A stretch of 64,000 nt of DNA from a phage: assembly GCA_024683775.1 (NCBI GenBank), contig GCA_024683775.1_4106.1; one strand, given 5' to 3'. Shown here one piece after another: positions 1-64,000 of this stretch. Numbering within the stretch: position 1 is the stretch's first letter; each line of letters opens with the position of its first letter. Below the pieces are notes generated by a model, which did not search any database, was not told where the DNA came from, and worked only from the letters and a program-made list of their open reading frames with translations. Both the position numbers and the translations under genes were made by a program.

Positions 1-12
1 AAAAAAAAAAGC

Positions 13-41
13 TTGACAGGTAGATTTTAATTATATATAAT
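13..41 (+). promoter_or_regulatory. sigma70-type promoter (TTGACA, 17-bp spacer, TATAAT)
   Basis: TTGACA at 13-18, 17-nt spacer, TATAAT at 36-41, about 38 nt upstream of the ATG at 79. Confidence 0.55.
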
Positions 42-78
42 TATCACATACCCAAAATCACAAAAAAAGACAAATAAA

Positions 79-1188
79 ATGCCAAAAGTAAGTATCGACA
101 AAGAAAAATTCATTGAAGAGATGAACAACAAGTATGGAACATATGGTGAATTTGATTTCAGCACTTTAGTATTCAAAGCAAGTAAGACAACAGTTAAATG
201 TAATAAATGCGGAAAAGAAAATACTAAACCTGCACTACGTCACATTTCATGTACATGTGCTTCATGTTATTCAAACATGTCACAGCGTTCGAACAACGAA
301 AAATTTATCAGTACTGTAGAAACTAAATTTGGAAAAGATAAATTCAAATTTGATAAACTAAATTACACTAATGCTATATCAAAAGTAACAATTTTCTGCA
401 CAGATGAAGAGCATAATGATTACTTTGAAATTACACCAAACAAATTTCTTACTGGTAAGGGTTGTCCTGTATGTAATAAAAATGAAGCATACAGTACTGA
501 AGAATTCGTAGAAAAAGTAAAAGAAAATTATGGAAATGACAAATTTGACTTCACGAATACAATATACATTAATCAAAAGAGTAAAGTTGTTGTATACTGT
601 AACGATGGATGTCACTTTTGGGAAGTAGACCCAAAAACTCTATTAGTTGGAAAAACAGGATGTGGTAAATGCTCAGGGAAAGGTGGTCGAAGTAACGATG
701 AATTCATTTTTGAAGCAAAACGTATTCATGGTGATAAGTATGACTATAGCACTGTTGATTATGTTAGTAGTTTAATTTCAATTGACATCAGATGCCCTAC
801 TCATGGAGTATTTAAACAATCACCAAAATCACACATTTTTGGTCGCGGATGTCCTCGTTGTGGAAAGTACGGATATCAATCATCTAAACCTGGATATTTC
901 TATGTTCAGAAACTAACTAACAAAGATAAGACTGTATACAAATATGGAATTACTGGTGATATGAAGAGACGATTACATGAACAAAGTCGTGACTCTGAAT
1001 TTGAACATGAAGTACTCGTCGAACGTTACTTTGAAGATGGTCATAAACCATTAGTACTGGAAAAGTTTTTGAAACAATATATTGATAGTGGTGTTGTAAG
1101 TACTGAAGAGTTACCATCAGGATTTACTGAAACTTTTGATGCTAAGTATCTTGAAAGTGTTTTGGAAATCGTAAATACTTTTAAGTAA
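79..1188 (+). CDS. Zn-ribbon tandem-repeat protein with C-terminal T5orf172 (GIY-YIG-like) domain
   Basis: Four ~50-aa repeats each with K(Y/F)G.DKFDF and paired CxxC motifs; C-terminus YKYGITGDMKRRLHEQ resembles the T5orf172/MUG113 core. Confidence 0.55.
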   Translation: MPKVSIDKEKFIEEMNNKYGTYGEFDFSTLVFKASKTTVKCNKCGKENTKPALRHISCTCASCYSNMSQRSNNEKFISTVETKFGKDKFKFDKLNYTNAISKVTIFCTDEEHNDYFEITPNKFLTGKGCPVCNKNEAYSTEEFVEKVKENYGNDKFDFTNTIYINQKSKVVVYCNDGCHFWEVDPKTLLVGKTGCGKCSGKGGRSNDEFIFEAKRIHGDKYDYSTVDYVSSLISIDIRCPTHGVFKQSPKSHIFGRGCPRCGKYGYQSSKPGYFYVQKLTNKDKTVYKYGITGDMKRRLHEQSRDSEFEHEVLVERYFEDGHKPLVLEKFLKQYIDSGVVSTEELPSGFTETFDAKYLESVLEIVNTFK

Positions 1189-1211
1189 ACAACCATAAGG
1201 AGTTGACACGG

Positions 1212-1562
1212 ATGTTAACTGTATACATTTTTAAGAAAGAAGAGTACTTAAAGAGTCAGTACTCAAAAATTGAGATTAACGTTCCATACGGGACTTTAGT
1301 TGGTTATGATGAAGCTAGTGAAACTTTGTATTATAATGATGATAGACTGGACTATAGTATTGATTCATTTATTGAAGACATACTTGATAGTAACACTGAA
1401 GATATGTTATATGAAGAATACTTAGATAAGTACAAAGAACGTATGTCAAAGTTACATGCTGATGCTCCAGTACTGAACATTTCAAAAACTCCTTCTGAAT
1501 TCGAGCCACAAAACCCATTCCAACGCCTAATTGATGCTGGGGTAAATTTCCGAATTACTTGA
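1212..1562 (+). CDS. hypothetical protein
   Basis: ORF with AAGGAG 9 nt upstream of ATG 1212 (track start 1203 is TTG). Confidence 0.45.
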   Translation: MLTVYIFKKEEYLKSQYSKIEINVPYGTLVGYDEASETLYYNDDRLDYSIDSFIEDILDSNTEDMLYEEYLDKYKERMSKLHADAPVLNISKTPSEFEPQNPFQRLIDAGVNFRIT

Positions 1563-1601
1563 TTAATAAATATCTTCATATTACTGATGGAGATATTTTC
1601 T

Positions 1602-1910
1602 ATGTCACAGATATGTTATGTTATAGTAAATGATGCGTGGCCTGATTATGTTAAGATAGGATTTACCAGTAAATCTGAAATGACAGAACGTTTAAGGACA
1701 TATCAAACTGCTACACCTTTTAGAGATTTTGTGGTATACCATGAAGTACACTTTGAAGATGCACGTTTAGCAGAGAAAGAAATTCACAAAAGACTAAAAC
1801 AAATGAACGCAGTAAGGCAACCTAACACCGAGTGGTTCAAGATGCCTAAGAAGATAGCAGCGAACATCGTTGATTCTGTTCTTGACGATATGGAAAACGA
1901 CTTGCTATAG
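1602..1910 (+). CDS. T5orf172 / GIY-YIG-like domain protein
   Basis: YVKIGFTSKSEMTERLRTY motif; GGAG 9 nt upstream of ATG 1602. Confidence 0.5.
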   Translation: MSQICYVIVNDAWPDYVKIGFTSKSEMTERLRTYQTATPFRDFVVYHEVHFEDARLAEKEIHKRLKQMNAVRQPNTEWFKMPKKIAANIVDSVLDDMENDLL

Positions 1911-1922
1911 TAATAAATATAG
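1911..1922 (+). promoter_or_regulatory. late-promoter-like element (ATAAATA core)
   Basis: taATAAATAtag about 33 nt upstream of the tail-fibre ATG; resembles T4 late -10 TATAAATA. Confidence 0.35.
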
Positions 1923-1951
1923 TATATATTAATCATTAAAGGGATTTATAC

Positions 1952-3580
1952 ATGAGCATAAGTTTTAATAACCCACTGGATACTATGACTAGTACTGGTG
2001 CTAATGGATCTTTAGAACTAATAGTGCTTGGTGGTACACCAACTAATCCAAGACCTATTCGTTTTAATTCATCTTCTGTCATTTTACCAGTACAGGCATT
2101 GCCAGCAGGTGAGCAAGGTGCTATGGTATTTGATAGAAATGAGTTGGTGTTAAAATACCACAACGGGACAAGTTGGATTGCAGTATACGATACTGATACA
2201 ATTCTTGAACCAATCCGTATTTCACTCGATGAAGTGAACCGTAAACTGAATTTAAAAGTTGAAACAGTAACATATAGTAGTAGTGCTGTTCCAAGTGCGA
2301 GCATTAGTGGTACGAATTTAAATATCGTATTCCCTATTCCATCAAGTAGCGGTACTGGCCCAACAGGTCTTTATACTTCAATGAAGCCTGGTGCAATTAC
2401 CCAGTACTCATTGACTTCTGGACAAACTGTTGCTAGTATTCGTGAACAGATGTCTGGAGTAACCAATGGTCAAAGTGGTCGTAATGGTTCACAAGGTTCT
2501 CCGTGGAAAACATCTGATGGTTGGTGTTTTGCTGATGGAATGTGGTGGACATGGGATGGTGAAAATGGTACAATCACAAAACAAGTTCCAAATCTTAACC
2601 AAGAAGCATACTTGAAAGGTATTACCACATCAGGCGTAACTAAAACTGATAGTGTGATTGCAAGTAGTGCATCAATTAGTGGTACTGCGATATCAATTGA
2701 ACAACTTCCACCGCACTCATTTAGTTTCAGTGGAACTACTGGTGCTGCTGGTCGTCATAGTCATAGCCAAGCACTAAAAGGTATGGACAGAAGTGGTCTT
2801 AATGCGTTAACATCCAGTAACGACAACGGAATCCCAACTGTAATTAATAACATTAACGAAGCACCTAATCACGTGCATAGTTTCAGTGGTTCAACCAATA
2901 CCGTTGGTAGTGGACAAGCACATACCCACGGAATTAGCAATATTGACGTACCACACTTTAATGTGGCATACTTATATAACATTGCTGAGTCTAACGTTGC
3001 ATTGAGTGAAAAAGTTGCAAACACTCGTTATGTACTTAAAACTGGTGATACAATGTCTGGTTCATTGAGTATCGCAAACAGTGCAACAATTCGTTCGAAT
3101 GATACTTCATTAGTACTTTACTTCCGTAACGCGGCAGGAACTACTGAACGTGCAGCAATTTATCACAGTTCATCAACAAATACATTACGTTTGAGAAGTA
3201 ATGGTGGTTCTGAAGTTACAATTAACTCTTCTGGTGTACTTTATGCTCCATCAGTAACTGGTGCATCATTGTCTATTTCTGGAAACACAGCAACTGTTGC
3301 TAGTAAAAACATCGTCAGATCTATTAACGGTAACAACGCTGATGCAAGCGGTAACGTAACTTTAACACTGGGTGCTGTACAAGATGTTCGTTTAAGTAAA
3401 AGAACATCTACGCGAAGTGTTCCTGATTCTTCTTGGATCTATGCACCAGAAGGTGCTACGCTTGATGGGTTGTTTATTTCCGTAAATGGGAGTTCTGGTA
3501 CACACGTTGAAGGTTATAGTTGGAGATATACACAAAAATTAGTCAATGGTGTATGGACTAACGTAGTAGTGGAGTCTTAA
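1952..3580 (+). CDS. tail fibre protein
   Basis: Ser/Thr/Gly/Asn-rich 542-aa protein with HSHS, HVHS, HTHG His-x-His motifs and LKTGDTMSGSL motif typical of phage tail fibres. Confidence 0.6.
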   Translation: MSISFNNPLDTMTSTGANGSLELIVLGGTPTNPRPIRFNSSSVILPVQALPAGEQGAMVFDRNELVLKYHNGTSWIAVYDTDTILEPIRISLDEVNRKLNLKVETVTYSSSAVPSASISGTNLNIVFPIPSSSGTGPTGLYTSMKPGAITQYSLTSGQTVASIREQMSGVTNGQSGRNGSQGSPWKTSDGWCFADGMWWTWDGENGTITKQVPNLNQEAYLKGITTSGVTKTDSVIASSASISGTAISIEQLPPHSFSFSGTTGAAGRHSHSQALKGMDRSGLNALTSSNDNGIPTVINNINEAPNHVHSFSGSTNTVGSGQAHTHGISNIDVPHFNVAYLYNIAESNVALSEKVANTRYVLKTGDTMSGSLSIANSATIRSNDTSLVLYFRNAAGTTERAAIYHSSSTNTLRLRSNGGSEVTINSSGVLYAPSVTGASLSISGNTATVASKNIVRSINGNNADASGNVTLTLGAVQDVRLSKRTSTRSVPDSSWIYAPEGATLDGLFISVNGSSGTHVEGYSWRYTQKLVNGVWTNVVVES

Positions 3581-3581
3581 T

Positions 3582-4100
3582 ATGAAAACATATACACATT
3601 TCAAAAAATATATCCCAGTAGAAAAGAAACATGGAGATAATGTTCTTTATCTATTGTCAGATGAGGGTGTTGACTGGTATGATTGTCAAAACGAATTCAG
3701 ACAAGATACTTTAAAAGTTCAGTACTCTGACGATGGATATATTGCACAAGCATCATATGATGTAACATTGTTAGTACCGTATGGATACAGTGTTTCTGAG
3801 TTGGAGCATGATGGAGATGAAGATGAAGTAGTTGGTAAAATCTATGATGGAAGTAAAATTTCTGATTATGTTGAATCTACTGATGAAAAGATCAAACGTC
3901 TATCATCTGAGCACCAAGAATTAAGAACCGTAGCAATTAATGAGTTGAATAACATTAAGATGGCGATAGATCTTGAGGTAGCAACTGATTATGAAATAGA
4001 ACTGTTTCCTAAGTTGAAAGCATATGTTCTTGAGCTATCATCTCTAACAACATCTGAATTTAGTAAGAAGAAGTTTTCGTTCCCTGTTAAACCTGTTTAA
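3582..4100 (+). CDS. hypothetical protein, possible tail-fibre assembly/chaperone (by position only)
   Basis: 172-aa acidic ORF immediately downstream of the tail-fibre gene. Confidence 0.3.
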   Translation: MKTYTHFKKYIPVEKKHGDNVLYLLSDEGVDWYDCQNEFRQDTLKVQYSDDGYIAQASYDVTLLVPYGYSVSELEHDGDEDEVVGKIYDGSKISDYVESTDEKIKRLSSEHQELRTVAINELNNIKMAIDLEVATDYEIELFPKLKAYVLELSSLTTSEFSKKKFSFPVKPV

Positions 4101-4108
4101 AAGTTTTT

Positions 4109-4138
4109 TTGGAACAAAATCGTAAGTAGTGATACAAT
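4109..4138 (+). promoter_or_regulatory. promoter (TTGGAA, 18-bp spacer, TACAAT with TG extension)
   Basis: ttggaaCAAAatc box at -35 and tgaTACAAT; member of the GAGACAAAC-box promoter family. Confidence 0.45.
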
Positions 4139-4141
4139 GTA

Positions 4142-4177
4142 GTCATCTTACAGAGGTTGTGAGATGACATTTTTTTT
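4142..4177 (+). terminator. hairpin plus T-run (terminator or attenuator)
   Basis: GTCATCT / AGATGAC 7-bp stem at 4142-4148 and 4162-4168 followed by TTTTTTTT 4170-4177. Confidence 0.45.
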
Positions 4178-4201
4178 CAAAACACATGGAGAAGCAAACA
4201 A

Positions 4202-4507
4202 ATGGCAAAAGCTAAAAAAGAAGTTAAAGTTGAAATTCGTGACCTAAATGATGAACAACGTAAACGTCTAGGTGATGCACTAAACAACGCAGTAGTACAA
4301 CTTACTTTTATTGACGACACCAAAGCATCCTATGCAGATTTCATTAGTTCCATCTCTGATGAACTAGGTATTGATGCATCCGATATCAAACAAGCCGCTC
4401 AACGTATCTACAAAGGCGATTACTTTGATAAACAAAACAAACTCGATAATATCGAAACTATCCTAAGTGTTACTAACAATTTGCCACAAGCAGATGACGA
4501 TTACTAA
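4202..4507 (+). CDS. hypothetical protein
   Basis: 101-aa ORF with GGAG upstream. Confidence 0.45.
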   Translation: MAKAKKEVKVEIRDLNDEQRKRLGDALNNAVVQLTFIDDTKASYADFISSISDELGIDASDIKQAAQRIYKGDYFDKQNKLDNIETILSVTNNLPQADDDY

Positions 4508-4531
4508 TAAGTACTAAAAACTAAACTTTAT

Positions 4532-4560
4532 AGCCTCCAATGAATGGGGGCTTTATTTTT
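4532..4560 (+). terminator. rho-independent terminator
   Basis: AGCCTCCA/TGGGGGCT stem followed by TTTATTTTT. Confidence 0.5.
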
Positions 4561-4589
4561 AACTTAATAAACGTAAAGGAATACAAACG

Positions 4590-7500
4590 ATGTATATCGA
4601 TGCTTATATGGAACGTAAACGTACTGGTGATATTTTGCACGTAGCAGAACGTAAAAACGGTAAACGTATTCTACGTCAGTTGGACCCAGTATATGAATAT
4701 TATGTTGAATCTCCTACTGGTGAACACAAAACAATTTATGGAACTAACGCAAAGCATTTGGAGTTTGAAACTCAATCACAGATGAATAAAAGCGTTGAGC
4801 AACATAAAAATGAAGGTCTACGTATTTTTGAAAGTGATTGCAACATTACCTTCAAAACGTTGGCTAGAGAATACATGGGTAAAGGTTCGCCGGATTTGAA
4901 CGTAGCATTTTTCGATATCGAAACAGACTTCCATAAGAAGTTTGGTTATGCTCCACCATCAGATCCATTCAACCGTGTAACTGCAATTTCTCTATATCAA
5001 TCATGGACTGGTAAGGATTATGTACTGACTTTGCCACCAACTGATATGGAAATGTACGAAGCACAAGATATTGTTCGTCAGTTAAACGAAGAAACTAACG
5101 ACCCTAACAGTACTGTCATCCTTTATACGGATGAGAAAGAAATGTTTATGGAGTTCTTTAGTCTAATCGATGACTCTGATGTAATTTCAGGTTGGAACAG
5201 TGAATTCTTTGATATTCCATATATGGTCAACCGTACCAAGAAAATCTTCAACGAAGCAACTACTGCTCGTTGGTGTTTGTGGAATAAAAAACCAAATGCT
5301 CGTGAAGCTGATAACTTTGGTAAAACTGTAGTAACATATGATCTTATTGGTCGTGTACACTTAGACTATCTTGCTCTTTATAAGAAACATGCTGGTCAAG
5401 TTGAACAGTCGTACAAACTAGATTATATTGCTGAAAAGGTAACTAAAGAAAACAAAGTATCCTATGAAGGTTCATTGGATAAACTATACCGTGAAGATTA
5501 TATTACATTCTTGCGTTATTCTAAGCAGGATAGTATTCTTCTAAAGAAAATTGATGCTAAATGTGACTTTATCAACCTGCACAACCGTCTTGCTCATAAA
5601 GAATGTGTACTAATTAGTACTACAATGGGTTCGGTTGCACTAATCGACACTGCTATCATCAACCTTGCTCACAGTCGCGGTGAAGTTGTTTTTAACAAAG
5701 CACCGAAAGATGATATTGAGATAGATCCAGAGATGGAGTACTATGGTGAAGAAGGTGATGAAGAAGATGAGAAAATCAGTGCAAAAGCTGCTGGTGCATG
5801 GGTTCAAGATCCAGTTCTTGGCCTTGTTAGCGATTTGGGATGTACAGACTTTAACTCATTGTATCCAACTGTACTACGTACACTTGGCATGAGTACTGAA
5901 TGTATTCTTGGACAACTTCGTCAAGACTACACTGATGCATATCTTGCTGCTAAAGTACAAGAGCAAAAAGCTAAATCCAAATCTAAAGCGTTTGAACCTG
6001 ATTGGACCGCTGCATGGCATGGTTTATTTGCTGCTGTAGAATTTACAATGGTTCATGAAAAATCTGACAAAACTTTGATTGTTGATTTAGAAGATGGTAG
6101 TTCGTTCAATGCAACTGGTAAAGAATTGTATGATATTATCTTTGCTGAAGACAGTACTATTGTACTAAGTGCTAACGGAACACTTTTTGATAAGTCTAAG
6201 TATGGTGTAATTCCAGATATTCTTACTCAATGGTATTCTGAGCGTAAAGCACAACAAAAAATGGTAATCGACTACAAACACATGTACAGTGATGGGTGGG
6301 AATTCAATGGTTCTGAGAAGGTTGAACCTTTGCTATCTAACTACACAAGTGGTACAATGTTCCGTACAAACTTACATGACAATGATCCTGTTTATCTATT
6401 ACGTATTGCTATTGGTAAAGGTCAATGGGAAGAAGTTGCAAAACTCATTGTGGAAAATGGTTTAGTACTGAAAGATGGTCGTATTTTCTGTGCAACGGAA
6501 GATAAGAATTACTTCAAACAGCAAAGTGCATTCTGGAAACAGAACCAGCAAATTCGTAAGATTCTTCTAAACAGTCTATATGGTGCACTATTGAACAAAG
6601 GTTCACGTTTCTTTGATAAGCGTTTAGGTCAGTCCGTTACCTTAACTGGTCGTTCTATGACTAAACATATGGCAAGCCGTATCAATGAAATCACTACTGG
6701 TGTTTATAATCACCAAGGTGGCTCTGTAATTTACGGTGATACTGACTCCGTTTACTTCAGTGTAACTCATTACCTGAAAGAACAAGGTATTCCATATAAT
6801 CTTTCTAAAGAAGAAATTGTTGACATGTATATCAAAATCGGTGATGAAGTTGGTGAATCATTCCCTTCATTCATGAACGAAATGTTCAATACTGGTATTG
6901 AGAAAGGTAAGATTGTTGGTGCAGACCTAGAGATGGTCGGTTCCCGTGGTCTATTCCTGAAGAAAAAGCGTTATGCAATTCTCAAGTACTGGGAAGATGG
7001 TTTCCGTAAAGATGTTGATGGAAAGCCTGGTGAAATTAAAGCGATGGGTCTTGAAATTAAACGTTCAGATACGCCAAAATACATCCAGAACTTCCTAGAA
7101 GAGACTCTAATTGCATTGCTGGTGGGTGAGTCTGAAGCTCAACTTAAACAGCGTGTACGTGACTTTAAAGAGGTATTTAAAGACATGCCTGTACACGAAA
7201 AGGGTTCACCGAAAACTGTTAAGAACTATACCAACTTAGAAGCAGAATATGAAGTTTCTGGTAAATGTAAAGTTGGTCACGTATTAGCAGGTATTCAATG
7301 GAACCGTCTACGTGAAGTATATGATGACAAAACTGTACCTGAAGTAACTGACGGTACAAAAGTAATTGTATGTAACTTAAAAGATAACCCGATGGGTATT
7401 AAAGCAGTAGGTTACCCAATTGACTGTGTGGAATATCTACCTGAATGGTTCTTAGAACTACCATTTGATACAGAGAAAATGGAAGAAATAGTTCTAACTA

Positions 7501-7595
7501 AAAAATTAGAAAACATTTTTGGTATTCTGGATATGGATATTGGTATTCATGAGAAAAGCACAGCAGCCGTTAATAACGGATTCTTCACCTGGTAA
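4590..7595 (+). CDS. DNA polymerase, family B (T4 gp43-like)
   Basis: 1001 aa; exonuclease motif FFDIETD, polymerase motifs KILLNSLYGAL and YGDTDSVYF. Confidence 0.9.
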   Translation: MYIDAYMERKRTGDILHVAERKNGKRILRQLDPVYEYYVESPTGEHKTIYGTNAKHLEFETQSQMNKSVEQHKNEGLRIFESDCNITFKTLAREYMGKGSPDLNVAFFDIETDFHKKFGYAPPSDPFNRVTAISLYQSWTGKDYVLTLPPTDMEMYEAQDIVRQLNEETNDPNSTVILYTDEKEMFMEFFSLIDDSDVISGWNSEFFDIPYMVNRTKKIFNEATTARWCLWNKKPNAREADNFGKTVVTYDLIGRVHLDYLALYKKHAGQVEQSYKLDYIAEKVTKENKVSYEGSLDKLYREDYITFLRYSKQDSILLKKIDAKCDFINLHNRLAHKECVLISTTMGSVALIDTAIINLAHSRGEVVFNKAPKDDIEIDPEMEYYGEEGDEEDEKISAKAAGAWVQDPVLGLVSDLGCTDFNSLYPTVLRTLGMSTECILGQLRQDYTDAYLAAKVQEQKAKSKSKAFEPDWTAAWHGLFAAVEFTMVHEKSDKTLIVDLEDGSSFNATGKELYDIIFAEDSTIVLSANGTLFDKSKYGVIPDILTQWYSERKAQQKMVIDYKHMYSDGWEFNGSEKVEPLLSNYTSGTMFRTNLHDNDPVYLLRIAIGKGQWEEVAKLIVENGLVLKDGRIFCATEDKNYFKQQSAFWKQNQQIRKILLNSLYGALLNKGSRFFDKRLGQSVTLTGRSMTKHMASRINEITTGVYNHQGGSVIYGDTDSVYFSVTHYLKEQGIPYNLSKEEIVDMYIKIGDEVGESFPSFMNEMFNTGIEKGKIVGADLEMVGSRGLFLKKKRYAILKYWEDGFRKDVDGKPGEIKAMGLEIKRSDTPKYIQNFLEETLIALLVGESEAQLKQRVRDFKEVFKDMPVHEKGSPKTVKNYTNLEAEYEVSGKCKVGHVLAGIQWNRLREVYDDKTVPEVTDGTKVIVCNLKDNPMGIKAVGYPIDCVEYLPEWFLELPFDTEKMEEIVLTKKLENIFGILDMDIGIHEKSTAAVNNGFFTW

Positions 7596-7605
7596 GGAAA
7601 ATATT

Positions 7606-7746
7606 ATGATTATTGCAGACGAAACTAAACTAAAATATGACGAAGTAAATGACGTATTCTCTGATGAATCACTGGCACTGTCTGAGGACAGTGTTAACGA
7701 GGCGTGGGAACAGTACGTTTTATGGAGTGCATCCCAAGGAGAGTAA
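7606..7746 (+). CDS. hypothetical small protein
   Basis: 46-aa ORF starting at ATG 7606 just after the polymerase stop; the track ORF from 7519 overlaps the polymerase. Confidence 0.3.
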   Translation: MIIADETKLKYDEVNDVFSDESLALSEDSVNEAWEQYVLWSASQGE

Positions 7747-7747
7747 T

Positions 7748-8050
7748 ATGGAAAATATCTATAAGCGTGTTGGTGCAGTACTGGAAGATAGTACTATCGT
7801 AAATTCAGTACTTGCATACAATAATGATGATGAAGTTGTTCTAATGTCTGCTGGTTTCACCAGAACTGGTTCTGTTGAAATTGACGGTGAGATTGTTGAC
7901 GTCTATTCTATTGAAAAGAAACGCAAAGTTGTCATTGTTGAAGATGTTAACACGTTAAAAGACTTAGAACATCTACGTTACAAATTCAACATTGGTGCAG
8001 GTGCAAACGCTGATAAGCCGTACCTTAAACGTTGGAACACAAAATACTGA
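7748..8050 (+). CDS. hypothetical protein
   Basis: 100-aa ORF from ATG 7748. Confidence 0.4.
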   Translation: MENIYKRVGAVLEDSTIVNSVLAYNNDDEVVLMSAGFTRTGSVEIDGEIVDVYSIEKKRKVVIVEDVNTLKDLEHLRYKFNIGAGANADKPYLKRWNTKY

Positions 8051-8057
8051 TAAAAAA

Positions 8058-8087
8058 TTGAGACAAGCATCATTCACGAGATATAAT
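8058..8087 (+). promoter_or_regulatory. promoter with GAGACAAAC-type -35 box
   Basis: ttGAGACAAgc at 8058-8068, 18-nt spacer, TATAAT at 8082-8087. Confidence 0.5.
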
Positions 8088-8154
8088 GGTGCTTGTAGTA
8101 ATCTGAAGCATACAAAAACATTTTTGATTAACAAATAAAACGGAGAATTATATA

Positions 8155-8886
8155 ATGGATCTACGCAACGTACTACGTGACCTAGTTAACACTACCAACG
8201 GCATCGACTTTTCTTGTATCGCAGTTAGCAGTGAAGACCGTGGTGATGGACAGCGTGTTTACATGGAAGCATACACCGATGACCGCACCCTAGTTATGCG
8301 TGCTCACACTAAAGAAGACGTACCAGAAGTTCAAGGTCGTTTTGGTCTTGGTAACCTAGGTCTTCTACAGGGTCTAATGTCTCTAAAAACTTATAGTACT
8401 GAAGGAACTACTATCACTTCTAATTTGAAAGATGGTGCAGTTAAGAGCCTAGCATTCAAAGCAGAAGATGCAAGCACTACTTTCATGGTTCAACCAGAAA
8501 AACTAATTCCAGCCCAGCCTCGTTTCCACGAACAACCATATGACGTACAGGTTACACCTAGTGCAGCTAAAGTTCAGGAACTAAAAAGCTTCTCTGGTGT
8601 GTTTAAATCTTTCAGTTCTCTAGTAACTCCATACACTGAAGGTGATACTCTTTACTTCCACGTTGGTGAGAAGAACAAAAGTAACCACGTTGGTGCACTA
8701 GCATTCTCTAAAACTGAAGGTGAACTAGGTCTTGGTTTTGGTTATAACATTGACCGTGTTCTACAAGCTCTATCCCGCGTTTCTAACGCAGAATCTGTTA
8801 CCCTTGGTATTACCAAAACTGGTATGCTAAACGTAACTCTAGACACTGGTATTGCGGTATACAAGATTTACGTAACAGGTTGCTAA
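8155..8886 (+). CDS. sliding clamp (T4 gp45-like)
   Basis: 243 aa; NVLRDLVNTTNGI and FGLGNLGLLQGLMSL align by eye with the T4 gp45 N-terminal region; highly biased codon usage; position near polymerase. Confidence 0.55.
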   Translation: MDLRNVLRDLVNTTNGIDFSCIAVSSEDRGDGQRVYMEAYTDDRTLVMRAHTKEDVPEVQGRFGLGNLGLLQGLMSLKTYSTEGTTITSNLKDGAVKSLAFKAEDASTTFMVQPEKLIPAQPRFHEQPYDVQVTPSAAKVQELKSFSGVFKSFSSLVTPYTEGDTLYFHVGEKNKSNHVGALAFSKTEGELGLGFGYNIDRVLQALSRVSNAESVTLGITKTGMLNVTLDTGIAVYKIYVTGC

Positions 8887-8896
8887 TATAAATAAT

Positions 8897-8924
8897 GGGG
8901 AACATGGAGTTCCCCAAATTTTTG
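8897..8924 (+). terminator. rho-independent terminator
   Basis: GGGGAAC-ATGGA-GTTCCCC hairpin then T-run. Confidence 0.6.
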
Positions 8925-8952
8925 ATTTAAAAATAAGTAAAGGAAGACAAAA

Positions 8953-9159
8953 ATGCCATTATATACATATCGTTGTGAAAAAGAAGAATGTAAACACAGT
9001 TTAGAAAAGATTGTAAAAATTGCCAATCGTGAAGAACCTCATGATTGTCCTCAATGTAATGGTGAAAAGACTATGAAGTTGGAAGTTTTTACCCCTGGTG
9101 ATAAAGGTGCTAATCTTTATTTCCGTGGTAAATGGTTTGCAAACACTGGAGGTTACTGA
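8953..9159 (+). CDS. FmdB-like zinc-ribbon protein
   Basis: MPLYTYRCEKEECKH...CPQCNG pattern typical of FmdB-family Zn ribbons. Confidence 0.5.
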   Translation: MPLYTYRCEKEECKHSLEKIVKIANREEPHDCPQCNGEKTMKLEVFTPGDKGANLYFRGKWFANTGGY

Positions 9160-9160
9160 T

Positions 9161-9463
9161 ATGAAAATTAAAATGATTAACGATTATGTACTGGTTCGTC
9201 AAATTGAAGCACAGAATAAAAGTACTGGTGGTATTATCCTAGGAAACGTGGAACCACCATGTGTTGGTATGGTGATTTCAGTTGGTGAAGGTAAAGTACT
9301 ACCTAATGGGCAAATTGCAGAACATAATATTTGTGTTGGTGATATGGTTGTATTCGGTCGCTCATCACTAAACACTCCTATCACTGAAGATCTTGGTGGT
9401 GGTGAAGACACATATTATGTGATGAAAATTGAAGAAATTTTTGGTAAGAAATCAAATGGCTAA
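9161..9463 (+). CDS. GroES-like co-chaperonin (gp31-like)
   Basis: DYVLVRQIEAQNKSTGGIILG ... VGDMVVFG matches the Cpn10 pattern; GGAGG 7 nt upstream of ATG 9161. Confidence 0.6.
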   Translation: MKIKMINDYVLVRQIEAQNKSTGGIILGNVEPPCVGMVISVGEGKVLPNGQIAEHNICVGDMVVFGRSSLNTPITEDLGGGEDTYYVMKIEEIFGKKSNG

Positions 9464-10181
9464 AAAAAGGTTTATTCCTTTCTGGATGGTCCCCGCTCAT
9501 TGGGGACTTTCTGGTAAAGCGAAAGAGATTGCGAAAGCATACTACTATAACGATGATTATGAAGCTGATATGTTAGTTGCAGAACTTACATATCTAACAC
9601 CATATGAAGTTGATGTAGCACAGTTGGATATCAAAAAGAAATACAATGTATTAGAAACTCTTGATTATCTAATAGCACAGGCAGATGTACAATTGAAGTA
9701 TTCCAAGATTACCCGTGATGAGTATAATGTAAAATTACTTGATGCTAAATTAAGTACTGGTGCAATTACTCAAAAAGAGTATGATATGGAAGTAATCGAA
9801 CTAATGCCTGATGGTGATGACAAACGTCTTAAAGCTATCGAGTTTGCATATCGTTATGAAGAGATTACACAACAAGAGTATTCAAAGGAAATCTTTACTT
9901 TACGTAAAGAACCTTGGATTGATTTGGATGTAGTACTTAATCCAGAAACAAATGAAGTTGAATTTGTTTTTGATTATAATGAATACTTTTGGAAAAAGTT
10001 AAAAGCGGAAGGTCATCCAGGTAATGACGAAGAAGAAATTATTGACAACTTCGTTAGAGACATGGGGCGTAAACTAGCTACGGATGATTTCAGTGATGAT
10101 TATGACGTAAAGCTAGTGAATGCGAACGAAGGGTTAGAGAATCTACCTGGTTTACCTGAAGGGTTCCGTTCATACAAATAA
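9456..10181 (+). CDS. hypothetical protein with ITxxEY repeats
   Basis: ORF overlapping the GroES-like stop by 8 nt; repeated ITRDEY / ITQKEY / ITQQEY motifs. Confidence 0.4.
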   Translation: MAKKRFIPFWMVPAHWGLSGKAKEIAKAYYYNDDYEADMLVAELTYLTPYEVDVAQLDIKKKYNVLETLDYLIAQADVQLKYSKITRDEYNVKLLDAKLSTGAITQKEYDMEVIELMPDGDDKRLKAIEFAYRYEEITQQEYSKEIFTLRKEPWIDLDVVLNPETNEVEFVFDYNEYFWKKLKAEGHPGNDEEEIIDNFVRDMGRKLATDDFSDDYDVKLVNANEGLENLPGLPEGFRSYK

Positions 10182-10214
10182 AAAAAGGAGAGCAAAAGCT
10201 CTCCTTTTCTTTTA
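10181..10214. terminator. bidirectional terminator between convergent genes
   Basis: A-run, GGAGAGC-AAAA-GCTCTCC hairpin, T-run. Confidence 0.6.
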
Positions 10215-10225
10215 TCTTTAATTTA

Positions 10226-10915
10226 TTAAACCATCGCTGGGATGAATTTGAATAGTTTGATACCGAAGTCACCAGCAGCATCAGCAGCTTGGGAACGTAG
10301 AACAACTTCAGTAACACCATCTTTAGCGAGTAGTGGAACTGCGGTTAGGTCATCAATTAGTAGACGGCCTTCTTCGATCTCAGTACTTGGAACGCCTTGG
10401 AAAGATTGAATATCTTTATCAAATACGTTAGCACGTTCAACGAGGAAAGTAACTACTGATGCACTAGCGATATCAACAGCACCAACACTTAGGATACCGT
10501 CAGCAGCGTTGGTAAAACCAGTAACTGCAAATGGTTCAGCGTCGTTGCCAGCGATTTCGGAAGTAGCGATGATAACTGCACGTTGTTGAACAACATCAAC
10601 GATACGTTTAACGTTAGTTTGTGCAGCGTAAGCAGCGTTATAATCAGCTTCTAGAGTTGCTGCTTCAAATGGAGTACCATCGATACGGATGATACCTTTT
10701 TCGTTTAGATATGCAACGATTTCATCAGCTACGTCAGTGTTTAGGAAACGTTGTAGACCAGCGAAAGAACCAACTGCACCAGTAACACGCACGTTAACAT
10801 TACCAATTTTACTAATTGCGATAGATGCTAGGGCGTTTTTGCCACAGAAGTAACCTAGAATTTTATCAAAGGAATAACCATTGATACGTTCAAAAGAAGT
10901 ATTAGTATTAGACAT
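10226..10915 (-). CDS. abundant late protein, paralog B (probable virion structural protein)
   Basis: 229 aa, Ala/Gly/Val/Thr-rich, strongly biased codons; paralogous to 10931-11530 (QQRAV(I/L)..TS and ER..VFDK motifs); GGGGGA RBS. Confidence 0.5.
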   Translation of the reverse strand: MSNTNTSFERINGYSFDKILGYFCGKNALASIAISKIGNVNVRVTGAVGSFAGLQRFLNTDVADEIVAYLNEKGIIRIDGTPFEAATLEADYNAAYAAQTNVKRIVDVVQQRAVIIATSEIAGNDAEPFAVTGFTNAADGILSVGAVDIASASVVTFLVERANVFDKDIQSFQGVPSTEIEEGRLLIDDLTAVPLLAKDGVTEVVLRSQAADAAGDFGIKLFKFIPAMV

Positions 10916-10930
10916 ATTGTAGTCCCCCTA

Positions 10931-11530
10931 TTATAGTTGTACTGGTAGAGCAGCACGAACTTTAATTGCAACAGCGTCAGCGGCAGCAGCATCACCAACA
11001 CCATCAGTACCTAGAGCAACATAAGATTTGGTACGGAAGAATTTAGCTTGTGCAATAGCTTTAGCTAGTTCAACAGTTGGATCAACTGGAACAGAGTAAG
11101 CAGCACCTGGGCGAACTTCTTGTTTGTCAAATACGTCTTGACGTTCACAGATGAAGGTTAGAGCAACAGAACCAGCACCACCTGTAACATCAGCACCACT
11201 AGTACCAAACGCGATTACGTTACCACCAACGGTTTTAAAGTCAGCAGGGATAACAACAGCGGTGTCTAGAGCTAGTACGGAAGTAGTAACTAGTACTGCA
11301 CGTTGTTGTAGTAGTTGGGTAATCATGAATTGGTTGTATTGAGCATTGCTGATTGCAGTTTGTAGTGCTTCATCTTGAATTTCGGAACCGTCAGAAGTAA
11401 CAGCGGTAGTACCAACTTCAACATCTGCTGGTAGATCAACAACGATGGTTACGAAACCATTGTTACCACCCCAGTATTCACGAGCAGTAGCAGACATACC
11501 ATAGTTACGGTTAAAAGAATTAAGACTCAT
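10931..11530 (-). CDS. abundant late protein, paralog A (probable virion structural protein)
   Basis: 199 aa; paralog of 10226-10915; GGAG RBS; late-type elements upstream. Confidence 0.5.
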   Translation of the reverse strand: MSLNSFNRNYGMSATAREYWGGNNGFVTIVVDLPADVEVGTTAVTSDGSEIQDEALQTAISNAQYNQFMITQLLQQRAVLVTTSVLALDTAVVIPADFKTVGGNVIAFGTSGADVTGGAGSVALTFICERQDVFDKQEVRPGAAYSVPVDPTVELAKAIAQAKFFRTKSYVALGTDGVGDAAAADAVAIKVRAALPVQL

Positions 11531-11572
11531 AAAAATCTCCTTGTCAAATTTTGTGCAGGAACACCCTGCTTA

Positions 11573-11647
11573 ATATTATTTATCAAAAAATATAAACCAC
11601 ATTTAAATTTAAGGCAATATTCCCTGATCTCTATGATATTATTTATC
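11573..11647 (-). promoter_or_regulatory. two copies of late-promoter-like GATAAATAATAT element
   Basis: Minus-strand GATAAATAATAT at 11584-11573 and 11647-11636, 40-115 nt upstream of the start at 11530. Confidence 0.4.
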
Positions 11648-11651
11648 AAAT

Positions 11652-16908
<5,257 letters not shown>

Positions 16909-16955
16909 GATGTTTGTCAGGGCAATGAGCCTTGACAAACAGAGTAAAAAAAACC

Positions 16956-16985
16956 TTGGGACGGTTAAAAATCCCATGATATAAT
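16956..16985 (+). promoter_or_regulatory. promoter (TTGGGA, 18-bp spacer, TATAAT with TG extension)
   Basis: ttggga at 16956-16961, catgaTATAAT with TATAAT at 16980-16985; second promoter upstream of the SSB gene. Confidence 0.45.
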
Positions 16986-17072
16986 GTAAATTGTTGATGA
17001 GTCAATGAAGACAAATCAACGTTAATAGCCCGTTAAAACTTAACAAACAAACTAATGACAAGGAAGCCCAAT

Positions 17073-18122
17073 ATGCAAACTCTAGCTGAAATTCGTGCAA
17101 AACTAAAAGCTGAACAAGAAAAAGCAGAAGCACAGAAGAATGGTACATTTACAGGTGAACGTAAAGCCGATTCTTTCCTAGCTTTCTGGAATGTCCCTTA
17201 CAATGAACCACTAAACCTACGTTTTCTACCAGATGCTGATGAGTCTAACCCATTCTTCTGGCGTGAACGTGATATGATCAACCTAACGTTCCAAGGTATT
17301 GTTGGTATGCACACCGATAAAGTTACCGTTCAAGTACCATGTAACGAAATGTGGGTTCCTAAATCATGTCCAATTCTTAAAGAAGTACGTCAATGGTTCC
17401 AAAGTGCGAATGAAACTGGAAACGAAGAACTGAAAGCAATGGCTGGTCGTTACTGGAAAAAGAAAACCTATCTAATGCAATGTTTCGTTGCTCCTGATAG
17501 CGTAGCAGTAAAAGACGATATTGCTCCAGAAAACCCAATCCGTCGTATCCTAGCTAACAAAGATATCTTTGATAAAGTTAAATCTATCCTGCTAAACCCA
17601 GGCATCAAAGAACTACCAACTCACTACATTCACGGTCGTGACTTTGGTATTGTTAAAACTAAGAATGGTGGTGGTTACAATAGCTATGACATGTCTCAAT
17701 TCTCCATGTCCGAGCGTCCACTCAATGAAGAAGAACTGGCAGCGATTGAAAAGTTTGGTCTATATAATCTAAATGATTTTATGCCAAAACAACCAACTCC
17801 AGAAGAACTAAAAGCTATCGAAGAAATGTTCGAAGCATCTGTTGATGGTAAACCTTATGACCCTGCACGTTGGGCTTTCGCTTACCGTCCAGCAGGTGTA
17901 CAAAAACCAACAACTGGTACTATTAGTGAAAACAAACCTGCTCCACAAGCTCCAGTACAACAACCTGCTCCTGCACAAACTCCTGCTCCGCAAGCACCAG
18001 TAGCTACTCCTACTCCTGCTGCTGAACCAGTAGCTGCTGCACCAGCACCAGTAGCTGAAGCTCCAAAAGAACAACTTTCTGCATCTGCACTAGTTGCTCG
18101 TTTGAAACAACAAGGTAAGTAA
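17073..18122 (+). CDS. single-stranded DNA-binding protein (T4 gp32-like)
   Basis: N-terminus QTLAEIRAKLKA and LNLRFLP resemble gp32; Pro/Ala/Gln-rich flexible C-terminal tail; AAGGAAG RBS before ATG 17073. Confidence 0.75.
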   Translation: MQTLAEIRAKLKAEQEKAEAQKNGTFTGERKADSFLAFWNVPYNEPLNLRFLPDADESNPFFWRERDMINLTFQGIVGMHTDKVTVQVPCNEMWVPKSCPILKEVRQWFQSANETGNEELKAMAGRYWKKKTYLMQCFVAPDSVAVKDDIAPENPIRRILANKDIFDKVKSILLNPGIKELPTHYIHGRDFGIVKTKNGGGYNSYDMSQFSMSERPLNEEELAAIEKFGLYNLNDFMPKQPTPEELKAIEEMFEASVDGKPYDPARWAFAYRPAGVQKPTTGTISENKPAPQAPVQQPAPAQTPAPQAPVATPTPAAEPVAAAPAPVAEAPKEQLSASALVARLKQQGK

Positions 18123-18140
18123 TAGTATTTGAAAAGTTAA

Positions 18141-18169
18141 GGGGCAACGGAGTTTGCCCCGTTTTATTT
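18141..18169 (+). terminator. rho-independent terminator
   Basis: GGGGCAA-CGGAGT-TTGCCCC hairpin then GTTTTATTT. Confidence 0.6.
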
Positions 18170-18191
18170 CATAAAATTCAAGGAGCGAATT

Positions 18192-19310
18192 ATGAAAATG
18201 ACAAGTGGTTTTGCAAACATTCTAAAAAATAGTACTGGTAGCGTTAAAAAGAATACTGGTGTTAGCGTAGGCTTTCATGATCCTGATACATGGATTAGTA
18301 CTGGTAACTTTGCTTTGAACTATCGTATTAGTGGTTATTTTGACCGTGGTATTCCACTAGGTAAAGTAACCATGTTTGCTGGTGAATCTGGTTCTGGTAA
18401 ATCATTTATCGTTTCTGGAAACATCGCCCGTGAAGCACAACAACAAGGTATCTTTGTTGTTATGATTGATTCCGAGAACGCATTGGATTCAGATTGGCTA
18501 CAAGCACTAGGTGTAGACACTTCAGAAGAAAAACTACTAAAAGTAAACATGGGTATGATTGGTGATGTTGCTAAATTTACCTATGAGTTCATCGAAGGGT
18601 ATCGTAAAGAATACGAAAATACTCCTAAAGAAGAACGTCAAAAAGTATTATTCATTATCGACTCAATTGGTATGTTGAATACTGAAGTTGCTAATGACCA
18701 GATGAAAGCTGGTAACTTGAAAGGTGATATGGGTCACAAACCTAAACAGCTTAAAGCTTACATCACCAACTGTGTAAACTCGATTGGTTCACTTAACATT
18801 GGTATGGTTTGTGTAAACCATAGTTATGAATCCCAAGATATGTTCAACCCTGATCCAAAAGTATCTGGTGGTAGTGGTTTGATTTATGCATCTTCTATGG
18901 TTATCGCAATGGGTAAACTAAAACTTAAAGAAGATGAAGAAGGCAACAAGACTTCAGATGTAAGTGGTATTCGTTCTAAATGTAAAGTCATGAAGACTCG
19001 TTACAACAAACCATTTGAAGATGTTGAGATTAAAATTCCTTGGGATAAAGGTATGGACCCACGCAGTGGTCTACTAGATATGTTCGAGAAATATGAACTT
19101 ATCGTTAAATCTGGTAACCGTCTAATGTACGTTGATATTGACACTGGTGAACAGATTCTAAAATATCGTAAAGAATGGATGCGTAACGAAGATTCTTGCC
19201 TTGATTTAGTTATGAATCAATTCAAACGTCACCCTTTGATTGAAGAAGTCAAAGAAGAAGAAAAAGGTGATGAATCATTTGGTACTGATATTGGAAGTAG
19301 TGAGGAATAA
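18192..19310 (+). CDS. uvsX: RecA-family recombinase UvsX
   Basis: Walker A GESGSGKSF in a RecA/UvsX-like context; AGGAG RBS. Confidence 0.85.
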   Translation: MKMTSGFANILKNSTGSVKKNTGVSVGFHDPDTWISTGNFALNYRISGYFDRGIPLGKVTMFAGESGSGKSFIVSGNIAREAQQQGIFVVMIDSENALDSDWLQALGVDTSEEKLLKVNMGMIGDVAKFTYEFIEGYRKEYENTPKEERQKVLFIIDSIGMLNTEVANDQMKAGNLKGDMGHKPKQLKAYITNCVNSIGSLNIGMVCVNHSYESQDMFNPDPKVSGGSGLIYASSMVIAMGKLKLKEDEEGNKTSDVSGIRSKCKVMKTRYNKPFEDVEIKIPWDKGMDPRSGLLDMFEKYELIVKSGNRLMYVDIDTGEQILKYRKEWMRNEDSCLDLVMNQFKRHPLIEEVKEEEKGDESFGTDIGSSEE

Positions 19311-19771
19311 TGAAACCTTGGCATTGGATCATCAAAGATGATAAATCTAAAATAATCGACATGATTGAACACTTCGAAAAAGAAACTGAAGAAGCTCGTC
19401 GTGAAGTTAAAAAGATTGGCATCATTGAAAAGATTGCTCAGGAGATTCCAGGCTGGCATGAGACTCGTCTCAGTCAGCTTCAAGAACTAGAAGCGGTACT
19501 TGAAATGCTAGAAATTGAAATGCGTCAACTACAAGCTGAAAAGTTTAAATATTTCCTTGAAGCATATCGTCGAGCACTATCATCTTCTGACTGTAAAAAG
19601 TATGTTGAAGGTGATAAAGAAGTTTGTGAATTATCCGAACTAATAAATGAAGTATCATATATCCGTAATACGTTTTCCAGTATTGTTAAATCCTTAGAGA
19701 TGAAAGCTTTTCAGTTAAACAATATTGTGAGACTACGTGCTGCTGGTATTGAAGATGCACGTTTAGAATAA
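19310..19771 (+). CDS. hypothetical protein (coiled-coil rich)
   Basis: 153-aa ORF directly after uvsX. Confidence 0.4.
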   Translation: MKPWHWIIKDDKSKIIDMIEHFEKETEEARREVKKIGIIEKIAQEIPGWHETRLSQLQELEAVLEMLEIEMRQLQAEKFKYFLEAYRRALSSSDCKKYVEGDKEVCELSELINEVSYIRNTFSSIVKSLEMKAFQLNNIVRLRAAGIEDARLE

Positions 19772-19779
19772 CTATCCAT

Positions 19780-19806
19780 AAGGACGCATTACGCGTCCTT
19801 TTTCTA
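19780..19806 (+). terminator. rho-independent terminator
   Basis: AAGGACGC-ATTAC-GCGTCCTT hairpin then TTTCT. Confidence 0.55.
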
Positions 19807-19818
19807 TGCGAGAATAAA

Positions 19819-20637
19819 ATGACAAAATTAGATGAGTTCCTATCAAACGTATCAGTACTAGACACCGAAACAACTGGTGTCGAAAGTGAAGATGATATTA
19901 TTGAATTTAGTATTTCATATCCTCACGATGCACATGAGAATATTGATACTATTGATAACTACACTTTGCGTTATAAACCACTAAAAGATATACCACCAGA
20001 AGCAAGTGCTGTGCATTTTATCAGTACTGAAGATGTAGCAAACTGCATTGGTTATAAAGATGACTTAGAAAACATTGACGCACTAATGGGGTGTCGTAGT
20101 TATTTTATTGGACACAACGTTCAATTTGACCGCCGAATGATGGTAGATAATGAATATAAATATCGTAACTCAGTTTCGCAGTACTTGCTCGATGAAGATA
20201 AATGGATTTGTACCCTTCGTTTAGCTAAGAAGATGTTTGCAGAAGACACTGAATTCAAAAACTTAACTCTAAGTTATTTGTGGTATAAATTTGGTTGCTA
20301 TCGTGACGTACATCGTGCAGTGAATGCTCACGCAGCAAAAGATGACGTATTCATGTGTTACCAAGTTCTAATCAAATTGATTGAAGTTGCGATTGAACGT
20401 GGACATATTGACCCTAATGGTGACATTGGTGAACAAATCGTAACATTCTGTAATACACCAATGCGTTATAAATTCATGCCATTTGGTAAACACAAAGGCG
20501 AACCAATGGAAACTGTTCCATTGAACTATATTGAATGGATGATTACTAACAGTGATATCCTTGATGCAAGTAACCCAAACTGTGATAAAGATTTAGTATA
20601 TACATTTGAGTACGAATATAATACTCGAACTAATTAA
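19819..20637 (+). CDS. DnaQ-like DEDDh 3'-5' exonuclease
   Basis: Exo I LDTETTG, Exo II GHNVQFD, Exo III H...D (HRAVNAHAAKDD). Confidence 0.65.
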   Translation: MTKLDEFLSNVSVLDTETTGVESEDDIIEFSISYPHDAHENIDTIDNYTLRYKPLKDIPPEASAVHFISTEDVANCIGYKDDLENIDALMGCRSYFIGHNVQFDRRMMVDNEYKYRNSVSQYLLDEDKWICTLRLAKKMFAEDTEFKNLTLSYLWYKFGCYRDVHRAVNAHAAKDDVFMCYQVLIKLIEVAIERGHIDPNGDIGEQIVTFCNTPMRYKFMPFGKHKGEPMETVPLNYIEWMITNSDILDASNPNCDKDLVYTFEYEYNTRTN

Positions 20638-20652
20638 TAAAGGTATTCATGG

Positions 20653-22137
20653 ATGAAAACTTGTAAGCTAACCTTACTGGACGAGGTTAATTGTAAATTT
20701 GAGGGACTAGATCCCTCAATTCGTCAGAAGATGATTCGTGCAACAGAATATGTACTTCCATACGCTAAGTTCACCCCTGCTGGTCGTATTGGTCGTTGGG
20801 ATGGTAAGGTACAGTTTATGAACTTAGGTGGCAGTACTTACTACCACATGTTGGATAAGTTGTTGCCAATCTTAGATGAAGCAAAAATTGATATTGAACT
20901 TGAAGATCATCGTGTCAATTATGGATTCAATTTTGAACCAATTGATGAAGATATTTTTAGTGATGTTGTGTTTGGTGCTGGACACCACATGGAAGGTAAG
21001 TCAATCAAGCTCAGAGAGCATCAGGTGAACGCAGTTAATGCTTGCCTTGCAAACCCACATGGTTTATTATTAGCAGCTACAGGGGCTGGTAAAACGCTCA
21101 TCACAGCGGCATTATCCAAGAAGGTACAAGAGTATGGACGTTCTGTGATTATCGTACCTAGTACTGATTTGGTGCAGCAAACATATGATGACTATGTTAT
21201 GTGTGGTCTGGATACTGGTGTGTTCTATGGTGCACAGAAAGACTTTGGTCACCAACACACAATCACTACTTGGCAGTCATTCAACTCTTTGTGGAAGAAA
21301 ACAAAGAAAGGTGAAATTGAACTGACCGAACAAGATGTTCATGACTTTATTGATGGTGTGGTTTGTGTGATTGTCGATGAGTGTCAAGGTGCTGGTGGTG
21401 ATGCATTAGTTCAAGTACTCTCTAAAGTTATGAATAACGTACCACTTCGTTGGGGTTTAACTGGTACTATTCCAAAAGACCAAGTTGTTGCTGCGAAGAT
21501 TAAATGTAACGTTGGTGATGTGATATTTAAAATCACAGCTAAAGAATTACAAGATAAAAAAATACTAAGCACATGTAATGTGAACTGTATTAAACTTAAA
21601 AGTAATTTAAAGTTCGCGTCATATGCAGAAGAATTAAAGTACTTAGTTACTGACCGTGATAGAATGGCATATGTAGCATCACTGATAGGTGCGTTAGCAG
21701 AATCTGGAAACACTTTAGTACTGGTTGATAGACTTGAAGCTGGTGAATTACTTTGTGAATTTTTGGGTATTCCTAAGTCAGAATTTGTTCGTGGGGAAAC
21801 CAAAAAGAAAGATCGTGAATCTTCATATGGTGAAATTCGCTGGGCTGATAACAAAATACTCATTGCAACCTATGGGGTAGCAAGTACTGGTATCAGTATT
21901 TCTCGTTTGTATAATGTTGTTCTAATCGAACCAGGAAAAAGCTTCGTTCGTACCATACAGTCCATTGGTCGTGGGTTGCGTCGAGCAGAAGACAAAGACC
22001 ACGTGGAAATCTTTGATATCAGTGGCACAAACAAATATAGTGCAAAACACTTACGTGAACGTTTACAATACTATAAGGAAGCACAATATCCTCATAGTAT
22101 CATAGATGTTAAGGATTGGGAAAATACAGCGGGATAA
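20653..22137 (+). CDS. uvsW: SF2 helicase UvsW-like
   Basis: N-terminal GRWDGKVQF as in T4 UvsW, Walker A AATGAGKT, DEAH-like VIVDECQ. Confidence 0.75.
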   Translation: MKTCKLTLLDEVNCKFEGLDPSIRQKMIRATEYVLPYAKFTPAGRIGRWDGKVQFMNLGGSTYYHMLDKLLPILDEAKIDIELEDHRVNYGFNFEPIDEDIFSDVVFGAGHHMEGKSIKLREHQVNAVNACLANPHGLLLAATGAGKTLITAALSKKVQEYGRSVIIVPSTDLVQQTYDDYVMCGLDTGVFYGAQKDFGHQHTITTWQSFNSLWKKTKKGEIELTEQDVHDFIDGVVCVIVDECQGAGGDALVQVLSKVMNNVPLRWGLTGTIPKDQVVAAKIKCNVGDVIFKITAKELQDKKILSTCNVNCIKLKSNLKFASYAEELKYLVTDRDRMAYVASLIGALAESGNTLVLVDRLEAGELLCEFLGIPKSEFVRGETKKKDRESSYGEIRWADNKILIATYGVASTGISISRLYNVVLIEPGKSFVRTIQSIGRGLRRAEDKDHVEIFDISGTNKYSAKHLRERLQYYKEAQYPHSIIDVKDWENTAG

Positions 22138-22146
22138 TCCCGCTGT
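22126..22146 (+). other. perfect hairpin with the uvsW stop codon in its loop
   Basis: ACAGCGGGA-TAA-TCCCGCTGT (9-bp stem, 3-nt loop); no T-run follows. Confidence 0.5.
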
Positions 22147-22149
22147 ACA

Positions 22150-22158
22150 TGATATAAT
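22150..22158 (+). promoter_or_regulatory. extended -10 promoter element TGaTATAAT
   Basis: catgatataatgt immediately after the hairpin; same motif as at 16977 and 57314. Confidence 0.4.
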
Positions 22159-22193
22159 GTGTCGTATGACAACAACAAGGAAGTAAAATAAAA

Positions 22194-22622
22194 ATGGAAT
22201 TAAGATCTAGTATTGCTTTTATCTGTGACCAAGAAACGTTAGATGTAATTGATGTATTGTTGAATGATGATGGTATCATGGATGACATGGTATCTTCACT
22301 TGACTATATACCTGAACTAGAAACTGACGATACTAATGTTTGGAGATGTAATATTGACACTAATTCATGGATTAATATCTATGAATTGCAAACCAGAATT
22401 GACTCGAAAGTTGAATCATTAAAATATGATATCATCTATGCAAGTACTGATACTACAACGTTTATTGATGTTGTTAGTCTTAGTGGTAATTTTGATTCTT
22501 ACTTAGATACCGATGTTGATAAGATTCAAGAAATGTGTGAAACGTATGGTCTTGAATTCTATGGTACATCCGATGAAGATGAAGAAGATTACTACGATGA
22601 AGATGAAGATTCCCAGTACTAA
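22194..22622 (+). CDS. highly acidic small protein (candidate DNA mimic)
   Basis: 142 aa, Asp/Glu-rich, C-terminus DEDEEDYYDEDEDSQY. Confidence 0.45.
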   Translation: MELRSSIAFICDQETLDVIDVLLNDDGIMDDMVSSLDYIPELETDDTNVWRCNIDTNSWINIYELQTRIDSKVESLKYDIIYASTDTTTFIDVVSLSGNFDSYLDTDVDKIQEMCETYGLEFYGTSDEDEEDYYDEDEDSQY

Positions 22623-22631
22623 GGAGATGAG

Positions 22632-23129
22632 ATGAACGTATTAACCCCAGAAAATAATTCATTTGATATGGATTTAGTAACTGAACACATTCCATCAGAA
22701 ATGTATTGTGTTTTAGATTTGAGTCCAAACGGTGACTCTGACTTTTATTTTCGCCACATTTTGAACACTGTATCATTTAATAGTATCAGTGCTGATTTGC
22801 AGATTGGTGAAAAGATTATCCAAGTACCATTGGGTTGGCAAATCATGTTGGGTGATGAAGAGACAGGTATGGTTGAGATGTGTACCATTGAAAACATTCT
22901 TAATATGAAAGAACCTAAAGCTTTTGTTTACAATCCAATCCGTTCGATGTATCCTAAGTTTGAACCTGTAAAAGTACTGCGTGTATTCGCACTCACTACT
23001 AAGTGGCAGATCCCTATGCTGCCTAAGAAGAACTTACTATGTGTTCCTCTGCACAGTGGTGATAATCCACCTTGTGTTTACTTTGCAGATGAGAACGAGA
23101 AAATTCAAGATTTGTATCTAGGAGTGTAA
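22632..23129 (+). CDS. hypothetical protein
   Basis: 165-aa ORF. Confidence 0.4.
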   Translation: MNVLTPENNSFDMDLVTEHIPSEMYCVLDLSPNGDSDFYFRHILNTVSFNSISADLQIGEKIIQVPLGWQIMLGDEETGMVEMCTIENILNMKEPKAFVYNPIRSMYPKFEPVKVLRVFALTTKWQIPMLPKKNLLCVPLHSGDNPPCVYFADENEKIQDLYLGV

Positions 23130-23131
23130 TA

Positions 23132-23977
23132 GTGTTAGATTTCAGTAATATTAAAGCTAAGTCAGTAGACGAAAACGATAAACCAACCCAGCATACATTT
23201 TCTATTGCTGAATTTCTAAAACATATTGACCGTGCAGATTACAAATACTATAATGACATGACCGAAGATGAGCGTAAGGAATTTACGCCTTATACTGTAC
23301 TTCGTTGGGTAAGTTCACTTGATGACTCACTTCAAGTAACTTTCCCTAGTAGTAAAGTGGAAAACGTATTTGGTAAGTGGAAAGCTGGTGGCAAAGAAGC
23401 ACTCACTGAACTTGTCAAAGAACTCAATAGTACTGGTGTTAATGTAACATCAGTTACTAAGTACTGTCACAGTGACTATGATTGGCGTATCAAGTTTGCC
23501 GTACAAAGCAATGATGATGCTAACAAGTTGATTGCAGCAATGACTGAATTTAGTATTGCTGGTGGACAGATCATCTCATTGGTTGACAGTGACGTTGTAC
23601 GTTATCAGTTGATTATGTTGAATGATATGGTTAATGATGGGTTCTGGGATATGAAAGAACACCCTGAACTTGTATATCAACTACTATGTTCTGTTCATGA
23701 TATGTTGGGTGGTAAGGAATTACCACGAAACTGGTTAAACTTTTCCAAGAGTTTTAAGCGTGCTAATAATGAATTATTTGAACTCATTAAAAGTACACAG
23801 CCAGATTCAATCGCAACTCAAATGAACGAAGATGAATATAAAATTGTTTTGTTGCAATATAACAAAAAAACATTCGAGTCTTTCCTTGAAGACATAGGTT
23901 TACAAGAGAAAGAAATGAAATCAATGATGAAATTATTTAAAGAAGAATGTAAGAAATATGGCAAAGAAATCAAGTAG
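23132..23977 (+). CDS. hypothetical protein
   Basis: 281-aa ORF, GTG start with AGGAG 7 nt upstream. Confidence 0.4.
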   Translation: MLDFSNIKAKSVDENDKPTQHTFSIAEFLKHIDRADYKYYNDMTEDERKEFTPYTVLRWVSSLDDSLQVTFPSSKVENVFGKWKAGGKEALTELVKELNSTGVNVTSVTKYCHSDYDWRIKFAVQSNDDANKLIAAMTEFSIAGGQIISLVDSDVVRYQLIMLNDMVNDGFWDMKEHPELVYQLLCSVHDMLGGKELPRNWLNFSKSFKRANNELFELIKSTQPDSIATQMNEDEYKIVLLQYNKKTFESFLEDIGLQEKEMKSMMKLFKEECKKYGKEIK

Positions 23978-24668
23978 TCCCGTATACAAATGTAAGTTCT
24001 GTGATAAAGAATTTAAACGCGAAGACACAGTTAACACACATAAGTGTGTTAAACGTGACCGCTATGAAGATCGTGATAGCCGCCCCATGAGGGAGGCTTT
24101 TCGCATTTATATGCAATTCATGGAGTTAAACCATTTCCCTTTCAAGAAGGGAGTTGAACCATTAATGGCTTTTATAAAATCAAAGTACTTTAGTGATTTT
24201 TATGATTTTGCAATTTATTATTTGAACAACCGTGATATTTTAGATATTGATGGTTTTGTAAAAAGTCTAATTGTAAGAAACCGTCCTATTATGGAATGGA
24301 GTACTTATAAAGCAAAGGATGAATGGATATTAGATTGTATTCGTTCAGAATCTCCCAATGCTGCGGTTTCCCGTAGTGTTGTTGCGATGGTGGAATGGGG
24401 TCAGAATCTGAACTTGGAGTGGAATAAGTTTTTTTCCAATGTGAGTTCTGCCCGTGCAATTGCATGGATTGAGAGTGGTAAGATTTCACCTTGGATTATC
24501 TGGTTAGCACCAAAAGAAAGTACTAATAAGTTTTTCAAGAATCTCTCTAACTCTGAAATCGAGTATATACTTAAATACATTGATCCTAGTTACTTTGAGG
24601 TTAAAACTATAAAGTACAAAAAGGAATGTGATGAAATAAAAAGTATGCTACGTGAGGCTGGATTATGA
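23958..24668 (+). CDS. hypothetical protein with N-terminal C2H2-like zinc finger
   Basis: YKCKFCDKEFKREDTVNTHKC motif. Confidence 0.4.
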   Translation: MAKKSSSPVYKCKFCDKEFKREDTVNTHKCVKRDRYEDRDSRPMREAFRIYMQFMELNHFPFKKGVEPLMAFIKSKYFSDFYDFAIYYLNNRDILDIDGFVKSLIVRNRPIMEWSTYKAKDEWILDCIRSESPNAAVSRSVVAMVEWGQNLNLEWNKFFSNVSSARAIAWIESGKISPWIIWLAPKESTNKFFKNLSNSEIEYILKYIDPSYFEVKTIKYKKECDEIKSMLREAGL

Positions 24669-24994
24669 ATGGAAAAAGTATATATAATAAAATACCAGAA
24701 GGGTATGTACCTGTGCCTAAAGCAGATAAATCTAAATCTTTATCATTGCTTAGACAGGGTTCTATAACTGAAATTACACTTGATGGTAAAACCTTTCAGG
24801 TGCACGATCCTGTTCGTGTAGAAAAAATTATCAGTATGGTTGAAAGACATGAGGAAAGATTCTTTGGTCTAAGTCAAGAGTTGTCAAAGACCAAACAAAA
24901 GTGTACAATGTTAGAAAATCAGGTAACCAAATTATCTAACACTGTAAACAAATTGCAGGAGCAAATCAAAAATGCAGGATTCGACAAATTCTAA
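24665..24994 (+). CDS. hypothetical protein
   Basis: 109-aa ORF with C-terminal coiled-coil-like segment. Confidence 0.4.
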   Translation: MNGKSIYNKIPEGYVPVPKADKSKSLSLLRQGSITEITLDGKTFQVHDPVRVEKIISMVERHEERFFGLSQELSKTKQKCTMLENQVTKLSNTVNKLQEQIKNAGFDKF

Positions 24995-25610
24995 TTCGTA
25001 CCGTAAAGCACGAACAGATATCGACATTGACTTCAAAGATAGTAAGTCAGTGATTGCACAGCTTCCTTGTGTGCGAAGTACAGAAAAAATTACGGAGGAT
25101 GGTTTAATCCCCCATAACAGTGGTGTTCATTTTGATAATATACCAATTGACCCTATCACTGGTTTAGCCAGCATACAATATAAAGAAGCCGAACGCTTGG
25201 GATATCAAAAGGTAGATATCCTGTCACAATCGGCTTACCAGTATGTTCGTGATAGAGCACATTTAAAAGAACTAATGAATCAGGAACCTAATTGGGATCT
25301 TCTGTTAGAACCAGAAATAGTTGAACATCTTTCACAGATTAAAAAACACGTTACATTATTAAATGTGTGGAAACCTAAATCCATTGATGAACTTGCAATG
25401 TTTATTGCAATGATTCGTCCTGGAAAAAGGCAGTGCCAAAGTATGAATACATGGAGTGAAGTTGAATCCACTATATGGGATTACAGTACTATTGGCACAG
25501 ACCAAGCAGGAAATAAGTTACGATATTTCAAAAAGCCACATGCGTATGCATACAGCTTAATGATTGTAGTTCAACTTAACGCTTTAGTTGAACATCTTAC
25601 TTCTTCTTAA
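24972..25610 (+). CDS. DnaE-like (Pol III alpha) palm-domain fragment, C-terminal half
   Basis: TDIDIDF resembles the DnaE catalytic PDFDVDF; IDELAMFIAMIRPG vs DnaE FEDMIALVALFRPGP; HAYAYSLM vs SHSAAYALV; GGAG RBS. Confidence 0.45.
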   Translation: MQDSTNSNSYRKARTDIDIDFKDSKSVIAQLPCVRSTEKITEDGLIPHNSGVHFDNIPIDPITGLASIQYKEAERLGYQKVDILSQSAYQYVRDRAHLKELMNQEPNWDLLLEPEIVEHLSQIKKHVTLLNVWKPKSIDELAMFIAMIRPGKRQCQSMNTWSEVESTIWDYSTIGTDQAGNKLRYFKKPHAYAYSLMIVVQLNALVEHLTSS

Positions 25611-25950
25611 GAGCCACATTACGACGCTTGATGCGTTTTTGTGGCAAATCACTTAAAGAAACTACTGGACCACAAACGAAATTCACCGCAGGGGTATCGA
25701 ATCTCTGTGTGTAAGGTTCAAATTTCTCCATCTCTTCTTGGAAGAATAGACAGACTGGAATTGACCTGTTGCTTTGCCACCACCAATCATGTGCTATACC
25801 CAACAATTCATCTTGCATTGGTTCATCCATATCATCAAAGCAGTAAAGAGTAGTATACTGTTTACTTTTTATCTTGATAATACCAATGAAAGTTTTACCA
25901 TCACACTGAACTACCGTGATAAATGGTGGAATAGTATTATATTGATTCAT
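25597..25950 (-). CDS. hypothetical protein (lone minus-strand gene)
   Basis: 117-aa ORF with basic C-terminus; TATAAAT elements in the divergent upstream region. Confidence 0.4.
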   Translation of the reverse strand: MNQYNTIPPFITVVQCDGKTFIGIIKIKSKQYTTLYCFDDMDEPMQDELLGIAHDWWWQSNRSIPVCLFFQEEMEKFEPYTQRFDTPAVNFVCGPVVSLSDLPQKRIKRRNVALKKK

Positions 25951-25958
25951 ATGAGTTC

Positions 25959-25982
25959 CATAAATATTAGTATAAATTTATA
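25959..25982. promoter_or_regulatory. divergent late-promoter-like region with 12-bp palindrome TATAAATTTATA
   Basis: cATAAATAtta at 25959-25969 and the perfect palindrome at 25971-25982 lie between divergent starts at 25950 and 26008. Confidence 0.4.
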
Positions 25983-26007
25983 CCTATTATTTATGGAAGG
26001 AAAAACT

Positions 26008-26985
26008 ATGGCTCATCACGGCGTGTTTATGTACCCTTATAACCAAGAAGTATCATTGGGCAATTTTAATATGCCATATAGCAATGAGAAACTTACAATA
26101 TACAGAGGTGCAAATAACAATTTATCATTCACAGTGCATAACGCTGATGGAAAATATACATTACTAAAAGATAACGAATATCTAACATTCATGATTTTTG
26201 ATGCTAGAAACAATACTAAATTATTCGATGTAGTTTTGGATAAACAAAAACCATCATGGCTATCAGAAAGTGGACAAGCAAGACAAACATTAGGCAATAG
26301 TAAAAAAGTATATTATGGATGTATTGTTCCTGCTGGTGTAATTCAGGATACTAGTCCTGGTTCAAAATATAGATGGAGTATTACTAAAGTAACAATGGAT
26401 GGTTCCTTGATTGAACCTACACAGTACTTATACACTGGTCTTGATTATGAAGCCTCTGCTGAATTGATCATTTCCGACCAAGCTGCTCCTGTGTTTGTGC
26501 CAAGTATTGAAGTATCTGTTAATAAAAACCCAGCATGGACTACCATCAAACGCTTGTATCATGAACCAATCGCTCGTGGCGTTATTGGTGAATTTGATAT
26601 AATGGCAACATCTCCCCTTCCTGCACAAATGCAGTACGGATTAGTTGATGGTCTTAGTACTATTGCAATGTACTTTGATAAATTCATTGGTAGAATTCAA
26701 TTACAAGGATGTTTGTGTAATAACGTACCAACTGATAACGAAAACTATAAATGGTTTATTGTTAAATTGGATGGTAAAGAATATATCGAAAATGATATTG
26801 ATGAAAATGGATTCCCTAAAGCGTTAGATGGGATTCAAGCATTTAATTTTAAAGGTAATTACATGTGGTTGCGATTGGTTGTTTGTATTCATCCTAAGAT
26901 CGTTCCAGTTCCTTATGACTATGCGGCAGTAAGAAAAGTCTATGACCCACTACTGTCAGTTCCTAAAATTTTGATTCGCAGGTGA
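26008..26985 (+). CDS. hypothetical late protein (probable structural)
   Basis: 326-aa ORF from ATG 26008 with GGAAGG RBS; the track ORF from 25774 extends upstream without RBS. Confidence 0.45.
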   Translation: MAHHGVFMYPYNQEVSLGNFNMPYSNEKLTIYRGANNNLSFTVHNADGKYTLLKDNEYLTFMIFDARNNTKLFDVVLDKQKPSWLSESGQARQTLGNSKKVYYGCIVPAGVIQDTSPGSKYRWSITKVTMDGSLIEPTQYLYTGLDYEASAELIISDQAAPVFVPSIEVSVNKNPAWTTIKRLYHEPIARGVIGEFDIMATSPLPAQMQYGLVDGLSTIAMYFDKFIGRIQLQGCLCNNVPTDNENYKWFIVKLDGKEYIENDIDENGFPKALDGIQAFNFKGNYMWLRLVVCIHPKIVPVPYDYAAVRKVYDPLLSVPKILIRR

Positions 26986-27011
26986 GACAAAACAAGTGTT
27001 TGTGCTATAAT
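26982..27011 (+). promoter_or_regulatory. promoter with GAGACAAAC-type -35 box
   Basis: gtGAGACAAAac at 26982-26993, 18-nt spacer, tgcTATAAT with TATAAT at 27006-27011. Confidence 0.5.
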
Positions 27012-27040
27012 CATTTGTGAGAAATAACAAGGATTAAATT

Positions 27041-28096
27041 ATGAACGCTGTACAAAACATCATGGCACAAATCATGAATGACCCAGTACCAGGAATTGGT
27101 ATGTGGACACATCACAATTGTCCTGCTTGTGTGTTCCGTGGTCATTCACGCCCCGATACTAAAAATCGCGGCAATCATATGTTTAACGCAGATGGTTCTG
27201 TTTCTTATAACTGTTTTAACTGTAGTCTAAAAACTGGGTGGCAACCTGGAAAATATATGAGCAAAGATATGGAGTCTTTGCTCATTTCTTTTGGTGCACA
27301 GGATAAGGAAATAGAACTAGCTAAATTTTACATTAAAGAAATGGTTGATAGTGGAGACTTTGCAGAACAAGAAACTACTGCATCTAAACTATATCAACGT
27401 GTAACTGTTCGTGAATTACCACCGAACTCAAAAACATTTTGGGAATGGGCATCGTTACCAGAAGAGCAAATACCACAAGAATTTATTAGTGTTCTGAATC
27501 ATGTGAATGAGCGAAATCCATATCTATTAGATTTAGAATTGTATTGGAGTCCAGCTAAAGAACATAAAATGTATGACCGATTTATCATACCATACGTTAT
27601 GAACGGTAAAATTATCGGATATACTGCTAGACACAAACTTAAAGACCCAGGAAGTACCTATCGTTTTATTAATCAGGTCAGTACTAATATTCTATATAAT
27701 TATGATCTGTTACAAGATGAACGAATTAAAACTATATTAGTTTGTGAAGGTCCAATGGATGCAGCACTAATGGGTGGTGTTTCTGCAAATAACTTTAAAT
27801 TGTCAGCAGTACAAATAGATGTACTTAAAGCTGCACAAGAAAAAGGTAAAAAGATTGTTATCGTACCAGACCGTGATAAGGATGGATTACAAACAATCGA
27901 ACAAGCACTAGAATATGGATTTAGTGTTTCTTTCCCAGATTTTGGGGCAGTACGTGTTGGAAGTACTATACGTCACATTAAAGATTTTGACGAAGCATGT
28001 GCTAGATTTGGAAGATTATTTTGTTTACAACTGATACATGATAGTATAGTTGACGAGCCTTTCTATATTAAAGCACAAACGGATAAGTGGATGTAA
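27041..28096 (+). CDS. DNA primase (T4 gp61-like)
   Basis: N-terminal zinc-binding HNCPAC...CFNC, Toprim-like LVCEGPMDA. Confidence 0.75.
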   Translation: MNAVQNIMAQIMNDPVPGIGMWTHHNCPACVFRGHSRPDTKNRGNHMFNADGSVSYNCFNCSLKTGWQPGKYMSKDMESLLISFGAQDKEIELAKFYIKEMVDSGDFAEQETTASKLYQRVTVRELPPNSKTFWEWASLPEEQIPQEFISVLNHVNERNPYLLDLELYWSPAKEHKMYDRFIIPYVMNGKIIGYTARHKLKDPGSTYRFINQVSTNILYNYDLLQDERIKTILVCEGPMDAALMGGVSANNFKLSAVQIDVLKAAQEKGKKIVIVPDRDKDGLQTIEQALEYGFSVSFPDFGAVRVGSTIRHIKDFDEACARFGRLFCLQLIHDSIVDEPFYIKAQTDKWM

Positions 28097-28122
28097 CACA
28101 GGATATAAATGAGGGAACATAA

Positions 28123-29643
28123 ATGATTCAAAGCACAGTGGACGTCAAACAGTATGGGATTAATGCACAACAATACTTACTATCCCAAGTTTTCAGTAAT
28201 CCAGATTTATTTGTACGTTGTAAAAATATTCTAAAGCCAGAATATTTTGATAAAACATTTCATGAAAGTATTCAGTACGTTCATGATTATGCAGCAAAAT
28301 ATAGTTCATCCCCTACACTGAAAGATATCGAAGTGAAAGGTGGTTATCAGTATGATCATTATGAAGTACAAGAACTTCATAAACAGGCAGTACTGGATAC
28401 CTGTAGTGAGTTTTGCCGTCACAAAGCTCTAGCTCTAGCAGTAGAGAAAGGTATGGAATTAGTACATCAGAAAAAATATGGTGGCATCGAAGAACTCATT
28501 CGTGAAGCTATGTTAGTATCTGTACAGAATGAGTTGGGTCTTGATATCTTTGAAAATCCAGAAGATACCATTCGTTCATTGAGCACTATGCAAGGTTCAT
28601 TCAAGAGTGGATGGGAAACCCTTGACTATAAACTATTCGGTGGTTTTGGTCGCCGTGAACTTGAAATCTTTGCAGCCGCGTCTGGTGGTGGTAAATCAGT
28701 AGTACTACAGAACTTAGCAGTTAACTTTGCTAAGGCTGGTATGAATGGTGCATACATTTCACTAGAACTAGCAGAAGAGTTGGTAGCCGTTCGTATCTAT
28801 GGTATGATGACTGAATCTAAGCTAAGTAACGTTAAGAACGAAGCTGAAAAGATTGGTCTACGAGTTCAAATGGAAGGCAAGGATAGTGGTATATTGCGTA
28901 TTAAACGTTTACCAGAATCCGTAACAACCACTGATGATATTGAAAGTTATCTTCGTGAATTGCAAATTAAAATGGAAGTCAAATTAGATTATGTTTGTGT
29001 GGACTACCTTGACCTATTAACATCAAATCGTCTTGGTCCTAATGATAAATCTAATACATTTACAAAAGATAAATTTGTATCTGAAGAATTGCGTGCACTA
29101 GCAACCAAAATGGATTTGACCGTCTTCACTGCGTCACAGTTTAACCGTAGTGGTATGGATGAAGATAAGAAAAGTCAAAGTCAGATTGCTGGTGGTATTT
29201 CTAAAATCTATACTGCGGATAACGTTATCTACATTGAAGCACGTAAAGAAACTGGCGAACTTTGGTTTGACTTCCAGAAAACACGTAACAGTAGTGCAGT
29301 TGGTTCACGTTTGCGTATGTCATATGATATCGATTCACTTCGTGTACTAGACCACGCAACCACAATCCAACAATTCGAAACTGATGGGTCAGGATTCCGT
29401 CACAGTGGCATCTCTAAGGTCGGCGGTGGTAACATGGCAATGCCACCAAGTACAATGCAAACACTGCGTCATACGCTTTCTGGTGCTCCTAAACCAAGCA
29501 CTACACCGAGTGTTGAAAGCGTAACACTAAATACAGATAGTGATCCAATCACTTCTACACAAACTGAATCCCAGCCTCAACAGCCTCACATTGGTACTGA
29601 TCGTGTAAATGCAATGAAGCAATGGTTAAATCAAAGGAAATAA
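28123..29643 (+). CDS. replicative DnaB-family helicase (T4 gp41-like)
   Basis: Walker A AAASGGGKSV in a RecA-fold context; 506 aa. Confidence 0.8.
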   Translation: MIQSTVDVKQYGINAQQYLLSQVFSNPDLFVRCKNILKPEYFDKTFHESIQYVHDYAAKYSSSPTLKDIEVKGGYQYDHYEVQELHKQAVLDTCSEFCRHKALALAVEKGMELVHQKKYGGIEELIREAMLVSVQNELGLDIFENPEDTIRSLSTMQGSFKSGWETLDYKLFGGFGRRELEIFAAASGGGKSVVLQNLAVNFAKAGMNGAYISLELAEELVAVRIYGMMTESKLSNVKNEAEKIGLRVQMEGKDSGILRIKRLPESVTTTDDIESYLRELQIKMEVKLDYVCVDYLDLLTSNRLGPNDKSNTFTKDKFVSEELRALATKMDLTVFTASQFNRSGMDEDKKSQSQIAGGISKIYTADNVIYIEARKETGELWFDFQKTRNSSAVGSRLRMSYDIDSLRVLDHATTIQQFETDGSGFRHSGISKVGGGNMAMPPSTMQTLRHTLSGAPKPSTTPSVESVTLNTDSDPITSTQTESQPQQPHIGTDRVNAMKQWLNQRK

Positions 29644-29646
29644 TGA

Positions 29647-29919
29647 ATGTCTAGTAAATCCAATAAAAAGAATCTACTTGATAGTATAGTTGACTATACA
29701 CCAGAGAAAGATACATTACAGAGTTTTGGTAATCGTGCAGATCATGCAATCAACTCTGTTATTCATTTATTGGAGAGTATCGAAGATGAATTTAACCAAA
29801 CTGATGCTGAAGATTTGAAGAAACGTTTATTTCTTAGTATTAAGAACCGAGATTATAAAAAGTTTCAGAAGGGCTTGGAGAACATAGCACTTGATGAAAA
29901 ACGTAATAAAGGGAATTGA
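29647..29919 (+). CDS. hypothetical protein
   Basis: 90-aa ORF. Confidence 0.4.
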   Translation: MSSKSNKKNLLDSIVDYTPEKDTLQSFGNRADHAINSVIHLLESIEDEFNQTDAEDLKKRLFLSIKNRDYKKFQKGLENIALDEKRNKGN

Positions 29920-29920
29920 T

Positions 29921-30088
29921 ATGAAGAAGAAAACTAAACTAAAAGAAAATGCTTCTGCTGGTGCAACATCAGCAGGTGCAGTAGCATCAGTCAGTACTGG
30001 ATTAAATTACCCATTACTTCGAAGAATGCCTCCTACAAATTTCTTTGGATATAAAGTTGTTGAGACTAAAAATAAGGATATTGAATGA
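29921..30088 (+). CDS. hypothetical small protein
   Basis: 55-aa ORF from ATG 29921. Confidence 0.3.
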   Translation: MKKKTKLKENASAGATSAGAVASVSTGLNYPLLRRMPPTNFFGYKVVETKNKDIE

Positions 30089-30477
30089 AACCATATACTT
30101 TCTACACAATTAATACTGTTGTAGATATAGGTGATGGTACAACTCCAACAATCATCGATTCTAAGTTCACAGGTGCTATGAATTTGTCGAGGTTGTTGGA
30201 GGCTATTATGGTACATGATTATCCCATGATGGTAAGTGTAGTAAAAACTGAAATAGATCTATATAAAGATAACAACGCATCTTTCTATAATCTTCCAGTT
30301 TCATGGGGTAAATGTACTCTTAGTACTTTCAAATTCGCAATACCAATGGATGTTGATTTGCGTTTGAATGGAATACCATTAGTTTTACCTACAGAATTAA
30401 ATGGTAAAAGAATTACAAAATTTATCACAACAGGTAATGATACAAATATTAGCATCAGCAAACAGACCTTTTCTTAA
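30085..30477 (+). CDS. hypothetical protein
   Basis: 130-aa ORF. Confidence 0.4.
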   Translation: MKPYTFYTINTVVDIGDGTTPTIIDSKFTGAMNLSRLLEAIMVHDYPMMVSVVKTEIDLYKDNNASFYNLPVSWGKCTLSTFKFAIPMDVDLRLNGIPLVLPTELNGKRITKFITTGNDTNISISKQTFS

Positions 30478-30498
30478 TTGTGATAAATATCATAAAGC

Positions 30499-30520
30499 AA
30501 GACAGAGGTCTTTTTTATTT
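30499..30520 (+). terminator. weak hairpin plus T-run
   Basis: AAGAC-AGAG-GTCTT followed by TTTTTTATTT. Confidence 0.4.
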
Positions 30521-30534
30521 TATATGGAGTAATT

Positions 30535-31497
30535 ATGGATATAAACCAAACAGCAGCGGAGCTACAGAAGTTTGCTGACGCACATAATTTGAATGTTGAT
30601 GTTTCTGTTGTACTGGATAATATGGATGCGGGTGATTTCATCACACTAAATGCCGCTATGGATAATTCAGATAACCGTGAAATTTTTCAAATTCTACAAA
30701 AGTACAAAGCACAAATGAGTGAAAGTTTCTCATACTTCAGTACTGATAATGTAACTAAACATATTGTTGAAAGTTCTGATTGGCATAAGACAGTTGATTC
30801 TATGACAATGAAAGACTTAGTTGAAGCATACAAAAGTAACTTCACATACTCTGATGTTTCTAAGTTGAGTATTCAAGAATTAAAAACTATTGTGTTTGAA
30901 GATTTATCCTCTAATTTGGAAAATCCAGAAAATCAATTAAAATCTACACAGATTGCTAAAATGAATGTGTCACAGCAACAACAGCAAGTGAACCCACAAA
31001 CCCAAGCTAAACTTAAACAAGCAGAACTACAACGTAATGCTAATAACATTAAAGTTAGCGTCCCTGGGAATCAAAGCGGTACTGATTCAATTGAACCTGT
31101 TGTTGGTATCGATGCTGGACAAAACCCACAGCAATCTTTAGTAGTAACTAAAAGTGGCACTAAGCCAAACGAATTGAATGTTTTCCCTTTGGATGATGTA
31201 ACTCCAGTTGACAATCAAAATCAAAGTACTACAATTCGTGAAGAGAAATCACCACAAGAAATTAATAGTGAAGTGATGGGTGAGCCTGGTATGGAACCAG
31301 ACGGTAATCCAAATTCACCATCTCCACTAACACAACACGCACCAGGTATGGGTGAAATGATTCATGCAATCGCTGATATCGAAAAAGAAGATGATATCTA
31401 TGGTGATGAAAGTGTAATGGCAAACTCTGCACAACAAGAGAATGATGAGATGGTAGATCAAATCATTGATTTCTGTCACCGTATGCGAGGCCGATAA
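30535..31497 (+). CDS. hypothetical protein (Gln/Asn-rich)
   Basis: 320-aa ORF. Confidence 0.45.
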   Translation: MDINQTAAELQKFADAHNLNVDVSVVLDNMDAGDFITLNAAMDNSDNREIFQILQKYKAQMSESFSYFSTDNVTKHIVESSDWHKTVDSMTMKDLVEAYKSNFTYSDVSKLSIQELKTIVFEDLSSNLENPENQLKSTQIAKMNVSQQQQQVNPQTQAKLKQAELQRNANNIKVSVPGNQSGTDSIEPVVGIDAGQNPQQSLVVTKSGTKPNELNVFPLDDVTPVDNQNQSTTIREEKSPQEINSEVMGEPGMEPDGNPNSPSPLTQHAPGMGEMIHAIADIEKEDDIYGDESVMANSAQQENDEMVDQIIDFCHRMRGR

Positions 31498-31715
31498 TGA
31501 GAACTGTACCTAATGTTCATGGTCACAACACTATGGTTTCCAACGAAGAATACAGACTATTACAGAAAATTAAGGCACGAGGTTCCGTGCCAGTTGAAAA
31601 AGTAAACGAATACTATCAGGAACTTGCGGATAAAATGGTATCTCGTGGAGTCCTAAATATTGTTGAGAAAGATGACGGTACTGAAGAGTATTCAACTGTT
31701 AGGAGTAATAAATGA
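31497..31715 (+). CDS. hypothetical protein
   Basis: 72-aa ORF. Confidence 0.35.
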   Translation: MRTVPNVHGHNTMVSNEEYRLLQKIKARGSVPVEKVNEYYQELADKMVSRGVLNIVEKDDGTEEYSTVRSNK

Positions 31716-32389
31716 ATTACGAGTACGATCAACAATCAGTTAATCAGATGGCTGATTTGTTAAGCGGTTTGAATGACATTGAAGCTGGTGCAACCCATAA
31801 TGCGTCTGGTGTTCCTTACAAGTCAGGTGGTGATATCGGTGCAATGACCGACATTTTGACATCATTAAATGAAGCTGGTATGAATTATGGTGTTGATCCA
31901 GAACAGACACATCCACATGTTGTTCCATTCCACGCCCCATACAATGAACACATGCTTGGTCACCAACCAGCACAACCTGTTGTACAACGTGCACCTGCTA
32001 AACCTAAAACTAACTGGAGTTTAGTAGAAGAAAAAATTCAAGGTACTAAATCAACAAAAGTATACAGTGTTAAATGTAATCATAGTTCTCAAGTTATCAT
32101 GAATAATATTATGATGTATGAAGCTGCACTAACACTAGTAAACCTTCTCAACGAAGGAAGAATGTTGACAGATGCAAAAGTTCTTGGTATCATCAGTTCC
32201 GGTTTACAATACACCAATGTAATTACCGAAGCATTGAAGGCTGCACAGAAACGTCAACGTGTTCTGAATGAGTCGAAGTACGATGAAGCAAAAGATTTAG
32301 ATATCATCATCGCTGAAAAGAAAGCTGAAGCATACAAACTCAAAGAGCGTGTACTGAACTTTCTAAAGAGTGAAGGTTATATAAAGTAA
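31712..32389 (+). CDS. hypothetical protein
   Basis: 225-aa ORF. Confidence 0.4.
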   Translation: MNYEYDQQSVNQMADLLSGLNDIEAGATHNASGVPYKSGGDIGAMTDILTSLNEAGMNYGVDPEQTHPHVVPFHAPYNEHMLGHQPAQPVVQRAPAKPKTNWSLVEEKIQGTKSTKVYSVKCNHSSQVIMNNIMMYEAALTLVNLLNEGRMLTDAKVLGIISSGLQYTNVITEALKAAQKRQRVLNESKYDEAKDLDIIIAEKKAEAYKLKERVLNFLKSEGYIK

Positions 32390-32422
32390 ATAAATTTAGT
32401 GATATTTTATAAGGAAATTCAA

Positions 32423-33055
32423 ATGTCTAACTACAAAAAACTAATGGAATCTGCTTCACGTGTTGAAGCAATGAAGTTCATCAAATTGAACGAATCTAAT
32501 ATTGAGAAAGCTGAAATCGTTCTCTCTGTTAAAGGTGAAATCGTTGACAAACTACAACGTCAGTCTGAAGTAATCAATAACATGGGCGTTGACGTTCTAG
32601 GTCCACTACTTGACCGTATCAAAGCGGAACAAGGTCTTGATGCTGCACAGAACTTTAGTGATAGCGTTCGCCACCTACTTCAACATGCAGTTACTACTCT
32701 AATGGATGTTAAAGACAAAATCAGTACTGAAACTTTAAAACTAACTGGTGATATCACTGATGGTCCAGCAGTTTCTGATATTGGTAGTGAAGATGTTGAT
32801 ATCGACATTGCTGCTGACACCCCAACGTTCGACATGGGTACTGATGCTGATTTCGAAGAAGATATTATTTCTGAGCCAGTACCAACTGAGCGTGAAATGA
32901 AAGAATCTGTAAAACCAACTCAAATTGGTATTAAGATGGAAAGTGTTCGCGGTACTGTAGGTACTAAATTCTTCAAAAACAAAGAAGAAATGAAAACTTG
33001 GCTATCTGAGAACGAGAAGAAAGTTAAACGTGTACTAGGATACGTTAAAAAATAA
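32423..33055 (+). CDS. hypothetical protein
   Basis: 210-aa ORF from ATG 32423 with AAGGA RBS. Confidence 0.4.
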   Translation: MSNYKKLMESASRVEAMKFIKLNESNIEKAEIVLSVKGEIVDKLQRQSEVINNMGVDVLGPLLDRIKAEQGLDAAQNFSDSVRHLLQHAVTTLMDVKDKISTETLKLTGDITDGPAVSDIGSEDVDIDIAADTPTFDMGTDADFEEDIISEPVPTEREMKESVKPTQIGIKMESVRGTVGTKFFKNKEEMKTWLSENEKKVKRVLGYVKK

Positions 33056-33071
33056 TTAAGGATGAATCTAA

Positions 33072-33401
33072 ATGAGATTTCAAGATCTTACAGAAGAGGC
33101 TCCTGGTAAAGACATACGCAATATGATTACTACTATTGCGTTGTCTTTAGTATCATCGGGTCGCGAAGAAGTGAACCTACAATCTTTAATCGCTGAAATC
33201 AAAAAGCGAACCAACATTGATGTTCCTTATAATGTTATGATGGATATTCTAAACTCTTTGCCATTTGTGCAAGATGCGAATTCGGATGTTGTAACATTTA
33301 CTGGTAATGATTCAGAAAGTACTGGTGAAGTTGAACAGAACTCTGAAGACCAAGTTGAAGATTGGGCAACAAAAGCTGCTGTTGCAGCAAATAAGCAATA
33401 A
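33072..33401 (+). CDS. hypothetical protein
   Basis: 109-aa ORF. Confidence 0.4.
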   Translation: MRFQDLTEEAPGKDIRNMITTIALSLVSSGREEVNLQSLIAEIKKRTNIDVPYNVMMDILNSLPFVQDANSDVVTFTGNDSESTGEVEQNSEDQVEDWATKAAVAANKQ

Positions 33402-33404
33402 AAA

Positions 33405-33434
33405 CTGAGACAAACAAAAATACGATGCTATAAT
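33405..33434 (+). promoter_or_regulatory. promoter with GAGACAAAC-type -35 box
   Basis: ctGAGACAAACaa at 33405-33417, 18-nt spacer, tgcTATAAT with TATAAT at 33429-33434. Confidence 0.5.
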
Positions 33435-33447
33435 TAGGAGTACACGG

Positions 33448-34167
33448 ATGTACACACCACCAATTGTTAGCAGATATACATACGTTGATTACAAAAGAAT
33501 TGAAGGCGGCCCCGAAGGTCGCCTTTATTCAACTCCAACAGGGAATCTGCCGTCAGTGACAACAATTCTTAGTGCCACCTCTGACAATGAGGGGTTGAAA
33601 AAATGGAGAGAATTTGTTGGTGAAGAGAAAGCTAATGAGATTACATTAGAAGCATGTACTGTTGGTACTTTTATGCACGAGAACTTAGAATATCGTCTGG
33701 ATGGAAAGCCAGACCACCAAGGTGGTATGCCGATACGAGTTCTGGCCCGTAGAATGGCTGACAAAATTCAAGAAGAAGCATGGCCTAGAATCAATGAAGT
33801 GTGGGGTCAGGAAGTTCCATTATTCTATGAAGGATTATGGGCTGGAACAACTGACTTAGTTGGAGTTCATGATGGTATTCCTTCTATCATGGACTATAAG
33901 AATTCCCGTAAATTAAAGACATGGGAACATATCGAAAATTACCGTATGCAAATCGCTGCATATGCACTATCGCATAATCAAATGTTTGGAACAAATATTG
34001 AGCGTGGTGTAATTTTCATCTGTGTAAGAAAAGATCCTAACAATTTACAATATCAAGAATTCGTTATTGAAGGACAAGACTTCAAGGATGCGGTTGATAT
34101 GTGGATTGGTAGAGTTGAACAATACTATATTTTACGTGGAGAAATTGAATCAAATGGAACAGCATAA
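33448..34167 (+). CDS. PD-(D/E)xK family nuclease (RecB/Cas4-like fold)
   Basis: Motifs H (FMHENLEY), D (TTDLVGV), D-x-K (MDYK) and QxxxY (QIAAY). Confidence 0.6.
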   Translation: MYTPPIVSRYTYVDYKRIEGGPEGRLYSTPTGNLPSVTTILSATSDNEGLKKWREFVGEEKANEITLEACTVGTFMHENLEYRLDGKPDHQGGMPIRVLARRMADKIQEEAWPRINEVWGQEVPLFYEGLWAGTTDLVGVHDGIPSIMDYKNSRKLKTWEHIENYRMQIAAYALSHNQMFGTNIERGVIFICVRKDPNNLQYQEFVIEGQDFKDAVDMWIGRVEQYYILRGEIESNGTA

Positions 34168-34711
34168 ACAAATGAAACAAGACCTATATACAATTCGTGC
34201 ACTAGAAAGTAAAGGCTACTCCTTAGATGAAGTAATCAAACTAAGTGATGAAGAAATTGACAAACTACAACTTTCAAATAAACTTCTAGTTAATATTAAA
34301 GATTATAAATCTCGCGGTGCAAAACCAGTAGAAGTAATCAAAGAGAAAATTGCTGAAGATATTAGTGTTGATGAAGTATCTCGTAATGTTGCACCAGAAG
34401 TAATCGAATCATATGTAGTAGATACTGAAGAACAAATTAAAGTATCTGAAGAAGTACAAGTAATCGCTGAAGAACTAGCACCTGTTGTTGAAGAAGAAGA
34501 CGTTGTTGTTATTGAACGTGTTGAAGCTTCAAAAGAAGATTTGGATATTATCAAAGAAGCACTAAAAACCAAAGAACTAAAAAGTGTTGCAAACTATGTA
34601 AAACACTTGAAATCCCTAGTTCCTGAATCAATTCTTTCTTCCGTTGATAGCTCTGTTGTATCTCAACTAATCAATGAGCGTATTGCTGAAGTTAAAGAAA
34701 ACGCTAAATAA
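34154..34711 (+). CDS. hypothetical acidic protein
   Basis: 185-aa ORF from ATG 34154. Confidence 0.4.
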   Translation: MEQHKQMKQDLYTIRALESKGYSLDEVIKLSDEEIDKLQLSNKLLVNIKDYKSRGAKPVEVIKEKIAEDISVDEVSRNVAPEVIESYVVDTEEQIKVSEEVQVIAEELAPVVEEEDVVVIERVEASKEDLDIIKEALKTKELKSVANYVKHLKSLVPESILSSVDSSVVSQLINERIAEVKENAK

Positions 34712-34739
34712 TCCTATAATACTATAGGAGATAGTTTTT

Positions 34740-35321
34740 ATGGCACAACAACAAATTGCGTTACAGCAAGTAAGAACTGGTAAGCAACGTGACTTACCAG
34801 ACGCGTTGGAAAAAGGCCAGATAGGATTCAGTACTGATGTGGGTCGTGTATTCATCGGCCTACCTTCCTCATCAGACCCAGCAAGCTTAGTTGCTGGGCG
34901 TACATGGGAAACTGATCCAAACTCTGGTAAAGAGAACGTGGAAATAATTACCGAATTCTCACCGTGGAGAACGGTATCCAAAATCATCAACCGTCCATTT
35001 GAAGTAGACATTCCACAAAACCAAGAGAGTGTTGAAGTTATTATTGAAAGTGAAAGTCGTGTATTCATCGACTACATCGCGTATAATAGCAATGAGACTA
35101 TTTTAGAATCAGGCACAGTGCAAATTGTTGCTGCTGGTTCTTCAACTATGATTGCACAGTCAAATAACACAAGCCGTACTGATGCAATTTTATCTATTCT
35201 GTTTAGTAATCCAGTTTATGATTCAAGTACTGGAAATATGCAATTTGACATAGTTAATGCGGATTATTTAAATTCAGGATACCACATAGAATTTGTATAT
35301 CGTGGGTGGGACAAACCTTAA
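34740..35321 (+). CDS. hypothetical protein
   Basis: 193-aa ORF with GGAG RBS. Confidence 0.45.
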   Translation: MAQQQIALQQVRTGKQRDLPDALEKGQIGFSTDVGRVFIGLPSSSDPASLVAGRTWETDPNSGKENVEIITEFSPWRTVSKIINRPFEVDIPQNQESVEVIIESESRVFIDYIAYNSNETILESGTVQIVAAGSSTMIAQSNNTSRTDAILSILFSNPVYDSSTGNMQFDIVNADYLNSGYHIEFVYRGWDKP

Positions 35322-35340
35322 AAGGCGTCCCGCCTTTTTC
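35321..35340 (+). terminator. short hairpin plus T-run
   Basis: AAAGGCG-TCC-CGCCTTT followed by TTTTC. Confidence 0.4.
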
Positions 35341-35387
35341 TTCCACAAAATTTAAGAACTGTATAAACAATATAACAAGGATGACAC

Positions 35388-37706
35388 ATGATTAACGTAA
35401 CCAAGCGTAATGGAAAAAAAGAACCGTTATCTTTGGATAAGATCCATCAAATTTTATTTTTTGCTGCCGAAGGGCTGAGTGGTGTATCTGTTTCCGAAAT
35501 TGAAATTCGTGCACAACTTCAATTCTTTGAAGGTATTGAAACAAATACTATTCATGATATTCTGATTAAATCAGCAGCAGAACTTATTTCTGAAGATACA
35601 CCAAACTACCAATACGTTGCTGGTCGCTTACTAAATTATAGTATCCGTAAGCAAGTGTATGGTGACTATGACCCTATCAAGTACACTGCACATCTACAAG
35701 AAATGGTAGATACAAAAATCTATGATCCAGAAATTCTTGAGAAATACACACTTCAAGAAATTGAAGAGCTTGGACGTTACATCAAACATAAACGTGATGA
35801 TAAATTCACTTATGTTGCTATGCGTCAGTGGGAAGGAAAGTATCTATATAAGAATCGCGTAACTAAGAAAATCTACGAAACTCCACAAATGGCATATATG
35901 ACCATTGCAGCAATCATCTTTATGGAGTATGATCGCTCTGTACGTATGTCTTATGTTAAGAAGTTTTATGATGCTGTTAGTAACTTTGATATCAGTCTCC
36001 CGACTCCTATCATGGCTGGTCTACGTACCAATACACGTCAGTTTAGTTCTTGTGTAGTACTAAACGTTGGGGATAGTCTAGATAGTATTGGTTCTTCTAA
36101 CCACGCTATCCTACGTTATATTTCCCGTAAAGCTGGACTTGGTATCAATATGGGCCGCATTCGTGCTCTGGACTCCGAGATTCGTTCAGGTGATGCAGTA
36201 CACACTGGTTTGATTCCTTTCATTGCATCAACTGCTAAGACCGTTAAAAGCTGCTCTCAAGGTGGTGTACGTGGTGGTGCAGCAACAGTCCACTTCCCAT
36301 TGTGGCATTTGGAATTTGACAATCTTGTAGTACTGAAAAATAACAAAGGTACTGAGTTCAACCGTGTTCGACAACTTGACTATTGTTTCCAAGTGAACAA
36401 AACACTATATCAACGTTTAGTTGATGGCAAGAATATTACATTCTTTAGTCCTAATGAAGTTCCTGGGCTATATGAAGCATTCTGTTCTAACCAAAAAGAA
36501 TTTGAAAAGCTGTACAAGAAGTATGAAGCTGATCCAAGCATTCGTAAAAAATCTGTATCTGCTGTTGAAGTATTCAGTACTCTAATGACTGAACGTGCAG
36601 AAACTGGTCGTATCTATATTCAAAACATTGACCATGCAAACACACACTCAACCTTTATTGAATCAATTGCACCAATTGAACAATCCAACTTGTGTCAAGA
36701 AATCGCACTACCATCTGTGCCATTTGATGATATTAATACTGGTGAAGGTTTGATTAGTCTATGTACTTTGAGTGCAATCAACTGGGGTAACTTTGATCGT
36801 CCAGAAGATATGGAAACTGCTTGTGATCTTTCTGTACGTGCTCTTGATTCTCTATTGGATTATCAAGACTACCCAGTAGTTCATGCTGACCGTGCAACTA
36901 AAATGTATCGCCCATTAGGTGTTGGTATAATTAACTTTGCATACTTCCTTGCTAAACGTGGTTTGCGTTACAATGAAGCTGCATTGGAAACAGTTAACGA
37001 GTGGGCTGAAGCATGGTCTTATTATCTAATTAAATCTTCTGTTCAGCTTGCTAAAGAGAAAGGTAAGTGTGAAGGTTTTGACACACTAAAATATGCTAAA
37101 GGTATTTTACCAATTGATACCTATAAAGAAGATATTGATGCGTTGGTATCTCCTGAACTAAAACAAGATTGGGAAACATTGCGTCAGGATATCAAACAAT
37201 ATGGTATTCGTAACGCAACAACTATGGCACTGATGCCAGCAGAAACTAGTGCACAAATCAGTAACAGTACTAATGGTATTGAGAAACCTCGTTCACTTGT
37301 AACTAAGAAACTATCTAAAGATGGTATTCTGAAACAAGTAGTTCCTGAAATCAATAAGTTGAAAAACAAATATGATTTATTGTGGGACCAGAAAGATAAC
37401 ATCGGTTATCTACAAATCTGTGGTGTTCTTCAGAAATACATTGACCAAAGTATCAGTGTGAATACCAGTTACAATCCAGCACACTTCCCTGATGGTAAGT
37501 TGCCAATGTCAACACTACTAACTGAATTAATGTATGCATACAAAGTTGGTTTGAAAAATCTGTACTATCATAATACTAATGATGGTTCTGATGAAGTTGA
37601 TGTTGAGAAAGTACTAAAAGAAGCTGCAAAACCAGAATCAGGACAGTTTGTGTTGCCTACACTACCTGACTTAGATGAAGGTGATTGTGATAGTTGTAAG
37701 ATCTAA
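35388..37706 (+). CDS. nrdA: ribonucleotide reductase class I large subunit
   Basis: 772 aa; N-terminal ATP-cone (VTKRNGKKEPLSLDKI), active-site NLCQEIALP, C-terminal Cys pair. Confidence 0.9.
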   Translation: MINVTKRNGKKEPLSLDKIHQILFFAAEGLSGVSVSEIEIRAQLQFFEGIETNTIHDILIKSAAELISEDTPNYQYVAGRLLNYSIRKQVYGDYDPIKYTAHLQEMVDTKIYDPEILEKYTLQEIEELGRYIKHKRDDKFTYVAMRQWEGKYLYKNRVTKKIYETPQMAYMTIAAIIFMEYDRSVRMSYVKKFYDAVSNFDISLPTPIMAGLRTNTRQFSSCVVLNVGDSLDSIGSSNHAILRYISRKAGLGINMGRIRALDSEIRSGDAVHTGLIPFIASTAKTVKSCSQGGVRGGAATVHFPLWHLEFDNLVVLKNNKGTEFNRVRQLDYCFQVNKTLYQRLVDGKNITFFSPNEVPGLYEAFCSNQKEFEKLYKKYEADPSIRKKSVSAVEVFSTLMTERAETGRIYIQNIDHANTHSTFIESIAPIEQSNLCQEIALPSVPFDDINTGEGLISLCTLSAINWGNFDRPEDMETACDLSVRALDSLLDYQDYPVVHADRATKMYRPLGVGIINFAYFLAKRGLRYNEAALETVNEWAEAWSYYLIKSSVQLAKEKGKCEGFDTLKYAKGILPIDTYKEDIDALVSPELKQDWETLRQDIKQYGIRNATTMALMPAETSAQISNSTNGIEKPRSLVTKKLSKDGILKQVVPEINKLKNKYDLLWDQKDNIGYLQICGVLQKYIDQSISVNTSYNPAHFPDGKLPMSTLLTELMYAYKVGLKNLYYHNTNDGSDEVDVEKVLKEAAKPESGQFVLPTLPDLDEGDCDSCKI

Positions 37707-37710
37707 TTAA

Positions 37711-37737
37711 AGATCCCGCTTCGGCGGGATTTATTTC
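37711..37737 (+). terminator. rho-independent terminator (TTCG tetraloop)
   Basis: ATCCCGC-TTCG-GCGGGAT then TTATTT. Confidence 0.65.
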
Positions 37738-37751
37738 ATAGGAGTGATATA

Positions 37752-38525
37752 ATGAAAGTTGACTATCGTAGTCCAATAGATATTGGATTCATAGAAGAAT
37801 TTTGGGATGATCTTGATATGGATATGATTGTTCGCTATCAAAAACTCCCACAAGACTTTATAAAAAAACATTTTGATAAAATGAACCCTAATATGTTAGC
37901 TCGATATCAAACAATGACAACTGATTTTCTTAAAGAAAAGTGGGAGTGGTTTGATAAAAATGTTATTGCACAATATGTAGTCATGCCAATGGAATTGATT
38001 ATGGAAAAATGGAATGACTTCAAAGATAACTTTCTGGATACTGTTGCTAAGTATCAAAAACTAACACAAGATTTTATTCAAGACAAATGGAATGACCTTG
38101 TTGAATTTAGAGATGGTGTAATGTCGGAAATTTCCAGATACCAAAAACTAACACTTGATTTCATTAAAGATAAATGGGATTATATTGATAAGAACTATAT
38201 TTCATATTATCAAACTTTAACGGTTGATTTTATCAAAGATAATATTACTGCATTAAATGTTGCAGCAGTATCCGCATTTCAAATACTATCGGATGATATA
38301 CGCTCATTGATGGGGTTAGAAGCACCAGCAAAAACTATTACGGGTAATCAAATACTCGCGTTGGACCCATGTGCCGATGGTATGGCTCGATACAATGCTC
38401 ATACACCTGACAATAATACAGTTTTGACATGGAATGAACTACTTACACTACACTTGGGTTCACAAGAAGGAATTAGTGATATCCATTGGCTATCATATAA
38501 ATTGGGTCATAAAATTAATACATAA
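37752..38525 (+). CDS. tandem-repeat protein (about seven ~24-aa YQxLTxDFIxDKW repeats)
   Basis: Repeats RYQKLPQDFIKKHF, RYQTMTTDFLKEKW, KYQKLTQDFIQDKW, RYQKLTLDFIKDKW, YYQTLTVDFIKDN. Confidence 0.5.
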   Translation: MKVDYRSPIDIGFIEEFWDDLDMDMIVRYQKLPQDFIKKHFDKMNPNMLARYQTMTTDFLKEKWEWFDKNVIAQYVVMPMELIMEKWNDFKDNFLDTVAKYQKLTQDFIQDKWNDLVEFRDGVMSEISRYQKLTLDFIKDKWDYIDKNYISYYQTLTVDFIKDNITALNVAAVSAFQILSDDIRSLMGLEAPAKTITGNQILALDPCADGMARYNAHTPDNNTVLTWNELLTLHLGSQEGISDIHWLSYKLGHKINT

Positions 38526-38537
38526 AGGAATATATAT

Positions 38538-39662
38538 ATGTCAGTTTTCAAAATTAATGAGAAGTCTCACCTAGAAAAGAATATGTTTTTTGATGAAAGT
38601 GTTGATATTCAACGATTTGAAAGTAACAAATACTCTACACTTGAAAAACTAACTGAACAACAGAAAAGTTTCTTCTGGACACCAGGTGAAGTTGACGTAT
38701 CTAAAGATAAAATTGATTTTGCTAACCTCAATGATTCTGAGAAGCATATCTTTACATCAAACTTAAAACGTCAAATCCTTCTTGATTCAGTTCAAGGTCG
38801 TGGTCCTAATCTAATGCTACTGCCATATGCATCTCTACCTGAACTTGAAAACTTTATTGAAACATGGGCGTTCTTTGAAGGTGCTATTCATAGTAAATCA
38901 TATACACATATTATTCGTAACATTTATCCTAATCCATCTGAAGTTTTTGATACTATGTTGGACATTCCAGAAATCACCGATTGTGCTGCTGATGTTTCAA
39001 AATACTATGATGACCTTGATGAACTAGGAACATTGTATCGTGCATTAGGTGAAGGCACTCATACTGTTAATGGTAAAACTATTGAAATTAATATGTATGA
39101 TCTAAAGAAAAAACTATGGTTATGTTTGAATAGTATTAACATTCTTGAAGGTGTTCGTTTTTATGCTAGTTTTGCTTGTTCATGGGCATTTGCAGAGAAC
39201 AACCTCATGGAAGGTAATGCAAAGATTATTCGTCTAATTTGTCGTGATGAAAACCTTCATCTCGCAGCAACACAAATGATTTTACGTCTTCTAAAGAAAG
39301 AAGATCCAGATATGGTAAAAATTGCCGAAGAGTGCTATGATGAAGTACTGGAAATGTTTATGTCTGCTATTCGCCAAGAAGAAGCATGGGCAGATTTCCT
39401 CTTTAAAGATGGTTCTATTATTGGATTGAACTCTGAAATTCTTAAACAGTATGTTCGCTGGATTGGTTCTAAGCGTATGACTGCACTTGGTATCAAATGT
39501 CCATATACTGTATCCAAGAGTAACCCACTACCGTGGACTGAACACTGGGTAAGTGGTAGTTCTGTACAGGTAGCACCACAAGAAACTGAAATCAGTTCTT
39601 ATATCATTGGTGGTATTGTGAATGATATCCAAGGAGATACATTCTCGCCATTTAAACTATAA
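38538..39662 (+). CDS. nrdB: ribonucleotide reductase class I small subunit
   Basis: 374 aa, length and ferritin-like helical pattern of R2; adjacent to nrdA. Confidence 0.8.
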   Translation: MSVFKINEKSHLEKNMFFDESVDIQRFESNKYSTLEKLTEQQKSFFWTPGEVDVSKDKIDFANLNDSEKHIFTSNLKRQILLDSVQGRGPNLMLLPYASLPELENFIETWAFFEGAIHSKSYTHIIRNIYPNPSEVFDTMLDIPEITDCAADVSKYYDDLDELGTLYRALGEGTHTVNGKTIEINMYDLKKKLWLCLNSINILEGVRFYASFACSWAFAENNLMEGNAKIIRLICRDENLHLAATQMILRLLKKEDPDMVKIAEECYDEVLEMFMSAIRQEEAWADFLFKDGSIIGLNSEILKQYVRWIGSKRMTALGIKCPYTVSKSNPLPWTEHWVSGSSVQVAPQETEISSYIIGGIVNDIQGDTFSPFKL

Positions 39663-39674
39663 AATAAAACTAAC

Positions 39675-39699
39675 AGGGATTCTATGAATCCCTTTTCTT
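39675..39699 (+). terminator. rho-independent terminator
   Basis: AGGGATTC-TAT-GAATCCCT then TTTCTTA. Confidence 0.5.
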
Positions 39700-39710
39700 A
39701 TGGAATTTAT

Positions 39711-39875
39711 ATGAGTGATATTTTTACAATTGAGCGTAATGTTATCTATGACTTCTACCTAACTGGTGGATTTAAGGTAACTGGTGCAGTATCTGATGTT
39801 TGTCCCAATGGCCTTGTACTGGTAGATGGTACTAGAGTCGTTCAGGCACACATTGTCATGTTTGTACCAACCTAA
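39711..39875 (+). CDS. hypothetical small protein
   Basis: 54-aa ORF from ATG 39711; the track start at 39684 lies inside the terminator hairpin. Confidence 0.3.
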   Translation: MSDIFTIERNVIYDFYLTGGFKVTGAVSDVCPNGLVLVDGTRVVQAHIVMFVPT

Positions 39876-39881
39876 TAAAAT

Positions 39882-39911
39882 TTAGGACAAACACCAGAAC
39901 TGTGCTATAAT
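39882..39911 (+). promoter_or_regulatory. promoter with GGACAAAC box
   Basis: ttaGGACAAACac at 39882-39894, 18-nt spacer, tgcTATAAT with TATAAT at 39906-39911. Confidence 0.45.
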
Positions 39912-39913
39912 GA

Positions 39914-42774
<2,861 letters not shown>

Positions 42775-42851
42775 AATCTTATTGTTATTTTTATAAAGTA
42801 TTTACCCAAATTTACGTTTTTTTGATAGTTTATATGGAGTTAAAGTAATAA

Positions 42852-44160
<1,309 letters not shown>

Positions 44161-44182
44161 AGTGTAATAATCAGTCGAGGGA

Positions 44183-45526
44183 ATGATGAGTAAAATCAAG
44201 CTTACGGATAAGCAACAAGAAATTTTTGATAATTTTGTAGATCGTGTTTATAATTATGCAGGTAAAACTATATCTGTACTGTCAGCACCAGCGGGTACAG
44301 GTAAAACTTTCACTACTGCTGAGATTGTTAAAGCACTATGTAAAAATTACAATATTGCAGTAACATCGCCAACACACAAGGCAAACTCTGTTATTCGCAA
44401 TATGCTAATCAACAATGCTGGGTTAACTAAAGAAGATGCACAGGTTAGTACTATTCACTCATTTCTAGGTTTAAAACTAGTATATGAAAAGAATCGTCAA
44501 GTACTGAAGCATGACCCACAAAGTAAAGTTAGTAATACTAATGTTGATATTCTAATTGTCGATGAATGTAGTATGATTTCAGAAGAACTGTTTCAACACA
44601 TTCAGGATCAATTGTGGCGTGTTCGCCGAGCGGTTTTATTCATCGGTGATCGCTGTCAGTTGCCTCCAGTTGAATCAGAAGGAACAATAGGAGAAACTAA
44701 GCTTTCCCCTACTTTTGATGTTCCAGTACAATATGAATTAACAGAAGTTTTACGTCAAGCGTTGGATAACCCTATACTTGCAATTGCAACTGCAATTCGT
44801 GAGTGCATAGGTACTTCCAAGAACCCGTTTGATATTATGCACCAGACACATGGTTTGAGTACTATTACACCAATTGAAGATGAAGATCTTTTCTTGGAAG
44901 TTTACCGTGAATTTATTATGGAGAACAAAGGTTCAGCTAAGAAGATATTTGATTTTGTTAATGAAAATAAAATTTTGGCATACACTAACTACCGTGTGAA
45001 CTTGGCTAACATCTACATTCGTAGCCAATTGTTTGAAGTACCAGAGGAATTCACAAAAGGTGAACCGATTGTATTTGAAAGTATCACTGAGAACAGTCCA
45101 TATGTGGTCCAGCAAATCATCCAATGTCCTGATGTGAAAACCGAAAGTTTCATGGGGATTGACTGTTGGCAATTCCGTTTACCAAATGGTAGCTACATCT
45201 TAGGTGTAGGGCCAGAAACGAGAATTGCAATGGAAACTAAACTTGATGAACTAGTTAAAAACATTGAGAAAAAAGAAATCAACCCATTGACAAAGAAACC
45301 ATATATGTGGCAAGATTACTATGTGATTAAAAACAAATTACATATTATCAACTATCCTTATGCAACAACTGTTCACAAATCACAAGGAAGTACATTCGAT
45401 AACATCTGGTTTGATACTGATTTTATTGAGCGTATTGGCACTAATGATACAAAATGTAGAATCCTATATACTGCAATGACACGACCGCGTTATAATGTTA
45501 TGTTGCGTCAAAATGCACGATTCTAA
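44183..45526 (+). CDS. dda: SF1 helicase Dda-like
   Basis: Walker A SAPAGTGKTF, Walker B ILIVDECSM, 447 aa. Confidence 0.75.
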   Translation: MMSKIKLTDKQQEIFDNFVDRVYNYAGKTISVLSAPAGTGKTFTTAEIVKALCKNYNIAVTSPTHKANSVIRNMLINNAGLTKEDAQVSTIHSFLGLKLVYEKNRQVLKHDPQSKVSNTNVDILIVDECSMISEELFQHIQDQLWRVRRAVLFIGDRCQLPPVESEGTIGETKLSPTFDVPVQYELTEVLRQALDNPILAIATAIRECIGTSKNPFDIMHQTHGLSTITPIEDEDLFLEVYREFIMENKGSAKKIFDFVNENKILAYTNYRVNLANIYIRSQLFEVPEEFTKGEPIVFESITENSPYVVQQIIQCPDVKTESFMGIDCWQFRLPNGSYILGVGPETRIAMETKLDELVKNIEKKEINPLTKKPYMWQDYYVIKNKLHIINYPYATTVHKSQGSTFDNIWFDTDFIERIGTNDTKCRILYTAMTRPRYNVMLRQNARF

Positions 45527-45565
45527 TAGACTAAATGATATACACAAATAATTTTGATTCTTAAC

Positions 45566-45577
45566 AATAAATAATCA
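45566..45577 (+). promoter_or_regulatory. late-promoter-like element caATAAATAATc
   Basis: ATAAATAAT 33 nt upstream of ATG 45610. Confidence 0.35.
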
Positions 45578-45609
45578 AAAGTGTTTTGTATTATGGAGAA
45601 GAATATACA

Positions 45610-46176
45610 ATGAACAATTTACTACAAGTATTCAAAATTGAAGTTGCAGGGACAAATCTAGATAATATTCCTTATTATATGTATGAAGATTATGATTCAT
45701 CTTCCCCAACAACTGCACCAACCGACCAACAAACAATTGACAAGTCTGTAGCACTACTACGTTACCTACAGGTTACACGTCTACTATCAACATATTCTGT
45801 TCCAGTGTATTGTACTGTTGAATTTGCTACCCCAGGCACAGCAGCAACTATTCCAACTGGTGCAACCATCAATGTTGGTTATATCAGCTACGAGCCATTC
45901 CTAAGCACTCTAAGTGTTGAAGAACAAGCTGCACTAACCACTGTTGATCTTAAAACTGCTAAAGCAGCAGAAGTTATTCAAGAGTTGCTAAACGAATCCC
46001 TAAAAGGTGACGGTACTAACGCAATTGAGAATGAAGAAATTTCTGTTCAGAAAACAATCCAACGTGTTAAAGATGCACTATCTACCACCACTGTTGATTT
46101 CATTGAGTACGAGAATGTGTACCTAAACGTACCTTCTATTACTGATGCTTCTGTAGTTTCTTACGTAAAATTATAA
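45610..46176 (+). CDS. hypothetical late protein (possible structural)
   Basis: 188-aa Thr/Ala/Val-rich ORF from ATG 45610. Confidence 0.4.
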   Translation: MNNLLQVFKIEVAGTNLDNIPYYMYEDYDSSSPTTAPTDQQTIDKSVALLRYLQVTRLLSTYSVPVYCTVEFATPGTAATIPTGATINVGYISYEPFLSTLSVEEQAALTTVDLKTAKAAEVIQELLNESLKGDGTNAIENEEISVQKTIQRVKDALSTTTVDFIEYENVYLNVPSITDASVVSYVKL

Positions 46177-46199
46177 TTTAACCACATGGAGTTCTTGAC

Positions 46200-46394
46200 A
46201 TGACTGACAAAACCTTTTATGATCGTATTATTGAAGACAAGGGTGTTTTCGATAAAGTTGTTTATGACTTAGAACTTATGATCAAAGACGCACCAAATCC
46301 ACGCGTGCGTACTCAAGCAGAGTTTGCTAAAACTTATCTAGTGCAAGTTCAAGCAATCTGTGAAGCAATTAAAAAACATAATGATAGTGCTTGA
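46200..46394 (+). CDS. hypothetical small protein
   Basis: 64-aa ORF. Confidence 0.35.
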   Translation: MTDKTFYDRIIEDKGVFDKVVYDLELMIKDAPNPRVRTQAEFAKTYLVQVQAICEAIKKHNDSA

Positions 46395-46419
46395 CAGAAC
46401 ATTAGTTCTTAACTATAAT
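46391..46419 (+). promoter_or_regulatory. consensus sigma70 promoter (TTGACA, 17-bp spacer, TATAAT)
   Basis: TTGACA at 46391-46396, TATAAT at 46414-46419, about 45 nt upstream of the IF3-like ATG. Confidence 0.6.
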
Positions 46420-46463
46420 TACTATCGAATTGAACATTAAAACCATATCGGAGCTTTTATTAC

Positions 46464-47526
<1,063 letters not shown>

Positions 47527-47539
47527 CAGTATATAACCT

Positions 47540-49706
<2,167 letters not shown>

Positions 49707-49707
<1 letters not shown>

Positions 49708-50501
49708 TGCCAAGTAAAAGTAAAAGTCAAGCGAAATTCTTCGCTGCTGCTGCCCATAATCCTGAATTCGCCAAAAAAGCAGGGATTTCACAAAGTGCAG
49801 CAAAAGAGTGGAATGCAGCCGATGAAAAAGAGGGAAATCTTAAGAAAGGTTCAAAACTCCCTAATAAAGTAAAAGAATCTAGTATGCGTGGTTTGGTTGA
49901 TATTGTACAAGATGCAGAATTAGCTGATACAGAAGACAGAACTAGTGATATAATGGATTCATGTGAAGAAGACCATAAAGAGAAATTGGAAGAAATGCCA
50001 CAACGTTTCGATAGTTTCCAAGGCCAAGACCGTGACGAGTTCGTTGACAAAACTGCTGAGATGACAGGTAAGCACAACATGGTTAAGTTCGCAGAACACA
50101 AAGATTATGATGTGTTTATGAATAAGAATGGTACTGGGTTTATTGCCTATGATAAAGCGGGTAAACAGCTTGCTATCGTTAGTGGACATTTGTCGAATGA
50201 TGCAGTGGTTGGTGTACCACAAGTGTTTGAGATTTCTGCTACGGCCTCTAAAACTGGTACTAAAGGTATCATCTATAATATCTTTATGGATATGGTTTCT
50301 CATGGTATTAAAGTACTAAGTGACAGTCTTCACACAGATGATGCAATTAAATTCTGGACCCGATTGATTGGTTCACACCAAGTCTACATTGTGGGTGGTG
50401 GTGAAGTATTGGCTAAGGCTAGTCCAGAGAAGGTTCACAAGTACTGGAGTGATGATGAATTTAGTCCTAGTGCTGAATTACAATTACTTCTGGTAAAATA
50501 A
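49707..50501 (+). CDS. hypothetical protein
   Basis: 264-aa ORF, N-terminus MPSKSKSQAKFFAAAAHNPEF. Confidence 0.45.
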
Positions 50502-50507
50502 TAATTG

Positions 50508-50537
50508 TCGGGGCATTTAATGTCCCGATATTTTTTT
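50508..50537 (+). terminator. rho-independent terminator
   Basis: TCGGGGCAT-TTA-ATGTCCCGA hairpin then TATTTTTTTT. Confidence 0.55.
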
Positions 50538-50565
50538 GAGACAAACAAAGCATTGATGATACAAT
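50536..50565 (+). promoter_or_regulatory. promoter with GAGACAAAC-type -35 box
   Basis: ttGAGACAAACaa at 50536-50548, 18-nt spacer, tgaTACAAT with TACAAT at 50560-50565. Confidence 0.5.
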
Positions 50566-50600
50566 GTTGCATGACAAAGAGACATTAAAAAGGAATTCAA

Positions 50601-52565
50601 ATGGCTAAGAAAGAAAGTGCTGTTCTTCAGGAACATGATGTACAACGTCTAAACGATTATCAACATGCTCGCTTACGTACTGAGATGTATCTGGGTTCAC
50701 GTTCTGTTCACGAAAGTCAAGTACTGATCTTTGGTGAGTCTGGATATGAAGTTAAAAACGTTGAGTGGGTTCCTGCAATTCTAACTGCTACTCGTGAAAT
50801 TATCGATAACAGCTTAGATGAATTTAAAAAAGCTGGAACAAAAGAGCCAGTACTCAAAGTTGATTTCAATGAAGAAGAGTTATCCTTTGAGATCAGTGAT
50901 AATGGTCGTGGTATTCCAATTGACTATGTTCCTGAGTATCAGAAAAACCTTTGTACAATGGTAATGACTGAAACTAAAACTGGTCGTAACTTTGATGATT
51001 CGAAGCGTGATGAAACAATCGGTCAGAATGGTTTGGGTGGTTCAGTTGCAATGATTGTAAGTTCTAAAGCTGAACTTGAAATCCATCGCCAAGGTCGCCC
51101 GTATAAAACACAAAGTAGCAATGACGGATATGACGGTTTTTATAAGTTCAATCAGAAGTTCGAAGAAGGAACTATTATGTTTCCTGAACTTCATGTACAT
51201 GAACCAACTATTCGTAAGGTTCAAGCAGATAAGACTGGAACAACAATTCGCTTCACTCTGAGTTCTGAGGTATTTCCTAACCGTAAACTGCCAACCGAAT
51301 TGTTATACAGTATTTTGAAAGAAATGTCTGCTGCTAACCCTACCTATAAGATTTTCCTTAACGGTAAGCGTATTGCAATTAAAGGAACTACTGAAAAAGC
51401 ACTATTCAACGCATCTAAACTGATGCAATTGAACGTTAAAGATGAATCATTCAACTTTAACAGTACTTTCTACATTGTTCCTAATGCAGTATCGGGTATG
51501 AACACTAACTTCCATATGCATGGTTTGGTTAACAATGCCCCAGCATTTGATGGCGGTACACATCTTGATACATTCAAGAAATTCTTCTCATTAGGAGTCG
51601 GGACTGCTCTAGAGAAAGAATCAAAGAAACGCAAGATGAAACCTAACCGCTCTGATATTGAAGAAGGTCTGTTGATTTATAACGTAACAACGATGAAAGC
51701 ACCATCATTCAACTCACAGATTAAATCAAAACTAACCAACGAAAACGTTATTCGTCCAATTCAACAAGCGATGAATTCTGAATGGTTCGATGAATTAGTC
51801 AAGAAGAACAAAGAGTGGATTGATGAAATTTTTGAACGCTGTGCTGCTCGTACCAACAAGAAAGATGCAGAAGAAGATCGCCGTCTAGCTAAAAAACTAC
51901 TGAAAGGTAAAGTTGCAAAACTATTGGACAGTACAGGTACGGATCGTTCCAAATGCATCCTACTAATTGCTGAGGGTGATTCTGCTATTTCCAACATGGC
52001 GAGTGCTCGTGATCCTAAAGTTCATGGTATTCTACCATTGCGTGGTAAAATTATGAACGTCAGTGGTAATGAGAAAACCAAAGAATTAATGGATTCAATG
52101 GCATTGCATGATATAATGGCGAGTATCAACCTGATTCCTGGTGTAAAAGCGGAAAGAGCAGACCTTAACTATGGTAAGCTTTATATCTGTGCCGATGAAG
52201 ATGAGGATGGAAAGAACATTGGTGCTTTAGTATGTAACTTCCTATACAAATTCTGGCCTGAACTATTCCAAGACCCAGAGAATCCATTTGTGTATATATT
52301 CAAAACACCATTCATCATTCTAGAGAAAGGTAAGGAATCCAAGTACTACTATGGTCATGATGTACATGAATACAACCCAGATGATTGGAAAGGTTGGAAA
52401 GCAACCCGTGCGAAAGGATTGGGTACGTTAGAAAAAGCAAACTTCCGTGATGCATTCACTAACAGTGTTGCAGTAGCGATTACAGATGATGGTCGCCTTG
52501 GTGAAACTCTTGATTTGATTTTCAACAAGAAACGTGCTGATGATCGTAAGAACTGGATGGAATAA
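50601..52565 (+). CDS. DNA topoisomerase II large subunit (GyrB-like; T4 gp39+gp60 equivalent)
   Basis: 654 aa; GHKL ATPase motifs (DNGRGIP, GLGGSVA) and Toprim region (LIAEGDSA). Confidence 0.85.
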   Translation: MAKKESAVLQEHDVQRLNDYQHARLRTEMYLGSRSVHESQVLIFGESGYEVKNVEWVPAILTATREIIDNSLDEFKKAGTKEPVLKVDFNEEELSFEISDNGRGIPIDYVPEYQKNLCTMVMTETKTGRNFDDSKRDETIGQNGLGGSVAMIVSSKAELEIHRQGRPYKTQSSNDGYDGFYKFNQKFEEGTIMFPELHVHEPTIRKVQADKTGTTIRFTLSSEVFPNRKLPTELLYSILKEMSAANPTYKIFLNGKRIAIKGTTEKALFNASKLMQLNVKDESFNFNSTFYIVPNAVSGMNTNFHMHGLVNNAPAFDGGTHLDTFKKFFSLGVGTALEKESKKRKMKPNRSDIEEGLLIYNVTTMKAPSFNSQIKSKLTNENVIRPIQQAMNSEWFDELVKKNKEWIDEIFERCAARTNKKDAEEDRRLAKKLLKGKVAKLLDSTGTDRSKCILLIAEGDSAISNMASARDPKVHGILPLRGKIMNVSGNEKTKELMDSMALHDIMASINLIPGVKAERADLNYGKLYICADEDEDGKNIGALVCNFLYKFWPELFQDPENPFVYIFKTPFIILEKGKESKYYYGHDVHEYNPDDWKGWKATRAKGLGTLEKANFRDAFTNSVAVAITDDGRLGETLDLIFNKKRADDRKNWME

Positions 52566-52576
52566 TATAGATTAAT

Positions 52577-52599
52577 GGGGAACATGGTGTTCCCCTTTT
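52577..52599 (+). terminator. rho-independent terminator
   Basis: GGGGAACA-TGG-TGTTCCCC then TTTT; near-identical to the hairpin at 8897. Confidence 0.65.
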
Positions 52600-52615
52600 A
52601 CAAAGAGACAATGGA

Positions 52616-54028
52616 ATGGCTAAAAGTAAAAAAACCGAAAATCAAAGCATCGATAACCAAACACTAACTCTACTAGATTATAACAGTTCTGATTATGTGA
52701 ATACCACATCACTAGAATATTCAATGTACACACTAGACCGTGCAATCCCTGGGATTGATGGCCTTAAGAGTTCACAACGTAAAGCAATATTCACCCTCTC
52801 AAAAGTTAGTGGTGAAATCAAAACTGTATCATGTGCTGGTAAAATGATTAGTGATGGTATCTATCTACACGGTGATACATCTGCATCTGGAACTCTCCAG
52901 AACCTAGCATCACCAGTGGTAAACAACTACCCACTCATTGGTAAACGTGGTGGTTTTGGTACACAAGTAAACAGTACTCCAGCTTCTGCTCGTTATACTT
53001 ATGTTAAAAAGAATAAAAGTACTGAAATGTTAGTGCTACGTGACGCTGACATTATTCCAATGAAAGAGAACTATGATGGTACTACAATGGAACCAAGTTT
53101 CTTTTTACCTATCATCCCACTATCTTTGTTTGGTAACGATAGTATGTCAGTAGGTTATAAGAGTACAATTCTACCACATAAGATTGAAGATGTTATTGAT
53201 AACTGTATTCGTGCTATTGATAAAAAACCATTAAAAGAAATGACTCCATACTATGTTTCATGTGGTGCAAGTGATATCGTAACTAAGCTTGATGAAAACA
53301 AATATGAGTTCTATGGTAAAGCACAAGTAATTGATGCCAGTACTGTTAAAGTGACAGGTCTACCACCAAACTACAGTATTGAGAAATTCATCGAGAAACT
53401 CATTAAGATGAGCGATGATGGTGATATTCGTGATTATGATAATGATAGTACTGATGTTATTGATATCACAATCAAACTACCACGCGGTACATCTGCTAAA
53501 TGGGTGGAGAAAGATGTAATTGAATACTTTGGCATTCATAAGAAGATGACACAAATCCTAACTGTTCTAGGTGAGAATGGTAAGGTTAAAGTCTATGATA
53601 ACACAATGGATTTGATTAAGGACTTTGTTGAATTCCGTTTCAAATACTATGTGAAACGCTATGAGAAGAAACTTGATGATTGTGCTGCTGAAGTACGTTA
53701 TAAGATTCTAATCAAAGAATGTTTTGATAATGATATGATTGCTAAGGTTAAGGGTTTTGCTAACCGTTCAGAAATGGTTGAGTTTGTTAAATCATTAAAC
53801 ACTGAAATCGAAGCAACCGATGAGAATATTCAAAGCATCGTAAACTTCCCATCATATCGTTGGACCCAAGACAATTATCAATCAGTACTAGCTGATATTC
53901 AACATAACTTGGATTTAATGGATGAATATAACAATCTCCTGTCGAATCATGATTTGATTTGGAACATCTATAAAGATGAGTTGAAAGAACTACGTAAGAT
54001 TGACTTCACGCCAAAAACTGAAGATTGA
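52616..54028 (+). CDS. DNA topoisomerase II medium subunit (GyrA-like; T4 gp52-like)
   Basis: 470 aa; SMYTLDRAIPGIDGLKSSQRKAIF breakage-reunion region. Confidence 0.8.
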   Translation: MAKSKKTENQSIDNQTLTLLDYNSSDYVNTTSLEYSMYTLDRAIPGIDGLKSSQRKAIFTLSKVSGEIKTVSCAGKMISDGIYLHGDTSASGTLQNLASPVVNNYPLIGKRGGFGTQVNSTPASARYTYVKKNKSTEMLVLRDADIIPMKENYDGTTMEPSFFLPIIPLSLFGNDSMSVGYKSTILPHKIEDVIDNCIRAIDKKPLKEMTPYYVSCGASDIVTKLDENKYEFYGKAQVIDASTVKVTGLPPNYSIEKFIEKLIKMSDDGDIRDYDNDSTDVIDITIKLPRGTSAKWVEKDVIEYFGIHKKMTQILTVLGENGKVKVYDNTMDLIKDFVEFRFKYYVKRYEKKLDDCAAEVRYKILIKECFDNDMIAKVKGFANRSEMVEFVKSLNTEIEATDENIQSIVNFPSYRWTQDNYQSVLADIQHNLDLMDEYNNLLSNHDLIWNIYKDELKELRKIDFTPKTED

Positions 54029-54038
54029 TTATAAACAG

Positions 54039-54068
54039 GGAAGACCTTTATGGGTCTTCCTTGTCCTT
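54039..54068 (+). terminator. rho-independent terminator
   Basis: GGAAGACC-TTTATG-GGTCTTCC then TTGTCCTTT. Confidence 0.5.
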
Positions 54069-54070
54069 TA

Positions 54071-54080
54071 TATAAATAAT
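54071..54080 (+). promoter_or_regulatory. late-promoter-like element TATAAATAAT
   Basis: Exact TATAAATA 39 nt upstream of ATG 54117. Confidence 0.4.
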
Positions 54081-54116
54081 CTATAGATAATGGTAGCTTG
54101 GCTATGGAGAATTATA

Positions 54117-56513
54117 ATGACAACTTTTACCCCTAGATGGGATATAAAAGCCGATGCTCGATATATACAAGAAGGACAAGACATTCTTGTGCGTTTGAGT
54201 ATCAACAAAGAAACCACAACGGATGATAGTTATATACTTAATGAAAACGAATACTTAGAGATGATTCTAACTATTCAGGGTTTGGACAGTTCTGATGCAG
54301 TATTTCAACCAGAAGATCACTACGCAGTGTATGTTGGTAATGATGAATCTAATCTCACACCTATATCATCAGGTATTACTGGTAACAAGTTGATTAATGG
54401 TAAGCACAAATGTAAAATTGATAAAACTCAATTTGATCTATCGGCAAGCACTAATACCGAAGATGTTTATTTTATTAAATTGCATTGTAAAGATGATGGT
54501 ACATTTAACAACTCTGAACAGATTAACTTCTATCTTCAAGCAGTAAATGTTATGTACTATGGTAACATTTCCCCTAGTGGTGAAATTGGTTCAAATGAAG
54601 TAACAATTGAATATGATAGTCAGGAAGTGTGGGTTACTCCTGGAATCGAAATCGGTGATGATGACAAATTATATTGTATTGGTGATATTGAATACGGTTC
54701 CAACAGTACTTTATTTGTACAGGGATTTGGTCGTCGTCGTCCATTTATTTTAGGAACTGATACATCAACTGACATATCTCCTAGAGTATTTTATCCAGCG
54801 TATCGTCTACTCGATATGACCCCAGCAGAAGTTCCTGCTCGCCACATCACTGATGATTATGCAATCCTACGTCCTATTGATAATATATGGCCTGTATTTG
54901 GTATTAATAAAGAAATTAAGGTTAATATTCAAACTAGCTCTGGAGAGTTACTAGATTCAGGATTGGTTTTCAACCCAAATGGACAATTTCTGCAAACATT
55001 CCTATATGACTCTGATGCATGTGATGCATATTTCAAAGTTGAAATTGTTGATATTTTGAGTACATATAGTTATGACACTGACCGCTTCGCTATAAACCAA
55101 CGTTTCAAAGCATATCAAATGTGGGTATGTCCAGACAATGTAGATGGTATATACGCTGATGGTGATAAACCTTTACCTAATCATTTGTATCAGTTGAAAG
55201 ATAACGTTGTATATCCATATGTAATCTCTGGTGAATATGATCTAGGTGAAACAAAGCCAGTGTTTAAAAGTTCAGATTGGATTGATTTAGGATATTATGA
55301 TTCAAGCTTAGGTGAGAATATTATAGGTGAAGAGAAGATGTTCCGTGTTCTAGTGAACGCAGAAGAAGAAAACTCAATAGACTTCACAACTGATAGTGAT
55401 TTAGGTAGTATTCATGTGGGTGAATATTTCGGTCACAGTACTTATCCACAAATACAAACTACCAGTACTAATCAGGTATCTTATGTATTAGATGGTGGGC
55501 CTGATGATATTCGCAAATATGGTTTGGACCTCACCGCAGATGGGTTCTTGGTCGGAACTGCATATGCAAAAAGTTTAGATTTCAGTGCAAATGATGATAT
55601 AAAATTGGAATTCAACATCAAAGCATATGACACTGAAGGTGGTGTTGCGTCCAAGTTATTTAAACTGAAAATTGTACGTGGTTTTGGACAAAACTACTTA
55701 AGTGCACATATTGTACCTTCTGTTTATTTTGAACGTGAATGGTTTAAGTGTATTAGTACACCATCATTTACAAAACAAGCTTTCCATCGACAATCAGATG
55801 ATAGATACGGGTTACAAAAAGTACCACGTATTCTATTAAAAGAAAACTTTTTGAGTCAGAACTATACTTACACTACGTTGAGTGATATTAAAAAAGTACT
55901 TAGGGAAAATATCATAAACCAAACTGGTGCAACTATACCTGATGGAAAATTTAGAATGGTAATGGGCAACTATAAAGTAATGTCAGCACTTGACAACCAA
56001 GGTAACTTGCAGTATGATATATTATACCGTGAAGTTTTACCCGCAGGTTCATTGGTGTCGGTTTCTAAGAATCCAAGAAGTTACACGCAAATTGATAACG
56101 GAACACTCGGTGAAATATTTGGCTTGCGTCAAAATATTTTTGCAGCAATTGGCGAAGACACAACTAACCTTGTGAAAGACCCAACTGATTTACAAAACCG
56201 TGGTTTGTATGTAGATGCTATACCAGGAATTTCTGATGAGATGCTAGATACTGTTCCTCGCTTCATGAATCACCCATACGAAGAAGATGGAGTTAAAAAG
56301 AAATTCATGCCAATCATTCCAGTTGCATACTGTGCACCAGGAAAGGGTGAAGCATTCTTTAACACTTTACTTCAGAACAATGAACATGGTAAGATGGTTG
56401 GTGTTGAGTTTGAAATCACAGGAGTTGAATTTGGATTCTTTGCACATGAATTCGAAAACTACGTTCATGATACATTTTTGATTTCATTACAAAACAGCAA
56501 TTTAGGAGGATGA
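54117..56513 (+). CDS. large hypothetical late protein (probable virion/baseplate protein)
   Basis: 799 aa from ATG 54117 with GGAG RBS; late-type element upstream. Confidence 0.5.
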   Translation: MTTFTPRWDIKADARYIQEGQDILVRLSINKETTTDDSYILNENEYLEMILTIQGLDSSDAVFQPEDHYAVYVGNDESNLTPISSGITGNKLINGKHKCKIDKTQFDLSASTNTEDVYFIKLHCKDDGTFNNSEQINFYLQAVNVMYYGNISPSGEIGSNEVTIEYDSQEVWVTPGIEIGDDDKLYCIGDIEYGSNSTLFVQGFGRRRPFILGTDTSTDISPRVFYPAYRLLDMTPAEVPARHITDDYAILRPIDNIWPVFGINKEIKVNIQTSSGELLDSGLVFNPNGQFLQTFLYDSDACDAYFKVEIVDILSTYSYDTDRFAINQRFKAYQMWVCPDNVDGIYADGDKPLPNHLYQLKDNVVYPYVISGEYDLGETKPVFKSSDWIDLGYYDSSLGENIIGEEKMFRVLVNAEEENSIDFTTDSDLGSIHVGEYFGHSTYPQIQTTSTNQVSYVLDGGPDDIRKYGLDLTADGFLVGTAYAKSLDFSANDDIKLEFNIKAYDTEGGVASKLFKLKIVRGFGQNYLSAHIVPSVYFEREWFKCISTPSFTKQAFHRQSDDRYGLQKVPRILLKENFLSQNYTYTTLSDIKKVLRENIINQTGATIPDGKFRMVMGNYKVMSALDNQGNLQYDILYREVLPAGSLVSVSKNPRSYTQIDNGTLGEIFGLRQNIFAAIGEDTTNLVKDPTDLQNRGLYVDAIPGISDEMLDTVPRFMNHPYEEDGVKKKFMPIIPVAYCAPGKGEAFFNTLLQNNEHGKMVGVEFEITGVEFGFFAHEFENYVHDTFLISLQNSNLGG

Positions 56514-56514
56514 T

Positions 56515-56826
56515 ATGTTCAATCCATTTTTTGATCCATCAACCATGACCGAGAAAGAGTTACAATTGAAAATTAACGAACAATCGATGCGTATTACGTC
56601 TGCTCGTGCAGCAGGTATGAGTGATATGATTGTTGGTAACATGCAAACCGTTCTGAATCAGTGCTATGCTGAATTAGAGATTCGTCAGGGACAAAAAGAA
56701 AAAACCTCCTATGATGAGCAAGACCCATGTATATTTGACATGAACTCTTACTTAACGGATAACGAAGAGGATCAGAAGAAGAAAAATGAAAGTACAAGGA
56801 AACAGATTTATAAGTCCCAATGGTGA
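56515..56826 (+). CDS. hypothetical protein
   Basis: 103-aa ORF. Confidence 0.4.
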   Translation: MFNPFFDPSTMTEKELQLKINEQSMRITSARAAGMSDMIVGNMQTVLNQCYAELEIRQGQKEKTSYDEQDPCIFDMNSYLTDNEEDQKKKNESTRKQIYKSQW

Positions 56827-57304
56827 TGTAAAATGTAACCTTAATGCAGTCGTGTATGCAATCAACTGTGGTGCAGATATTCAGTACTTACAGCTACAGG
56901 AGATTGATGAACCGGAACGATTGAAATTTAACGATAATTGTAAAAAATTTGGTTTAGAACAGCGTATGCTGGATTATACAATAGAACATGATAAAAACCA
57001 TGAGCTATGGCGTTATGATCCAGTGTACGATAACATCAACTTGCGTGAGTACTTTTTACAGAAATGTACATCGGATGAAGCCCGTGAACGTGTAATGTAT
57101 GAGATTGATTTGTTTGAACATTACAACATGACTAAGCTTTTAAGATGTATGATCTGGTTAGTTGATTATATGGAAGAGCACAATATTTTTTGGGGTCTTG
57201 GGCGTGGTAGTTCAGTGGCTTCGTATTGTTTGTTCCTGATTGATTTGCATATGGTTGATTCTTTGAAGTATAAACTAGATGTAAATGAATTTTTGAAATG
57301 GTAG
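56786..57304 (+). CDS. DnaE-like (Pol III alpha) palm-domain fragment, N-terminal half
   Basis: WGLGRGSSVASYCLFLIDLHMVDSLKYKLDVNEFL resembles DnaE [34 protein letters not shown]; ends just before where the catalytic Asp pair would lie. Confidence 0.45.
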   Translation: MKVQGNRFISPNGDVKCNLNAVVYAINCGADIQYLQLQEIDEPERLKFNDNCKKFGLEQRMLDYTIEHDKNHELWRYDPVYDNINLREYFLQKCTSDEARERVMYEIDLFEHYNMTKLLRCMIWLVDYMEEHNIFWGLGRGSSVASYCLFLIDLHMVDSLKYKLDVNEFLKW

Positions 57305-57344
57305 AAAAACATGTGATATAATGTTGTTTGAGGCGTTATATCAC
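57293..57344 (+). promoter_or_regulatory. promoter (TTGAAA, 18-bp spacer, TGtgaTATAAT) embedded in a 9-bp inverted repeat
   Basis: -10 at 57317-57322; GTGATATAA at 57313-57321 and TTATATCAC at 57336-57344 are perfect inverted repeats. Confidence 0.45.
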
Positions 57345-57367
57345 TCACATAGAAAAAGGATTTTTAT

Positions 57368-57712
57368 ATGTCAAAACACACAACTTATCGTGGAACCACC
57401 ATTGATATGGATATGCTAAAGTATCAAAACCAGCACCAAGTAGCACTAGGTAATGCAAACCTAAATGCTCGTGGTGATAAGATTGGTTCAGGTGGTACGG
57501 TCATTAAAACCCGTGAAGAACTAATCCAAGAAAAAGAACGTGAAATGCAAATTCCTGATTTCATTCCTGAACACCAACTTCACAGTGCTGAATATAGTAC
57601 TGAAGAAGTATGGGATGATGAAAGCTTTGAAGTTCAACCACAAGAACCAGAAGTTGAAGTATCTGAAGAGAAGAAAGCTCCACGCCGAGCAAAAACTAAA
57701 GATCAGGAGTAA
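57368..57712 (+). CDS. hypothetical protein
   Basis: 114-aa ORF. Confidence 0.4.
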   Translation: MSKHTTYRGTTIDMDMLKYQNQHQVALGNANLNARGDKIGSGGTVIKTREELIQEKEREMQIPDFIPEHQLHSAEYSTEEVWDDESFEVQPQEPEVEVSEEKKAPRRAKTKDQE

Positions 57713-57715
57713 TTC

Positions 57716-58042
57716 ATGACCAATAAAGTAATGACAGCTTGTAAAGGTAAAGTTATTGTAACTGAACTAGAACATGGTGAGCGTAAAACCGCAGGTGGTA
57801 TTGTACTGACAAGTGATGATGGTAAGATACGTGGTATTCGTTGTCGTTGGGCTAAAGTATATTCTGTTGGTGAAGACATTACCGATATCAAAGAAGGACA
57901 ATGGATTCTAATTGACCACGGTCGTTGGTCGAGAACTATTGAGATTGATGGTATTAAAATGAATCTCGTTGATTATCCAGCAGCAGTAAGTTTGGTATCT
58001 GACACTGATCCACGCATCTCTGCTCAAACATTTGGTCGTTAA
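57716..58042 (+). CDS. GroES-like co-chaperonin (Cpn10 family)
   Basis: GKVIVTELEHGERKTAGGIVLTSDDGK closely parallels GroES [27 protein letters not shown]. Confidence 0.7.
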   Translation: MTNKVMTACKGKVIVTELEHGERKTAGGIVLTSDDGKIRGIRCRWAKVYSVGEDITDIKEGQWILIDHGRWSRTIEIDGIKMNLVDYPAAVSLVSDTDPRISAQTFGR

Positions 58043-58053
58043 AACATAAATCT

Positions 58054-58086
58054 AAAGCTCGGATATATTATCTGGGCTTTTTATTT
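58054..58086 (+). terminator. rho-independent terminator
   Basis: AGCTCGGAT-ATATT-ATCTGGGCT (with G-U pairs) then TTTTTATTT. Confidence 0.5.
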
Positions 58087-58098
58087 GGATGAAAATAC

Positions 58099-58368
58099 AT
58101 GATAACTGATGATGGAAAATATAGTTTTTCTGACGTTACGTTAGTTTCTAAAAATGGACGATTTATGTTTGAAGATAGAACTAACACGAAGTACGTATAT
58201 GAAGTTTCTCATGATATGTTTAAGTACTTACTTATCGTATCAGCCCAGGCCGAAGCAATGGGTGTGAAGAACAAAGCAAACTCATTTAATTTTTTGTTTA
58301 ATCAACTTGAAATGACAGAAGACTTATTCACTGCATTGTTGTATGATTATGCAGATTGGATTTCATAA
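58099..58368 (+). CDS. hypothetical protein
   Basis: 89-aa ORF. Confidence 0.4.
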   Translation: MITDDGKYSFSDVTLVSKNGRFMFEDRTNTKYVYEVSHDMFKYLLIVSAQAEAMGVKNKANSFNFLFNQLEMTEDLFTALLYDYADWIS

Positions 58369-58394
58369 ACACCTAATATACAAGGAAATAAAAC

Positions 58395-59348
58395 ATGACT
58401 ACATTATGGACTGAAAAATACCGCCCACAAACTATGGAAGATTATGTATCTAAGAACGAAGCCCTACGTCAGAAGATGGAAGAATGGATTCGTACTGGTG
58501 ATATCCCACATATTGGATTTTTTGGACCAGCAGGGACAGGTAAAACTTCAGCAATCAAAGTACTACTGAATGGTCTGGAAGCTAACGGACACCTTGACCC
58601 TAGTGATGTAACAACACTGAATATGTCAGATGAAGGTATCGATGCTGTTCGTGACAAAATTGATGCAGCAGCAAAACTATCATGTTTTGGTCGTTATCGT
58701 GTATTTGTTCTGGAAGAAATGGAACAAATGAACCACAAAGCACAGGGTAGCTTGAAACGTGTCATGGAAGATTACCATGAAAATGCTCGTTTCATTCTTA
58801 CCAGTAATGAACCACATAAGATTCAGAAACCTATTATCTCTCGTGTTCAGGTCATCACCATTGAGAAGCATGATATGGAACAATTCATGTCACGCATCTA
58901 CAACGTACTATTGGCAGAAGGAGTAGATCTAAGTACTGATGAAAGTATTGAACAAGTACAAAAATACATCAATGTTTCATATCCTGATTTCCGCAAAACG
59001 CTAAACGTATTGCAAAGTTCAGTAGTCGATGGTAAACTTGTAAAGCTTGAAGACAGTATTGAGAACTCTGCTGGGTATCGTACTGCCATTATTGATGCAC
59101 TAAAAGCTGGTAACATTCGTCAAATGCGTGAGCAGATCGTGCAAAACATTCCTGATGATGAGATGGATGCATTCTTCTCTTATCTGTATCGTAATGCAGA
59201 AATGTTCAGTACTGATGAAATTACTCTAATGAAAATTAAGGTTAAGATTCGTGACGCTGTTGTTAAACAAGCTACCGTGTCTGACCGTGAAATGAATCTC
59301 AGTGCATTACTGTGTGAGATTGACCTAATCTGTTCGGGGAACATGTAA
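58395..59348 (+). CDS. clamp-loader ATPase (RFC-like; T4 gp44-like)
   Basis: EKYRPQTMEDYV, Walker A FFGPAGTGKTS, LTSNEPHKI sensor region. Confidence 0.85.
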   Translation: MTTLWTEKYRPQTMEDYVSKNEALRQKMEEWIRTGDIPHIGFFGPAGTGKTSAIKVLLNGLEANGHLDPSDVTTLNMSDEGIDAVRDKIDAAAKLSCFGRYRVFVLEEMEQMNHKAQGSLKRVMEDYHENARFILTSNEPHKIQKPIISRVQVITIEKHDMEQFMSRIYNVLLAEGVDLSTDESIEQVQKYINVSYPDFRKTLNVLQSSVVDGKLVKLEDSIENSAGYRTAIIDALKAGNIRQMREQIVQNIPDDEMDAFFSYLYRNAEMFSTDEITLMKIKVKIRDAVVKQATVSDREMNLSALLCEIDLICSGNM

Positions 59349-59974
59349 TGAAAGACCGTTGTATTGTATTCGACTGTGATGAAGTACTACTAGATCACAT
59401 TGGTTCATTAGGAGAATACGCAAAACTCCAATATGATATCAACCCAACAACACCATACCCACTCGCATACGATTTATCTGAATGGTTTGGTGTTTCACGA
59501 GAAAAAGTTCAAGAGATCATTACTGAATTCAATCAACGTTCGTATATGTTTGGATTACTAAAACCTGTAGAAACTAACACTGTAAGTATTATGCATGAAC
59601 TGCGTGATCGTTTTTACAAGGAAAAATTCATAGTACTGACTAAGTGTGGTAAGAAAGGTTATAGCGAGGTACTTCGCAATACTAATCTTATGCATGTATT
59701 TGGTGAGACATGTTTTGATGAAATCATCATTGTTGAAATGAATGAATCTAAGCATGAAGCATTAGTAGAATTAAAAGAACGATATGACGTAAAACTGATG
59801 ATTGATGATTATATCAATAATATTGAAACATCAATGGAATTGGGTATCCCATCAGTTATGATGCGAGCGTCCCACAATCATATGTATAAAAATGGTTATG
59901 GGTATGACTATGTTAACAACTGGGATGAACTACGTTTAAAAATCTATTCAGTACTGTCGAAATATTACCAATAA
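59348..59974 (+). CDS. HAD-superfamily 5'(3')-deoxyribonucleotidase-like protein
   Basis: N-terminal IVFDCDEVLLD (DxDxV motif) and MIDDYINN. Confidence 0.55.
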   Translation: MKDRCIVFDCDEVLLDHIGSLGEYAKLQYDINPTTPYPLAYDLSEWFGVSREKVQEIITEFNQRSYMFGLLKPVETNTVSIMHELRDRFYKEKFIVLTKCGKKGYSEVLRNTNLMHVFGETCFDEIIIVEMNESKHEALVELKERYDVKLMIDDYINNIETSMELGIPSVMMRASHNHMYKNGYGYDYVNNWDELRLKIYSVLSKYYQ

Positions 59975-59989
59975 TATAGTAAAAACAAT

Positions 59990-60014
59990 GGGGATTATTT
60001 AATCCCCTTTTATT
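59990..60014 (+). terminator. rho-independent terminator
   Basis: GGGGATT-ATTT-AATCCCC then TTTTATT. Confidence 0.55.
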
Positions 60015-60073
60015 GTTTTTTAAAAGTAGTAAATAGTATTATATGTGCTAGTTTTTTAAGGATAATATAAAAC

Positions 60074-60640
60074 ATGGATGATTTAGATTATACAGATAAT
60101 GCAGTCCAGCAGTTGTATGATAACAGCGGTATGCTAGATATACTTCTGGCTGTTGAAAAATATTTTGATGATAATGATTTGTACGCATATCATGGTATCA
60201 TCGAAGGTGAACTCGTTGAAGGTCCGATTGTTAGTAAGTACTGGTGTACTGTGACATTCAAATACTATCGTGAGAATTTCCCTGATCCTACTGCATTCTC
60301 AATTCTTGAGAAGCACGGGACTAAGGTATATGTGAAAGCAGATTATGAAATTACACCTATTCAAGATCCTAACCGTCAGGCTGATATGAAGAGTGTGGCA
60401 ACGCAATCTGGTTCTGTTCGTATTCCAAAAAATGAACGAATTCCAGTTCTATTGGTTCGTGTACAAATTCCTAGAAACCTAATCAACCCTGAAAGTTTTG
60501 ATGAATACAAACTAATGGCTTCCGAGTTCAATAGTAATCCTATGAATGCACAAGAACCATCAGATGAGCCAATTACTGGTGAAGATGTTGATTTAGATGT
60601 AGAAGTATCTGATGATGTACAACAAGGTGGTATGCAATGA
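60074..60640 (+). CDS. hypothetical protein
   Basis: 188-aa ORF. Confidence 0.45.
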   Translation: MDDLDYTDNAVQQLYDNSGMLDILLAVEKYFDDNDLYAYHGIIEGELVEGPIVSKYWCTVTFKYYRENFPDPTAFSILEKHGTKVYVKADYEITPIQDPNRQADMKSVATQSGSVRIPKNERIPVLLVRVQIPRNLINPESFDEYKLMASEFNSNPMNAQEPSDEPITGEDVDLDVEVSDDVQQGGMQ

Positions 60641-61317
60641 AAAAGAAACTAAATGAACAAGGTTTACGTCCACAAGTACTAAAGGATTTGATTCATCCTA
60701 TTATTAGTGTAGATGAATATACTCCTAAGATTGAAGATAGTAATATCGTTGTTATGTTTCAAGTACTAAACAACTTTGATGCTGCATATGACCTGTCATC
60801 TTTTATTGAGAAGTCTCCAATTGATGCAGTTGATACTGAAGCTGCTGAAACACCTAACCTGGATGGTCGTTATCAGGTATTCGTTGAAATGGAACGTGAT
60901 GCGGAATTTCCAGAAAACCTACTTCGTCTTATCAAAACTATTGAAAACATTTGCCCAAATCCTGGCTGGAAGATTCAGCTTTATGGTGTGAATGATCCGA
61001 TTGATGTTGATTTTGATGAAATTCAACAACGTATCGATTTGGGTATTCCTAAATCCATCAGTGAATTTTTAGACTTTGCTGGTGTATCTGTTGTTAAAGA
61101 AGGTCACATGCTTGCACTAAACACTGCATATGGTAAACTACATTACAGTACTGGTAGTGGCTTTGTGTCAGAAGCATACGTAAAACAGCTTCTATCGAAC
61201 GATACGCAGGTAGATACATCTCGCTTAAGTTCGGTACTAGGTGAAAGTTATAGCGTCCTACGTAGCGGTAATCAGTATGTAGTAGGTAAAGATGGGAAGT
61301 ATTTGGTGTTACGATGA
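60637..61317 (+). CDS. hypothetical protein
   Basis: 226-aa ORF. Confidence 0.45.
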   Translation: MKKKLNEQGLRPQVLKDLIHPIISVDEYTPKIEDSNIVVMFQVLNNFDAAYDLSSFIEKSPIDAVDTEAAETPNLDGRYQVFVEMERDAEFPENLLRLIKTIENICPNPGWKIQLYGVNDPIDVDFDEIQQRIDLGIPKSISEFLDFAGVSVVKEGHMLALNTAYGKLHYSTGSGFVSEAYVKQLLSNDTQVDTSRLSSVLGESYSVLRSGNQYVVGKDGKYLVLR

Positions 61318-62132
61318 GAATTTTAAACATGCTTAAATCTCTCCATGAGACTACCAAACTTCACCAAGACGACAAGTATCATCGTAGTACAACTAAAGAT
61401 TTGGCATGTAGAATGTATATGAGACGATTCGAAATTTCTCGAATCGGTAAAGGATGGGACGATATCAAACGTGAAGATATCGACCCTGATGCGGTATTCA
61501 AAGCATACATGGCACGAAAAGTTTTTATCAATGAGAAAACTTTTTATATTGACAGCGATAAAGAACTTGAAGTAAAATTTACGAAAGGCTTGTGGAAGAT
61601 TTGGTGCTTAGAGACGTTCGGTGAAGTGTTACCAGAGCCACCAGTACCAGAAACTTACAAAGATCTAAAAGCTATATTTGACAATGAACATATACATACA
61701 AATTACTCACTATATGAAACTGTTTCCGAAGCGGTATTTTATGGAGAGTTGAACGGTCATAACAAGTACTTTGATAGTATGGTGAGTTTTGATTTATTCT
61801 GTCATCTCCCTGGTATCTCTAGTTGGACATGTGACCAGCATCGAGCTAGTAAGGTAGACAAGCGTAAGTTCTCTGCCCAACGCTTTATGCAAGCTGCTAT
61901 GGGTATGTACAAATTGGATTATCTTGGGTGTCCAGAACCATATAAACATTTTTGGAAAGAACGTGCACAAAAGTGCATGAACTATTGTATAATTCGTTTA
62001 ATGGATTCATACATTTTAAAATTCAGAAATGCAACTGTGTATGATATGCCGGAACCACCAAAGAATGAAAAGTACCCACCAGTAAAAACATTTGTGTGGT
62101 ACAAGGACAAGAGTAACAAAAGGATGCACTAA
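61314..62132 (+). CDS. hypothetical protein
   Basis: 272-aa ORF. Confidence 0.45.
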   Translation: MRILNMLKSLHETTKLHQDDKYHRSTTKDLACRMYMRRFEISRIGKGWDDIKREDIDPDAVFKAYMARKVFINEKTFYIDSDKELEVKFTKGLWKIWCLETFGEVLPEPPVPETYKDLKAIFDNEHIHTNYSLYETVSEAVFYGELNGHNKYFDSMVSFDLFCHLPGISSWTCDQHRASKVDKRKFSAQRFMQAAMGMYKLDYLGCPEPYKHFWKERAQKCMNYCIIRLMDSYILKFRNATVYDMPEPPKNEKYPPVKTFVWYKDKSNKRMH

Positions 62133-62150
62133 GGTGCGTCCTTTTTTTCT
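62121..62150 (+). terminator. rho-independent terminator
   Basis: AGGATGCA...GTGCGTCCT hairpin overlapping the stop codon, then TTTTTTT. Confidence 0.5.
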
Positions 62151-62162
62151 TTAAAAAATGGT

Positions 62163-62191
62163 TTGACAAATACATCGTGTGTATGTAGAAT
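62163..62191 (+). promoter_or_regulatory. consensus sigma70 promoter (TTGACA, 17-bp spacer, TAGAAT)
   Basis: TTGACA at 62163-62168, tgTAGAAT with TAGAAT at 62186-62191. Confidence 0.6.
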
Positions 62192-62231
62192 GTACGTATC
62201 GTATCAATTTTAATTAATTAAGAGGTTAGTA

Positions 62232-63359
62232 ATGAAAGGAAAATATTTTTTCATTGACAACGGAAAAGAAGTTGAAATCAAAGAATTTAACTTCAACTAC
62301 GTTCTTAACTCACTGTTAAAACAGTATGATCGTTCATCGAATCGAAAATATATGTATACCATTGTTGTGGACAGAACATACGATTCATTGGGAAATCCAC
62401 ATTTCGACACCCGTTCACTTTCACTCGACGAGATCTATTTTGATAATCGCCGTTTGAAGGTAATGGATTTGATGAAAGATAAAATTCATTTCTCAAATGT
62501 GAGAATCGTTCCAGATCTCCCAATTCCTCCGTTAGAGAAGGAGTACCGAGACTGGAAGGAAGGCAAACTTCGTCCAAACATGGCAGCAGTAGCTACTTCA
62601 CCAGACGTTCCGGCTCCTATTGTTCTTAAGAAGAAACCTATCGATCCTGAATGTGATATGGTTGCTGACATTGAACGTTGGATGGAATTCCCAGATACAA
62701 TTAAAAAAGATTCGGTAAAAGTACTGGATTGGTATGTTAACCTCCCAGTATGTGCACAAGAAGTTGGTATGAAGATTCAGAAGATCTCTGAGCGACAATT
62801 GGATTTGAACGCAGCACTACAACAACACAGTGATTATATCCGTTTATTAATGGGTAACCTTACAACAGCACTGGAAAAGTTATTCCCGTTGAAGCCTACC
62901 TTTGCACAGAAGTTGTTTGGGAAAGCAGATATCAAAGTTCAACCATCTGATTTACCAAAAGTAATGAAAGCATTGAATGAGGCCGTGAAGTACGATACTA
63001 ACAAGTTTAGTGGTATTACGTCTTTATTCACTGAAATTCGTGAGGAAGTTCGTGAAATCAAAAATGAACTTGAGTATGGTAAGATTGGGTGTGAATATGC
63101 AATTCGTCGTTTGGAAGATCCATTTGAATATGAACTAACGCTTGAACGTATTATGAAAATGGGTATTTCAACAGCAATGACTGAAACTAGTATTGTTGGT
63201 GTTAGTAAGCAGTATCAGATTGATATGAGCCGAATGATTGATATTCAAACTATCACTATCCCATTGATTATAGGTCGTTTACAAGCTCAAACTGGTAAAG
63301 CAGTCGATGAAGATACTGCCAATATCATTCGCAACCTAGCGTATGGAAATAAAGAGTAA
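62232..63359 (+). CDS. hypothetical early protein
   Basis: 375-aa ORF downstream of a consensus promoter. Confidence 0.45.
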   Translation: MKGKYFFIDNGKEVEIKEFNFNYVLNSLLKQYDRSSNRKYMYTIVVDRTYDSLGNPHFDTRSLSLDEIYFDNRRLKVMDLMKDKIHFSNVRIVPDLPIPPLEKEYRDWKEGKLRPNMAAVATSPDVPAPIVLKKKPIDPECDMVADIERWMEFPDTIKKDSVKVLDWYVNLPVCAQEVGMKIQKISERQLDLNAALQQHSDYIRLLMGNLTTALEKLFPLKPTFAQKLFGKADIKVQPSDLPKVMKALNEAVKYDTNKFSGITSLFTEIREEVREIKNELEYGKIGCEYAIRRLEDPFEYELTLERIMKMGISTAMTETSIVGVSKQYQIDMSRMIDIQTITIPLIIGRLQAQTGKAVDEDTANIIRNLAYGNKE

Positions 63360-63367
63360 AAAAGTAG

Positions 63368-63396
63368 TTGACAGTACTGAGTGTTGCCTGTAGAAT
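63368..63396 (+). promoter_or_regulatory. consensus sigma70 promoter (TTGACA, 17-bp spacer, TAGAAT)
   Basis: TTGACA at 63368-63373, tgTAGAAT with TAGAAT at 63391-63396. Confidence 0.6.
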
Positions 63397-63442
63397 GTTT
63401 ATCACTGAGCAACACTATCTTAAATTAACTGAGGAATACACA

Positions 63443-64000
63443 ATGTCCGAGAAAGAAATCAATCCGAAAAAAGCAACAGTTAAACAAGCCAAAGCAACCA
63501 AAACTGCCAAACGTACTACCAAAACAGCAGCACACACAATTGACGCAACTGATATCTTCGAACAACAGTCCAAGTCACTTCCAGTACTGAAAGATACTAA
63601 AGGCAACAGTATGGCTTTAACTGTGCAGAATATTAATACCATCGGAACCACTGCTGGGGCAGGTGTAGGACGTTTGGCTGATGAAATCATGTCAAAAGTT
63701 AACGTCACTGATGATAATACCGAATTCGGTAAGTCTATTACTACTATCTTGACATTGACTCGTGCAGTTGATATTGATAGTCTACAGGACGATAAATCAA
63801 TCGTAGGCTGGGTCAAAAAACTTTTTGTTAATGCTAAACAGAAAGTTGGCGATCAGTACAAAAACAGTAAAGAACAAATTGATGAAATCATGAACACTCT
63901 TCAGGTTGGTATTAACCGCCAGCATGGGGAATGTGCATGGCTAGACACTGCTTACAACGAAAACAAAAACTATCTCTTTGAACTACGTGATACGTTAGTT
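63443..64000 (+). CDS. hypothetical early protein (partial, runs off the window end)
   Basis: ATG 63443 with GAGGA RBS; open to the window end; Lys/Thr/Ala-rich N-terminus; not in the ORF track because no stop is reached. Confidence 0.45.
   Translation, partial: MSEKEINPKKATVKQAKATKTAKRTTKTAAHTIDATDIFEQQSKSLPVLKDTKGNSMALTVQNINTIGTTAGAGVGRLADEIMSKVNVTDDNTEFGKSITTILTLTRAVDIDSLQDDKSIVGWVKKLFVNAKQKVGDQYKNSKEQIDEIMNTLQVGINRQHGECAWLDTAYNENKNYLFELRDTLV

What the first reader, a model, noticed from the sequence alone, without database searches (positions are those of the whole stretch)
11573..11647. Late-type ATAAATAAT elements mark dispersed structural genes
The 12-mer GATAAATAATAT occurs twice upstream of the minus-strand structural paralogs and once before the 434-aa gene at 15594. 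Close variants precede the tail-fibre gene (1913), the gene at 45610, the 799-aa gene (54071) and the divergent pair at 25950/26008. The core resembles the T4 late -10 TATAAATA. This suggests late genes are scattered among replication genes rather than grouped, with no late sigma gene visible in this window.
Basis: partly seen in the sequence, partly recalled or inferred. Interest (0 to 1): 0.4.

Follow-up and report, generated by a model that had tools for sequence, protein, structure and literature searches.

The report
Late-gene promoters of a jumbo coliphage
The repeated ATAAATA-containing elements are real and are almost certainly T4-style late promoters that switch on virion genes scattered among the replication genes of a giant E. 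coli phage, but the same motif had already been predicted in related phages, so this is a solid but ordinary finding.

Summary
The functional unit is the 7-mer ATAAATA, not the 12-mer.

- In the window 12 of 13 copies are intergenic, each 29-109 nt upstream of a gene and pointing toward it.
- The word is purged from coding DNA in both orientations (1 and 0 copies against 8.4 and 11.3 expected).
- It is nearly absent from the early-gene region of the 99.6%-identical genome fEgEco12.
- It keeps a fixed distance upstream of the same genes in nine genomes from seven host genera.
- 8 of 11 motif-headed units contain virion genes, against 3 of 32 others. Orthologues were detected in CBB virions by mass spectrometry.

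There is no -35 element, the downstream stretch is A/T-rich, and both polarities occur, as at T4 late promoters. A gp55-type late sigma lies about 13 kb outside the window. The clamp and clamp loader are inside it. No gp33 homologue or clamp-binding tail on the sigma was found.

Buttimer et al. 2017 predicted this motif, including orthologous sites, in phage CBB, and say GAP32 has it too. No transcript data exist, so "late" is inferred. This is a new member of a known kind, of low interest.

The parts
11636..11647 (-). Distal late-type promoter P2 of the g364-g363 operon. The core ATAAATA is at 11640-11646, 109 nt upstream of the start codon.
   Evidence: Exact 12-mer. The core is invariant in 9 genomes at 109-121 nt, while the flanks vary.
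11573..11584 (-). Proximal late-type promoter P1 of the g364-g363 operon. The core is at 11577-11583, 46 nt upstream of the start. The predicted start site is near 11571/11570.
   Evidence: Exact 12-mer. TTGATAAATAA is invariant in 9 genomes. It is orthologous to CBB 'Porf_271 ATAAATAACATTAA' in Table S7.
11555..11569 (-). Stem-loop GCAGG-N5-CCTGC that begins 1-2 nt after the predicted P1 start site. It is probably a 5'-terminal hairpin of the late mRNA.
   Evidence: The stem is kept in 9 genomes with variable loops. RaK2 has GTAAG/CTTAC, compensated at two pairs. The stabilising function is inferred.
10226..11530 (-). Two paralogous virion structural genes, g364 (10931-11530) and g363 (10226-10915), served by P1 and P2.
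   Evidence: Both match phrog_9326, and BLASTP gives E 8e-7. The CBB orthologues CBB_271 and CBB_270 were detected in virions by MS at 56% and 91% coverage.
11673..11681 (+). Extended -10 promoter TGCTATAAT of the non-late class, with GGGAAA 16 nt upstream. It serves the divergent RNase H-like gene at 11742-12728.
   Evidence: This is an invariant island in the 9-genome alignment. TGNTATAAT occurs 17 times against 6.2 expected, upstream of replication units. It matches the CBB Table S6 class.
15558..15564 (+). Late-type core, 29 nt upstream of the structural gene g370 (15594-16898). It overlaps the terminase stop codon.
   Evidence: Conserved at 29-34 nt in 9 genomes. The CBB orthologue is listed as Porf_276, and CBB_276 was detected by MS.
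1913..1919 (+). Late-type core, 32 nt upstream of the tail fibre gene (1952-3580) and the fibre assembly gene.
   Evidence: Conserved at 31-37 nt in 9 genomes. CBB lists the orthologue as Porf_260.
1566..1598 (+). Late-type core (1566-1572) plus a hairpin (1568-1598) whose 3' arm holds the Shine-Dalgarno GGAG of the GIY-YIG/T5orf172-type gene g352 (1602-1910).
   Evidence: Folds. The same design, with different stem sequences, occurs in all 8 genomes that carry the gene. A T4 precedent exists for genes e, soc, 49, I-TevI and free-standing homing endonuclease genes.
8888..8916 (+). Late-type core (8888-8894) abutting a terminator-like hairpin (8896-8916) after the clamp gene. It heads the unit g360-g361-g362 (8953-10181; g362 is structural).
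   Evidence: This site is found only in this genus, in the window and phAPEC6. The predicted start falls inside the 5' arm, which is an inference.
25960..25994 (.). Back-to-back late-type cores at 25960-25966 (+) and 25988-25994 (-). They serve the structural gene at 26008-26985 (+) and the 117-aa gene at 25597-25950 (-).
   Evidence: Both orientations are conserved in 9 genomes at 37-44 and 35-43 nt. The gene calls are supported by four relatives. CBB lists Porf_289.
30464..30511 (+). Late-type core (30483-30489) in the loop of a terminator-like hairpin followed by a T-run. It lies upstream of the structural genes g389-g390 and of g391 (30535-32389).
   Evidence: In the four Mimasvirus/Eneladusvirus genomes the stem is a near-perfect 17-19 bp with the core in its loop. 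The core is conserved in 7 of 8 genomes covered.
45567..45573 (+). Late-type core, 36 nt upstream of g411 (45610-46176), whose function is unknown.
   Evidence: g411 matches phrog_16501, of unknown function. Conservation in relatives was not examined, because the region lies outside the fetched loci.
47540..47596 (+). Late-type core (47565-47571) in the 25-nt loop of a perfect 16-bp A/T-flanked hairpin. It lies upstream of g415-g416-g417 (47601-50501; g416 and g417 are structural).
54038..54078 (+). Terminator-like hairpin (54038-54060) followed by a late-type core, TATAAATA at 54071-54078. It lies 38 nt upstream of the 798-aa structural gene g420 (54117-56513).
   Evidence: g420 matches phrog_13911, 'virion structural protein'.
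8155..8886 (+). Sliding clamp gene g359, the gp45 counterpart and the candidate activator of late transcription.
   Evidence: No sequence-level hit. The AlphaFold model has pLDDT 91.9. Foldseek matches PCNA clamps with probability 1.00 and TM 0.66-0.74.
58395..59348 (+). Clamp loader large subunit gene g425.
   Evidence: phrog_168 'clamp loader of DNA polymerase', E 3e-78. Pfam DNA_pol3_delta2 and AAA also match.
20156..20162 (+). The only ATAAATA inside a coding sequence, in exonuclease gene g374. It is probably not a promoter.
   Evidence: It is kept only in phAPEC6 and RaK2, in the codon context GAA TAT AAA TAT.

Best explanation
The window comes from a ~350-385 kb jumbo coliphage of the PBECO4/121Q/fEgEco12 group (genus Asteriusvirus, RaK2-like).

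ATAAATA is the -10-type core of this phage's late promoters. It is read by host RNA polymerase core carrying a phage gp55-type late sigma, which is encoded about 13 kb upstream of the window.

Transcription is inferred to start about 6 nt downstream of the core. It runs into virion genes that sit as small units between replication operons.

The flagged region 11531-11741 is a divergent control region. Two tandem late promoters (P2, P1) drive the abundant paralogous virion proteins g364 and g363 on the minus strand. A sigma70-type extended -10 promoter drives the RNase H-like replication gene on the plus strand.

Shown here:
- the placement, orientation, purging and cross-genus conservation of the core;
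- its association with virion genes;
- the presence of a gp55 homologue, a sliding clamp and a clamp loader.

Inferred:
- that the sigma reads this core;
- the start-site position;
- late timing;
- any activation by the clamp.
For: 1. Placement. 12 of 13 cores are not inside a CDS, although only 5.2% of the window is intergenic. The binomial probability is 1.3e-7 against the 22% average for AT-only heptamers. All 12 point at a start codon 29-109 nt away.

2. Purging. The window holds 13 copies against 29.8 +/- 4.8 in shuffles. Synonymous-codon shuffles of 80 CDS expect 8.4 sense and 11.3 antisense copies. The observed counts are 1 and 0, and 0 of 500 shuffles go that low. Genome-wide there are 49 copies, against 134-245 for same-composition heptamers. 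The 0-80 kb early region has one copy.

3. Conservation. The core keeps a fixed distance upstream of g352, g353, g364 (both copies), g370, gX1 and g383 in all genomes that carry the gene, and upstream of the capsid gene in all eight relatives. g389 has it in 7 of 8 genomes. The genomes come from 7 host genera. The core is absent upstream of the clamp, RNase H, gp32, RecA, primase and g355 genes in every genome. In the alignment of the flagged region only the cores, one stem and the opposite-strand -10 survive.

4. Gene class. 8 of 11 motif-headed units contain virion-structural genes, against 3 of 32 others (odds ratio 26, p 1.5e-4). PHROG 'virion structural' families match. CBB orthologues were detected in virions by MS.

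5. Architecture. It matches the T4 definition in PMC2988020. There is no -35 element (information content <=0.28 bits). A/T is enriched at +7 to +13 (about 79% against 68%, computed by hand from the counts). A is preferred 6 nt after the core (24/35). Both polarities occur.

6. Machinery. A profile of the sigma family hits only T4 gp55 in the PDB (7d7c_F, E 1.5e-7). It also matches phrog_234 'late sigma transcription factor' at E 1.5e-16. The gene sits next to gp47/46-type nuclease genes; that this resembles T4's gene order is from memory. The clamp fold is confirmed. The clamp loader is confirmed.

7. Cascade logic. The sigma gene and the replication units carry a different promoter class, TGnTATAAT, with a complementary distribution.

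8. Site designs. Some designs only work if transcription starts just after the core. One is an RBS-sequestering hairpin at a GIY-YIG gene in 8 of 8 genomes. Others place the core in terminator loops. T4 precedent is in PMC3014915.
Against: - No transcription start sites or time-course data exist for this genus. Promoter activity and late timing are therefore unproven.
- The T at the first position of T4's TATAAATA is not conserved here (8 of 35 sites).
- No gp33 homologue was found (best E 1.8). Sensitivity was marginal, because the gp32 control reached only E 0.002.
- The sigma's C-terminus lacks the hydrophobic clamp-binding type of tail that the phage's own polymerase carries, GFFxW. Clamp-coupled activation may not apply.
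- The sigma has a ~120-aa insertion relative to T4 gp55.
- Three motif-headed units have no known virion gene (g352, gX1, g411).
- Three structural units, and the terminase and holin units, lack the exact core. g392 and the holin unit carry GTAAATA.
- The sigma gene was seen in a 99.6%-identical relative, not in the window's own genome.
Confidence: 0.82

Rival explanations
1. The elements are promoters, but they are read by a different factor. One candidate is the phage's second, sigma70-family sigma (fEgEco12 g519). Another is host sigma70 with an unknown phage activator, instead of the gp55-like protein.
For: A second sigma gene exists in the genome. The gp55-like protein is atypical, with a ~120-aa insertion, no clamp-binding tail and no gp33 partner.
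Against: Sigma70-family factors with regions 2-4 normally use a -35 or an extended -10 element. Neither accompanies the core. The phage's sigma70-like promoters form a separate class with a complementary distribution. Seven of the eight positions of the gp55-specific T4 box match.
Confidence: 0.08
2. The 12-mer GATAAATAATAT is itself the functional unit. It could be the binding site of a regulator, or a distinct strong-promoter subclass shared by g364 and g370.
For: There are three exact copies. The position frequencies of 35 sites predict about 0.4 copies (hand calculation).
Against: The flanks are not conserved in relatives at P2 or at g370. Only the 7-mer is invariant there. At P1 the conserved flank is TTGATAAATAA + TTAAG, not the 12-mer. 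Information content outside the core is at most 0.44 bits.
Confidence: 0.05
3. The motif acts at the RNA level, as a processing, stability or translation signal in 5' leaders, and not as a promoter.
For: It always lies in the sense orientation upstream of an RBS. Several sites are associated with hairpins.
Against: The word is purged from the antisense strand of genes at least as strongly as from the sense strand (0 against 11.3 expected). An RNA signal would not cause that. The distance to the start codon varies from 29 to 109 nt. Back-to-back divergent copies serve genes on both strands. Hairpin enclosure is not a general property of the sites (40% against 36% in shuffles).
Confidence: 0.03
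4. The pattern is a by-product of AT-rich intergenic composition.
For: The 9-mer count alone is only marginal: 7 against 3.0 expected, and 4 of 100 shuffles reach it.
Against: ATAAATA ranks first of 128 AT-only heptamers for intergenic fraction, and it is the rarest of its composition class. The early region is rich in AT-rich gaps and has almost none. The word is conserved at orthologous sites in nine genomes.
Confidence: 0.01

Closest known systems
Bacteriophage T4 late promoters (TATAAATA; gp55 + gp33 + gp45 sliding clamp), as reviewed by Geiduschek & Kassavetis 2010, PMC2988020
   Same: - A single short A/T box at the -10 position, with seven of eight positions identical.
- No -35 element, and A/T-rich sequence downstream.
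- Either polarity.
- Placement in front of virion and morphogenesis genes.
- Strong avoidance of the word elsewhere in the genome.
- A gp55 homologue, a sliding clamp and a clamp loader are encoded.
- Tandem late promoters, and late promoters placed inside RBS-sequestering hairpins, also occur in T4 (PMC3014915).
   Different: - The first T of the box is unconstrained here (T in 8 of 35 sites).
- The sigma is ~280 aa, with a ~120-aa insertion, against 185 aa in T4.
- The sigma shows no recognisable clamp-binding C-terminal tail.
- No gp33 homologue is detectable.
- Nothing has been tested experimentally in this phage group.
'Promoter 3' (ATAAATA) predicted upstream of structural genes in the RaK2-like jumbo phage CBB, and reported there for GAP32 as well (Buttimer et al. 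2017, PMC5259590, Table S7; citing Abbasifar et al. 2014)
   Same: The motif and the interpretation are the same. Table S7 lists the direct orthologues of the window's sites: Porf_260, Porf_271, Porf_276 and Porf_289. A gp55-like sigma lies near the capsid gene in the same relative position.
   Different: The genus and host differ (Asteriusvirus on E. coli). The published prediction came from MEME on regions upstream of structural genes only. It did not include purging statistics, cross-genus footprinting or the second g364 promoter (P2). One site here (8888) is genus-specific.
T4 translational control of genes e, soc, 49, I-TevI and free-standing homing endonuclease genes, using RBS-sequestering hairpins that contain late promoters (Uzan & Miller 2010, PMC3014915)
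   Same: At g352, a GIY-YIG/T5orf172-type gene, a hairpin starting at the core pairs with the Shine-Dalgarno sequence. A transcript that starts about 6 nt after the core would lack the 5' arm.
   Different: This is predicted from folds in eight genomes only. Formal covariation analysis failed because the alignment could not be registered. No expression data exist.

Membership tests
T4-type (gp55-dependent) late promoter | Conserved A/T box matching TATAAATA at the -10 position | tested here: met
   ATAAATA (positions 2-8 of the T4 box) is invariant at 35 candidate sites and at orthologous sites in nine genomes.
T4-type (gp55-dependent) late promoter | T at the first position of the 8-bp box (-13) | tested here: not met
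   The counts at that position are A 11, C 7, G 9, T 8 of 35. This is also the most variable position in T4, with A at 9 of 50 sites, and it differs in Aeh1.
T4-type (gp55-dependent) late promoter | No conserved -35 element | tested here: met
   Information content is at most 0.28 bits at every position from -40 to -13.
T4-type (gp55-dependent) late promoter | A/T preponderance between the box and the start site | tested here: met
   Positions +7 to +13 are 79% A/T, against 68% in the flanks (hand calculation from the counts). Position +13 is A/T in 34 of 35 sites.
T4-type (gp55-dependent) late promoter | Serves late functions (virion, morphogenesis) in either polarity | tested here: met
   The unit-level Fisher test gives p 1.5e-4. 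Three of the twelve window sites are on the minus strand, and divergent pairs occur. Orthologues were MS-detected in virions.
T4-type (gp55-dependent) late promoter | The phage encodes a gp55 homologue | tested here: met
   It is not in the window. In the 99.6%-identical fEgEco12 it lies at 190974-191912. It matches phrog_12791 and phrog_234. The family profile's only PDB hit is T4 gp55, 7d7c_F, at E 1.5e-7.
T4-type (gp55-dependent) late promoter | The phage encodes a sliding clamp (gp45) and a clamp loader | tested here: met
   Window 8155-8886 has a PCNA-type fold (pLDDT 91.9; Foldseek probability 1.00). The clamp loader is at 58395-59348.
T4-type (gp55-dependent) late promoter | gp33 co-activator present | tested here: inconclusive
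   phmmer with T4 gp33 against all 3252 ORFs of the genome gave a best E of 1.8. The gp32 control reached only E 0.002, so sensitivity is poor. The CBB authors also found none.
T4-type (gp55-dependent) late promoter | Hydrophobic/acidic clamp-binding epitope at the sigma C-terminus | tested here: not met
   The sigma's tail is variable and not hydrophobic (...IEIEMNMIERKNEDGSI). The phage's own polymerase ends in a conserved GFFxW. An internal or different epitope cannot be excluded.
T4-type (gp55-dependent) late promoter | Start site about one helical turn downstream, activity late and replication-coupled | not testable with these tools
   No transcript data exist. The only hints are indirect: a preference for A 6 nt after the core, and hairpin designs.
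RaK2-like jumbo phage predicted late promoter ('promoter 3', ATAAATA) | ATAAATA with A/T downstream, upstream of structural genes, at sites orthologous to those published | tested here: met
   CBB Table S7 entries Porf_260, Porf_271, Porf_276 and Porf_289 correspond to window sites 1913, 11577, 15558 and 25960.
Host sigma70 promoter | TTGACA-like -35 and TATAAT-like -10 elements at 16-18 bp spacing, or a TGnTATAAT extended -10 | tested here: not met
   No -35 signal is present. TGnTATAAT sites form a separate set upstream of replication units.

The most novel reading that the evidence does not exclude
RaK2-like jumbo phages may run a stripped-down variant of T4 late transcription. It would use a gp55-type sigma with a large insertion, no gp33, and no clamp-binding tail on the sigma. 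Late promoter recognition would then be uncoupled from the sliding clamp, or coupled through an unknown adaptor.

At some sites the promoter core is nested in, or abuts, an intrinsic terminator hairpin (47540-47596, 30464-30511, 8888-8916). Upstream early or middle transcripts would stop there, while late transcripts would start inside the hairpin and escape it. That arrangement could be what allows virion genes to be interleaved with replication operons.
Probability: 0.2. Interest if true: 0.45.

Novelty: new member of a known kind. Interest (0 to 1): 0.2.

Why it matters
This gives a usable late-promoter map for an Asteriusvirus genome: 12 exact sites and 4 variant sites in this window, and about 35 candidate sites across the related fEgEco12 genome.

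- **Annotation fixes.** It corrects the start of the structural gene at 26008, the minus-strand 117-aa gene, and the N-terminus of the sigma.
- **Temporal class.** It predicts a temporal class for several unknown genes (g411, gX1, g415).
- **Concrete predictions.** It supplies predicted start sites that transcript 5'-end mapping can check.
- **Open question.** It shows that the T4 late-promoter logic extends to a distant jumbo-phage clade. It also flags that two T4 hallmarks, gp33 and the clamp-binding tail on the sigma, are not evident there.

Because the motif was already predicted for sister genera, the conceptual gain is small.

Tried and rejected
1. **The 12-mer as the functional unit: rejected.** Its flanks are not conserved in relatives.
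2. **"Core enclosed by a hairpin" as a general rule: rejected.** 40% of sites have an enclosing stem of at least 6 bp, against 36% in flank shuffles. Only individual sites are convincing.
3. **Formal covariation test of the g352 hairpin: failed.** MAFFT could not register the variable loops, and RNAalifold returned no pairs.
4. **Single-sequence PDB searches: uninformative.** Neither the sigma nor the clamp gave a meaningful hit. The sigma needed a profile. The clamp needed a fold search, because even a profile failed.
5. **g421 (56786-57304) as a gp33-like clamp partner: rejected.** I considered it because it ends in EFLKW, like the polymerase's GFFTW. It is a DNA polymerase III alpha-domain fragment.
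6. **The CBB-type upstream element TGAAAY-N(15-19)-TGNTATAAT: not found.** It has no match in the window. In this genus the upstream element looks like GGGAMA.
7. **The generic sigma70 scan: uninformative.** It found 70 sites against 70.1 expected.
8. **PA5oct RNA-seq: no help.** The study on this distant relative reports only sigma70-like promoters, so it does not settle timing here.

Full report
**Identity of the window.**
The window is 99.3-99.7% identical to nine jumbo coliphages of 352-384 kb, among them fEgEco12, WPEC3 and Ecwhy_1. It is about 84% identical to the G17/phAPEC6/Sharanji group (genus Asteriusvirus). It is 67-74% identical to RaK2, Munch, CBB, GAP32, XbC2 and Erwinia phages. 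From about position 1190 onward it is collinear with fEgEco12 from about 206,000 to 268,815. The first ~1.19 kb differs.

**Observation.**
GATAAATAATAT occurs at 11573-11584 (-), 11636-11647 (-) and 15557-15568 (+). Shuffles expect 0.06 copies. The core ATAAATA occurs 13 times on both strands:
- plus strand: 1566, 1913, 8888, 15558, 20156, 25960, 30483, 45567, 47565, 54072;
- minus strand: 11577, 11640, 25988.

Four sites were missed (1566, 8888, 30483, 47565). The two minus-strand genes downstream of the flagged region are paralogues (phrog_9326; BLASTP E 8e-7).

**More than chance?**
The count is not elevated. It is depleted: 13 copies against 29.8 +/- 4.8 in dinucleotide shuffles. The signal lies in where the copies sit.
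- After I corrected three gene calls using four relatives, 12 of 13 copies are outside coding sequence. Only 5.2% of the window is intergenic. All 12 point at a start codon 29-109 nt away.
- ATAAATA has the highest intergenic fraction of all 128 AT-only heptamers. It is also the rarest of the 21 heptamers with its composition.
- Shuffling synonymous codons within the 80 complete genes predicts 8.4 +/- 2.3 sense and 11.3 +/- 2.9 antisense copies in coding DNA. The observed counts are 1 and 0, and no shuffle out of 500 goes that low.
- Avoidance on both strands indicates a DNA-level signal that is harmful wherever it arises. That is what a strong, simple promoter would be.

**Genome-wide control.**
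I assembled 368.9 kb of fEgEco12.
- ATAAATA occurs 49 times, against 134-245 for same-composition heptamers.
- The first 80 kb is an early-type region of small plus-strand genes with many AT-rich gaps. It holds a single copy.
- The 29-kb baseplate/head region holds 12 copies. Nearly all lie 25-60 nt upstream of baseplate, hub, portal-region, scaffold and capsid genes, and of the endonuclease VII gene.
- About 35 sites genome-wide have promoter-like placement.

**Sequence profile.**
Across those 35 sites only the seven core positions are informative.
- The base before the core is unconstrained (T in 8 of 35).
- There is no -35 signal.
- Positions +7 to +13 are A/T-rich.
- A is preferred 6 nt after the core (24 of 35), and the next position is A/T in 34 of 35. 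A T4-type start site would fall there.
- A T-run at -12 to -8 reflects terminators that often lie just upstream.
- The extra letters of the 12-mer fall within weak preferences. About 0.4 exact 12-mers would be expected among 35 sites, and 3 are seen (hand calculation).
- Those flanks are not conserved in relatives at P2 or at g370.

**Phylogenetic footprinting.**
I compared nine genomes from seven host genera. The core keeps a nearly fixed distance upstream of the same genes:

| Gene | Distance to start (nt) |
|---|---|
| g352 | 22-37 |
| tail fibre gene | 31-37 |
| g364, P1 | 46-53 |
| g364, P2 | 109-121 |
| g370 | 29-34 |
| 117-aa minus-strand gene | 35-43 |
| g383 | 37-44 |
| g389 (7 of 8 genomes) | 37-45 |
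| major capsid gene (eight relatives) | 44-49 |

- The core is absent upstream of the clamp, RNase H, gp32, RecA, primase and g355 genes in every genome.
- The 8888 site is confined to Asteriusvirus.
- A core upstream of the DNA polymerase gene appears only in RaK2, XbC2 and SNUABM_12.

In the alignment of the flagged intergenic region, a few islands survive in otherwise scrambled DNA:
- the P2 core;
- P1 as TTGATAAATAA plus TTAAG;
- a stem GCAGG/CCTGC (GTAAG/CTTAC in RaK2);
- the ribosome-binding sites;
- on the other strand, TGnTATAAT for the RNase H-like gene.

**Gene class.**
At the level of transcription units, 8 of 11 motif-headed units contain a virion-structural gene, against 3 of 32 units without the motif (odds ratio 26, p 1.5e-4). 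Of the 3 exceptions, g392 carries the variant GTAAATA. That variant is itself rare, with 5 copies, 4 of them intergenic. It also lies upstream of the holin operon. In CBB, virion mass spectrometry detected the orthologues CBB_270 (91% coverage), CBB_271 (56%), CBB_276 (22%) and CBB_260.

**Machinery.**
- *Sigma.* No sigma gene lies in the window. In fEgEco12, about 13 kb upstream, g336 matches PHROG late-sigma families. A profile of 18 family members hits only T4 gp55 in the PDB (7d7c_F, E 1.5e-7). g336 is followed by gp47/46-type nuclease genes. Its annotated N-terminus is probably 33 residues too long, because the extension overlaps a minus-strand late core.
- *Promoter of the sigma gene.* The sigma gene itself is preceded by GGGACA-N16-(TGc)TATAAT. 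That is the same class as the RNase H promoter in the flagged region.
- *The second promoter class.* TGNTATAAT occurs 17 times against 6.2 expected. It lies upstream of the RNase H, gp32, primase and exonuclease units and of several units of unknown function, and never together with ATAAATA.
- *Clamp and loader.* The window gene 8155-8886 has no sequence-level match. It folds confidently (pLDDT 91.9) as a PCNA-type clamp. The clamp loader is at 58395-59348.
- *Missing T4 hallmarks.* No gp33 homologue was detected, at marginal sensitivity. The sigma lacks a tail like the polymerase's conserved GFFxW.

**Site designs.**
Several sites sit in structures that make sense only if transcription starts just after the core.
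- *g352 (GIY-YIG/T5orf172-type).* A hairpin beginning at the core pairs with the Shine-Dalgarno sequence in all eight genomes that have the gene, using different stem sequences. This is the documented T4 design for e, soc, 49, I-TevI and free-standing homing endonuclease genes (PMC3014915).
- *47540-47596 and 30464-30511.* The core lies in the loop of a terminator-like hairpin followed by a T-run.
- *8888.* The core abuts a terminator-like hairpin.
- *P1.* A conserved stem-loop would sit at the very 5' end of the late transcript.

Enclosure by a hairpin is not enriched over all 35 sites. A formal covariation test failed. These remain site-specific observations.

**Comparison with what is known.**
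The features match the T4 late promoter as defined by Geiduschek & Kassavetis (PMC2988020), apart from the unconstrained first position. For RaK2-like phages the motif is already published as a prediction. Buttimer et al. 2017 (PMC5259590) report ATAAATA upstream of structural genes in CBB, at 35 locations according to the text. They say it also precedes structural genes in GAP32, and they report a gp55-like sigma and no gp33. Their Table S7 lists the orthologues of four window sites. The genome paper for the closest relative does not mention promoters. I found no transcript-level study of this genus.

**Verdict.**
The unit is the 7-mer, and the late sigma lies just outside the window. The finding re-derives a published prediction in a sister genus, so it is a new member of a known kind and of low interest. 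The main open point is whether late transcription here is clamp-coupled as in T4.

Noticed in passing
window 14121-14261 (large terminase; extra base at about 14181): Relative to phAPEC6, a single extra base sits inside the Walker A codons of the large terminase. phAPEC6 reads [13 protein letters not shown]. Here frame 0 reads ARQMRKNN... and stops at 14261. GKTTVAAAF continues only in the +1 frame, and the downstream ORF's first ATG (14224) lies after the P-loop. Nine near-identical isolates from independent labs are 100% identical across the site, and a 97.5% relative has no indel. The frame break is therefore real and fixed in this lineage. It implies +1 recoding at CAG-AUG-C-GGA (CGG being, from memory, a rare Arg codon in E. 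coli), transcript slippage, or a split enzyme. The fEgEco12 paper does not mention it.
   Followed up: partly
window 1-1188: A 369-aa homing-endonuclease-like ORF lies at 79-1188 (phrog_681 'endonuclease', E 9e-75; weak zinc-finger and T5orf172 segments). It lies in the window's first ~1.19 kb, which does not match fEgEco12; that phage's annotation has no gene in this slot. A gene occupies the same slot after the capsid gene in phAPEC6, RaK2 and EJP2. A perfect 12/12 sigma70 consensus, TTGACA-17-TATAAT, precedes it at 13-41.
   Followed up: partly
window 11673, 16900, 16977, 22150, 27003, 33426, 39903, 57314 (+); L007 14990-15015: A second promoter class, an extended -10 TGnTATAAT, occurs 17 times against 6.2 expected. 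GGGAMA lies about 16 nt upstream at the two sites examined. It lies upstream of the RNase H, gp32, primase and exonuclease units, of several units of unknown function, and of the gp55-like sigma gene. It is never combined with ATAAATA.
   Followed up: partly
window 1171 (+), 32386 (+), 42799 (-), 60029 (+): The variant GTAAATA has only 5 copies in the window. Four were scored intergenic, and all four point at gene starts: g351, the structural gene g392, the holin operon and g427. With the corrected gene list, the copy at 1171 lies in the 3' end of the 79-1188 ORF. These are probably weaker late promoters. CBB's list likewise includes CTAAATA and GTAAATA variants.
   Followed up: partly
window 25641-26007; L007 14975-15073: The closest relative probably has three annotation errors. 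(1) g383 is given a 5' extension from 25789 that runs through two conserved promoter cores; the start supported by four relatives is 26008. (2) A plus-strand 'g382' replaces the conserved minus-strand 117-aa gene at 25597-25950. (3) The sigma g336 is given 33 extra N-terminal residues that overlap the late core of the neighbouring baseplate gene.
   Followed up: yes
L007 23651; L003 3517; L004 3420; L005 2809: An ATAAATA lies inside the coding sequence of the tape-measure-like gene, about 190 nt upstream of the portal gene in fEgEco12. A copy lies at a similar position in that gene in four phages, although the surrounding sequence differs. It may be an internal late promoter for the portal gene.
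   Followed up: no
fEgEco12 record position 84132 (-) (L009 34132): An orphan intergenic site has the extended sequence ATAAATAATATTATA. It lies just upstream of the head maturation protease gene but points the opposite way. No minus-strand gene is annotated there. It may drive an antisense RNA or an unannotated small gene.
   Followed up: no
window 56786-57304: g421 is a 172-aa fragment-like protein matching only positions 15-95 of the 260-position DNA polymerase III alpha NTPase domain (PF07733, E 6e-9). It may be a remnant or a piece of a split gene. It is one of only two real proteins in the genome that end in [FL][FL]xW, the other being the replicative polymerase.
   Followed up: partly
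window 32423-33055: T4 gp59 (helicase loader) gives a borderline phmmer hit (E 0.007) to g392. The g392 family is annotated as virion structural, and its CBB orthologue was detected in virions. The hit may be spurious.
   Followed up: no
fEgEco12 record 330398-348732 (L013 11498-29832): An array of 15 minus-strand genes, mostly paralogous RCC1-like ('chromosome condensation regulator'), has gaps of about 70 nt. It carries no intergenic ATAAATA, although the CBB paper reports that a homologue was found in GAP32 virions by mass spectrometry. These genes may use a different promoter.
   Followed up: no

What the first reader, a model, noticed from the sequence alone, without database searches (positions are those of the whole stretch)
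22126..22622. Stop-codon hairpin, bare extended -10 and a highly acidic early protein after uvsW
The uvsW stop codon TAA forms the loop of a perfect 9-bp hairpin with no T-run. It is followed by a TGaTATAAT element and a 142-aa protein that is extremely acidic, ending DEDEEDYYDEDEDSQY. Small acidic early proteins in phages are often DNA mimics that inhibit restriction or other DNA-binding host defences.
Basis: inference. Interest (0 to 1): 0.45.

Follow-up and report, generated by a model that had tools for sequence, protein, structure and literature searches.

The report
Acidic protein gene after jumbo-phage uvsW
In a RaK2-like jumbo coliphage, the uvsW helicase gene ends in a real RNA hairpin, followed by an already-described type of phage promoter and a conserved, extremely acidic protein of untested function that may act as a DNA or SSB-tail decoy.

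Summary
All three observations are real. The uvsW stop codon sits in the loop of a perfect 10-bp hairpin (22125-22147). TGATATAAT lies at 22150-22158. The 142-aa ORF (22194-22622) has net charge -33 and is by far the most acidic protein in the window.

The window is an Asteriusvirus-like (RaK2-like) jumbo coliphage. The hairpin is kept by compensatory changes in some lineages and lost in others. It is most likely a weak terminator or 3'-end stabiliser of the uvsW message.

The promoter is not "bare". It is a degenerate member of a phage promoter class, TGRRAC-N14-TGNTATAAT. The homologous site was already listed as Porf_282 in phage CBB, in a class tied to DNA-synthesis genes, not early genes.

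The protein has no sequence match to any known family. It has a ferredoxin-like (Api92/YubB-like) core and a disordered acidic tail tipped with aromatic residues. Both traits hold across 75 relatives, always just after SSB-UvsX-UvsY-exonuclease-UvsW.

A polyanionic decoy or adaptor role in recombination and replication is the best reading. A classic early anti-restriction role is possible but not favoured. Function is untested.

The parts
20653..22137 (+). uvsW-type helicase gene (494 aa); its last codons form the left arm of the hairpin
   Evidence: Pfam ResIII 2.7e-16, DEAD and Helicase_C; PHROG DNA helicase. Annotated as uvsW in Turkey3, RaK2 and CBB.
22125..22147 (+). Perfect 10-bp hairpin with the uvsW stop codon TAA (22135-22137) as its loop. 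No U-tract follows it in this phage.
   Evidence: Covariation across lineages: 6 of 10 pairs change on both sides, 0 of 500 shuffles reach the score, and slid controls are much lower. The homologous hairpin in G17 is annotated as an ARNOLD terminator, -14.2.
22130..22135 (+). CGGGAT, a degenerate copy (4 of 6) of the phage promoter's upstream hexamer TGRRAC. It lies 14 nt before the TG of the extended -10 and forms the 3' end of the hairpin's left arm plus the first loop base.
   Evidence: Relatives carry TGGGAT or TGGAAT at the same place. CBB Porf_282 is TGGAATGAG...TGATATAAT.
22150..22158 (+). Extended -10 element TGATATAAT. Transcription start inferred near 22164-22166.
   Evidence: Conserved 12-13 nt after the uvsW stop in 18 of 20 lineages compared (TGATACAAT in L018; none in XaC1; a plain CATATAAT in the Vibrio phage).
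22177..22183 (+). Shine-Dalgarno-like AAGGAAG, 10 nt before the ATG
   Evidence: Read directly from the sequence. GGA-containing motifs sit at the same place in relatives.
22194..22568 (+). Acidic protein, globular part (residues 1-125): ferredoxin-like alpha/beta domain with 28 D/E and 6 K/R
22569..22622 (+). Disordered acidic tail with aromatic residues (SDEDEEDYYDEDEDSQY) plus the stop codon
   Evidence: pLDDT below 50 for residues 125-142. Across 75 family members the last 20 residues have a median of 11 D/E and at most 1 K/R, and 74 of 75 have an aromatic residue in the last 5.
22632..23129 (+). Next gene, 9 nt downstream with its own GGAG: a free-standing 165-aa protein with a Hint/intein fold, very highly conserved
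23132..25610 (+). Rest of the tightly packed co-oriented gene string (281, 236, 109 and 212 aa), of unknown function and conserved in the same order in relatives
   Evidence: Only weak family hits.

Best explanation
The finding combines three separate elements.

(1) The hairpin is an RNA stem-loop at the 3' end of the uvsW message. It acts as a leaky terminator and/or a block to 3' exonucleases. It is specific to some lineages and is maintained there by compensatory mutations.

(2) Immediately after it lies a promoter of the phage's own class, TGRRAC-N14-TGNTATAAT, the class that precedes DNA-metabolism genes in RaK2-like phages. Here the upstream hexamer is degenerate (CGGGAT) and embedded in the hairpin, so activity probably rests mainly on the extended -10. 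The promoter starts a string of six conserved genes.

(3) The first of those genes encodes a non-virion protein found in every RaK2-like jumbo phage. It has a polyanionic ferredoxin-like domain and a disordered acidic tail tipped with aromatic residues. I infer that it works by electrostatic mimicry: it binds the basic nucleic-acid-binding or SSB-tail-binding surface of a protein in the recombination and replication pathway.

Two forms of this are possible. It could be a decoy that blocks a host enzyme such as RecBCD or an SSB client, as lambda Gam and T7 gp5.9 do from within their phages' DNA-metabolism gene clusters. Or it could be an adaptor for the phage's own gp32-like SSB, UvsX or UvsW.

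Shown: the sequence features, conservation, synteny, composition and fold. Inferred: the mimicry, the target and the expression timing.
For: Hairpin: it is real and improbable by chance. Four different arm sequences keep the pairing: ACAGCGGG/CCCGCTGT, AATCTGGG/CCCAGATT, AATGTGGG/CCCACATT (with TGA in the loop) and AGCGGGA/TCCCGCT. The covariation score is 0.256 against 0.130 in shuffles, with 0 of 500 shuffles reaching it. Some relatives add a short T-run, and G17 annotates the hairpin as a terminator.

Promoter: the class has 10 sites in the window against 0.6 expected, all on the coding strand, mostly 20-80 nt before start codons. TGNTATAAT is conserved at a fixed distance from the uvsW stop from E. 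coli phages to RaK2. The homologous CBB site is published as Porf_282, in a class enriched before DNA-synthesis genes.

Protein: it is the most acidic of 81 ORFs in the window. Charge density and the aromatic-tipped acidic tail persist down to about 20-30% identity, while the tail sequence itself drifts. The family is small: 22 clusters among 1.84 billion representative proteins. In every locus inspected it lies directly after the UvsW-type helicase; the loci that reach further upstream also show the exonuclease and UvsY, and G17, Turkey3, RaK2 and a marine Vibrio jumbo phage show UvsX or the SSB gene as well. Genus counts are identical to those of the neighbouring Hint gene, so every RaK2-like genome in the collection has it.

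Precedents: acidic DNA mimics that protect phage recombination from RecBCD are known and have unrelated folds (PMC9836394). Acidic SSB tails bind basic patches on replisome partners (PMC12339929), and reference titles cited there report that the C-terminal phenylalanine of T7 gp2.5 is essential.
Against: There is no experimental datum on this protein or any homologue. No RNA-seq or 5'-end data exist for any RaK2-like phage, so the promoter, its timing and termination at the hairpin are all predictions. The hairpin lacks a U-tract here and is absent in about half the lineages (GAP32, Yen9-04, XbC2, EJP2, RaK2), so whatever it does is dispensable.

The fold match (Api92/YubB-like) is to proteins of unknown function. 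I could not inspect model coordinates, so no DNA-like charge spacing was tested.

In more distant jumbo phages the slot between uvsW and the Hint gene holds different proteins: a near-neutral 83-aa protein in Callisto and a basic 167-aa protein in SCTP-2. The acidic protein is therefore not a universal partner of UvsW.
Confidence: 0.4

Rival explanations
1. One reading: an Ocr/ArdA-like DNA mimic made early to block type I restriction or another DNA-targeting host defence.
For: Very high negative charge density and small size. The CBB homologue is not named in the main text of the paper reporting the CBB virion proteome. DNA mimics have no common fold, so a new fold does not exclude this (PMC9836394). 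The only fold relatives, Api92/YubB/DUF1281 proteins, are encoded beside antirestriction genes in an ICE-like segment of a Pantoea plasmid (PMC10425158). In plasmid F they lie about 3 kb from an annotated antirestriction gene. At deeper evolutionary distance the slot after uvsW is variable.
Against: No hit to the Ocr, ArdA, KlcA, Arn, Ugi or Gam models or structures. The gene lies in the recombination module behind a promoter class linked to DNA-synthesis genes, not in the presumed early region. It is single-copy, strictly syntenic and 56-65% identical across phages of hosts with very different restriction repertoires. Anti-restriction genes are usually patchy (general knowledge). The conserved aromatic-tipped tail is not a feature of Ocr or ArdA (from memory).
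Confidence: 0.15
2. The protein is not a decoy but a positive subunit of the phage replisome or recombinosome. It would supply in trans the acidic, aromatic-tipped tail that this phage's gp32-like SSB lacks, or act as an acidic chaperone for a basic partner encoded nearby.
For: The gp32-like SSB (17055-18122) ends in a Pro/Ala/Gln-rich linker plus LSASALVARLKQQGK, with no acidic C-domain. T4 gp32, T7 gp2.5 and E. coli SSB all use acidic tails for partner contacts (PMC5892887 and PMC3936761, listed; PMC12339929). Two genes of the same operon are basic, pI 9.0 and 9.4. The gene is conserved throughout the clade and strictly syntenic.
Against: The whole globular domain is polyanionic, not just the tail, which is more than an adaptor needs. 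There is no OB fold or any known replisome fold. PA5oct-like and SCTP-2 phages keep UvsW and the Hint gene without an acidic protein.
Confidence: 0.2
3. The 21-23 bp palindrome works at the DNA level, as the operator of a dimeric regulator placed over the -35/spacer region of the promoter, rather than as an RNA hairpin.
For: The palindrome is centred about 29 bp upstream of the inferred start, over the -35/spacer region of a promoter with a poor -35. Symmetric co-variation of both arms is also what a dimeric binding site would show. A second promoter (16957-16985) has arms TGGGA/TCCCA in the same geometry.
Against: The arm sequences differ completely between lineages, and the palindrome is missing in about half of them although the promoter is kept. 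The half-site GCGGGAT occurs only in two hairpins plus one other place in 64 kb. One lineage extends the stem with two G-T pairs, which pair only as RNA. The left arm is also coding sequence.
Confidence: 0.07
4. The protein is a virion, scaffold or assembly component.
For: Acidic scaffolds exist. The SSB of RaK2-like phages has been reported in virion preparations.
Against: CBB_282 is never mentioned in the main text of the CBB paper, which reports 55 virion proteins found by mass spectrometry. The gene lies in the DNA-metabolism module, far from the structural block, and has no late-type ATAAATA motif upstream.
Confidence: 0.03

Closest known systems
Lambda Gam and T7 gp5.9 (DNA-mimic RecBCD inhibitors encoded among recombination and DNA-metabolism genes)
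   Same: Small, very acidic (gp5.9 has pI 4.0) and non-enzymatic. They are encoded beside the phage's own recombination or replication genes and protect recombination-dependent replication (PMC9836394). The gene here sits after UvsX-UvsY-exonuclease-UvsW and its product has pI about 4.
   Different: No sequence similarity. Gam and gp5.9 are helical dimers, whereas this protein is a ferredoxin-like alpha/beta domain with a long disordered tail. No binding data exist.
T7 Ocr and plasmid/transposon ArdA (anti-restriction DNA mimics)
   Same: Comparable negative charge density (from memory for Ocr and ArdA; -0.23 per residue here).
   Different: No HMM or fold match. Not in a leading or early position. 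Present in every genome of the clade and strictly syntenic. Carries an aromatic-tipped tail.
Acidic C-terminal tails of SSBs (E. coli SSB-Ct, T7 gp2.5, T4 gp32 C-domain)
   Same: A disordered run of D/E ending in or near an aromatic residue. Such tails dock onto basic patches of partner proteins (PMC12339929; PMC3936761 and PMC5892887, listed). 74 of 75 family members have an aromatic residue in the last 5.
   Different: The body is not an OB fold and is itself polyanionic, so it cannot bind ssDNA like an SSB.
Api92 / YubB / DUF1281_C ferredoxin-like domain (PDB 2ijr; Pfam PF18406)
   Different: No Pfam hit for any of 21 family members. hhalign against a DUF1281_C alignment is not significant. 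DUF1281 proteins are about 250-280 aa with an extra N-terminal domain. Their function is unknown.
RaK2-like "promoter 1" (TGAAACG ... TGNTATAAT) of phages GAP32 and CBB
   Same: Same extended -10 and same 14-nt spacing to an upstream hexamer. The homologous intergenic site is listed as Porf_282. The class is abundant in this window.
   Different: Here the upstream hexamer is CGGGAT, 2 mismatches to TGRRAC, and overlaps a hairpin. No transcript mapping exists for any member of the class.
T4 UvsW.1 (small protein encoded directly after T4 uvsW)
   Same: Position immediately downstream of uvsW (from memory for T4).
   Different: A profile search of all PDB chain sequences returned four weak matches (E 0.085 or higher), none to a UvsW.1 entry; that a solved UvsW.1 structure exists there is from memory. 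UvsW.1 is a small helical protein (from memory), whereas this one is alpha/beta with an acidic tail.

Membership tests
Ocr (Pfam PF08684) / ArdA (PF07275) anti-restriction DNA mimics | Sequence match to the family HMM | tested here: not met
   No such hit at E up to 1 for the protein, or up to 10 for 21 family members. A PDB profile search also found none.
Ocr (Pfam PF08684) / ArdA (PF07275) anti-restriction DNA mimics | Fold resembling Ocr or ArdA, with surface carboxylates spaced like B-DNA phosphates | tested here: inconclusive
   [not shown]
Ocr (Pfam PF08684) / ArdA (PF07275) anti-restriction DNA mimics | Inhibition of type I restriction-modification enzymes | not testable with these tools
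   Needs plating or binding assays.
RecBCD-inhibiting DNA mimics (lambda Gam, T7 gp5.9) | Sequence or fold homology | tested here: not met
   Both are helical dimers (PMC9836394), whereas this is an alpha/beta domain.
RecBCD-inhibiting DNA mimics (lambda Gam, T7 gp5.9) | Small, highly acidic, and encoded with the phage's recombination or DNA-metabolism genes | tested here: met
RecBCD-inhibiting DNA mimics (lambda Gam, T7 gp5.9) | Binds RecBCD and blocks DNA-end binding | not testable with these tools
   Needs biochemistry or complementation of gam- or gene-2 mutant phages.
SSB-type acidic C-terminal tail | Disordered D/E-rich C-terminus with an aromatic residue at or near the end | tested here: met
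   pLDDT below 50 for residues 125-142. 74 of 75 members have an aromatic residue in the last 5, with a median of 11 D/E in the last 20.
SSB-type acidic C-terminal tail | OB-fold ssDNA-binding body | tested here: not met
   Ferredoxin-like fold. The body has net charge -22.
Api92 / YubB (DUF1281, DUF1281_C) | Match to PF06924 or PF18406 | tested here: not met
   As a positive control, the F-plasmid ORFs hit both models.
Api92 / YubB (DUF1281, DUF1281_C) | Profile-profile similarity to DUF1281_C | tested here: inconclusive
   hhalign probability 1% or less and E 0.06-0.5, but the DUF1281_C alignment was shallow.
Api92 / YubB (DUF1281, DUF1281_C) | Shared three-dimensional fold | tested here: met
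   [not shown]
Rho-independent (intrinsic) terminator | G+C-rich stem-loop | tested here: met
   10 bp with 6 G-C pairs, about -17 kcal/mol.
Rho-independent (intrinsic) terminator | U-tract immediately 3' of the stem | tested here: not met
   CATGATATAATG follows the stem, and the terminator scan did not list it. Relatives have TTTG, TTTTG or TTTCT.
RaK2-like phage promoter class (TGRRAC-N14-TGNTATAAT; CBB/GAP32 "promoter 1") | Extended -10 TGNTATAAT upstream of a gene start | tested here: met
   22150-22158, 36 nt before the ATG. Conserved in relatives.
RaK2-like phage promoter class (TGRRAC-N14-TGNTATAAT; CBB/GAP32 "promoter 1") | Upstream hexamer TGRRAC 14 nt before the TG | tested here: inconclusive
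   CGGGAT matches 4 of 6. Orthologous sites have TGGGAT or TGGAAT, 5 of 6, and the CBB site is in the published list.
RaK2-like phage promoter class (TGRRAC-N14-TGNTATAAT; CBB/GAP32 "promoter 1") | Mapped transcription start | not testable with these tools
   No transcriptome of a RaK2-like phage was found.

The most novel reading that the evidence does not exclude
The protein founds a new family of nucleic-acid or SSB-tail mimics dedicated to the UvsX/UvsW recombination module of RaK2-like jumbo phages. It would be either a RecBCD-type inhibitor with a new ferredoxin-like fold, or a trans-acting "detached SSB tail" that replaces the acidic C-domain missing from these phages' gp32-like SSB. 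It may work together with the adjacent free-standing Hint-fold protein.
Probability: 0.2. Interest if true: 0.6.

Novelty: new member of a known kind. Interest (0 to 1): 0.35.

Why it matters
RaK2-like jumbo phages are being developed for therapy, yet most of their replication-module genes have no assigned function. This protein is present in every genome of the clade, has extreme composition and could be cloned and tested directly.

If it proves to be a decoy for RecBCD or for SSB-interacting enzymes, it would add a new fold to the known DNA or SSB-tail mimics. It would also show how these phages shield recombination-dependent replication.

The promoter class and the hairpin give concrete sites for the first transcript-mapping experiments in this group. 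If none of this holds, the finding is an ordinary terminator-promoter junction followed by a conserved hypothetical gene.

Tried and rejected
1. Stop-codon readthrough fusing the acidic ORF to the Hint ORF. The two are in frame here (438 nt apart). They are out of frame in EJP2, Hallingskeid, Munch, RaK2, L013 and L019 (coordinates). Rejected.

3. T4 UvsW.1 analogue. No sequence match among PDB chain sequences.

4. Homology to DUF1281_C. I fetched the F-plasmid Api92/YubB-like ORFs and their relatives. hhalign was not significant.

5. Wider family context. The alignment was too divergent for the search for related loci. Three IMG/VR scans with distant members found nothing. tblastn found one Vibrio jumbo phage with the same synteny.

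6. The PA5oct-like positional counterpart (83 aa, near neutral) shows a 21-residue local resemblance, but it is not significant.

7. Rfam: only sub-threshold chance hits.

8. The palindrome as a repeated operator: the half-site GCGGGAT occurs only in two hairpins plus one other site.

9. The afdb50 fold library was unavailable.

10. No transcriptome of a RaK2-like phage was found. The PA5oct paper gives no usable timing for this module.
Full report
**Identity of the window.** The region 20600-23200 is 99% identical to Escherichia phages Ecwhy_1, WPEC3, BF17 and fEgEco12, and about 85% identical to 121Q, PBECO4 and G17. These are Asteriusvirus, the RaK2-like jumbo myoviruses of about 350 kb. 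The local gene order on the + strand is:
- gp32-like SSB (17055-18122)
- UvsX/RecA (18192-19310)
- UvsY (19310-19771)
- a DnaQ-like exonuclease (19819-20637)
- a UvsW-type helicase (20653-22137)
- the acidic 142-aa ORF (22194-22622)
- five tightly packed ORFs of 165, 281, 236, 109 and 212 aa

**Observation check.** All three elements are present.
- Hairpin: it is one pair longer than reported, TACAGCGGGA-TAA-TCCCGCTGTA at 22125-22147, with the uvsW stop codon as the loop. It is the only perfect hairpin in the 64 kb with a stem of at least 9 bp and at least 6 G-C pairs, and 20 shuffles gave none. As RNA the stem is worth about -17 to -19 kcal/mol. It is followed by CATGATATAATG, whereas the window's other strong hairpins are followed by T-runs.
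- Promoter element: TGATATAAT is at 22150-22158. TGNTATAAT occurs 17 times against 6.2 expected, 15 of them on the + strand.
- Protein: 39 D/E against 6 K/R, net -33, pI about 4. Its net charge per residue is -0.232, against -0.106 for the runner-up among 81 ORFs.

**The hairpin.** I compared 20 lineages. These were GenBank phages fetched, and metagenomic contigs fetched.
- The pairing is kept with four different arm sequences: ACAGCGGG/CCCGCTGT (this phage, G17, JNE01, L012), AATCTGGG/CCCAGATT (Hallingskeid, L013), AATGTGGG/CCCACATT with TGA in the loop (L015), and AGCGGGA/TCCCGCT extended by two G-T pairs (L018).
- On a 15-sequence alignment, 6 of 10 pairs change on both sides. The covariation score is 0.256 against 0.130 for shuffles, 0 of 500 shuffles reach it, and all slid registers score far lower.
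- The hairpin is degenerate or absent in GAP32, Yen9-04, XbC2, EJP2, RaK2, L014, L016 and L019. It is therefore selected in some lineages and dispensable in others.
- Hallingskeid, G17 and L018 have short T-runs after the stem, and the G17 GenBank record annotates it as an ARNOLD terminator.
- A marine Vibrio jumbo phage has a different 12-bp hairpin butting against CATATAAT at the same junction.
- The hairpin lies upstream of the inferred start of the next transcript. It can therefore exist only in uvsW mRNA or in read-through RNA.

My reading is a leaky terminator and/or 3'-end stabiliser of the uvsW message. A DNA-level operator is a weak rival. The arm sequences are not conserved, and the half-site GCGGGAT occurs only in two hairpins plus one other place. 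Rfam has nothing there.

**The promoter.** Several intergenic TGNTATAAT sites, however, share an upstream hexamer exactly 14 nt before the TG.
- The pattern TGRRAC-N14-TGNTAYAAT has 10 matches with at most one mismatch against 0.6 expected. All are on the + strand, mostly 20-80 nt before start codons.
- The site here has CGGGAT at that position (22130-22135), matching 4 of 6. Orthologous sites have TGGGAT or TGGAAT.
- This class is already in the literature. The phage CBB paper describes a "divergent RpoD-like" promoter (TGAAACG upstream, classic -10), also seen in GAP32. It is concentrated before DNA-synthesis genes CBB_258-329. A different promoter type, RpoD-like with an UP element, marks the presumed early region (PMC5259590).
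- Its supplementary Table S6 lists Porf_282, TGGAATGAGTTAAATTTTTGTGATATAAT. CBB_281 is UvsW, so this is the site upstream of the next gene, taken here to be the acidic gene's homologue.
- The -10 is conserved 12-13 nt after the uvsW stop in 18 of 20 lineages, including RaK2.

The promoter prediction is therefore not new, and its class argues against "early". No transcript mapping exists for any RaK2-like phage. PA5oct, a distant relative, depends on host RNA polymerase, but the paper gives no usable timing for this module.

**The protein: family and conservation.**
- It matches only phrog_16541, of unknown function. There is nothing in Pfam, NCBIfam or PDB chain sequences, whether searched with the single sequence, with a profile, or with 21 diverse members.
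- Homologues are confined to RaK2-like jumbo phages: 73 phage records, 57 clusters in the 5.8-billion-protein set, and only 22 representatives at E of 1e-3 or better among 1.84 billion proteins in an exhaustive profile search.
- Identity to RaK2 is 56%.
- Across 75 members, down to about 20-30% identity, net charge per residue stays between -0.18 and -0.26. The last 20 residues have a median of 11 D/E and at most one K/R. 74 of 75 have an aromatic residue in the last five. The tail sequence itself is not conserved. Selection therefore acts on polyanionic character and an aromatic-tipped acidic tail.
- Every locus inspected places the gene directly after the UvsW-type helicase. The flanks that reach further upstream show the exonuclease and UvsY, and in G17, Turkey3, RaK2 and Vibrio phage 2.275.O also UvsX or the SSB gene.
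- Genus-by-genus counts equal those of the neighbouring Hint gene, so every RaK2-like genome in the collection has it.
- Further out, the slot between uvsW and the Hint gene holds other proteins: a near-neutral 83-aa protein in PA5oct-like Callisto and a basic 167-aa protein in Salicola phage SCTP-2. The Callisto protein has a 21-residue local resemblance that is not significant.

**The protein: structure.**
- AlphaFold2 with 22 sequences gives pLDDT 75.5. The core has the order beta-alpha-beta-beta-alpha-beta-beta-beta-alpha (residues 1-124), and the tail is disordered (125-142).
- None of Ocr, ArdA, Arn, Ugi, Gam or gp5.9 appears among the top hits.
- Foldseek against viral models finds the RaK2 orthologue, a 127-aa viral protein with no name in the tool's tables, and several proteins described as containing a YubB ferredoxin-like domain.
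- As a membership test I located the Api92/YubB-like reading frame in plasmid F. It matches PF06924 and PF18406. I then collected relatives.
- hhalign against the acidic family is not significant. The relationship is therefore fold-level only, and the family's function is unknown.
- The only circumstantial link to defence is gene neighbourhood. DUF1281 genes lie next to antirestriction genes in an ICE-like segment of a Pantoea plasmid (PMC10425158). In plasmid F they lie about 3 kb from an annotated antirestriction gene.

**Mechanism.** What is shown is the composition, the conserved tail character, the fold, the synteny, and the absence of the CBB homologue's name from the main text of the paper reporting the CBB virion proteome. 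The rest is inference.
- The closest functional precedents are small acidic DNA mimics encoded among a phage's own recombination or DNA-metabolism genes. These block RecBCD: lambda Gam and T7 gp5.9, and perhaps P22 Arf. They have unrelated folds (PMC9836394).
- A second set of precedents is the acidic tails of SSBs. These dock onto basic patches of replisome partners (PMC12339929; PMC3936761 and PMC5892887, listed). Reference titles cited in PMC12339929 report that the C-terminal phenylalanine of T7 gp2.5 is essential.
- This phage's gp32-like SSB has no acidic C-domain.
- I therefore rank first a decoy or adaptor acting on a DNA-binding or SSB-tail-binding protein of the recombination and replication pathway (confidence 0.4).
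- Second is a purely positive replisome-adaptor or chaperone role (0.2).
- A structural role is unlikely (0.03).

**Side finding.** The next gene (22632-23129) is a free-standing Hint/intein-fold protein.
- It has no Pfam hit and no N-terminal cysteine. It is conserved far more strongly than the acidic protein: 82% identical to RaK2 and 56% to the Vibrio phage.
- It occurs one gene downstream of a UvsW-like helicase in the PA5oct-like phage Callisto and in Salicola phage SCTP-2 as well.
- It is in frame with the acidic ORF here but not in six other lineages, so a readthrough fusion is rejected.

**Verdict.** The hairpin and promoter are ordinary and had already been predicted in relatives. The protein is an uncharacterised member of the clade-wide gene set, with the composition of a mimic but no tested function. 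The "early anti-restriction" reading is only partly supported.

Noticed in passing
[not shown]
   Followed up: partly
window 4110, 8059, 11653, 16880, 16957, 26983, 33406, 39883, 50537, 57294 (all +): A phage promoter class, TGRRAC-N14-TGNTAYAAT, has 10 sites with at most 1 mismatch against 0.6 expected, all on the coding strand. It is the Asteriusvirus version of the TGAAACG...TATAAT motif published for GAP32 and CBB. Two such sites lie in tandem upstream of the SSB gene.
   Followed up: partly
window 17055-18122 (+): The gp32-like SSB lacks the acidic C-terminal domain typical of T4 gp32, T7 gp2.5 and E. coli SSB. It ends in a Pro/Ala/Gln-rich linker and a short basic segment, LSASALVARLKQQGK.
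   Followed up: no
window 37713-37753 (+): A second CGGGAT-N14-TGATATAAT occurs here. The CGGGAT is again an arm of a GCGGGAT/ATCCCGC hairpin (ATCCCGC-TTCG-GCGGGAT, with a T-rich tail). Here the TATAATG overlaps the start codon of ORF 37752-38525, 8 nt after an AGGAG, so it may be a ribosome-binding region rather than a promoter.
   Followed up: partly
window 16957-16985 (+): A promoter-class site whose upstream hexamer TGGGAC and spacer end TCCCA form a 5-bp inverted repeat. This is the same geometry as at the uvsW junction, with one arm at the -35 position and the other abutting the extended -10.
   Followed up: no
L022 4739-4990 (Pseudomonas phage Callisto); L023 2959-3462 (Salicola phage SCTP-2): The slot between uvsW and the Hint gene holds unrelated-looking proteins in more distant jumbo phages. 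Callisto has a near-neutral 83-aa protein with a 21-residue local resemblance to the acidic family (hhalign not significant). SCTP-2 has a basic 167-aa low-complexity or coiled-coil protein.
   Followed up: partly
L020 5912-6000 (Vibrio phage 2.275.O._10N.286.54.E11): A different 12-bp hairpin (ATTGCCACAAAT-gc-ATTTGTGGCAAT) lies directly against CATATAAT between uvsW and the acidic-family gene. The hairpin-plus-minus-10 arrangement therefore recurs with unrelated sequence.
   Followed up: no
window 23132-25610 (+): The rest of the operon is unknown. The 281-aa protein gives only a weak hit to an intein-prone helicase family (E 0.002). The 236-aa protein starts with a C2H2-like zinc-finger motif and is basic. 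The 109-aa protein is a basic coiled coil. The 212-aa protein has a marginal hit to the Pol III alpha finger domain.
   Followed up: no
L021 6811-7781 (plasmid F, NC_002483 52810-53780): The Api92/YubB-like DUF1281 + DUF1281_C reading frame of plasmid F is split into two overlapping ORFs and is not in the PLSDB gene table. It lies between sopB and the methylase and antirestriction genes.
   Followed up: partly

What the first reader, a model, noticed from the sequence alone, without database searches (positions are those of the whole stretch)
24972..25610. Miniature DnaE-like polymerase core, C-terminal half
This 212-aa ORF begins almost exactly at a DIDIDF motif resembling the catalytic aspartate pair of Pol III alpha (PDFDVDF). 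It then follows DnaE landmarks in order in a much compressed form: HNSGVHFDN, QYKEAERLGYQKVDIL, IDELAMFIAMIRPG, HAYAYSLM. The phage already has an intact family-B polymerase. The matching N-terminal half is 31 kb away at 56786-57304 and ends precisely where this ORF begins in the DnaE alignment. That pattern fits a split C-family polymerase-like protein, or two degenerate remnants of one.
Basis: inference. Interest (0 to 1): 0.7.

Follow-up and report, generated by a model that had tools for sequence, protein, structure and literature searches.

The report
Split miniature Pol III polymerase core

Summary
ORF 24972-25610 (212 aa) and ORF 56786-57304 (172 aa) are the C- and N-terminal pieces of a miniature C-family (Pol III alpha/DnaE-like) polymerase core.

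- **N-half:** passes Pfam's DNA_pol3_alpha threshold.
- **Joined halves:** align across the junction with DnaE, with the break falling between ...ERFL and the PDxDxDF catalytic strand.
- **Conservation:** the acidic residues D16/D18/D20 and D82, and the GRGSS nucleotide-binding loop, are invariant down to about 30-40% identity.
- **Selection:** both genes are under strong purifying selection (dN/dS 0.04-0.12), so they are not remnants.
- **Arrangement:** the split and the separation (14-224 kb) are conserved across Rak2-like, PA5oct-like and Atu_ph07-like jumbo phages.
- **Single-chain forms:** two rare metagenomic proteins carry both halves in one chain.
- **Missing parts:** there is no intein, PHP, thumb, clamp-binding or OB domain.

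This is the "split minimal DNA polymerase III alpha" reported for group 2.2 jumbo phages by Iyer et al. 2021 (Viruses 13:63), and many GenBank records already annotate both genes. The most likely mechanism is a non-covalent two-chain nucleotidyltransferase that acts as an accessory to the phage family B replicase. Activity and role are untested.

The parts
24972..25610 (+). C-half of the split mini Pol III alpha (212 aa). It holds the Mg2+-binding strands of the palm plus a shortened fingers region.
25017..25031 (+). DIDID strand (D16, D18, D20). It aligns with the PDFDVDF / PDIDIDF motif of DnaE, E. coli D401/D403/D405.
   Evidence: Invariant in 27 and in 69 homologs. Aligned to Mtb DnaE1 PDIDIDF. 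Predicted beta-strand 17-21. hhalign places the register two residues off, so the register is taken from the phmmer alignment and the motif pattern.
25206..25223 (+). QKVDIL strand with K80 and D82. These are the proposed equivalents of E. coli K553 and D555 in LVKFDFLGL, D555 being the third catalytic Asp.
   Evidence: D82 is invariant and K80 invariant or nearly so. Predicted strand 80-85. The correspondence rests on colinear manual mapping onto the E. coli sequence and is an inference.
25413..25427 (+). IRPGK block (R149, P150, K152), matching the fingers motif ...ALFRPGP of DnaE (E. coli 637-642).
   Evidence: Invariant R149, P150, K152. Aligned to Mtb 641-674, to E. coli 607-642, and to Pfam finger profile 55-88.
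25527..25553 (+). FKKPHAYAY block (K187, H190, Y194), matching the NKSHSAAYA motif of DnaE (E. coli 757-765).
   Evidence: H190 and Y194 invariant, K187 nearly so. Aligned to Mtb 774-787 FNKSHAAGY. E. coli positions.
56786..57304 (+). N-half of the split mini Pol III alpha (172 aa). It holds the helical N-terminal part of the palm and the nucleotide-binding GS loop.
   Evidence: ORF. Pfam PF07733 36.4 bits, above the gathering cutoff. NCBIfam DnaE models align residues 58-170 with about 280-390. phrog_11127. AF2 pLDDT 85.9. The 11 best Foldseek hits are all Pol III alpha. dN/dS about 0.06.
57191..57226 (+). WGLGRGSSVASY, equivalent to GPGRGSGAGSLV of DnaE (E. coli 359-368). This is the Pol-beta-like 'GS' triphosphate-binding loop.
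   Evidence: G137, G139, R140, G141, S142, S143, V144, S146, Y147 are invariant in 29 and in 60 homologs. Aligned to E. coli and Mtb. pLDDT is lower here (73) when the half is folded alone.
57287..57304 (+). Conserved end of the N-half (EFLKW plus stop). This is the split point, corresponding to E. coli FERFL-N (388-393).
   Evidence: All homologs end at or just after EFLK. Junction-spanning alignments. There are no intein sequences and no recombination repeats.
4590..7595 (+). Context: family B DNA polymerase (1001 aa) with its own 3'-5' exonuclease domain. This is the presumed main replicase.
   Evidence: PF03104 1.3e-22 and PF00136 3.7e-21.
27041..29643 (+). Context: primase (27041-28096) and DnaB-like helicase (28123-29643), in conserved synteny 1.4 kb downstream of the C-half.
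   Evidence: Annotation of fEgEco12. DnaB_C Pfam hit. Same gene order in PA5oct.
58395..59348 (+). Context: clamp-loader AAA+ subunit, in conserved synteny 1.1 kb downstream of the N-half, following a GroES-like gene at 57716-58042.
   Evidence: Annotation. Same gene order in PA5oct. A clamp-loader-like gene sits about 2 kb downstream of the N-half in the distant metagenomic locus L004.

Best explanation
The two ORFs are the two chains of one miniature C-family (Pol III alpha-like) polymerase core.

The N-half (172 aa) supplies the helical part of the palm and the GRGSS triphosphate-binding loop. The C-half (212 aa) supplies the strand with the DxDxD metal ligands, a beta-hairpin, the strand with the third Asp, and a shortened fingers region (RPGK and KxHxxxY blocks). 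The break falls inside the Pol-beta-like nucleotidyltransferase fold, between the GS-loop helices and the first catalytic strand. Neither chain can therefore hold a complete active site.

The chains most likely associate non-covalently after translation from separate genes (there is no intein) to rebuild a two-metal nucleotidyltransferase site. The enzyme has no PHP domain, thumb, clamp-binding motif, OB fold or tau-binding region, so it is expected to have low processivity and no proofreading. I expect it to serve as an accessory polymerase beside the phage's T4-like family B replicase. Each gene sits in a conserved replication neighbourhood: the C-half beside primase and helicase, the N-half beside the clamp loader.

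Shown here: homology of both halves, the conserved split point, conservation of all catalytic-type residues, purifying selection, co-occurrence, and the existence of single-chain versions. Inferred: heterodimer formation, catalytic activity, DNA as substrate, and the biological role.

The confidence of 0.65 applies to the whole statement, including the inferred assembly into an active site. That the pair is a genuine, selected, split Pol III alpha-like core is about 0.95.
For: - **Homology of the N-half:** Pfam above threshold, NCBIfam DnaE models, PDB profile hits to E. coli, Mtb and Taq Pol III alpha, Foldseek.
- **Junction:** alignments of the joined sequence run straight through it, and the Pfam score rises from 36.4 to 44.1 bits.
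- **Conserved residues:** D16, D18, D20, H48, G51, D82, R149, P150, K152, H190 and Y194 in the C-half, and G137 to S143 in the N-half, are invariant.
- **Selection:** dN/dS 0.04-0.12 for both halves.
- **Family size:** 548 clusters at 50% identity match the C-half profile. Of the 150 best listed, all but two are short standalone proteins of 231 aa or less (one more, 233 aa, carries an unrelated C-terminal extension).
- **Single-chain forms:** P0287 (375 aa) and P0370 (336 aa) align with the joined window sequence in one HSP (E 1e-57 and 5e-35). In both, the Pfam match crosses the junction.
- **Co-occurrence:** both halves occur in the same cultured phage genera in nearly identical record counts and are always separated by 14-224 kb.
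- **Synteny:** microsynteny with primase-helicase and with GroES plus clamp loader is kept between Rak2-like phages and PA5oct.
- **Folding alone:** the GS-loop segment of the N-half has lower confidence and forms no strand when folded alone, as expected if it needs the C-half.
- **Independent reading:** Iyer et al. 2021 reached the same interpretation.
Against: - There is no experimental evidence for association or activity.
- Large functional parts of real Pol III alpha are missing. The thumb is deleted: 27 residues separate the DxD strand from the HxxG hairpin, against about 105 in E. coli. E. coli residues 643-756 of the fingers, including the YQEQ and LRRAMGKK regions, are replaced by about 33 residues (manual mapping). 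Template-directed DNA synthesis is therefore not assured.
- E. coli R390 (FERFL) aligns with an almost invariant Glu (E168) in the phage family.
- The genes are far apart and no shared promoter signal could be shown.
- The phage already has a complete family B replicase, so no replicative need is evident.
Confidence: 0.65

Rival explanations
1. The pair forms an active nucleotidyltransferase that is not a template-copying DNA polymerase. It could be a template-independent terminal transferase, an enzyme that extends or processes primers, or a maker of a nucleotide-derived product.
For: - Only the Pol-beta-like core and a reduced fingers region remain. The thumb and about 110 residues of the fingers, which grip duplex DNA and the incoming nucleotide in Pol III alpha, are gone (secondary structure).
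- The Pfam finger domain falls below threshold (13.7 against 22 bits).
- The Pol-beta-like fold supports many non-replicative transferases (general knowledge).
- The phage already has a full family B replicase.
Against: - The retained finger motifs (RPG, KxHxxxY) are specific to C-family polymerases and are invariant.
- All structural neighbours are replicative PolC/DnaE enzymes, not other Pol-beta-fold transferases.
- The genomic neighbours are replisome genes.
- A single-chain relative sits directly behind a plasmid or phage 'Replicase' gene.
Confidence: 0.2
2. The two proteins act separately and without catalysis, for instance as binders or decoys of host or phage replisome parts. They would merely descend from a polymerase.
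For: - The genes are 14-224 kb apart in every cultured phage examined.
- Each sits in a different conserved neighbourhood.
- No common regulatory signal was found.
Against: - The invariant residues are exactly the catalytic-type ones: the DxDxD strand, the third Asp and the GRGSS loop. They are split between the chains, which makes sense only if an active site is rebuilt.
- The two halves co-occur almost perfectly.
- Single-chain forms exist.
Confidence: 0.08
3. The ORFs are decaying remnants of a captured dnaE gene.
For: - The CBB genome paper described the 172-aa protein as 'truncated'.
- Most Pol III alpha domains are missing.
Against: - dN/dS is 0.04-0.12 while dS is near saturation.
- Both ORFs stay intact, at constant length, in about 100 phage records and hundreds of metagenomic clusters spanning 28-100% identity.
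- Catalytic-type residues are invariant.
- Both AF2 models are confident.
Confidence: 0.02
4. The halves are covalently joined after translation by a split intein, as in cyanobacterial DnaE, or the genes are joined by a DNA rearrangement.
For: The only well-known split dnaE, in cyanobacteria, uses trans-splicing inteins (from memory: Wu, Hu & Liu 1998).
Against: - The N-half ends at EFLKW with no extra sequence. The C-half has only 15 residues before the DIDID strand.
- No Hint or intein family was hit even at E up to 10.
- The joined sequence aligns with DnaE with only a 9-residue insertion.
- The two junctions share no repeat of 11 nt or longer.
- The C-half lies upstream of the N-half on the same strand, so a simple deletion could not fuse them in the right order.
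Confidence: 0.01

Closest known systems
Split minimal DNA polymerase III alpha of 'group 2.2' jumbo phages (Iyer, Anantharaman, Krishnan, Burroughs & Aravind, Viruses 2021;13:63, section 3.4.1 and Fig. 3b)
   Same: This is the same thing. It is a phage-specific minimal Pol III alpha catalytic module, split into an N-terminal NTP-binding protein and a C-terminal Mg2+- and template-binding protein. The two are encoded by distant genes in jumbo phages that also carry a family B polymerase and a T4-like replisome. The window is 99.8% identical to sequenced Rak2/121Q-type coliphages in which both genes are annotated as DNA polymerase.
   Different: There is no difference in kind.
- dN/dS estimates.
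- The exact split point relative to E. coli numbering.
- Conserved microsynteny with primase-helicase and with the clamp loader.
- Two rare single-chain forms in metagenomes.
Bacterial replicative C-family polymerases (DnaE / Pol III alpha, PolC)
   Same: It has a Pol-beta-like palm with the GS loop, a DxD strand and a third Asp. It keeps the RPG and KxHxxxY finger motifs, and the fold matches.
   Different: The two chains total about 384 aa, against 1000-1450 aa in the bacterial enzymes. There is no PHP domain, thumb, clamp-binding motif, HhH, OB fold or tau-binding domain, and the fingers are shortened by about 110 residues. The protein is split in two. E. coli R390 is replaced by an almost invariant Glu.
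Cyanobacterial split DnaE joined by a split intein (Synechocystis/Nostoc dnaE-n and dnaE-c; from memory)
   Same: A dnaE-type polymerase is encoded by two distant genes.
   Different: The cyanobacterial halves carry intein fragments and are spliced into one full-length chain, and the split lies far downstream (around residue 775). Here there is no intein. The split falls at about E. coli residue 393, inside the catalytic palm, and the product is a miniature core.
Split family B polymerases of some T4-like phages (gp43 encoded as two genes; from memory)
   Same: A phage polymerase is encoded as two separate polypeptides that assemble non-covalently.
   Different: Those belong to a different polymerase family (B, with an RRM-like palm). 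Their pieces are adjacent genes and together make up a full-size replicase.

Membership tests
C-family DNA polymerase catalytic core (Pol III alpha; Pfam PF07733 NTPase/palm) | Significant match to the DNA_pol3_alpha profile | tested here: met
   N-half 36.4 bits against a cutoff of 23.9. Joined N+C 44.1 bits, spanning the junction.
C-family DNA polymerase catalytic core (Pol III alpha; Pfam PF07733 NTPase/palm) | Pol-beta-like GS (GxGRGS) triphosphate-binding loop | tested here: met
   GLGRGSS at N-half 137-143, invariant in 60 homologs. Aligned with E. coli G359-S364.
C-family DNA polymerase catalytic core (Pol III alpha; Pfam PF07733 NTPase/palm) | Acidic catalytic triad, E. coli D401, D403, D555 (assignment from memory: Pritchard & McHenry 1999) | tested here: met
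   D16 and D18 (plus D20) align with PDIDIDF / PDFDVDF. D82 in KVD maps colinearly to KFD555. All are invariant. The register of the DxDxD repeat is ambiguous by two residues in hhalign.
C-family DNA polymerase catalytic core (Pol III alpha; Pfam PF07733 NTPase/palm) | Three-dimensional fold of palm and fingers | tested here: met
Full-length replicative Pol III alpha / PolC | N-terminal PHP domain | tested here: not met
   No PHP hit at E up to 10. The N-half aligns from about DnaE residue 280 onward.
Full-length replicative Pol III alpha / PolC | Thumb domain between the two palm segments | tested here: not met
   Only 27 residues lie between DIDID (16-20) and HNSG (48-51), against about 105 between E. 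coli D405 and H511.
Full-length replicative Pol III alpha / PolC | Complete fingers domain (PF17657 above threshold) | tested here: not met
   13.7 bits against a cutoff of 22, with only profile positions 55-88 matched. E. coli 643-756 corresponds to about 33 residues here.
Full-length replicative Pol III alpha / PolC | Clamp-binding, HhH, OB-fold and tau-binding C-terminal regions | tested here: not met
   The C-half ends about 18 residues after the KxHxxxY motif, near E. coli residue 785. No such Pfam domains were hit.
Full-length replicative Pol III alpha / PolC | DNA-templated polymerase activity | not testable with these tools
   No biochemical data were found in the held literature.
Split minimal Pol III alpha of group 2.2 jumbo phages (Iyer et al. 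2021) | Two standalone proteins: an N-terminal NTP-binding part and a C-terminal Mg2+/template-binding part | tested here: met
   Description.
Split minimal Pol III alpha of group 2.2 jumbo phages (Iyer et al. 2021) | The two genes are distant from each other in the genome | tested here: met
   31.8 kb in the window and 14-224 kb in other phages. The C-half is absent within 10 kb of the N-half in L003-L005.
Split minimal Pol III alpha of group 2.2 jumbo phages (Iyer et al. 2021) | Accompanied by a family B polymerase and a T4-like replisome in a jumbo myophage | tested here: met
   PolB at 4590-7595. Primase, DnaB-like helicase and clamp loader. The window matches 350-385 kb Asteriusvirus-type genomes.
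Intein-split DnaE (cyanobacterial type) | Split-intein fragments at the break that allow trans-splicing | tested here: not met
   No intein or Hint hits. There is no spare sequence at either side of the junction.

The most novel reading that the evidence does not exclude
The pair is an active two-chain minimal C-family polymerase that works as a second, dedicated polymerase in the phage replisome. It might extend primers next to the primase-helicase, or copy one strand, possibly proofread in trans by the standalone DnaQ-like exonuclease at 19819-20637. That would give these jumbo phages a two-polymerase (B + C family) replisome. It would also provide the smallest natural C-family polymerase, a model for the ancestral enzyme, with an active site assembled across two polypeptides.
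Probability: 0.3. Interest if true: 0.75.

Novelty: already known. Interest (0 to 1): 0.35.

Why it matters
If the two chains really rebuild an active site, this would be the smallest known C-family polymerase, and one whose catalytic fold is split between two polypeptides. That would help define the minimal requirements of the bacterial replicase fold. It would also bear on arguments about how that fold originated, and on how jumbo phages with a T4-like family B replisome use a second polymerase. The idea and the gene pair are already published (2021). What remains open is the biochemistry and the biological role, not the existence of the feature.

Tried and rejected
- **Co-folding the halves.** A MAFFT alignment of the fused query with separate halves misaligned the N-halves onto the C-half. 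The halves were therefore folded separately.
- **Sequence-only detection of the C-half.** The profile against PDB gave only E 1.4 with colinear fragments. hhalign against the E. coli fingers segment gave probability 7%. hhalign of the joined profile covers only E. coli 320-419 and shifts the DxDxD register by two residues. The case for the C-half therefore rests on the structure search and on conserved motifs.
- **Promoter and terminator scans.** Counts around both genes are at shuffle level. The T4-late-like TATAAATA motif is not enriched. Co-regulation could not be assessed.
- **PA5oct omics paper.** It gives no gene-level timing for the homologs in its main text.
- **More single-chain forms.** A search seeded with P0370 returned only standalone C-halves.
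- **Intein and rearrangement readings.** Both were rejected.
- **Later experimental work.** The 2026 jumbo-phage review does not mention the pair, and no other paper in the library combines the search terms.
Full report
**What is there**

The window comes from a Rak2/121Q-type jumbo coliphage. It is 99.7-99.8% identical over the tested stretches to Escherichia phages EC.P1, WPEC5, fEgEco12 and others, and about 84% identical to 121Q and PBECO4 of the genus Asteriusvirus. Each has its own ATG and a plausible Shine-Dalgarno sequence. Each overlaps the end of the preceding gene, by 23 nt and 41 nt respectively. The quoted motifs sit at 25017-25031 (DIDID), 25113-25124 (HNSG), 25206-25223 (QKVDIL), 25413-25427 (IRPGK) and 25527-25553 (FKKPHAYAY). 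A complete family B polymerase with an exonuclease domain lies at 4590-7595.

**Is it a C-family polymerase piece?**

The N-half passes Pfam's curated threshold for DNA_pol3_alpha (36.4 bits against 23.9, E 5.8e-9). Its match stops at profile position 95 of 260. NCBIfam DnaE models align residues 58-170 with DnaE residues of about 280-390.

By sequence alone the C-half is only marginal. The finger domain gives E 0.04. The profile against PDB gives E 1.4, although its four fragments are colinear with M. tuberculosis DnaE1: DIDIDF with 413-424, RPG with 630-673, and KxHAxxY with 774-787.

Three further results settle the question.
- When the two proteins are joined in silico, phmmer aligns them with Mtb DnaE1 331-424 straight through the junction, as ...LFERFL / NPERTSMPDIDIDFDDRR.
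- hhalign does the same with E. coli DnaE 320-419.
- The Pfam score rises to 44.1 bits, and the match now runs to profile position 112.

**Anatomy relative to E. coli DnaE**

This mapping combines the alignments above with manual colinear mapping onto the E. coli sequence. Domain names and catalytic assignments come from my knowledge of Lamers et al. 2006 and Pritchard & McHenry 1999.

| Phage residues | E. coli DnaE equivalent |
|---|---|
| N-half WGLGRGSSVASY | GPGRGSGAGSLV, 359-368 (the Pol-beta-like GS loop) |
| N-half end EFLKW | FERFLN, 388-393 |
| C-half TDIDIDF | PDFDVDF, 400-406 (D401, D403) |
| C-half PHNSGVHF | KHAGGVVI, from 510 |
| C-half GYQKVDIL | GLVKFDFL, 550-557 (K553, D555) |
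| C-half FIAMIRPGK | LVALFRPGP, to 642 |
| C-half FKKPHAYAY | FNKSHSAAY, 756-764 |

Several parts of the full enzyme are absent:
- the PHP domain;
- the thumb (27 residues against about 105);
- about 110 residues of the fingers, since E. coli 643-756 corresponds to about 33 residues here;
- everything beyond about residue 785, which covers clamp binding, HhH, the OB fold and tau binding.

The break lies inside the nucleotidyltransferase core. The GS loop and its helices are on one chain. The metal-binding strands (predicted strands 17-21, 34-41, 44-53 and 80-85) are on the other. When folded alone, the GS-loop segment of the N-half forms no strand and has reduced confidence (pLDDT 73). This fits a segment that needs its partner to fold.

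**Conservation, selection and distribution**

In alignments that reach 40% identity for the C-half and 28% for the N-half, the invariant residues are as follows:
- C-half: D16, D18, D20, H48, G51, D82, R149, P150, K152, H190, Y194.
- N-half: G137, G139, R140, G141, S142, S143, V144, S146, Y147.

Every N-half ends at or just after EFLK. Every C-half starts a few residues before DIDID. The split point is therefore ancient and fixed.

Nei-Gojobori dN/dS between the window, 121Q and RaK2 orthologs is 0.04-0.12 for both genes, with dS near saturation. This excludes decaying remnants.

A full HMMER scan of 1.84 billion cluster representatives with the C-half profile found 548 hits. Of the 150 best listed, all but two are short standalone proteins of 231 aa or less; one further hit (P0375, 233 aa) carries an unrelated C-terminal extension.

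In the phage collection, 96 records carry a C-half and 101 match the N-half; a few of the latter are true full-length DnaE genes in Clostridium and Bacillus phages. Genus counts are nearly identical between the two halves. The separation between the halves varies by phage group:

| Phage group | Separation |
|---|---|
| Xoo-sp13, Stenotrophomonas CM1 | about 14 kb |
| Rak2-like phages | 31-34 kb |
| PA5oct-like phages | 44 kb |
| Atu_ph07 | 182 kb |
| Sinorhizobium phage Phosso | 224 kb |

In distant metagenomic jumbo-phage contigs, the C-half is not within 10 kb of the N-half.

**Single-chain versions**

Two representatives carry both halves in one chain. P0287 is 375 aa and comes from a 2.4-kb ENA contig (L006). 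P0370 is 336 aa and comes from an 8-kb JGI contig (L007). Each aligns with the joined window sequence in one HSP across the junction (E 1e-57 and 5e-35). Each keeps the GS loop, the acidic strand, the third Asp, RPGK and KxH. In both, the Pfam palm match crosses the junction. P0370's gene overlaps the stop of a PF03090 'Replicase' gene, which points to a role in replication. A search seeded with P0370 found no further single-chain relatives, so such forms are rare. Whether they are ancestral or secondary fusions is open.

**Neighbourhood**

The order C-half, small convergent ORF, virion structural protein, primase, DnaB-like helicase is kept between this phage and PA5oct, whose C-half is only 40% identical. 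So is the order N-half, small ORF, GroES, then clamp loader. A clamp-loader-like gene also lies about 2 kb downstream of the N-half in the distant locus L004. Each half has therefore stayed within its own replication-gene cluster. Promoter and terminator scans were uninformative.

**Mechanism**

No intein is present: there were no Hint hits at E up to 10 and there is no spare sequence at the junction. There is also no repeat that could drive a rearrangement. The C-half lies upstream of the N-half, so a deletion could not fuse them in the right order.

The best-supported mechanism is therefore non-covalent assembly of the two chains into one Pol-beta-like two-metal nucleotidyltransferase site. 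Because the thumb, the clamp-binding motif and any exonuclease are missing, I expect a distributive, non-proofreading enzyme that acts as an accessory to the family B replicase. Its role could be primer extension, synthesis of one strand, or repair.

This is an inference; activity and partnership are untested. The main rival (about 0.2) is an active transferase that does not copy templates. Independent non-catalytic roles (about 0.08), remnants (0.02) and intein splicing (0.01) are poorly supported.

**Comparison with what is known**

This feature has been published. Iyer, Anantharaman, Krishnan, Burroughs and Aravind (Viruses 2021;13:63) describe it for 'group 2.2' jumbo phages. [quoted passage not shown]

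The CBB genome paper had already noted the 172-aa 'truncated' Pol III alpha. Both PHROG families are labelled 'DNA polymerase', and several GenBank records annotate both genes accordingly. I found no experimental follow-up in the held literature.

The pair meets every tested feature of that published class. It meets the catalytic-core features of C-family polymerases, but fails the features of a full-length replicative Pol III alpha: PHP, thumb, complete fingers, C-terminal domains and a single chain. It is not an intein-split DnaE.

**Verdict**

The feature is real and biologically interesting, but it is already known.

Noticed in passing
window 19819-20637 (+): A standalone DnaQ-like 'DNA polymerase exonuclease subunit' (phrog_192, E 5e-60; annotated 'exodeoxyribonuclease X' in fEgEco12) lies 4.3 kb upstream of the C-half. 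The family B polymerase has its own exonuclease domain, so this could be a trans-acting proofreader for the exonuclease-less mini Pol III. This is speculative.
   Followed up: partly
window 25597-25950 (-): A small convergent ORF (117 aa, phrog_11637, unknown function) overlaps the 3' end of the C-half by 14 nt. A same-sized ORF in the same orientation follows the C-half in 121Q, RaK2 and even PA5oct.
   Followed up: partly
window 24665-29643 and 56515-59348: Virion structural protein genes are interleaved with replication genes around both halves. Examples are 24665-24994, about 25790-26985 and 54090-56513, next to primase, helicase, GroES and clamp loader. The arrangement is conserved in PA5oct, where the structural calls rest on ESI-MS/MS.
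   Followed up: no
window 54035-54078: A terminator-like hairpin (54035-54064) is followed directly by TATAAATA (54071-54078, like a T4 late promoter), 12 nt before the virion structural gene at 54090. The next terminator-like site on the + strand is at 58054-58080, so the N-half may be carried on that transcript. The motif is not enriched in the window: 3 found against 7.2 expected.
   Followed up: partly
window 57293-57322 (+): A near-consensus sigma-70-like promoter (TTGAAA, 18 nt spacer, TATAAT with an upstream TG; 11 of 12 matches) overlaps the stop codon of the N-half. It lies upstream of the unknown gene 57368-57712.
   Followed up: no
L007 1516-4181: In an 8-kb metagenomic contig, a single-chain mini Pol III alpha (P0370, 3171-4181) overlaps the stop of a 552-aa protein with a PF03090 'Replicase' domain and an HTH. 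This may be a two-gene replication module of a small mobile element.
   Followed up: partly
N-half residue 168 (window 57287-57289): E. coli DnaE R390 (FERFL) aligns with a Glu that is invariant in the 29-sequence N-half alignment and nearly invariant in the 60-sequence one (E168, EFLK). This is a systematic charge reversal next to the split point, and its meaning is unknown.
   Followed up: no
N-half residues 1-57 (window 56786-56956): The first 57 or so residues of the N-half (two short strands and two helices in the model) lie upstream of the region that aligns with DnaE. They matched no family and are poorly conserved between the Rak2-like and distant clades.
   Followed up: no

What the first reader, a model, noticed from the sequence alone, without database searches (positions are those of the whole stretch)
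25959..25982. Palindromic TATAAATTTATA between divergent genes
A perfect 12-bp palindrome presents a TATAAAT late-type -10 on both strands. It sits 25-30 nt from the start codons of the lone minus-strand gene at 25950 and the plus-strand gene at 26008. A second ATAAATA lies 10 nt upstream on the plus strand. This could be a compact bidirectional late promoter.
Basis: seen in the sequence. Interest (0 to 1): 0.4.

Follow-up and report, generated by a model that had tools for sequence, protein, structure and literature searches.

The report
Inward-facing late promoter pair in jumbo phage
The palindrome is real, but the conserved signals in this 57-bp gap between two divergent jumbo-phage genes are two inward-facing ATAAATA late-promoter boxes that flank it, so this is an ordinary T4-style late control region in an unusually compact layout.

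Summary
The window comes from an Asteriusvirus-type jumbo coliphage (99.9% identical to WPEC5, 86% to 121Q). The palindrome exists and is 14 bp long (GTATAAATTTATAC, 25970-25983). Palindromes of this size occur at chance frequency in the window. Its half-site ATAAATT is not enriched upstream of genes.

The enriched motif is ATAAATA. Of 13 copies in the window, 11 lie 29-58 nt upstream of a same-strand start codon (P = 6e-15), mostly before virion genes. Two exact copies flank the palindrome and point towards each other: 25960-25966 on the + strand, 41 nt before the virion-protein gene, and 25994-25988 on the - strand, 37 nt before the 117-aa gene.

This inward-facing pair is kept in 17 of 19 relatives, out to a Vibrio phage. 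The centre between the boxes varies outside the 121Q clade. The + box is the ortholog of a promoter already predicted in phage CBB (Porf_289). A gp55-like late sigma factor is encoded in the same phage lineage.

T4 geometry places both start sites inside the palindrome. The boxes plus the two ribosome-binding sites also form an inverted repeat. In read-through RNA it folds (-14.8 kcal/mol) and pairs part of the ribosome-binding site, as in T4 gene e. No transcript 5' ends have been mapped.

The parts
25970..25983 (.). It lies between the two late boxes. It is the predicted melting and initiation region for both promoters, and the inner stem of the read-through hairpin.
   Evidence: Invariant in 121Q and A4, but replaced by other A+T-rich sequence with indels in other genera; only T25971, A25972 and A25974 are invariant. 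Shuffling only the centre weakens the read-through hairpin from -14.8 to -11.0 kcal/mol (P about 0.017).
25960..25966 (+). ATAAATA late-type box for the + gene (extended form CCATAAATATT, 25958-25968), 41 nt before the ATG at 26008.
   Evidence: Exact match to the motif enriched upstream of genes. Nearly invariant in 14 aligned relatives. Ortholog of Porf_289, ATAAATATTGTATA, in CBB Table S7.
25988..25994 (-). ATAAATA late-type box on the minus strand (TATTTAT on +), 37 nt before the small gene's ATG at 25950.
   Evidence: TATTTAT is invariant in all 14 aligned relatives and reads TATAAATA on the minus strand in most. TATTTAT occurs only 3 times on the + strand of the window, each time in a divergent spacer upstream of a minus-strand gene.
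25956..25998 (.). Imperfect 43-bp inverted repeat. Outer arms are TTCCATAAATA (25956-25966) and TATTTATGGAA (25988-25998), with the inner palindrome between them. It is predicted to form a hairpin in any RNA that reads through the spacer.
   Evidence: -14.8 kcal/mol (z = -3.5) for + RNA and -14.4 (z = -4.5) for - RNA. An RNA starting at 25972 folds at only -0.9. Relatives are shown.
25995..26001 (+). Shine-Dalgarno sequence GGAAGGA of the + gene. GGAA (25995-25998) is paired in the read-through hairpin.
25955..25959 (-). Shine-Dalgarno sequence GGAAC of the small minus-strand gene (GGAAG in most relatives). It directly abuts the + box.
25972..25982 (.). Predicted start sites, inferred and not mapped: A25972 for the + transcript and 25981/25982 for the - transcript. 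The two 5' ends would overlap by about 10 nt.
   Evidence: In T4 the box spans -13 to -6 (PMC2988020). In a logo of 27 sites the most informative flanking position is an A 6 nt after the box.
25597..25950 (-). Gene for a conserved 117-aa protein of unknown function (phrog_11637). It converges on the PolIII-like gene 24972-25610 with a 14-nt overlap.
26008..26985 (+). Gene for a 325-aa virion structural protein (phrog_14467).
   Evidence: The orthologs are marked as virion proteins: CBB_289 and PA5oct gp262, 'ESI-MS/MS'.

Best explanation
The 57-bp spacer (25951-26007) is a compact divergent late control region of a RaK2/121Q-type jumbo phage.

The working promoter elements are most likely two T4-type late boxes (ATAAATA, the last 7 bases of T4's TATAAATA). 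They flank the palindrome and face each other. The + box (25960-25966) serves the virion-protein gene at 26008. The - box (25994-25988) serves the 117-aa gene at 25950. Host RNA polymerase carrying the phage's gp55-like late sigma factor would recognise them.

The spacer is too short for two back-to-back promoters with the usual 25-49 nt leaders, so the promoters cross. Each box abuts the other gene's ribosome-binding site. Both predicted start sites (about 25972 and about 25981) fall inside the palindrome, so polymerase bound in one direction would exclude the other.

The palindrome is the shared A+T-rich opening and initiation stretch. It is not a pair of -10 elements.

A consequence, and possibly a second function, is that boxes plus ribosome-binding sites form an inverted repeat. 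In longer + transcripts arriving from the upstream replication genes it would fold and pair part of the ribosome-binding site. Late transcripts starting inside it would lack the 5' arm and stay open, as in T4 genes e, soc, 49 and I-TevI.

Shown here: sequence, enrichment, conservation, the presence of the sigma gene and predicted folds. Inferred: start sites, timing, mutual exclusion and translational gating.
For: 1. Motif enrichment. 11 of 13 ATAAATA copies in the window have a same-strand start codon 10-60 nt downstream, against a background of 3.4% (binomial P = 6e-15). In the CBB structural module it is 11 of 11, at 25-49 nt.
2. Downstream genes. They are mostly virion genes: a tail fibre gene at 1952 and virion proteins at 15594, 26008, 30535, 54117 and 10931(-). 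The variants CTAAATA and GTAAATA precede virion proteins and the terminase.
3. Family conservation. An inward-facing box pair is found in 17 of 19 relatives, with gaps of 19-25 bp (7-8 bp in two metagenome contigs). The variable gap argues for two separate sites rather than one dimer site.
4. PA5oct. Both genes there also carry boxes, arranged back to back.
5. A second example. The divergent late pair gp250/gp251 in CBB has the same inward-facing layout.
6. Literature. The + box is orthologous to the published Porf_289.
7. Late sigma factor. CBB gp244 matches phrog_234, the late sigma factor family (E = 5e-19), and cyanophage gp55 (about 1e-9). WPEC5, which is 99.9% identical to the window at this locus, encodes a 75.6% identical ortholog.
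8. Promoter architecture. There is no -35 information and there is an A at the T4 +1 position, in line with the T4 description in PMC2988020.
9. Hairpin.. The T4 precedent is described in PMC3014915. No + strand terminator was predicted upstream.
Against: - No transcript 5' ends are available for any member of this family. Start sites and timing rest on analogy with T4.
- The outer boxes read CATAAATA, with C where T4 has T at -13.
- Within the 121Q/A4 clade the palindrome is as conserved as the boxes, so a promoter role for it there is not excluded. Its spacing to the start codons (29 and 24 nt) is near the observed range.
- The small protein has not been reported as a virion protein, so its late timing is only inferred from the motif.
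- The hairpin could be an automatic by-product of two boxes and two ribosome-binding sites placed in mirror image. The inner stem is not consistently kept in other genera. Only GGAA of the GGAAGGA ribosome-binding site is paired.
- The position-weight scoring is circular, because the training sites were chosen by the motif.
Confidence: 0.6

Rival explanations
1. The palindrome supplies two overlapping back-to-back late -10 elements (TATAAATT on each strand). Transcripts would start outside it, at about 25984 on + and about 25969 on -. This would be the late-sigma analogue of the symmetric bidirectional sigma-70 promoters.
For: - TATAAATT matches 7 of 8 bases of T4's TATAAATA, and single deviations occur among T4 late promoters (PMC2988020).
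- The spacings to the start codons, 29 and 24 nt, are close to the 25-49 nt range.
- The palindrome is invariant in 121Q and A4.
- Symmetric shared -10 elements do drive divergent transcription in E. coli (PMC12825309).
Against: - ATAAATT is not enriched upstream of genes: 1 of 27 independent copies in the window, and 2 of 20 in CBB, both next to a true box.
- The palindrome is absent in RaK2, GAP32, CBB, EJP2, 7t3, XaC1 and the Vibrio phage, although the gene pair and the flanking boxes persist.
- The predicted +1 bases would be C and T rather than the favoured A.
Confidence: 0.12
2. Only the + promoter is real. [quoted passage not shown] It is not a promoter, and the small gene is transcribed from somewhere else.
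For: - The hairpin pairs the + gene's ribosome-binding site in most relatives, with z-scores from -1.5 to -4.5.
- In the GAP32/CBB/SNUABM12 group, G-U pairs make the + RNA fold about 4 kcal/mol more stable than the - RNA fold.
- T4 precedent (PMC3014915).
- Other late boxes in the window sit in the 5' arm of hairpins that cover a ribosome-binding site, at 1566 and 34704.
Against: - The small gene is the only minus-strand gene locally and needs its own promoter. No sigma-70-like site lies in the spacer.
- In PA5oct and in contigs L019 and L020 the minus-strand box persists (as CTAAATA in the contigs) where it cannot form, or weakens, such a hairpin.
- Minus-strand boxes also precede the other minus-strand late gene, at 11577 and 11640.
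Confidence: 0.15
3. The palindrome is an operator for a dimeric DNA-binding regulator, phage or host, that controls one or both genes.
For: It is a perfect 14-bp dyad at the centre of a strongly conserved spacer in the 121Q/A4 clade. A transcriptional-regulator-like ORF lies at 4202-4507.
Against: - There are no further copies or near-copies in 64 kb: 5 matches against 9.6 expected.
- It is not conserved in other genera.
- The frequency of such palindromes is at chance level.
- No candidate binding protein has been linked to it.
Confidence: 0.05

Closest known systems
Bacteriophage T4 late promoters (TATAAATA; gp55 sigma, gp33 co-activator, gp45 clamp)
   Same: A single A+T-rich box with no -35 element. 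It has the same core sequence (ATAAATA is positions 2-8 of the T4 box). The stretch downstream is A+T-rich. It lies upstream of virion genes on either strand. A gp55-family sigma factor is encoded by the phage lineage.
   Different: The first box position is not T here (C, G or A), and position 2 also tolerates C or G. The sigma factor is longer, at 286 aa (T4 gp55 is about 185 aa, from my own knowledge). gp33 and gp45 partners were not examined; the CBB paper found none, while Iyer et al. report a gp33 ortholog in this group. No start sites have been mapped.
Predicted 'Promoter 3' (ATAAATA) of phages CBB and GAP32, specifically Porf_289 (Buttimer et al. 2017, PMC5259590)
   Same: The window's + box at 25960-25966 is the positional ortholog of Porf_289 (CBB 210,031-210,044, ATAAATATTGTATA), upstream of the orthologous virion-protein gene.
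   Different: That study searched only upstream of structural genes. It lists no promoter for CBB_288, the small gene. It does not mention the inward-facing partner box, the inverted repeat or the hairpin.
T4 gene e / soc / 49 / I-TevI translational gating (Uzan and Miller 2010, PMC3014915)
   Same: A late promoter lies in the DNA that encodes the 5' strand of a helix. In longer transcripts that helix pairs the ribosome-binding site. Transcripts from the late promoter lack that strand.
   Different: Here the 3' strand of the helix is itself a late box for the opposite gene, so one inverted repeat would serve two promoters. Only part of the ribosome-binding site is paired. Nothing has been tested experimentally.
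Bidirectional sigma-70 promoters arising from -10 symmetry (Warman et al. 2021; PMC12825309)
   Same: A short pseudo-symmetric A+T-rich sequence lies between divergent genes, and binding of polymerase in one orientation excludes the other.
   Different: In those promoters the -10 elements overlap and the start sites lie on either side of, or within, a shared -10 element. Here the conserved boxes are 21 bp apart and point towards each other, so the transcripts would overlap at their 5' ends. A different sigma family is involved.

Membership tests
T4-type (gp55-dependent) late promoter | TATAAATA-like box as the only conserved promoter element | tested here: met
   The outer boxes read CATAAATA on both strands (7 of 8 bases). 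A logo of 27 sites shows no information upstream at -35.
T4-type (gp55-dependent) late promoter | The motif marks late (virion) genes, in the right orientation, genome-wide | tested here: met
   11 of 13 copies in the window and 11 of 11 in the CBB module lie upstream of same-strand genes, which are mostly virion genes.
T4-type (gp55-dependent) late promoter | A+T-rich segment immediately downstream of the box | tested here: met
   The 21 bp between the boxes contain 4 G/C bases. The site listing shows the same trend.
T4-type (gp55-dependent) late promoter | The phage encodes a gp55-family late sigma factor | tested here: met
   CBB gp244 matches phrog_234 (E = 5e-19) and cyanophage gp55. A 75.6% identical ortholog is present in WPEC5, about 14 kb beyond the window's left end. 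The gene is not inside the window itself.
T4-type (gp55-dependent) late promoter | gp33 co-activator and gp45 sliding-clamp activation | not tested
   The literature conflicts. None was found in CBB, but a gp33 ortholog is reported for this phage group.
T4-type (gp55-dependent) late promoter | Transcripts start about 6 nt after the box, late in infection, and depend on the late sigma factor | not testable with these tools
   No 5'-end data exist for this family.
   TATAAAT at 25971-25977 on + and 25982-25976 on -.
   ATAAATT is at background level: 1 of 27 independent copies in the window, and 2 of 20 in CBB, both beside true boxes.
   It is present only in the window, 121Q and A4. The centre differs in 11 other aligned relatives.
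T4 gene e-type hairpin gating of translation | The ribosome-binding site is paired in longer transcripts but free in transcripts from the late promoter | tested here: inconclusive
   The fold is predicted at -14.8 kcal/mol (z = -3.5) and pairs GGAA of GGAAGGA; the late-start leader folds at -0.9. Similar folds are predicted in most relatives. However, the fold could be a by-product of the mirror layout, and the inner stem is not consistently kept.
T4 gene e-type hairpin gating of translation | [quoted passage not shown] | tested here: met
   The + box at 25960-25966 lies within the 5' arm at 25956-25966.
T4 gene e-type hairpin gating of translation | Read-through transcripts from upstream exist and are poorly translated | not testable with these tools
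   The only evidence is that no + strand terminator was predicted between the upstream replication genes and the spacer.

The most novel reading that the evidence does not exclude
Two gp55-type late promoters are deliberately placed face to face, so that both start sites fall in a shared palindrome and the two mRNAs begin with the same roughly 10 nt. The same inverted repeat would also act as an RNA lock that lets the virion gene be translated only from late-initiated transcripts. One 43-bp element would then set direction, mutual exclusion and translational timing for a gene pair that has stayed together from Vibrio phages to coliphages. This layout has not been described for T4-type late promoters. 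It would also mark the conserved 117-aa protein with a basic tail as a late factor of unknown role across this jumbo-phage group.
Probability: 0.3. Interest if true: 0.5.

Novelty: new member of a known kind. Interest (0 to 1): 0.3.

Why it matters
For annotators and engineers of RaK2/121Q-type jumbo phages, several of which are proposed for therapy, this gives a usable rule. Late genes are marked by ATAAATA (or C/G-TAAATA) 25-50 nt before the start codon. TATAAAT alone is not enough. The orthologous small gene, missed in some annotations, is real.

For phage transcription biology, it offers a compact natural case for testing how late-sigma promoters behave when they face each other. It also allows a test of whether the T4 trick of hiding a ribosome-binding site in read-through RNA is used far outside the T4 group. 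None of this overturns current understanding.

Tried and rejected
- Sigma-70 promoter in the spacer: the scan found none there and found no terminator.
- Known RNA family: nothing credible in Rfam for 25400-26600 (best E = 0.55).
- Palindrome as a repeated site: no near-copies in the window.
- Palindrome as a statistical oddity: rejected.
- TATTTAT as a general leader or ribosome-binding-site feature of + genes: rejected. It occurs only 3 times on the + strand, each time in a divergent spacer.
- Identity of the 117-aa protein:
  - No Pfam family and no PDB sequence match.
  - A confident AlphaFold model (pLDDT 86) gave no informative Foldseek match in PDB or BFVD.
- Transcript data: no transcriptome or start-site study exists for RaK2-like phages. 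The PA5oct paper reports only sigma-70-like motifs, and its supplements are not held. The RaK2 paper has no promoter analysis.
- CBB 'middle' motif TGAAACG-N-TATA: absent from the window.
- Position-weight scoring of the four candidate sites: circular, so not used as independent evidence.
- Test for a conserved inner stem across genera: mixed and not convincing.

Full report
**Source and genes.** The window matches Asteriusvirus-type jumbo coliphages. It is 99.9% identical to WPEC5 over 2.5 kb, 99.7-99.8% to EC.P1, Ecwhy_1, BF17 and fEgEco12, and 86% to 121Q and PBECO4.

- The + gene 26008-26985 encodes a 325-aa virion structural protein. It matches phrog_14467 over its full length from the ATG at 26008.
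- The - gene 25597-25950 encodes a 117-aa protein of unknown function (phrog_11637).
- Upstream on + is a PolIII-like polymerase piece (24972-25610). Downstream are a primase and a DnaB-like helicase.
- Further upstream lie SSB, UvsX, UvsY, an exonuclease subunit and a helicase.

The virion gene is therefore embedded in a replication cluster. The gene order polymerase piece, small gene on the opposite strand, virion gene, primase is conserved in every RaK2-like genus, in a Vibrio phage and in Pseudomonas phage PA5oct. The small gene next to its polymerase piece also persists in Atu_ph07 and SCTP-2. The small gene is therefore real, although fEgEco12 does not annotate it and instead extends the virion gene upstream.

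**Checking the observation.** TATAAATTTATA lies at 25971-25982, and the perfect palindrome is 14 bp (25970-25983). Three points need correction:

1. Palindromes of at least 12 bp are not rare here: 26 observed against 20.7 +/- 4.1 expected. The sequence has no near-copies.
2. Other minus-strand genes exist in the window, at 10226-11530.
3. There is a mirror ATAAATA on the minus strand at 25988-25994.

**Which motif marks genes.** I tested ATAAATA and all of its single-base variants for a same-strand start codon 10-60 nt downstream. The background rate is 3.4%.

| Motif | Copies with a downstream start |
|---|---|
| ATAAATA | 11 of 13 (P = 6e-15) |
| CTAAATA | 3 of 4 |
| GTAAATA | 3 of 5 |
| TTAAATA | 0 of 16 |
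| ATAAATT (palindrome half-site) | 5 of 31 |

For ATAAATT, two of the five are the palindrome itself and two adjoin true boxes. That leaves 1 of 27.

In a 30-kb structural module of phage CBB, ATAAATA scores 11 of 11, at 25-49 nt. These sites precede the major head protein, tail fibre and baseplate genes. ATAAATT scores 2 of 20 there, and both copies follow a true box in the same spacer.

The genes downstream of the boxes in the window are mainly virion proteins, a tail fibre and the terminase. This agrees with the late-promoter consensus proposed for CBB and GAP32 (PMC5259590).

A logo of 27 sites shows no -35 information. Its best flanking signal is an A 6 nt after the box. That is where T4 transcripts start, because the T4 box spans -13 to -6 (PMC2988020).

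**Comparison of the spacer across relatives.** I compared 19 spacers: 14 phage genomes, 4 metagenome contigs and PA5oct.

- The left CCATAAATATT is nearly invariant, and the right TATTTAT is invariant in all 14 aligned genomes. On the minus strand the right element reads TATAAATA in most.
- The centre changes in sequence and length.
- In 17 of 19 spacers the two boxes face inwards. Gaps are 19-25 bp, or 7-8 bp in two contigs. Box-to-ATG distances are 25-49 nt.
- PA5oct carries both boxes back to back. One distant contig (L017) has only the + box.
- The palindrome occurs only in the window, 121Q and A4.
- Within that clade the whole spacer is more conserved (98% and 95%) than the coding flanks (77-90%). 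Against RaK2 the differences cluster at 25970-25987.
- A second divergent late pair, CBB gp250/gp251, has the same inward-facing layout.
- In the window's other divergent spacer (11531-11669), only the virion gene has boxes. The exonuclease gene has none.
- CBB Table S7 lists Porf_289 at exactly the orthologous + box.

**Transcription machinery.** CBB gp244 is a gp55-family late sigma factor. It matches phrog_234 at 5e-19 and cyanophage gp55 at about 1e-9 by tblastn. WPEC5 has a 75.6% identical ortholog about 14 kb beyond the left end of the window.

**Mechanism (inferred).** T4 geometry puts +1 at A25972 for the + promoter and at 25981/25982 for the - promoter. Both lie inside the palindrome, so the two 5' ends overlap by about 10 nt and start with nearly the same sequence. 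A polymerase open complex in one direction would cover the other box, so the two promoters should exclude each other on a single template. A 57-bp spacer cannot hold two back-to-back promoters with 25-49 nt leaders, which explains why the promoters cross.

**The inverted repeat as RNA.** Each box abuts the other gene's ribosome-binding site. As a result, TTCCATAAATA (25956-25966) and TATTTATGGAA (25988-25998) are complementary.

- An RNA that crosses the whole spacer folds at -14.8 kcal/mol (z = -3.5). The fold pairs GGAA of the + gene's ribosome-binding site.
- An RNA that starts at 25972 is unstructured, at -0.9 kcal/mol.
- Most relatives show the same fold.
- No + strand terminator is predicted upstream.

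This matches the T4 arrangement for genes e, soc, 49 and I-TevI (PMC3014915). Two other late boxes in the window, at 1566 and 34704, sit in similar folds.

There are caveats. A mirror layout of boxes and ribosome-binding sites produces such a fold automatically. The palindrome adds about 3.8 kcal/mol in this clade (P about 0.017), but an inner stem is not consistently kept in other genera.

**Verdict.** The sequence is as described. The region very likely is a two-way late control region. The palindrome is probably not the promoter. The conserved, motif-matching elements are the two flanking inward-facing boxes, one of which has already been predicted in the literature for an ortholog. Confidence estimates:

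| Claim | Confidence |
|---|---|
| + box is a late promoter | about 0.85 |
| - box is a late promoter | about 0.65 |
| Palindrome half-sites are the main promoters | about 0.12 |
| Hairpin gates translation | about 0.4 |

All of these await 5'-end mapping.

Noticed in passing
window 25597-25950 (-): The 117-aa protein belongs to a family found across RaK2-like phages, PA5oct, Atu_ph07 and SCTP-2. In every relative whose locus I inspected it converges on the small PolIII-like polymerase gene. It has an invariant WWxQSNRxIP motif and a conserved tail, GPxISLSDLPTKRIKRRNxALKKKK. The AlphaFold model is confident (pLDDT 86), but there is no Pfam, PDB or informative Foldseek match.
   Followed up: partly
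window 25597-25610: The 3' ends of the PolIII-like gene and the small gene overlap by 14 nt, so there is no room for a terminator. Overlaps of 16-20 nt are kept in all the enterobacterial-type relatives and PA5oct; only the Vibrio phage lacks one. A minus-strand terminator-like hairpin lies about 480 nt further on, at 25118-25089, inside the polymerase gene. The small gene's transcript would therefore be antisense to the polymerase gene.
   Followed up: no
L001 (fEgEco12) 3642-4986, equivalent to window 25641-26985: The fEgEco12 record omits the small minus-strand gene. It annotates a + strand ORF instead and starts the virion gene about 220 nt too early. This is an annotation error relative to 121Q, RaK2, CBB and the protein-family alignment.
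   Followed up: partly
window 11531-11669: This second divergent spacer holds two tandem minus-strand boxes with an identical 14-nt context, TTGATAAATAATAT (11577 and 11640). They lie upstream of the virion-protein genes 10931-11530 and 10226-10915. The divergent + gene, an exonuclease at 11670, has no box.
   Followed up: partly
window 1566-1604: The late box at 1566 lies in the 5' arm of a predicted hairpin (-10.3 kcal/mol, z = -2.7). The 3' arm covers the GGAG ribosome-binding site of gene 1602-1910, a 102-aa protein related to the C-terminal part of endonuclease families. It sits next to an HNH endonuclease gene (79-1188). This resembles the T4 control of homing endonuclease genes.
   Followed up: partly
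window 34704-34742: [quoted passage not shown] The predicted late start falls inside the 5' arm.
   Followed up: no
window 26982-27011: A strong sigma-70-type promoter with an extended -10 element (TGCTATAAT, 27003-27011) lies just upstream of the primase gene (27041). The primase therefore appears to have its own early or middle promoter directly after the virion gene.
   Followed up: no
window 8887-8925: A perfect TATAAATA at 8887 is followed at once by a G+C-rich hairpin (GGGGAAC...GTTCCCC) and a T run. That is a terminator-like structure placed downstream of a late box, ahead of a 49-aa ORF (8953-9100).
   Followed up: no
window 13917-15561: The large terminase subunit appears split. ORF 13917-14261 matches positions 7-92 of the 890-position family profile, and ORF 14224-15561 matches positions 447-890. 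The middle part is unaccounted for. This could be a frameshift, an intervening element or a separate ORF.
   Followed up: no
L016 (CBB) 16187-16250: The divergent late pair gp250/gp251 in CBB has inward-facing ATAAATA boxes, each 45 nt from its start codon and 26 bp apart. Its centre contains TATAAATTTGTA, which differs by one base from the window's palindrome core.
   Followed up: partly
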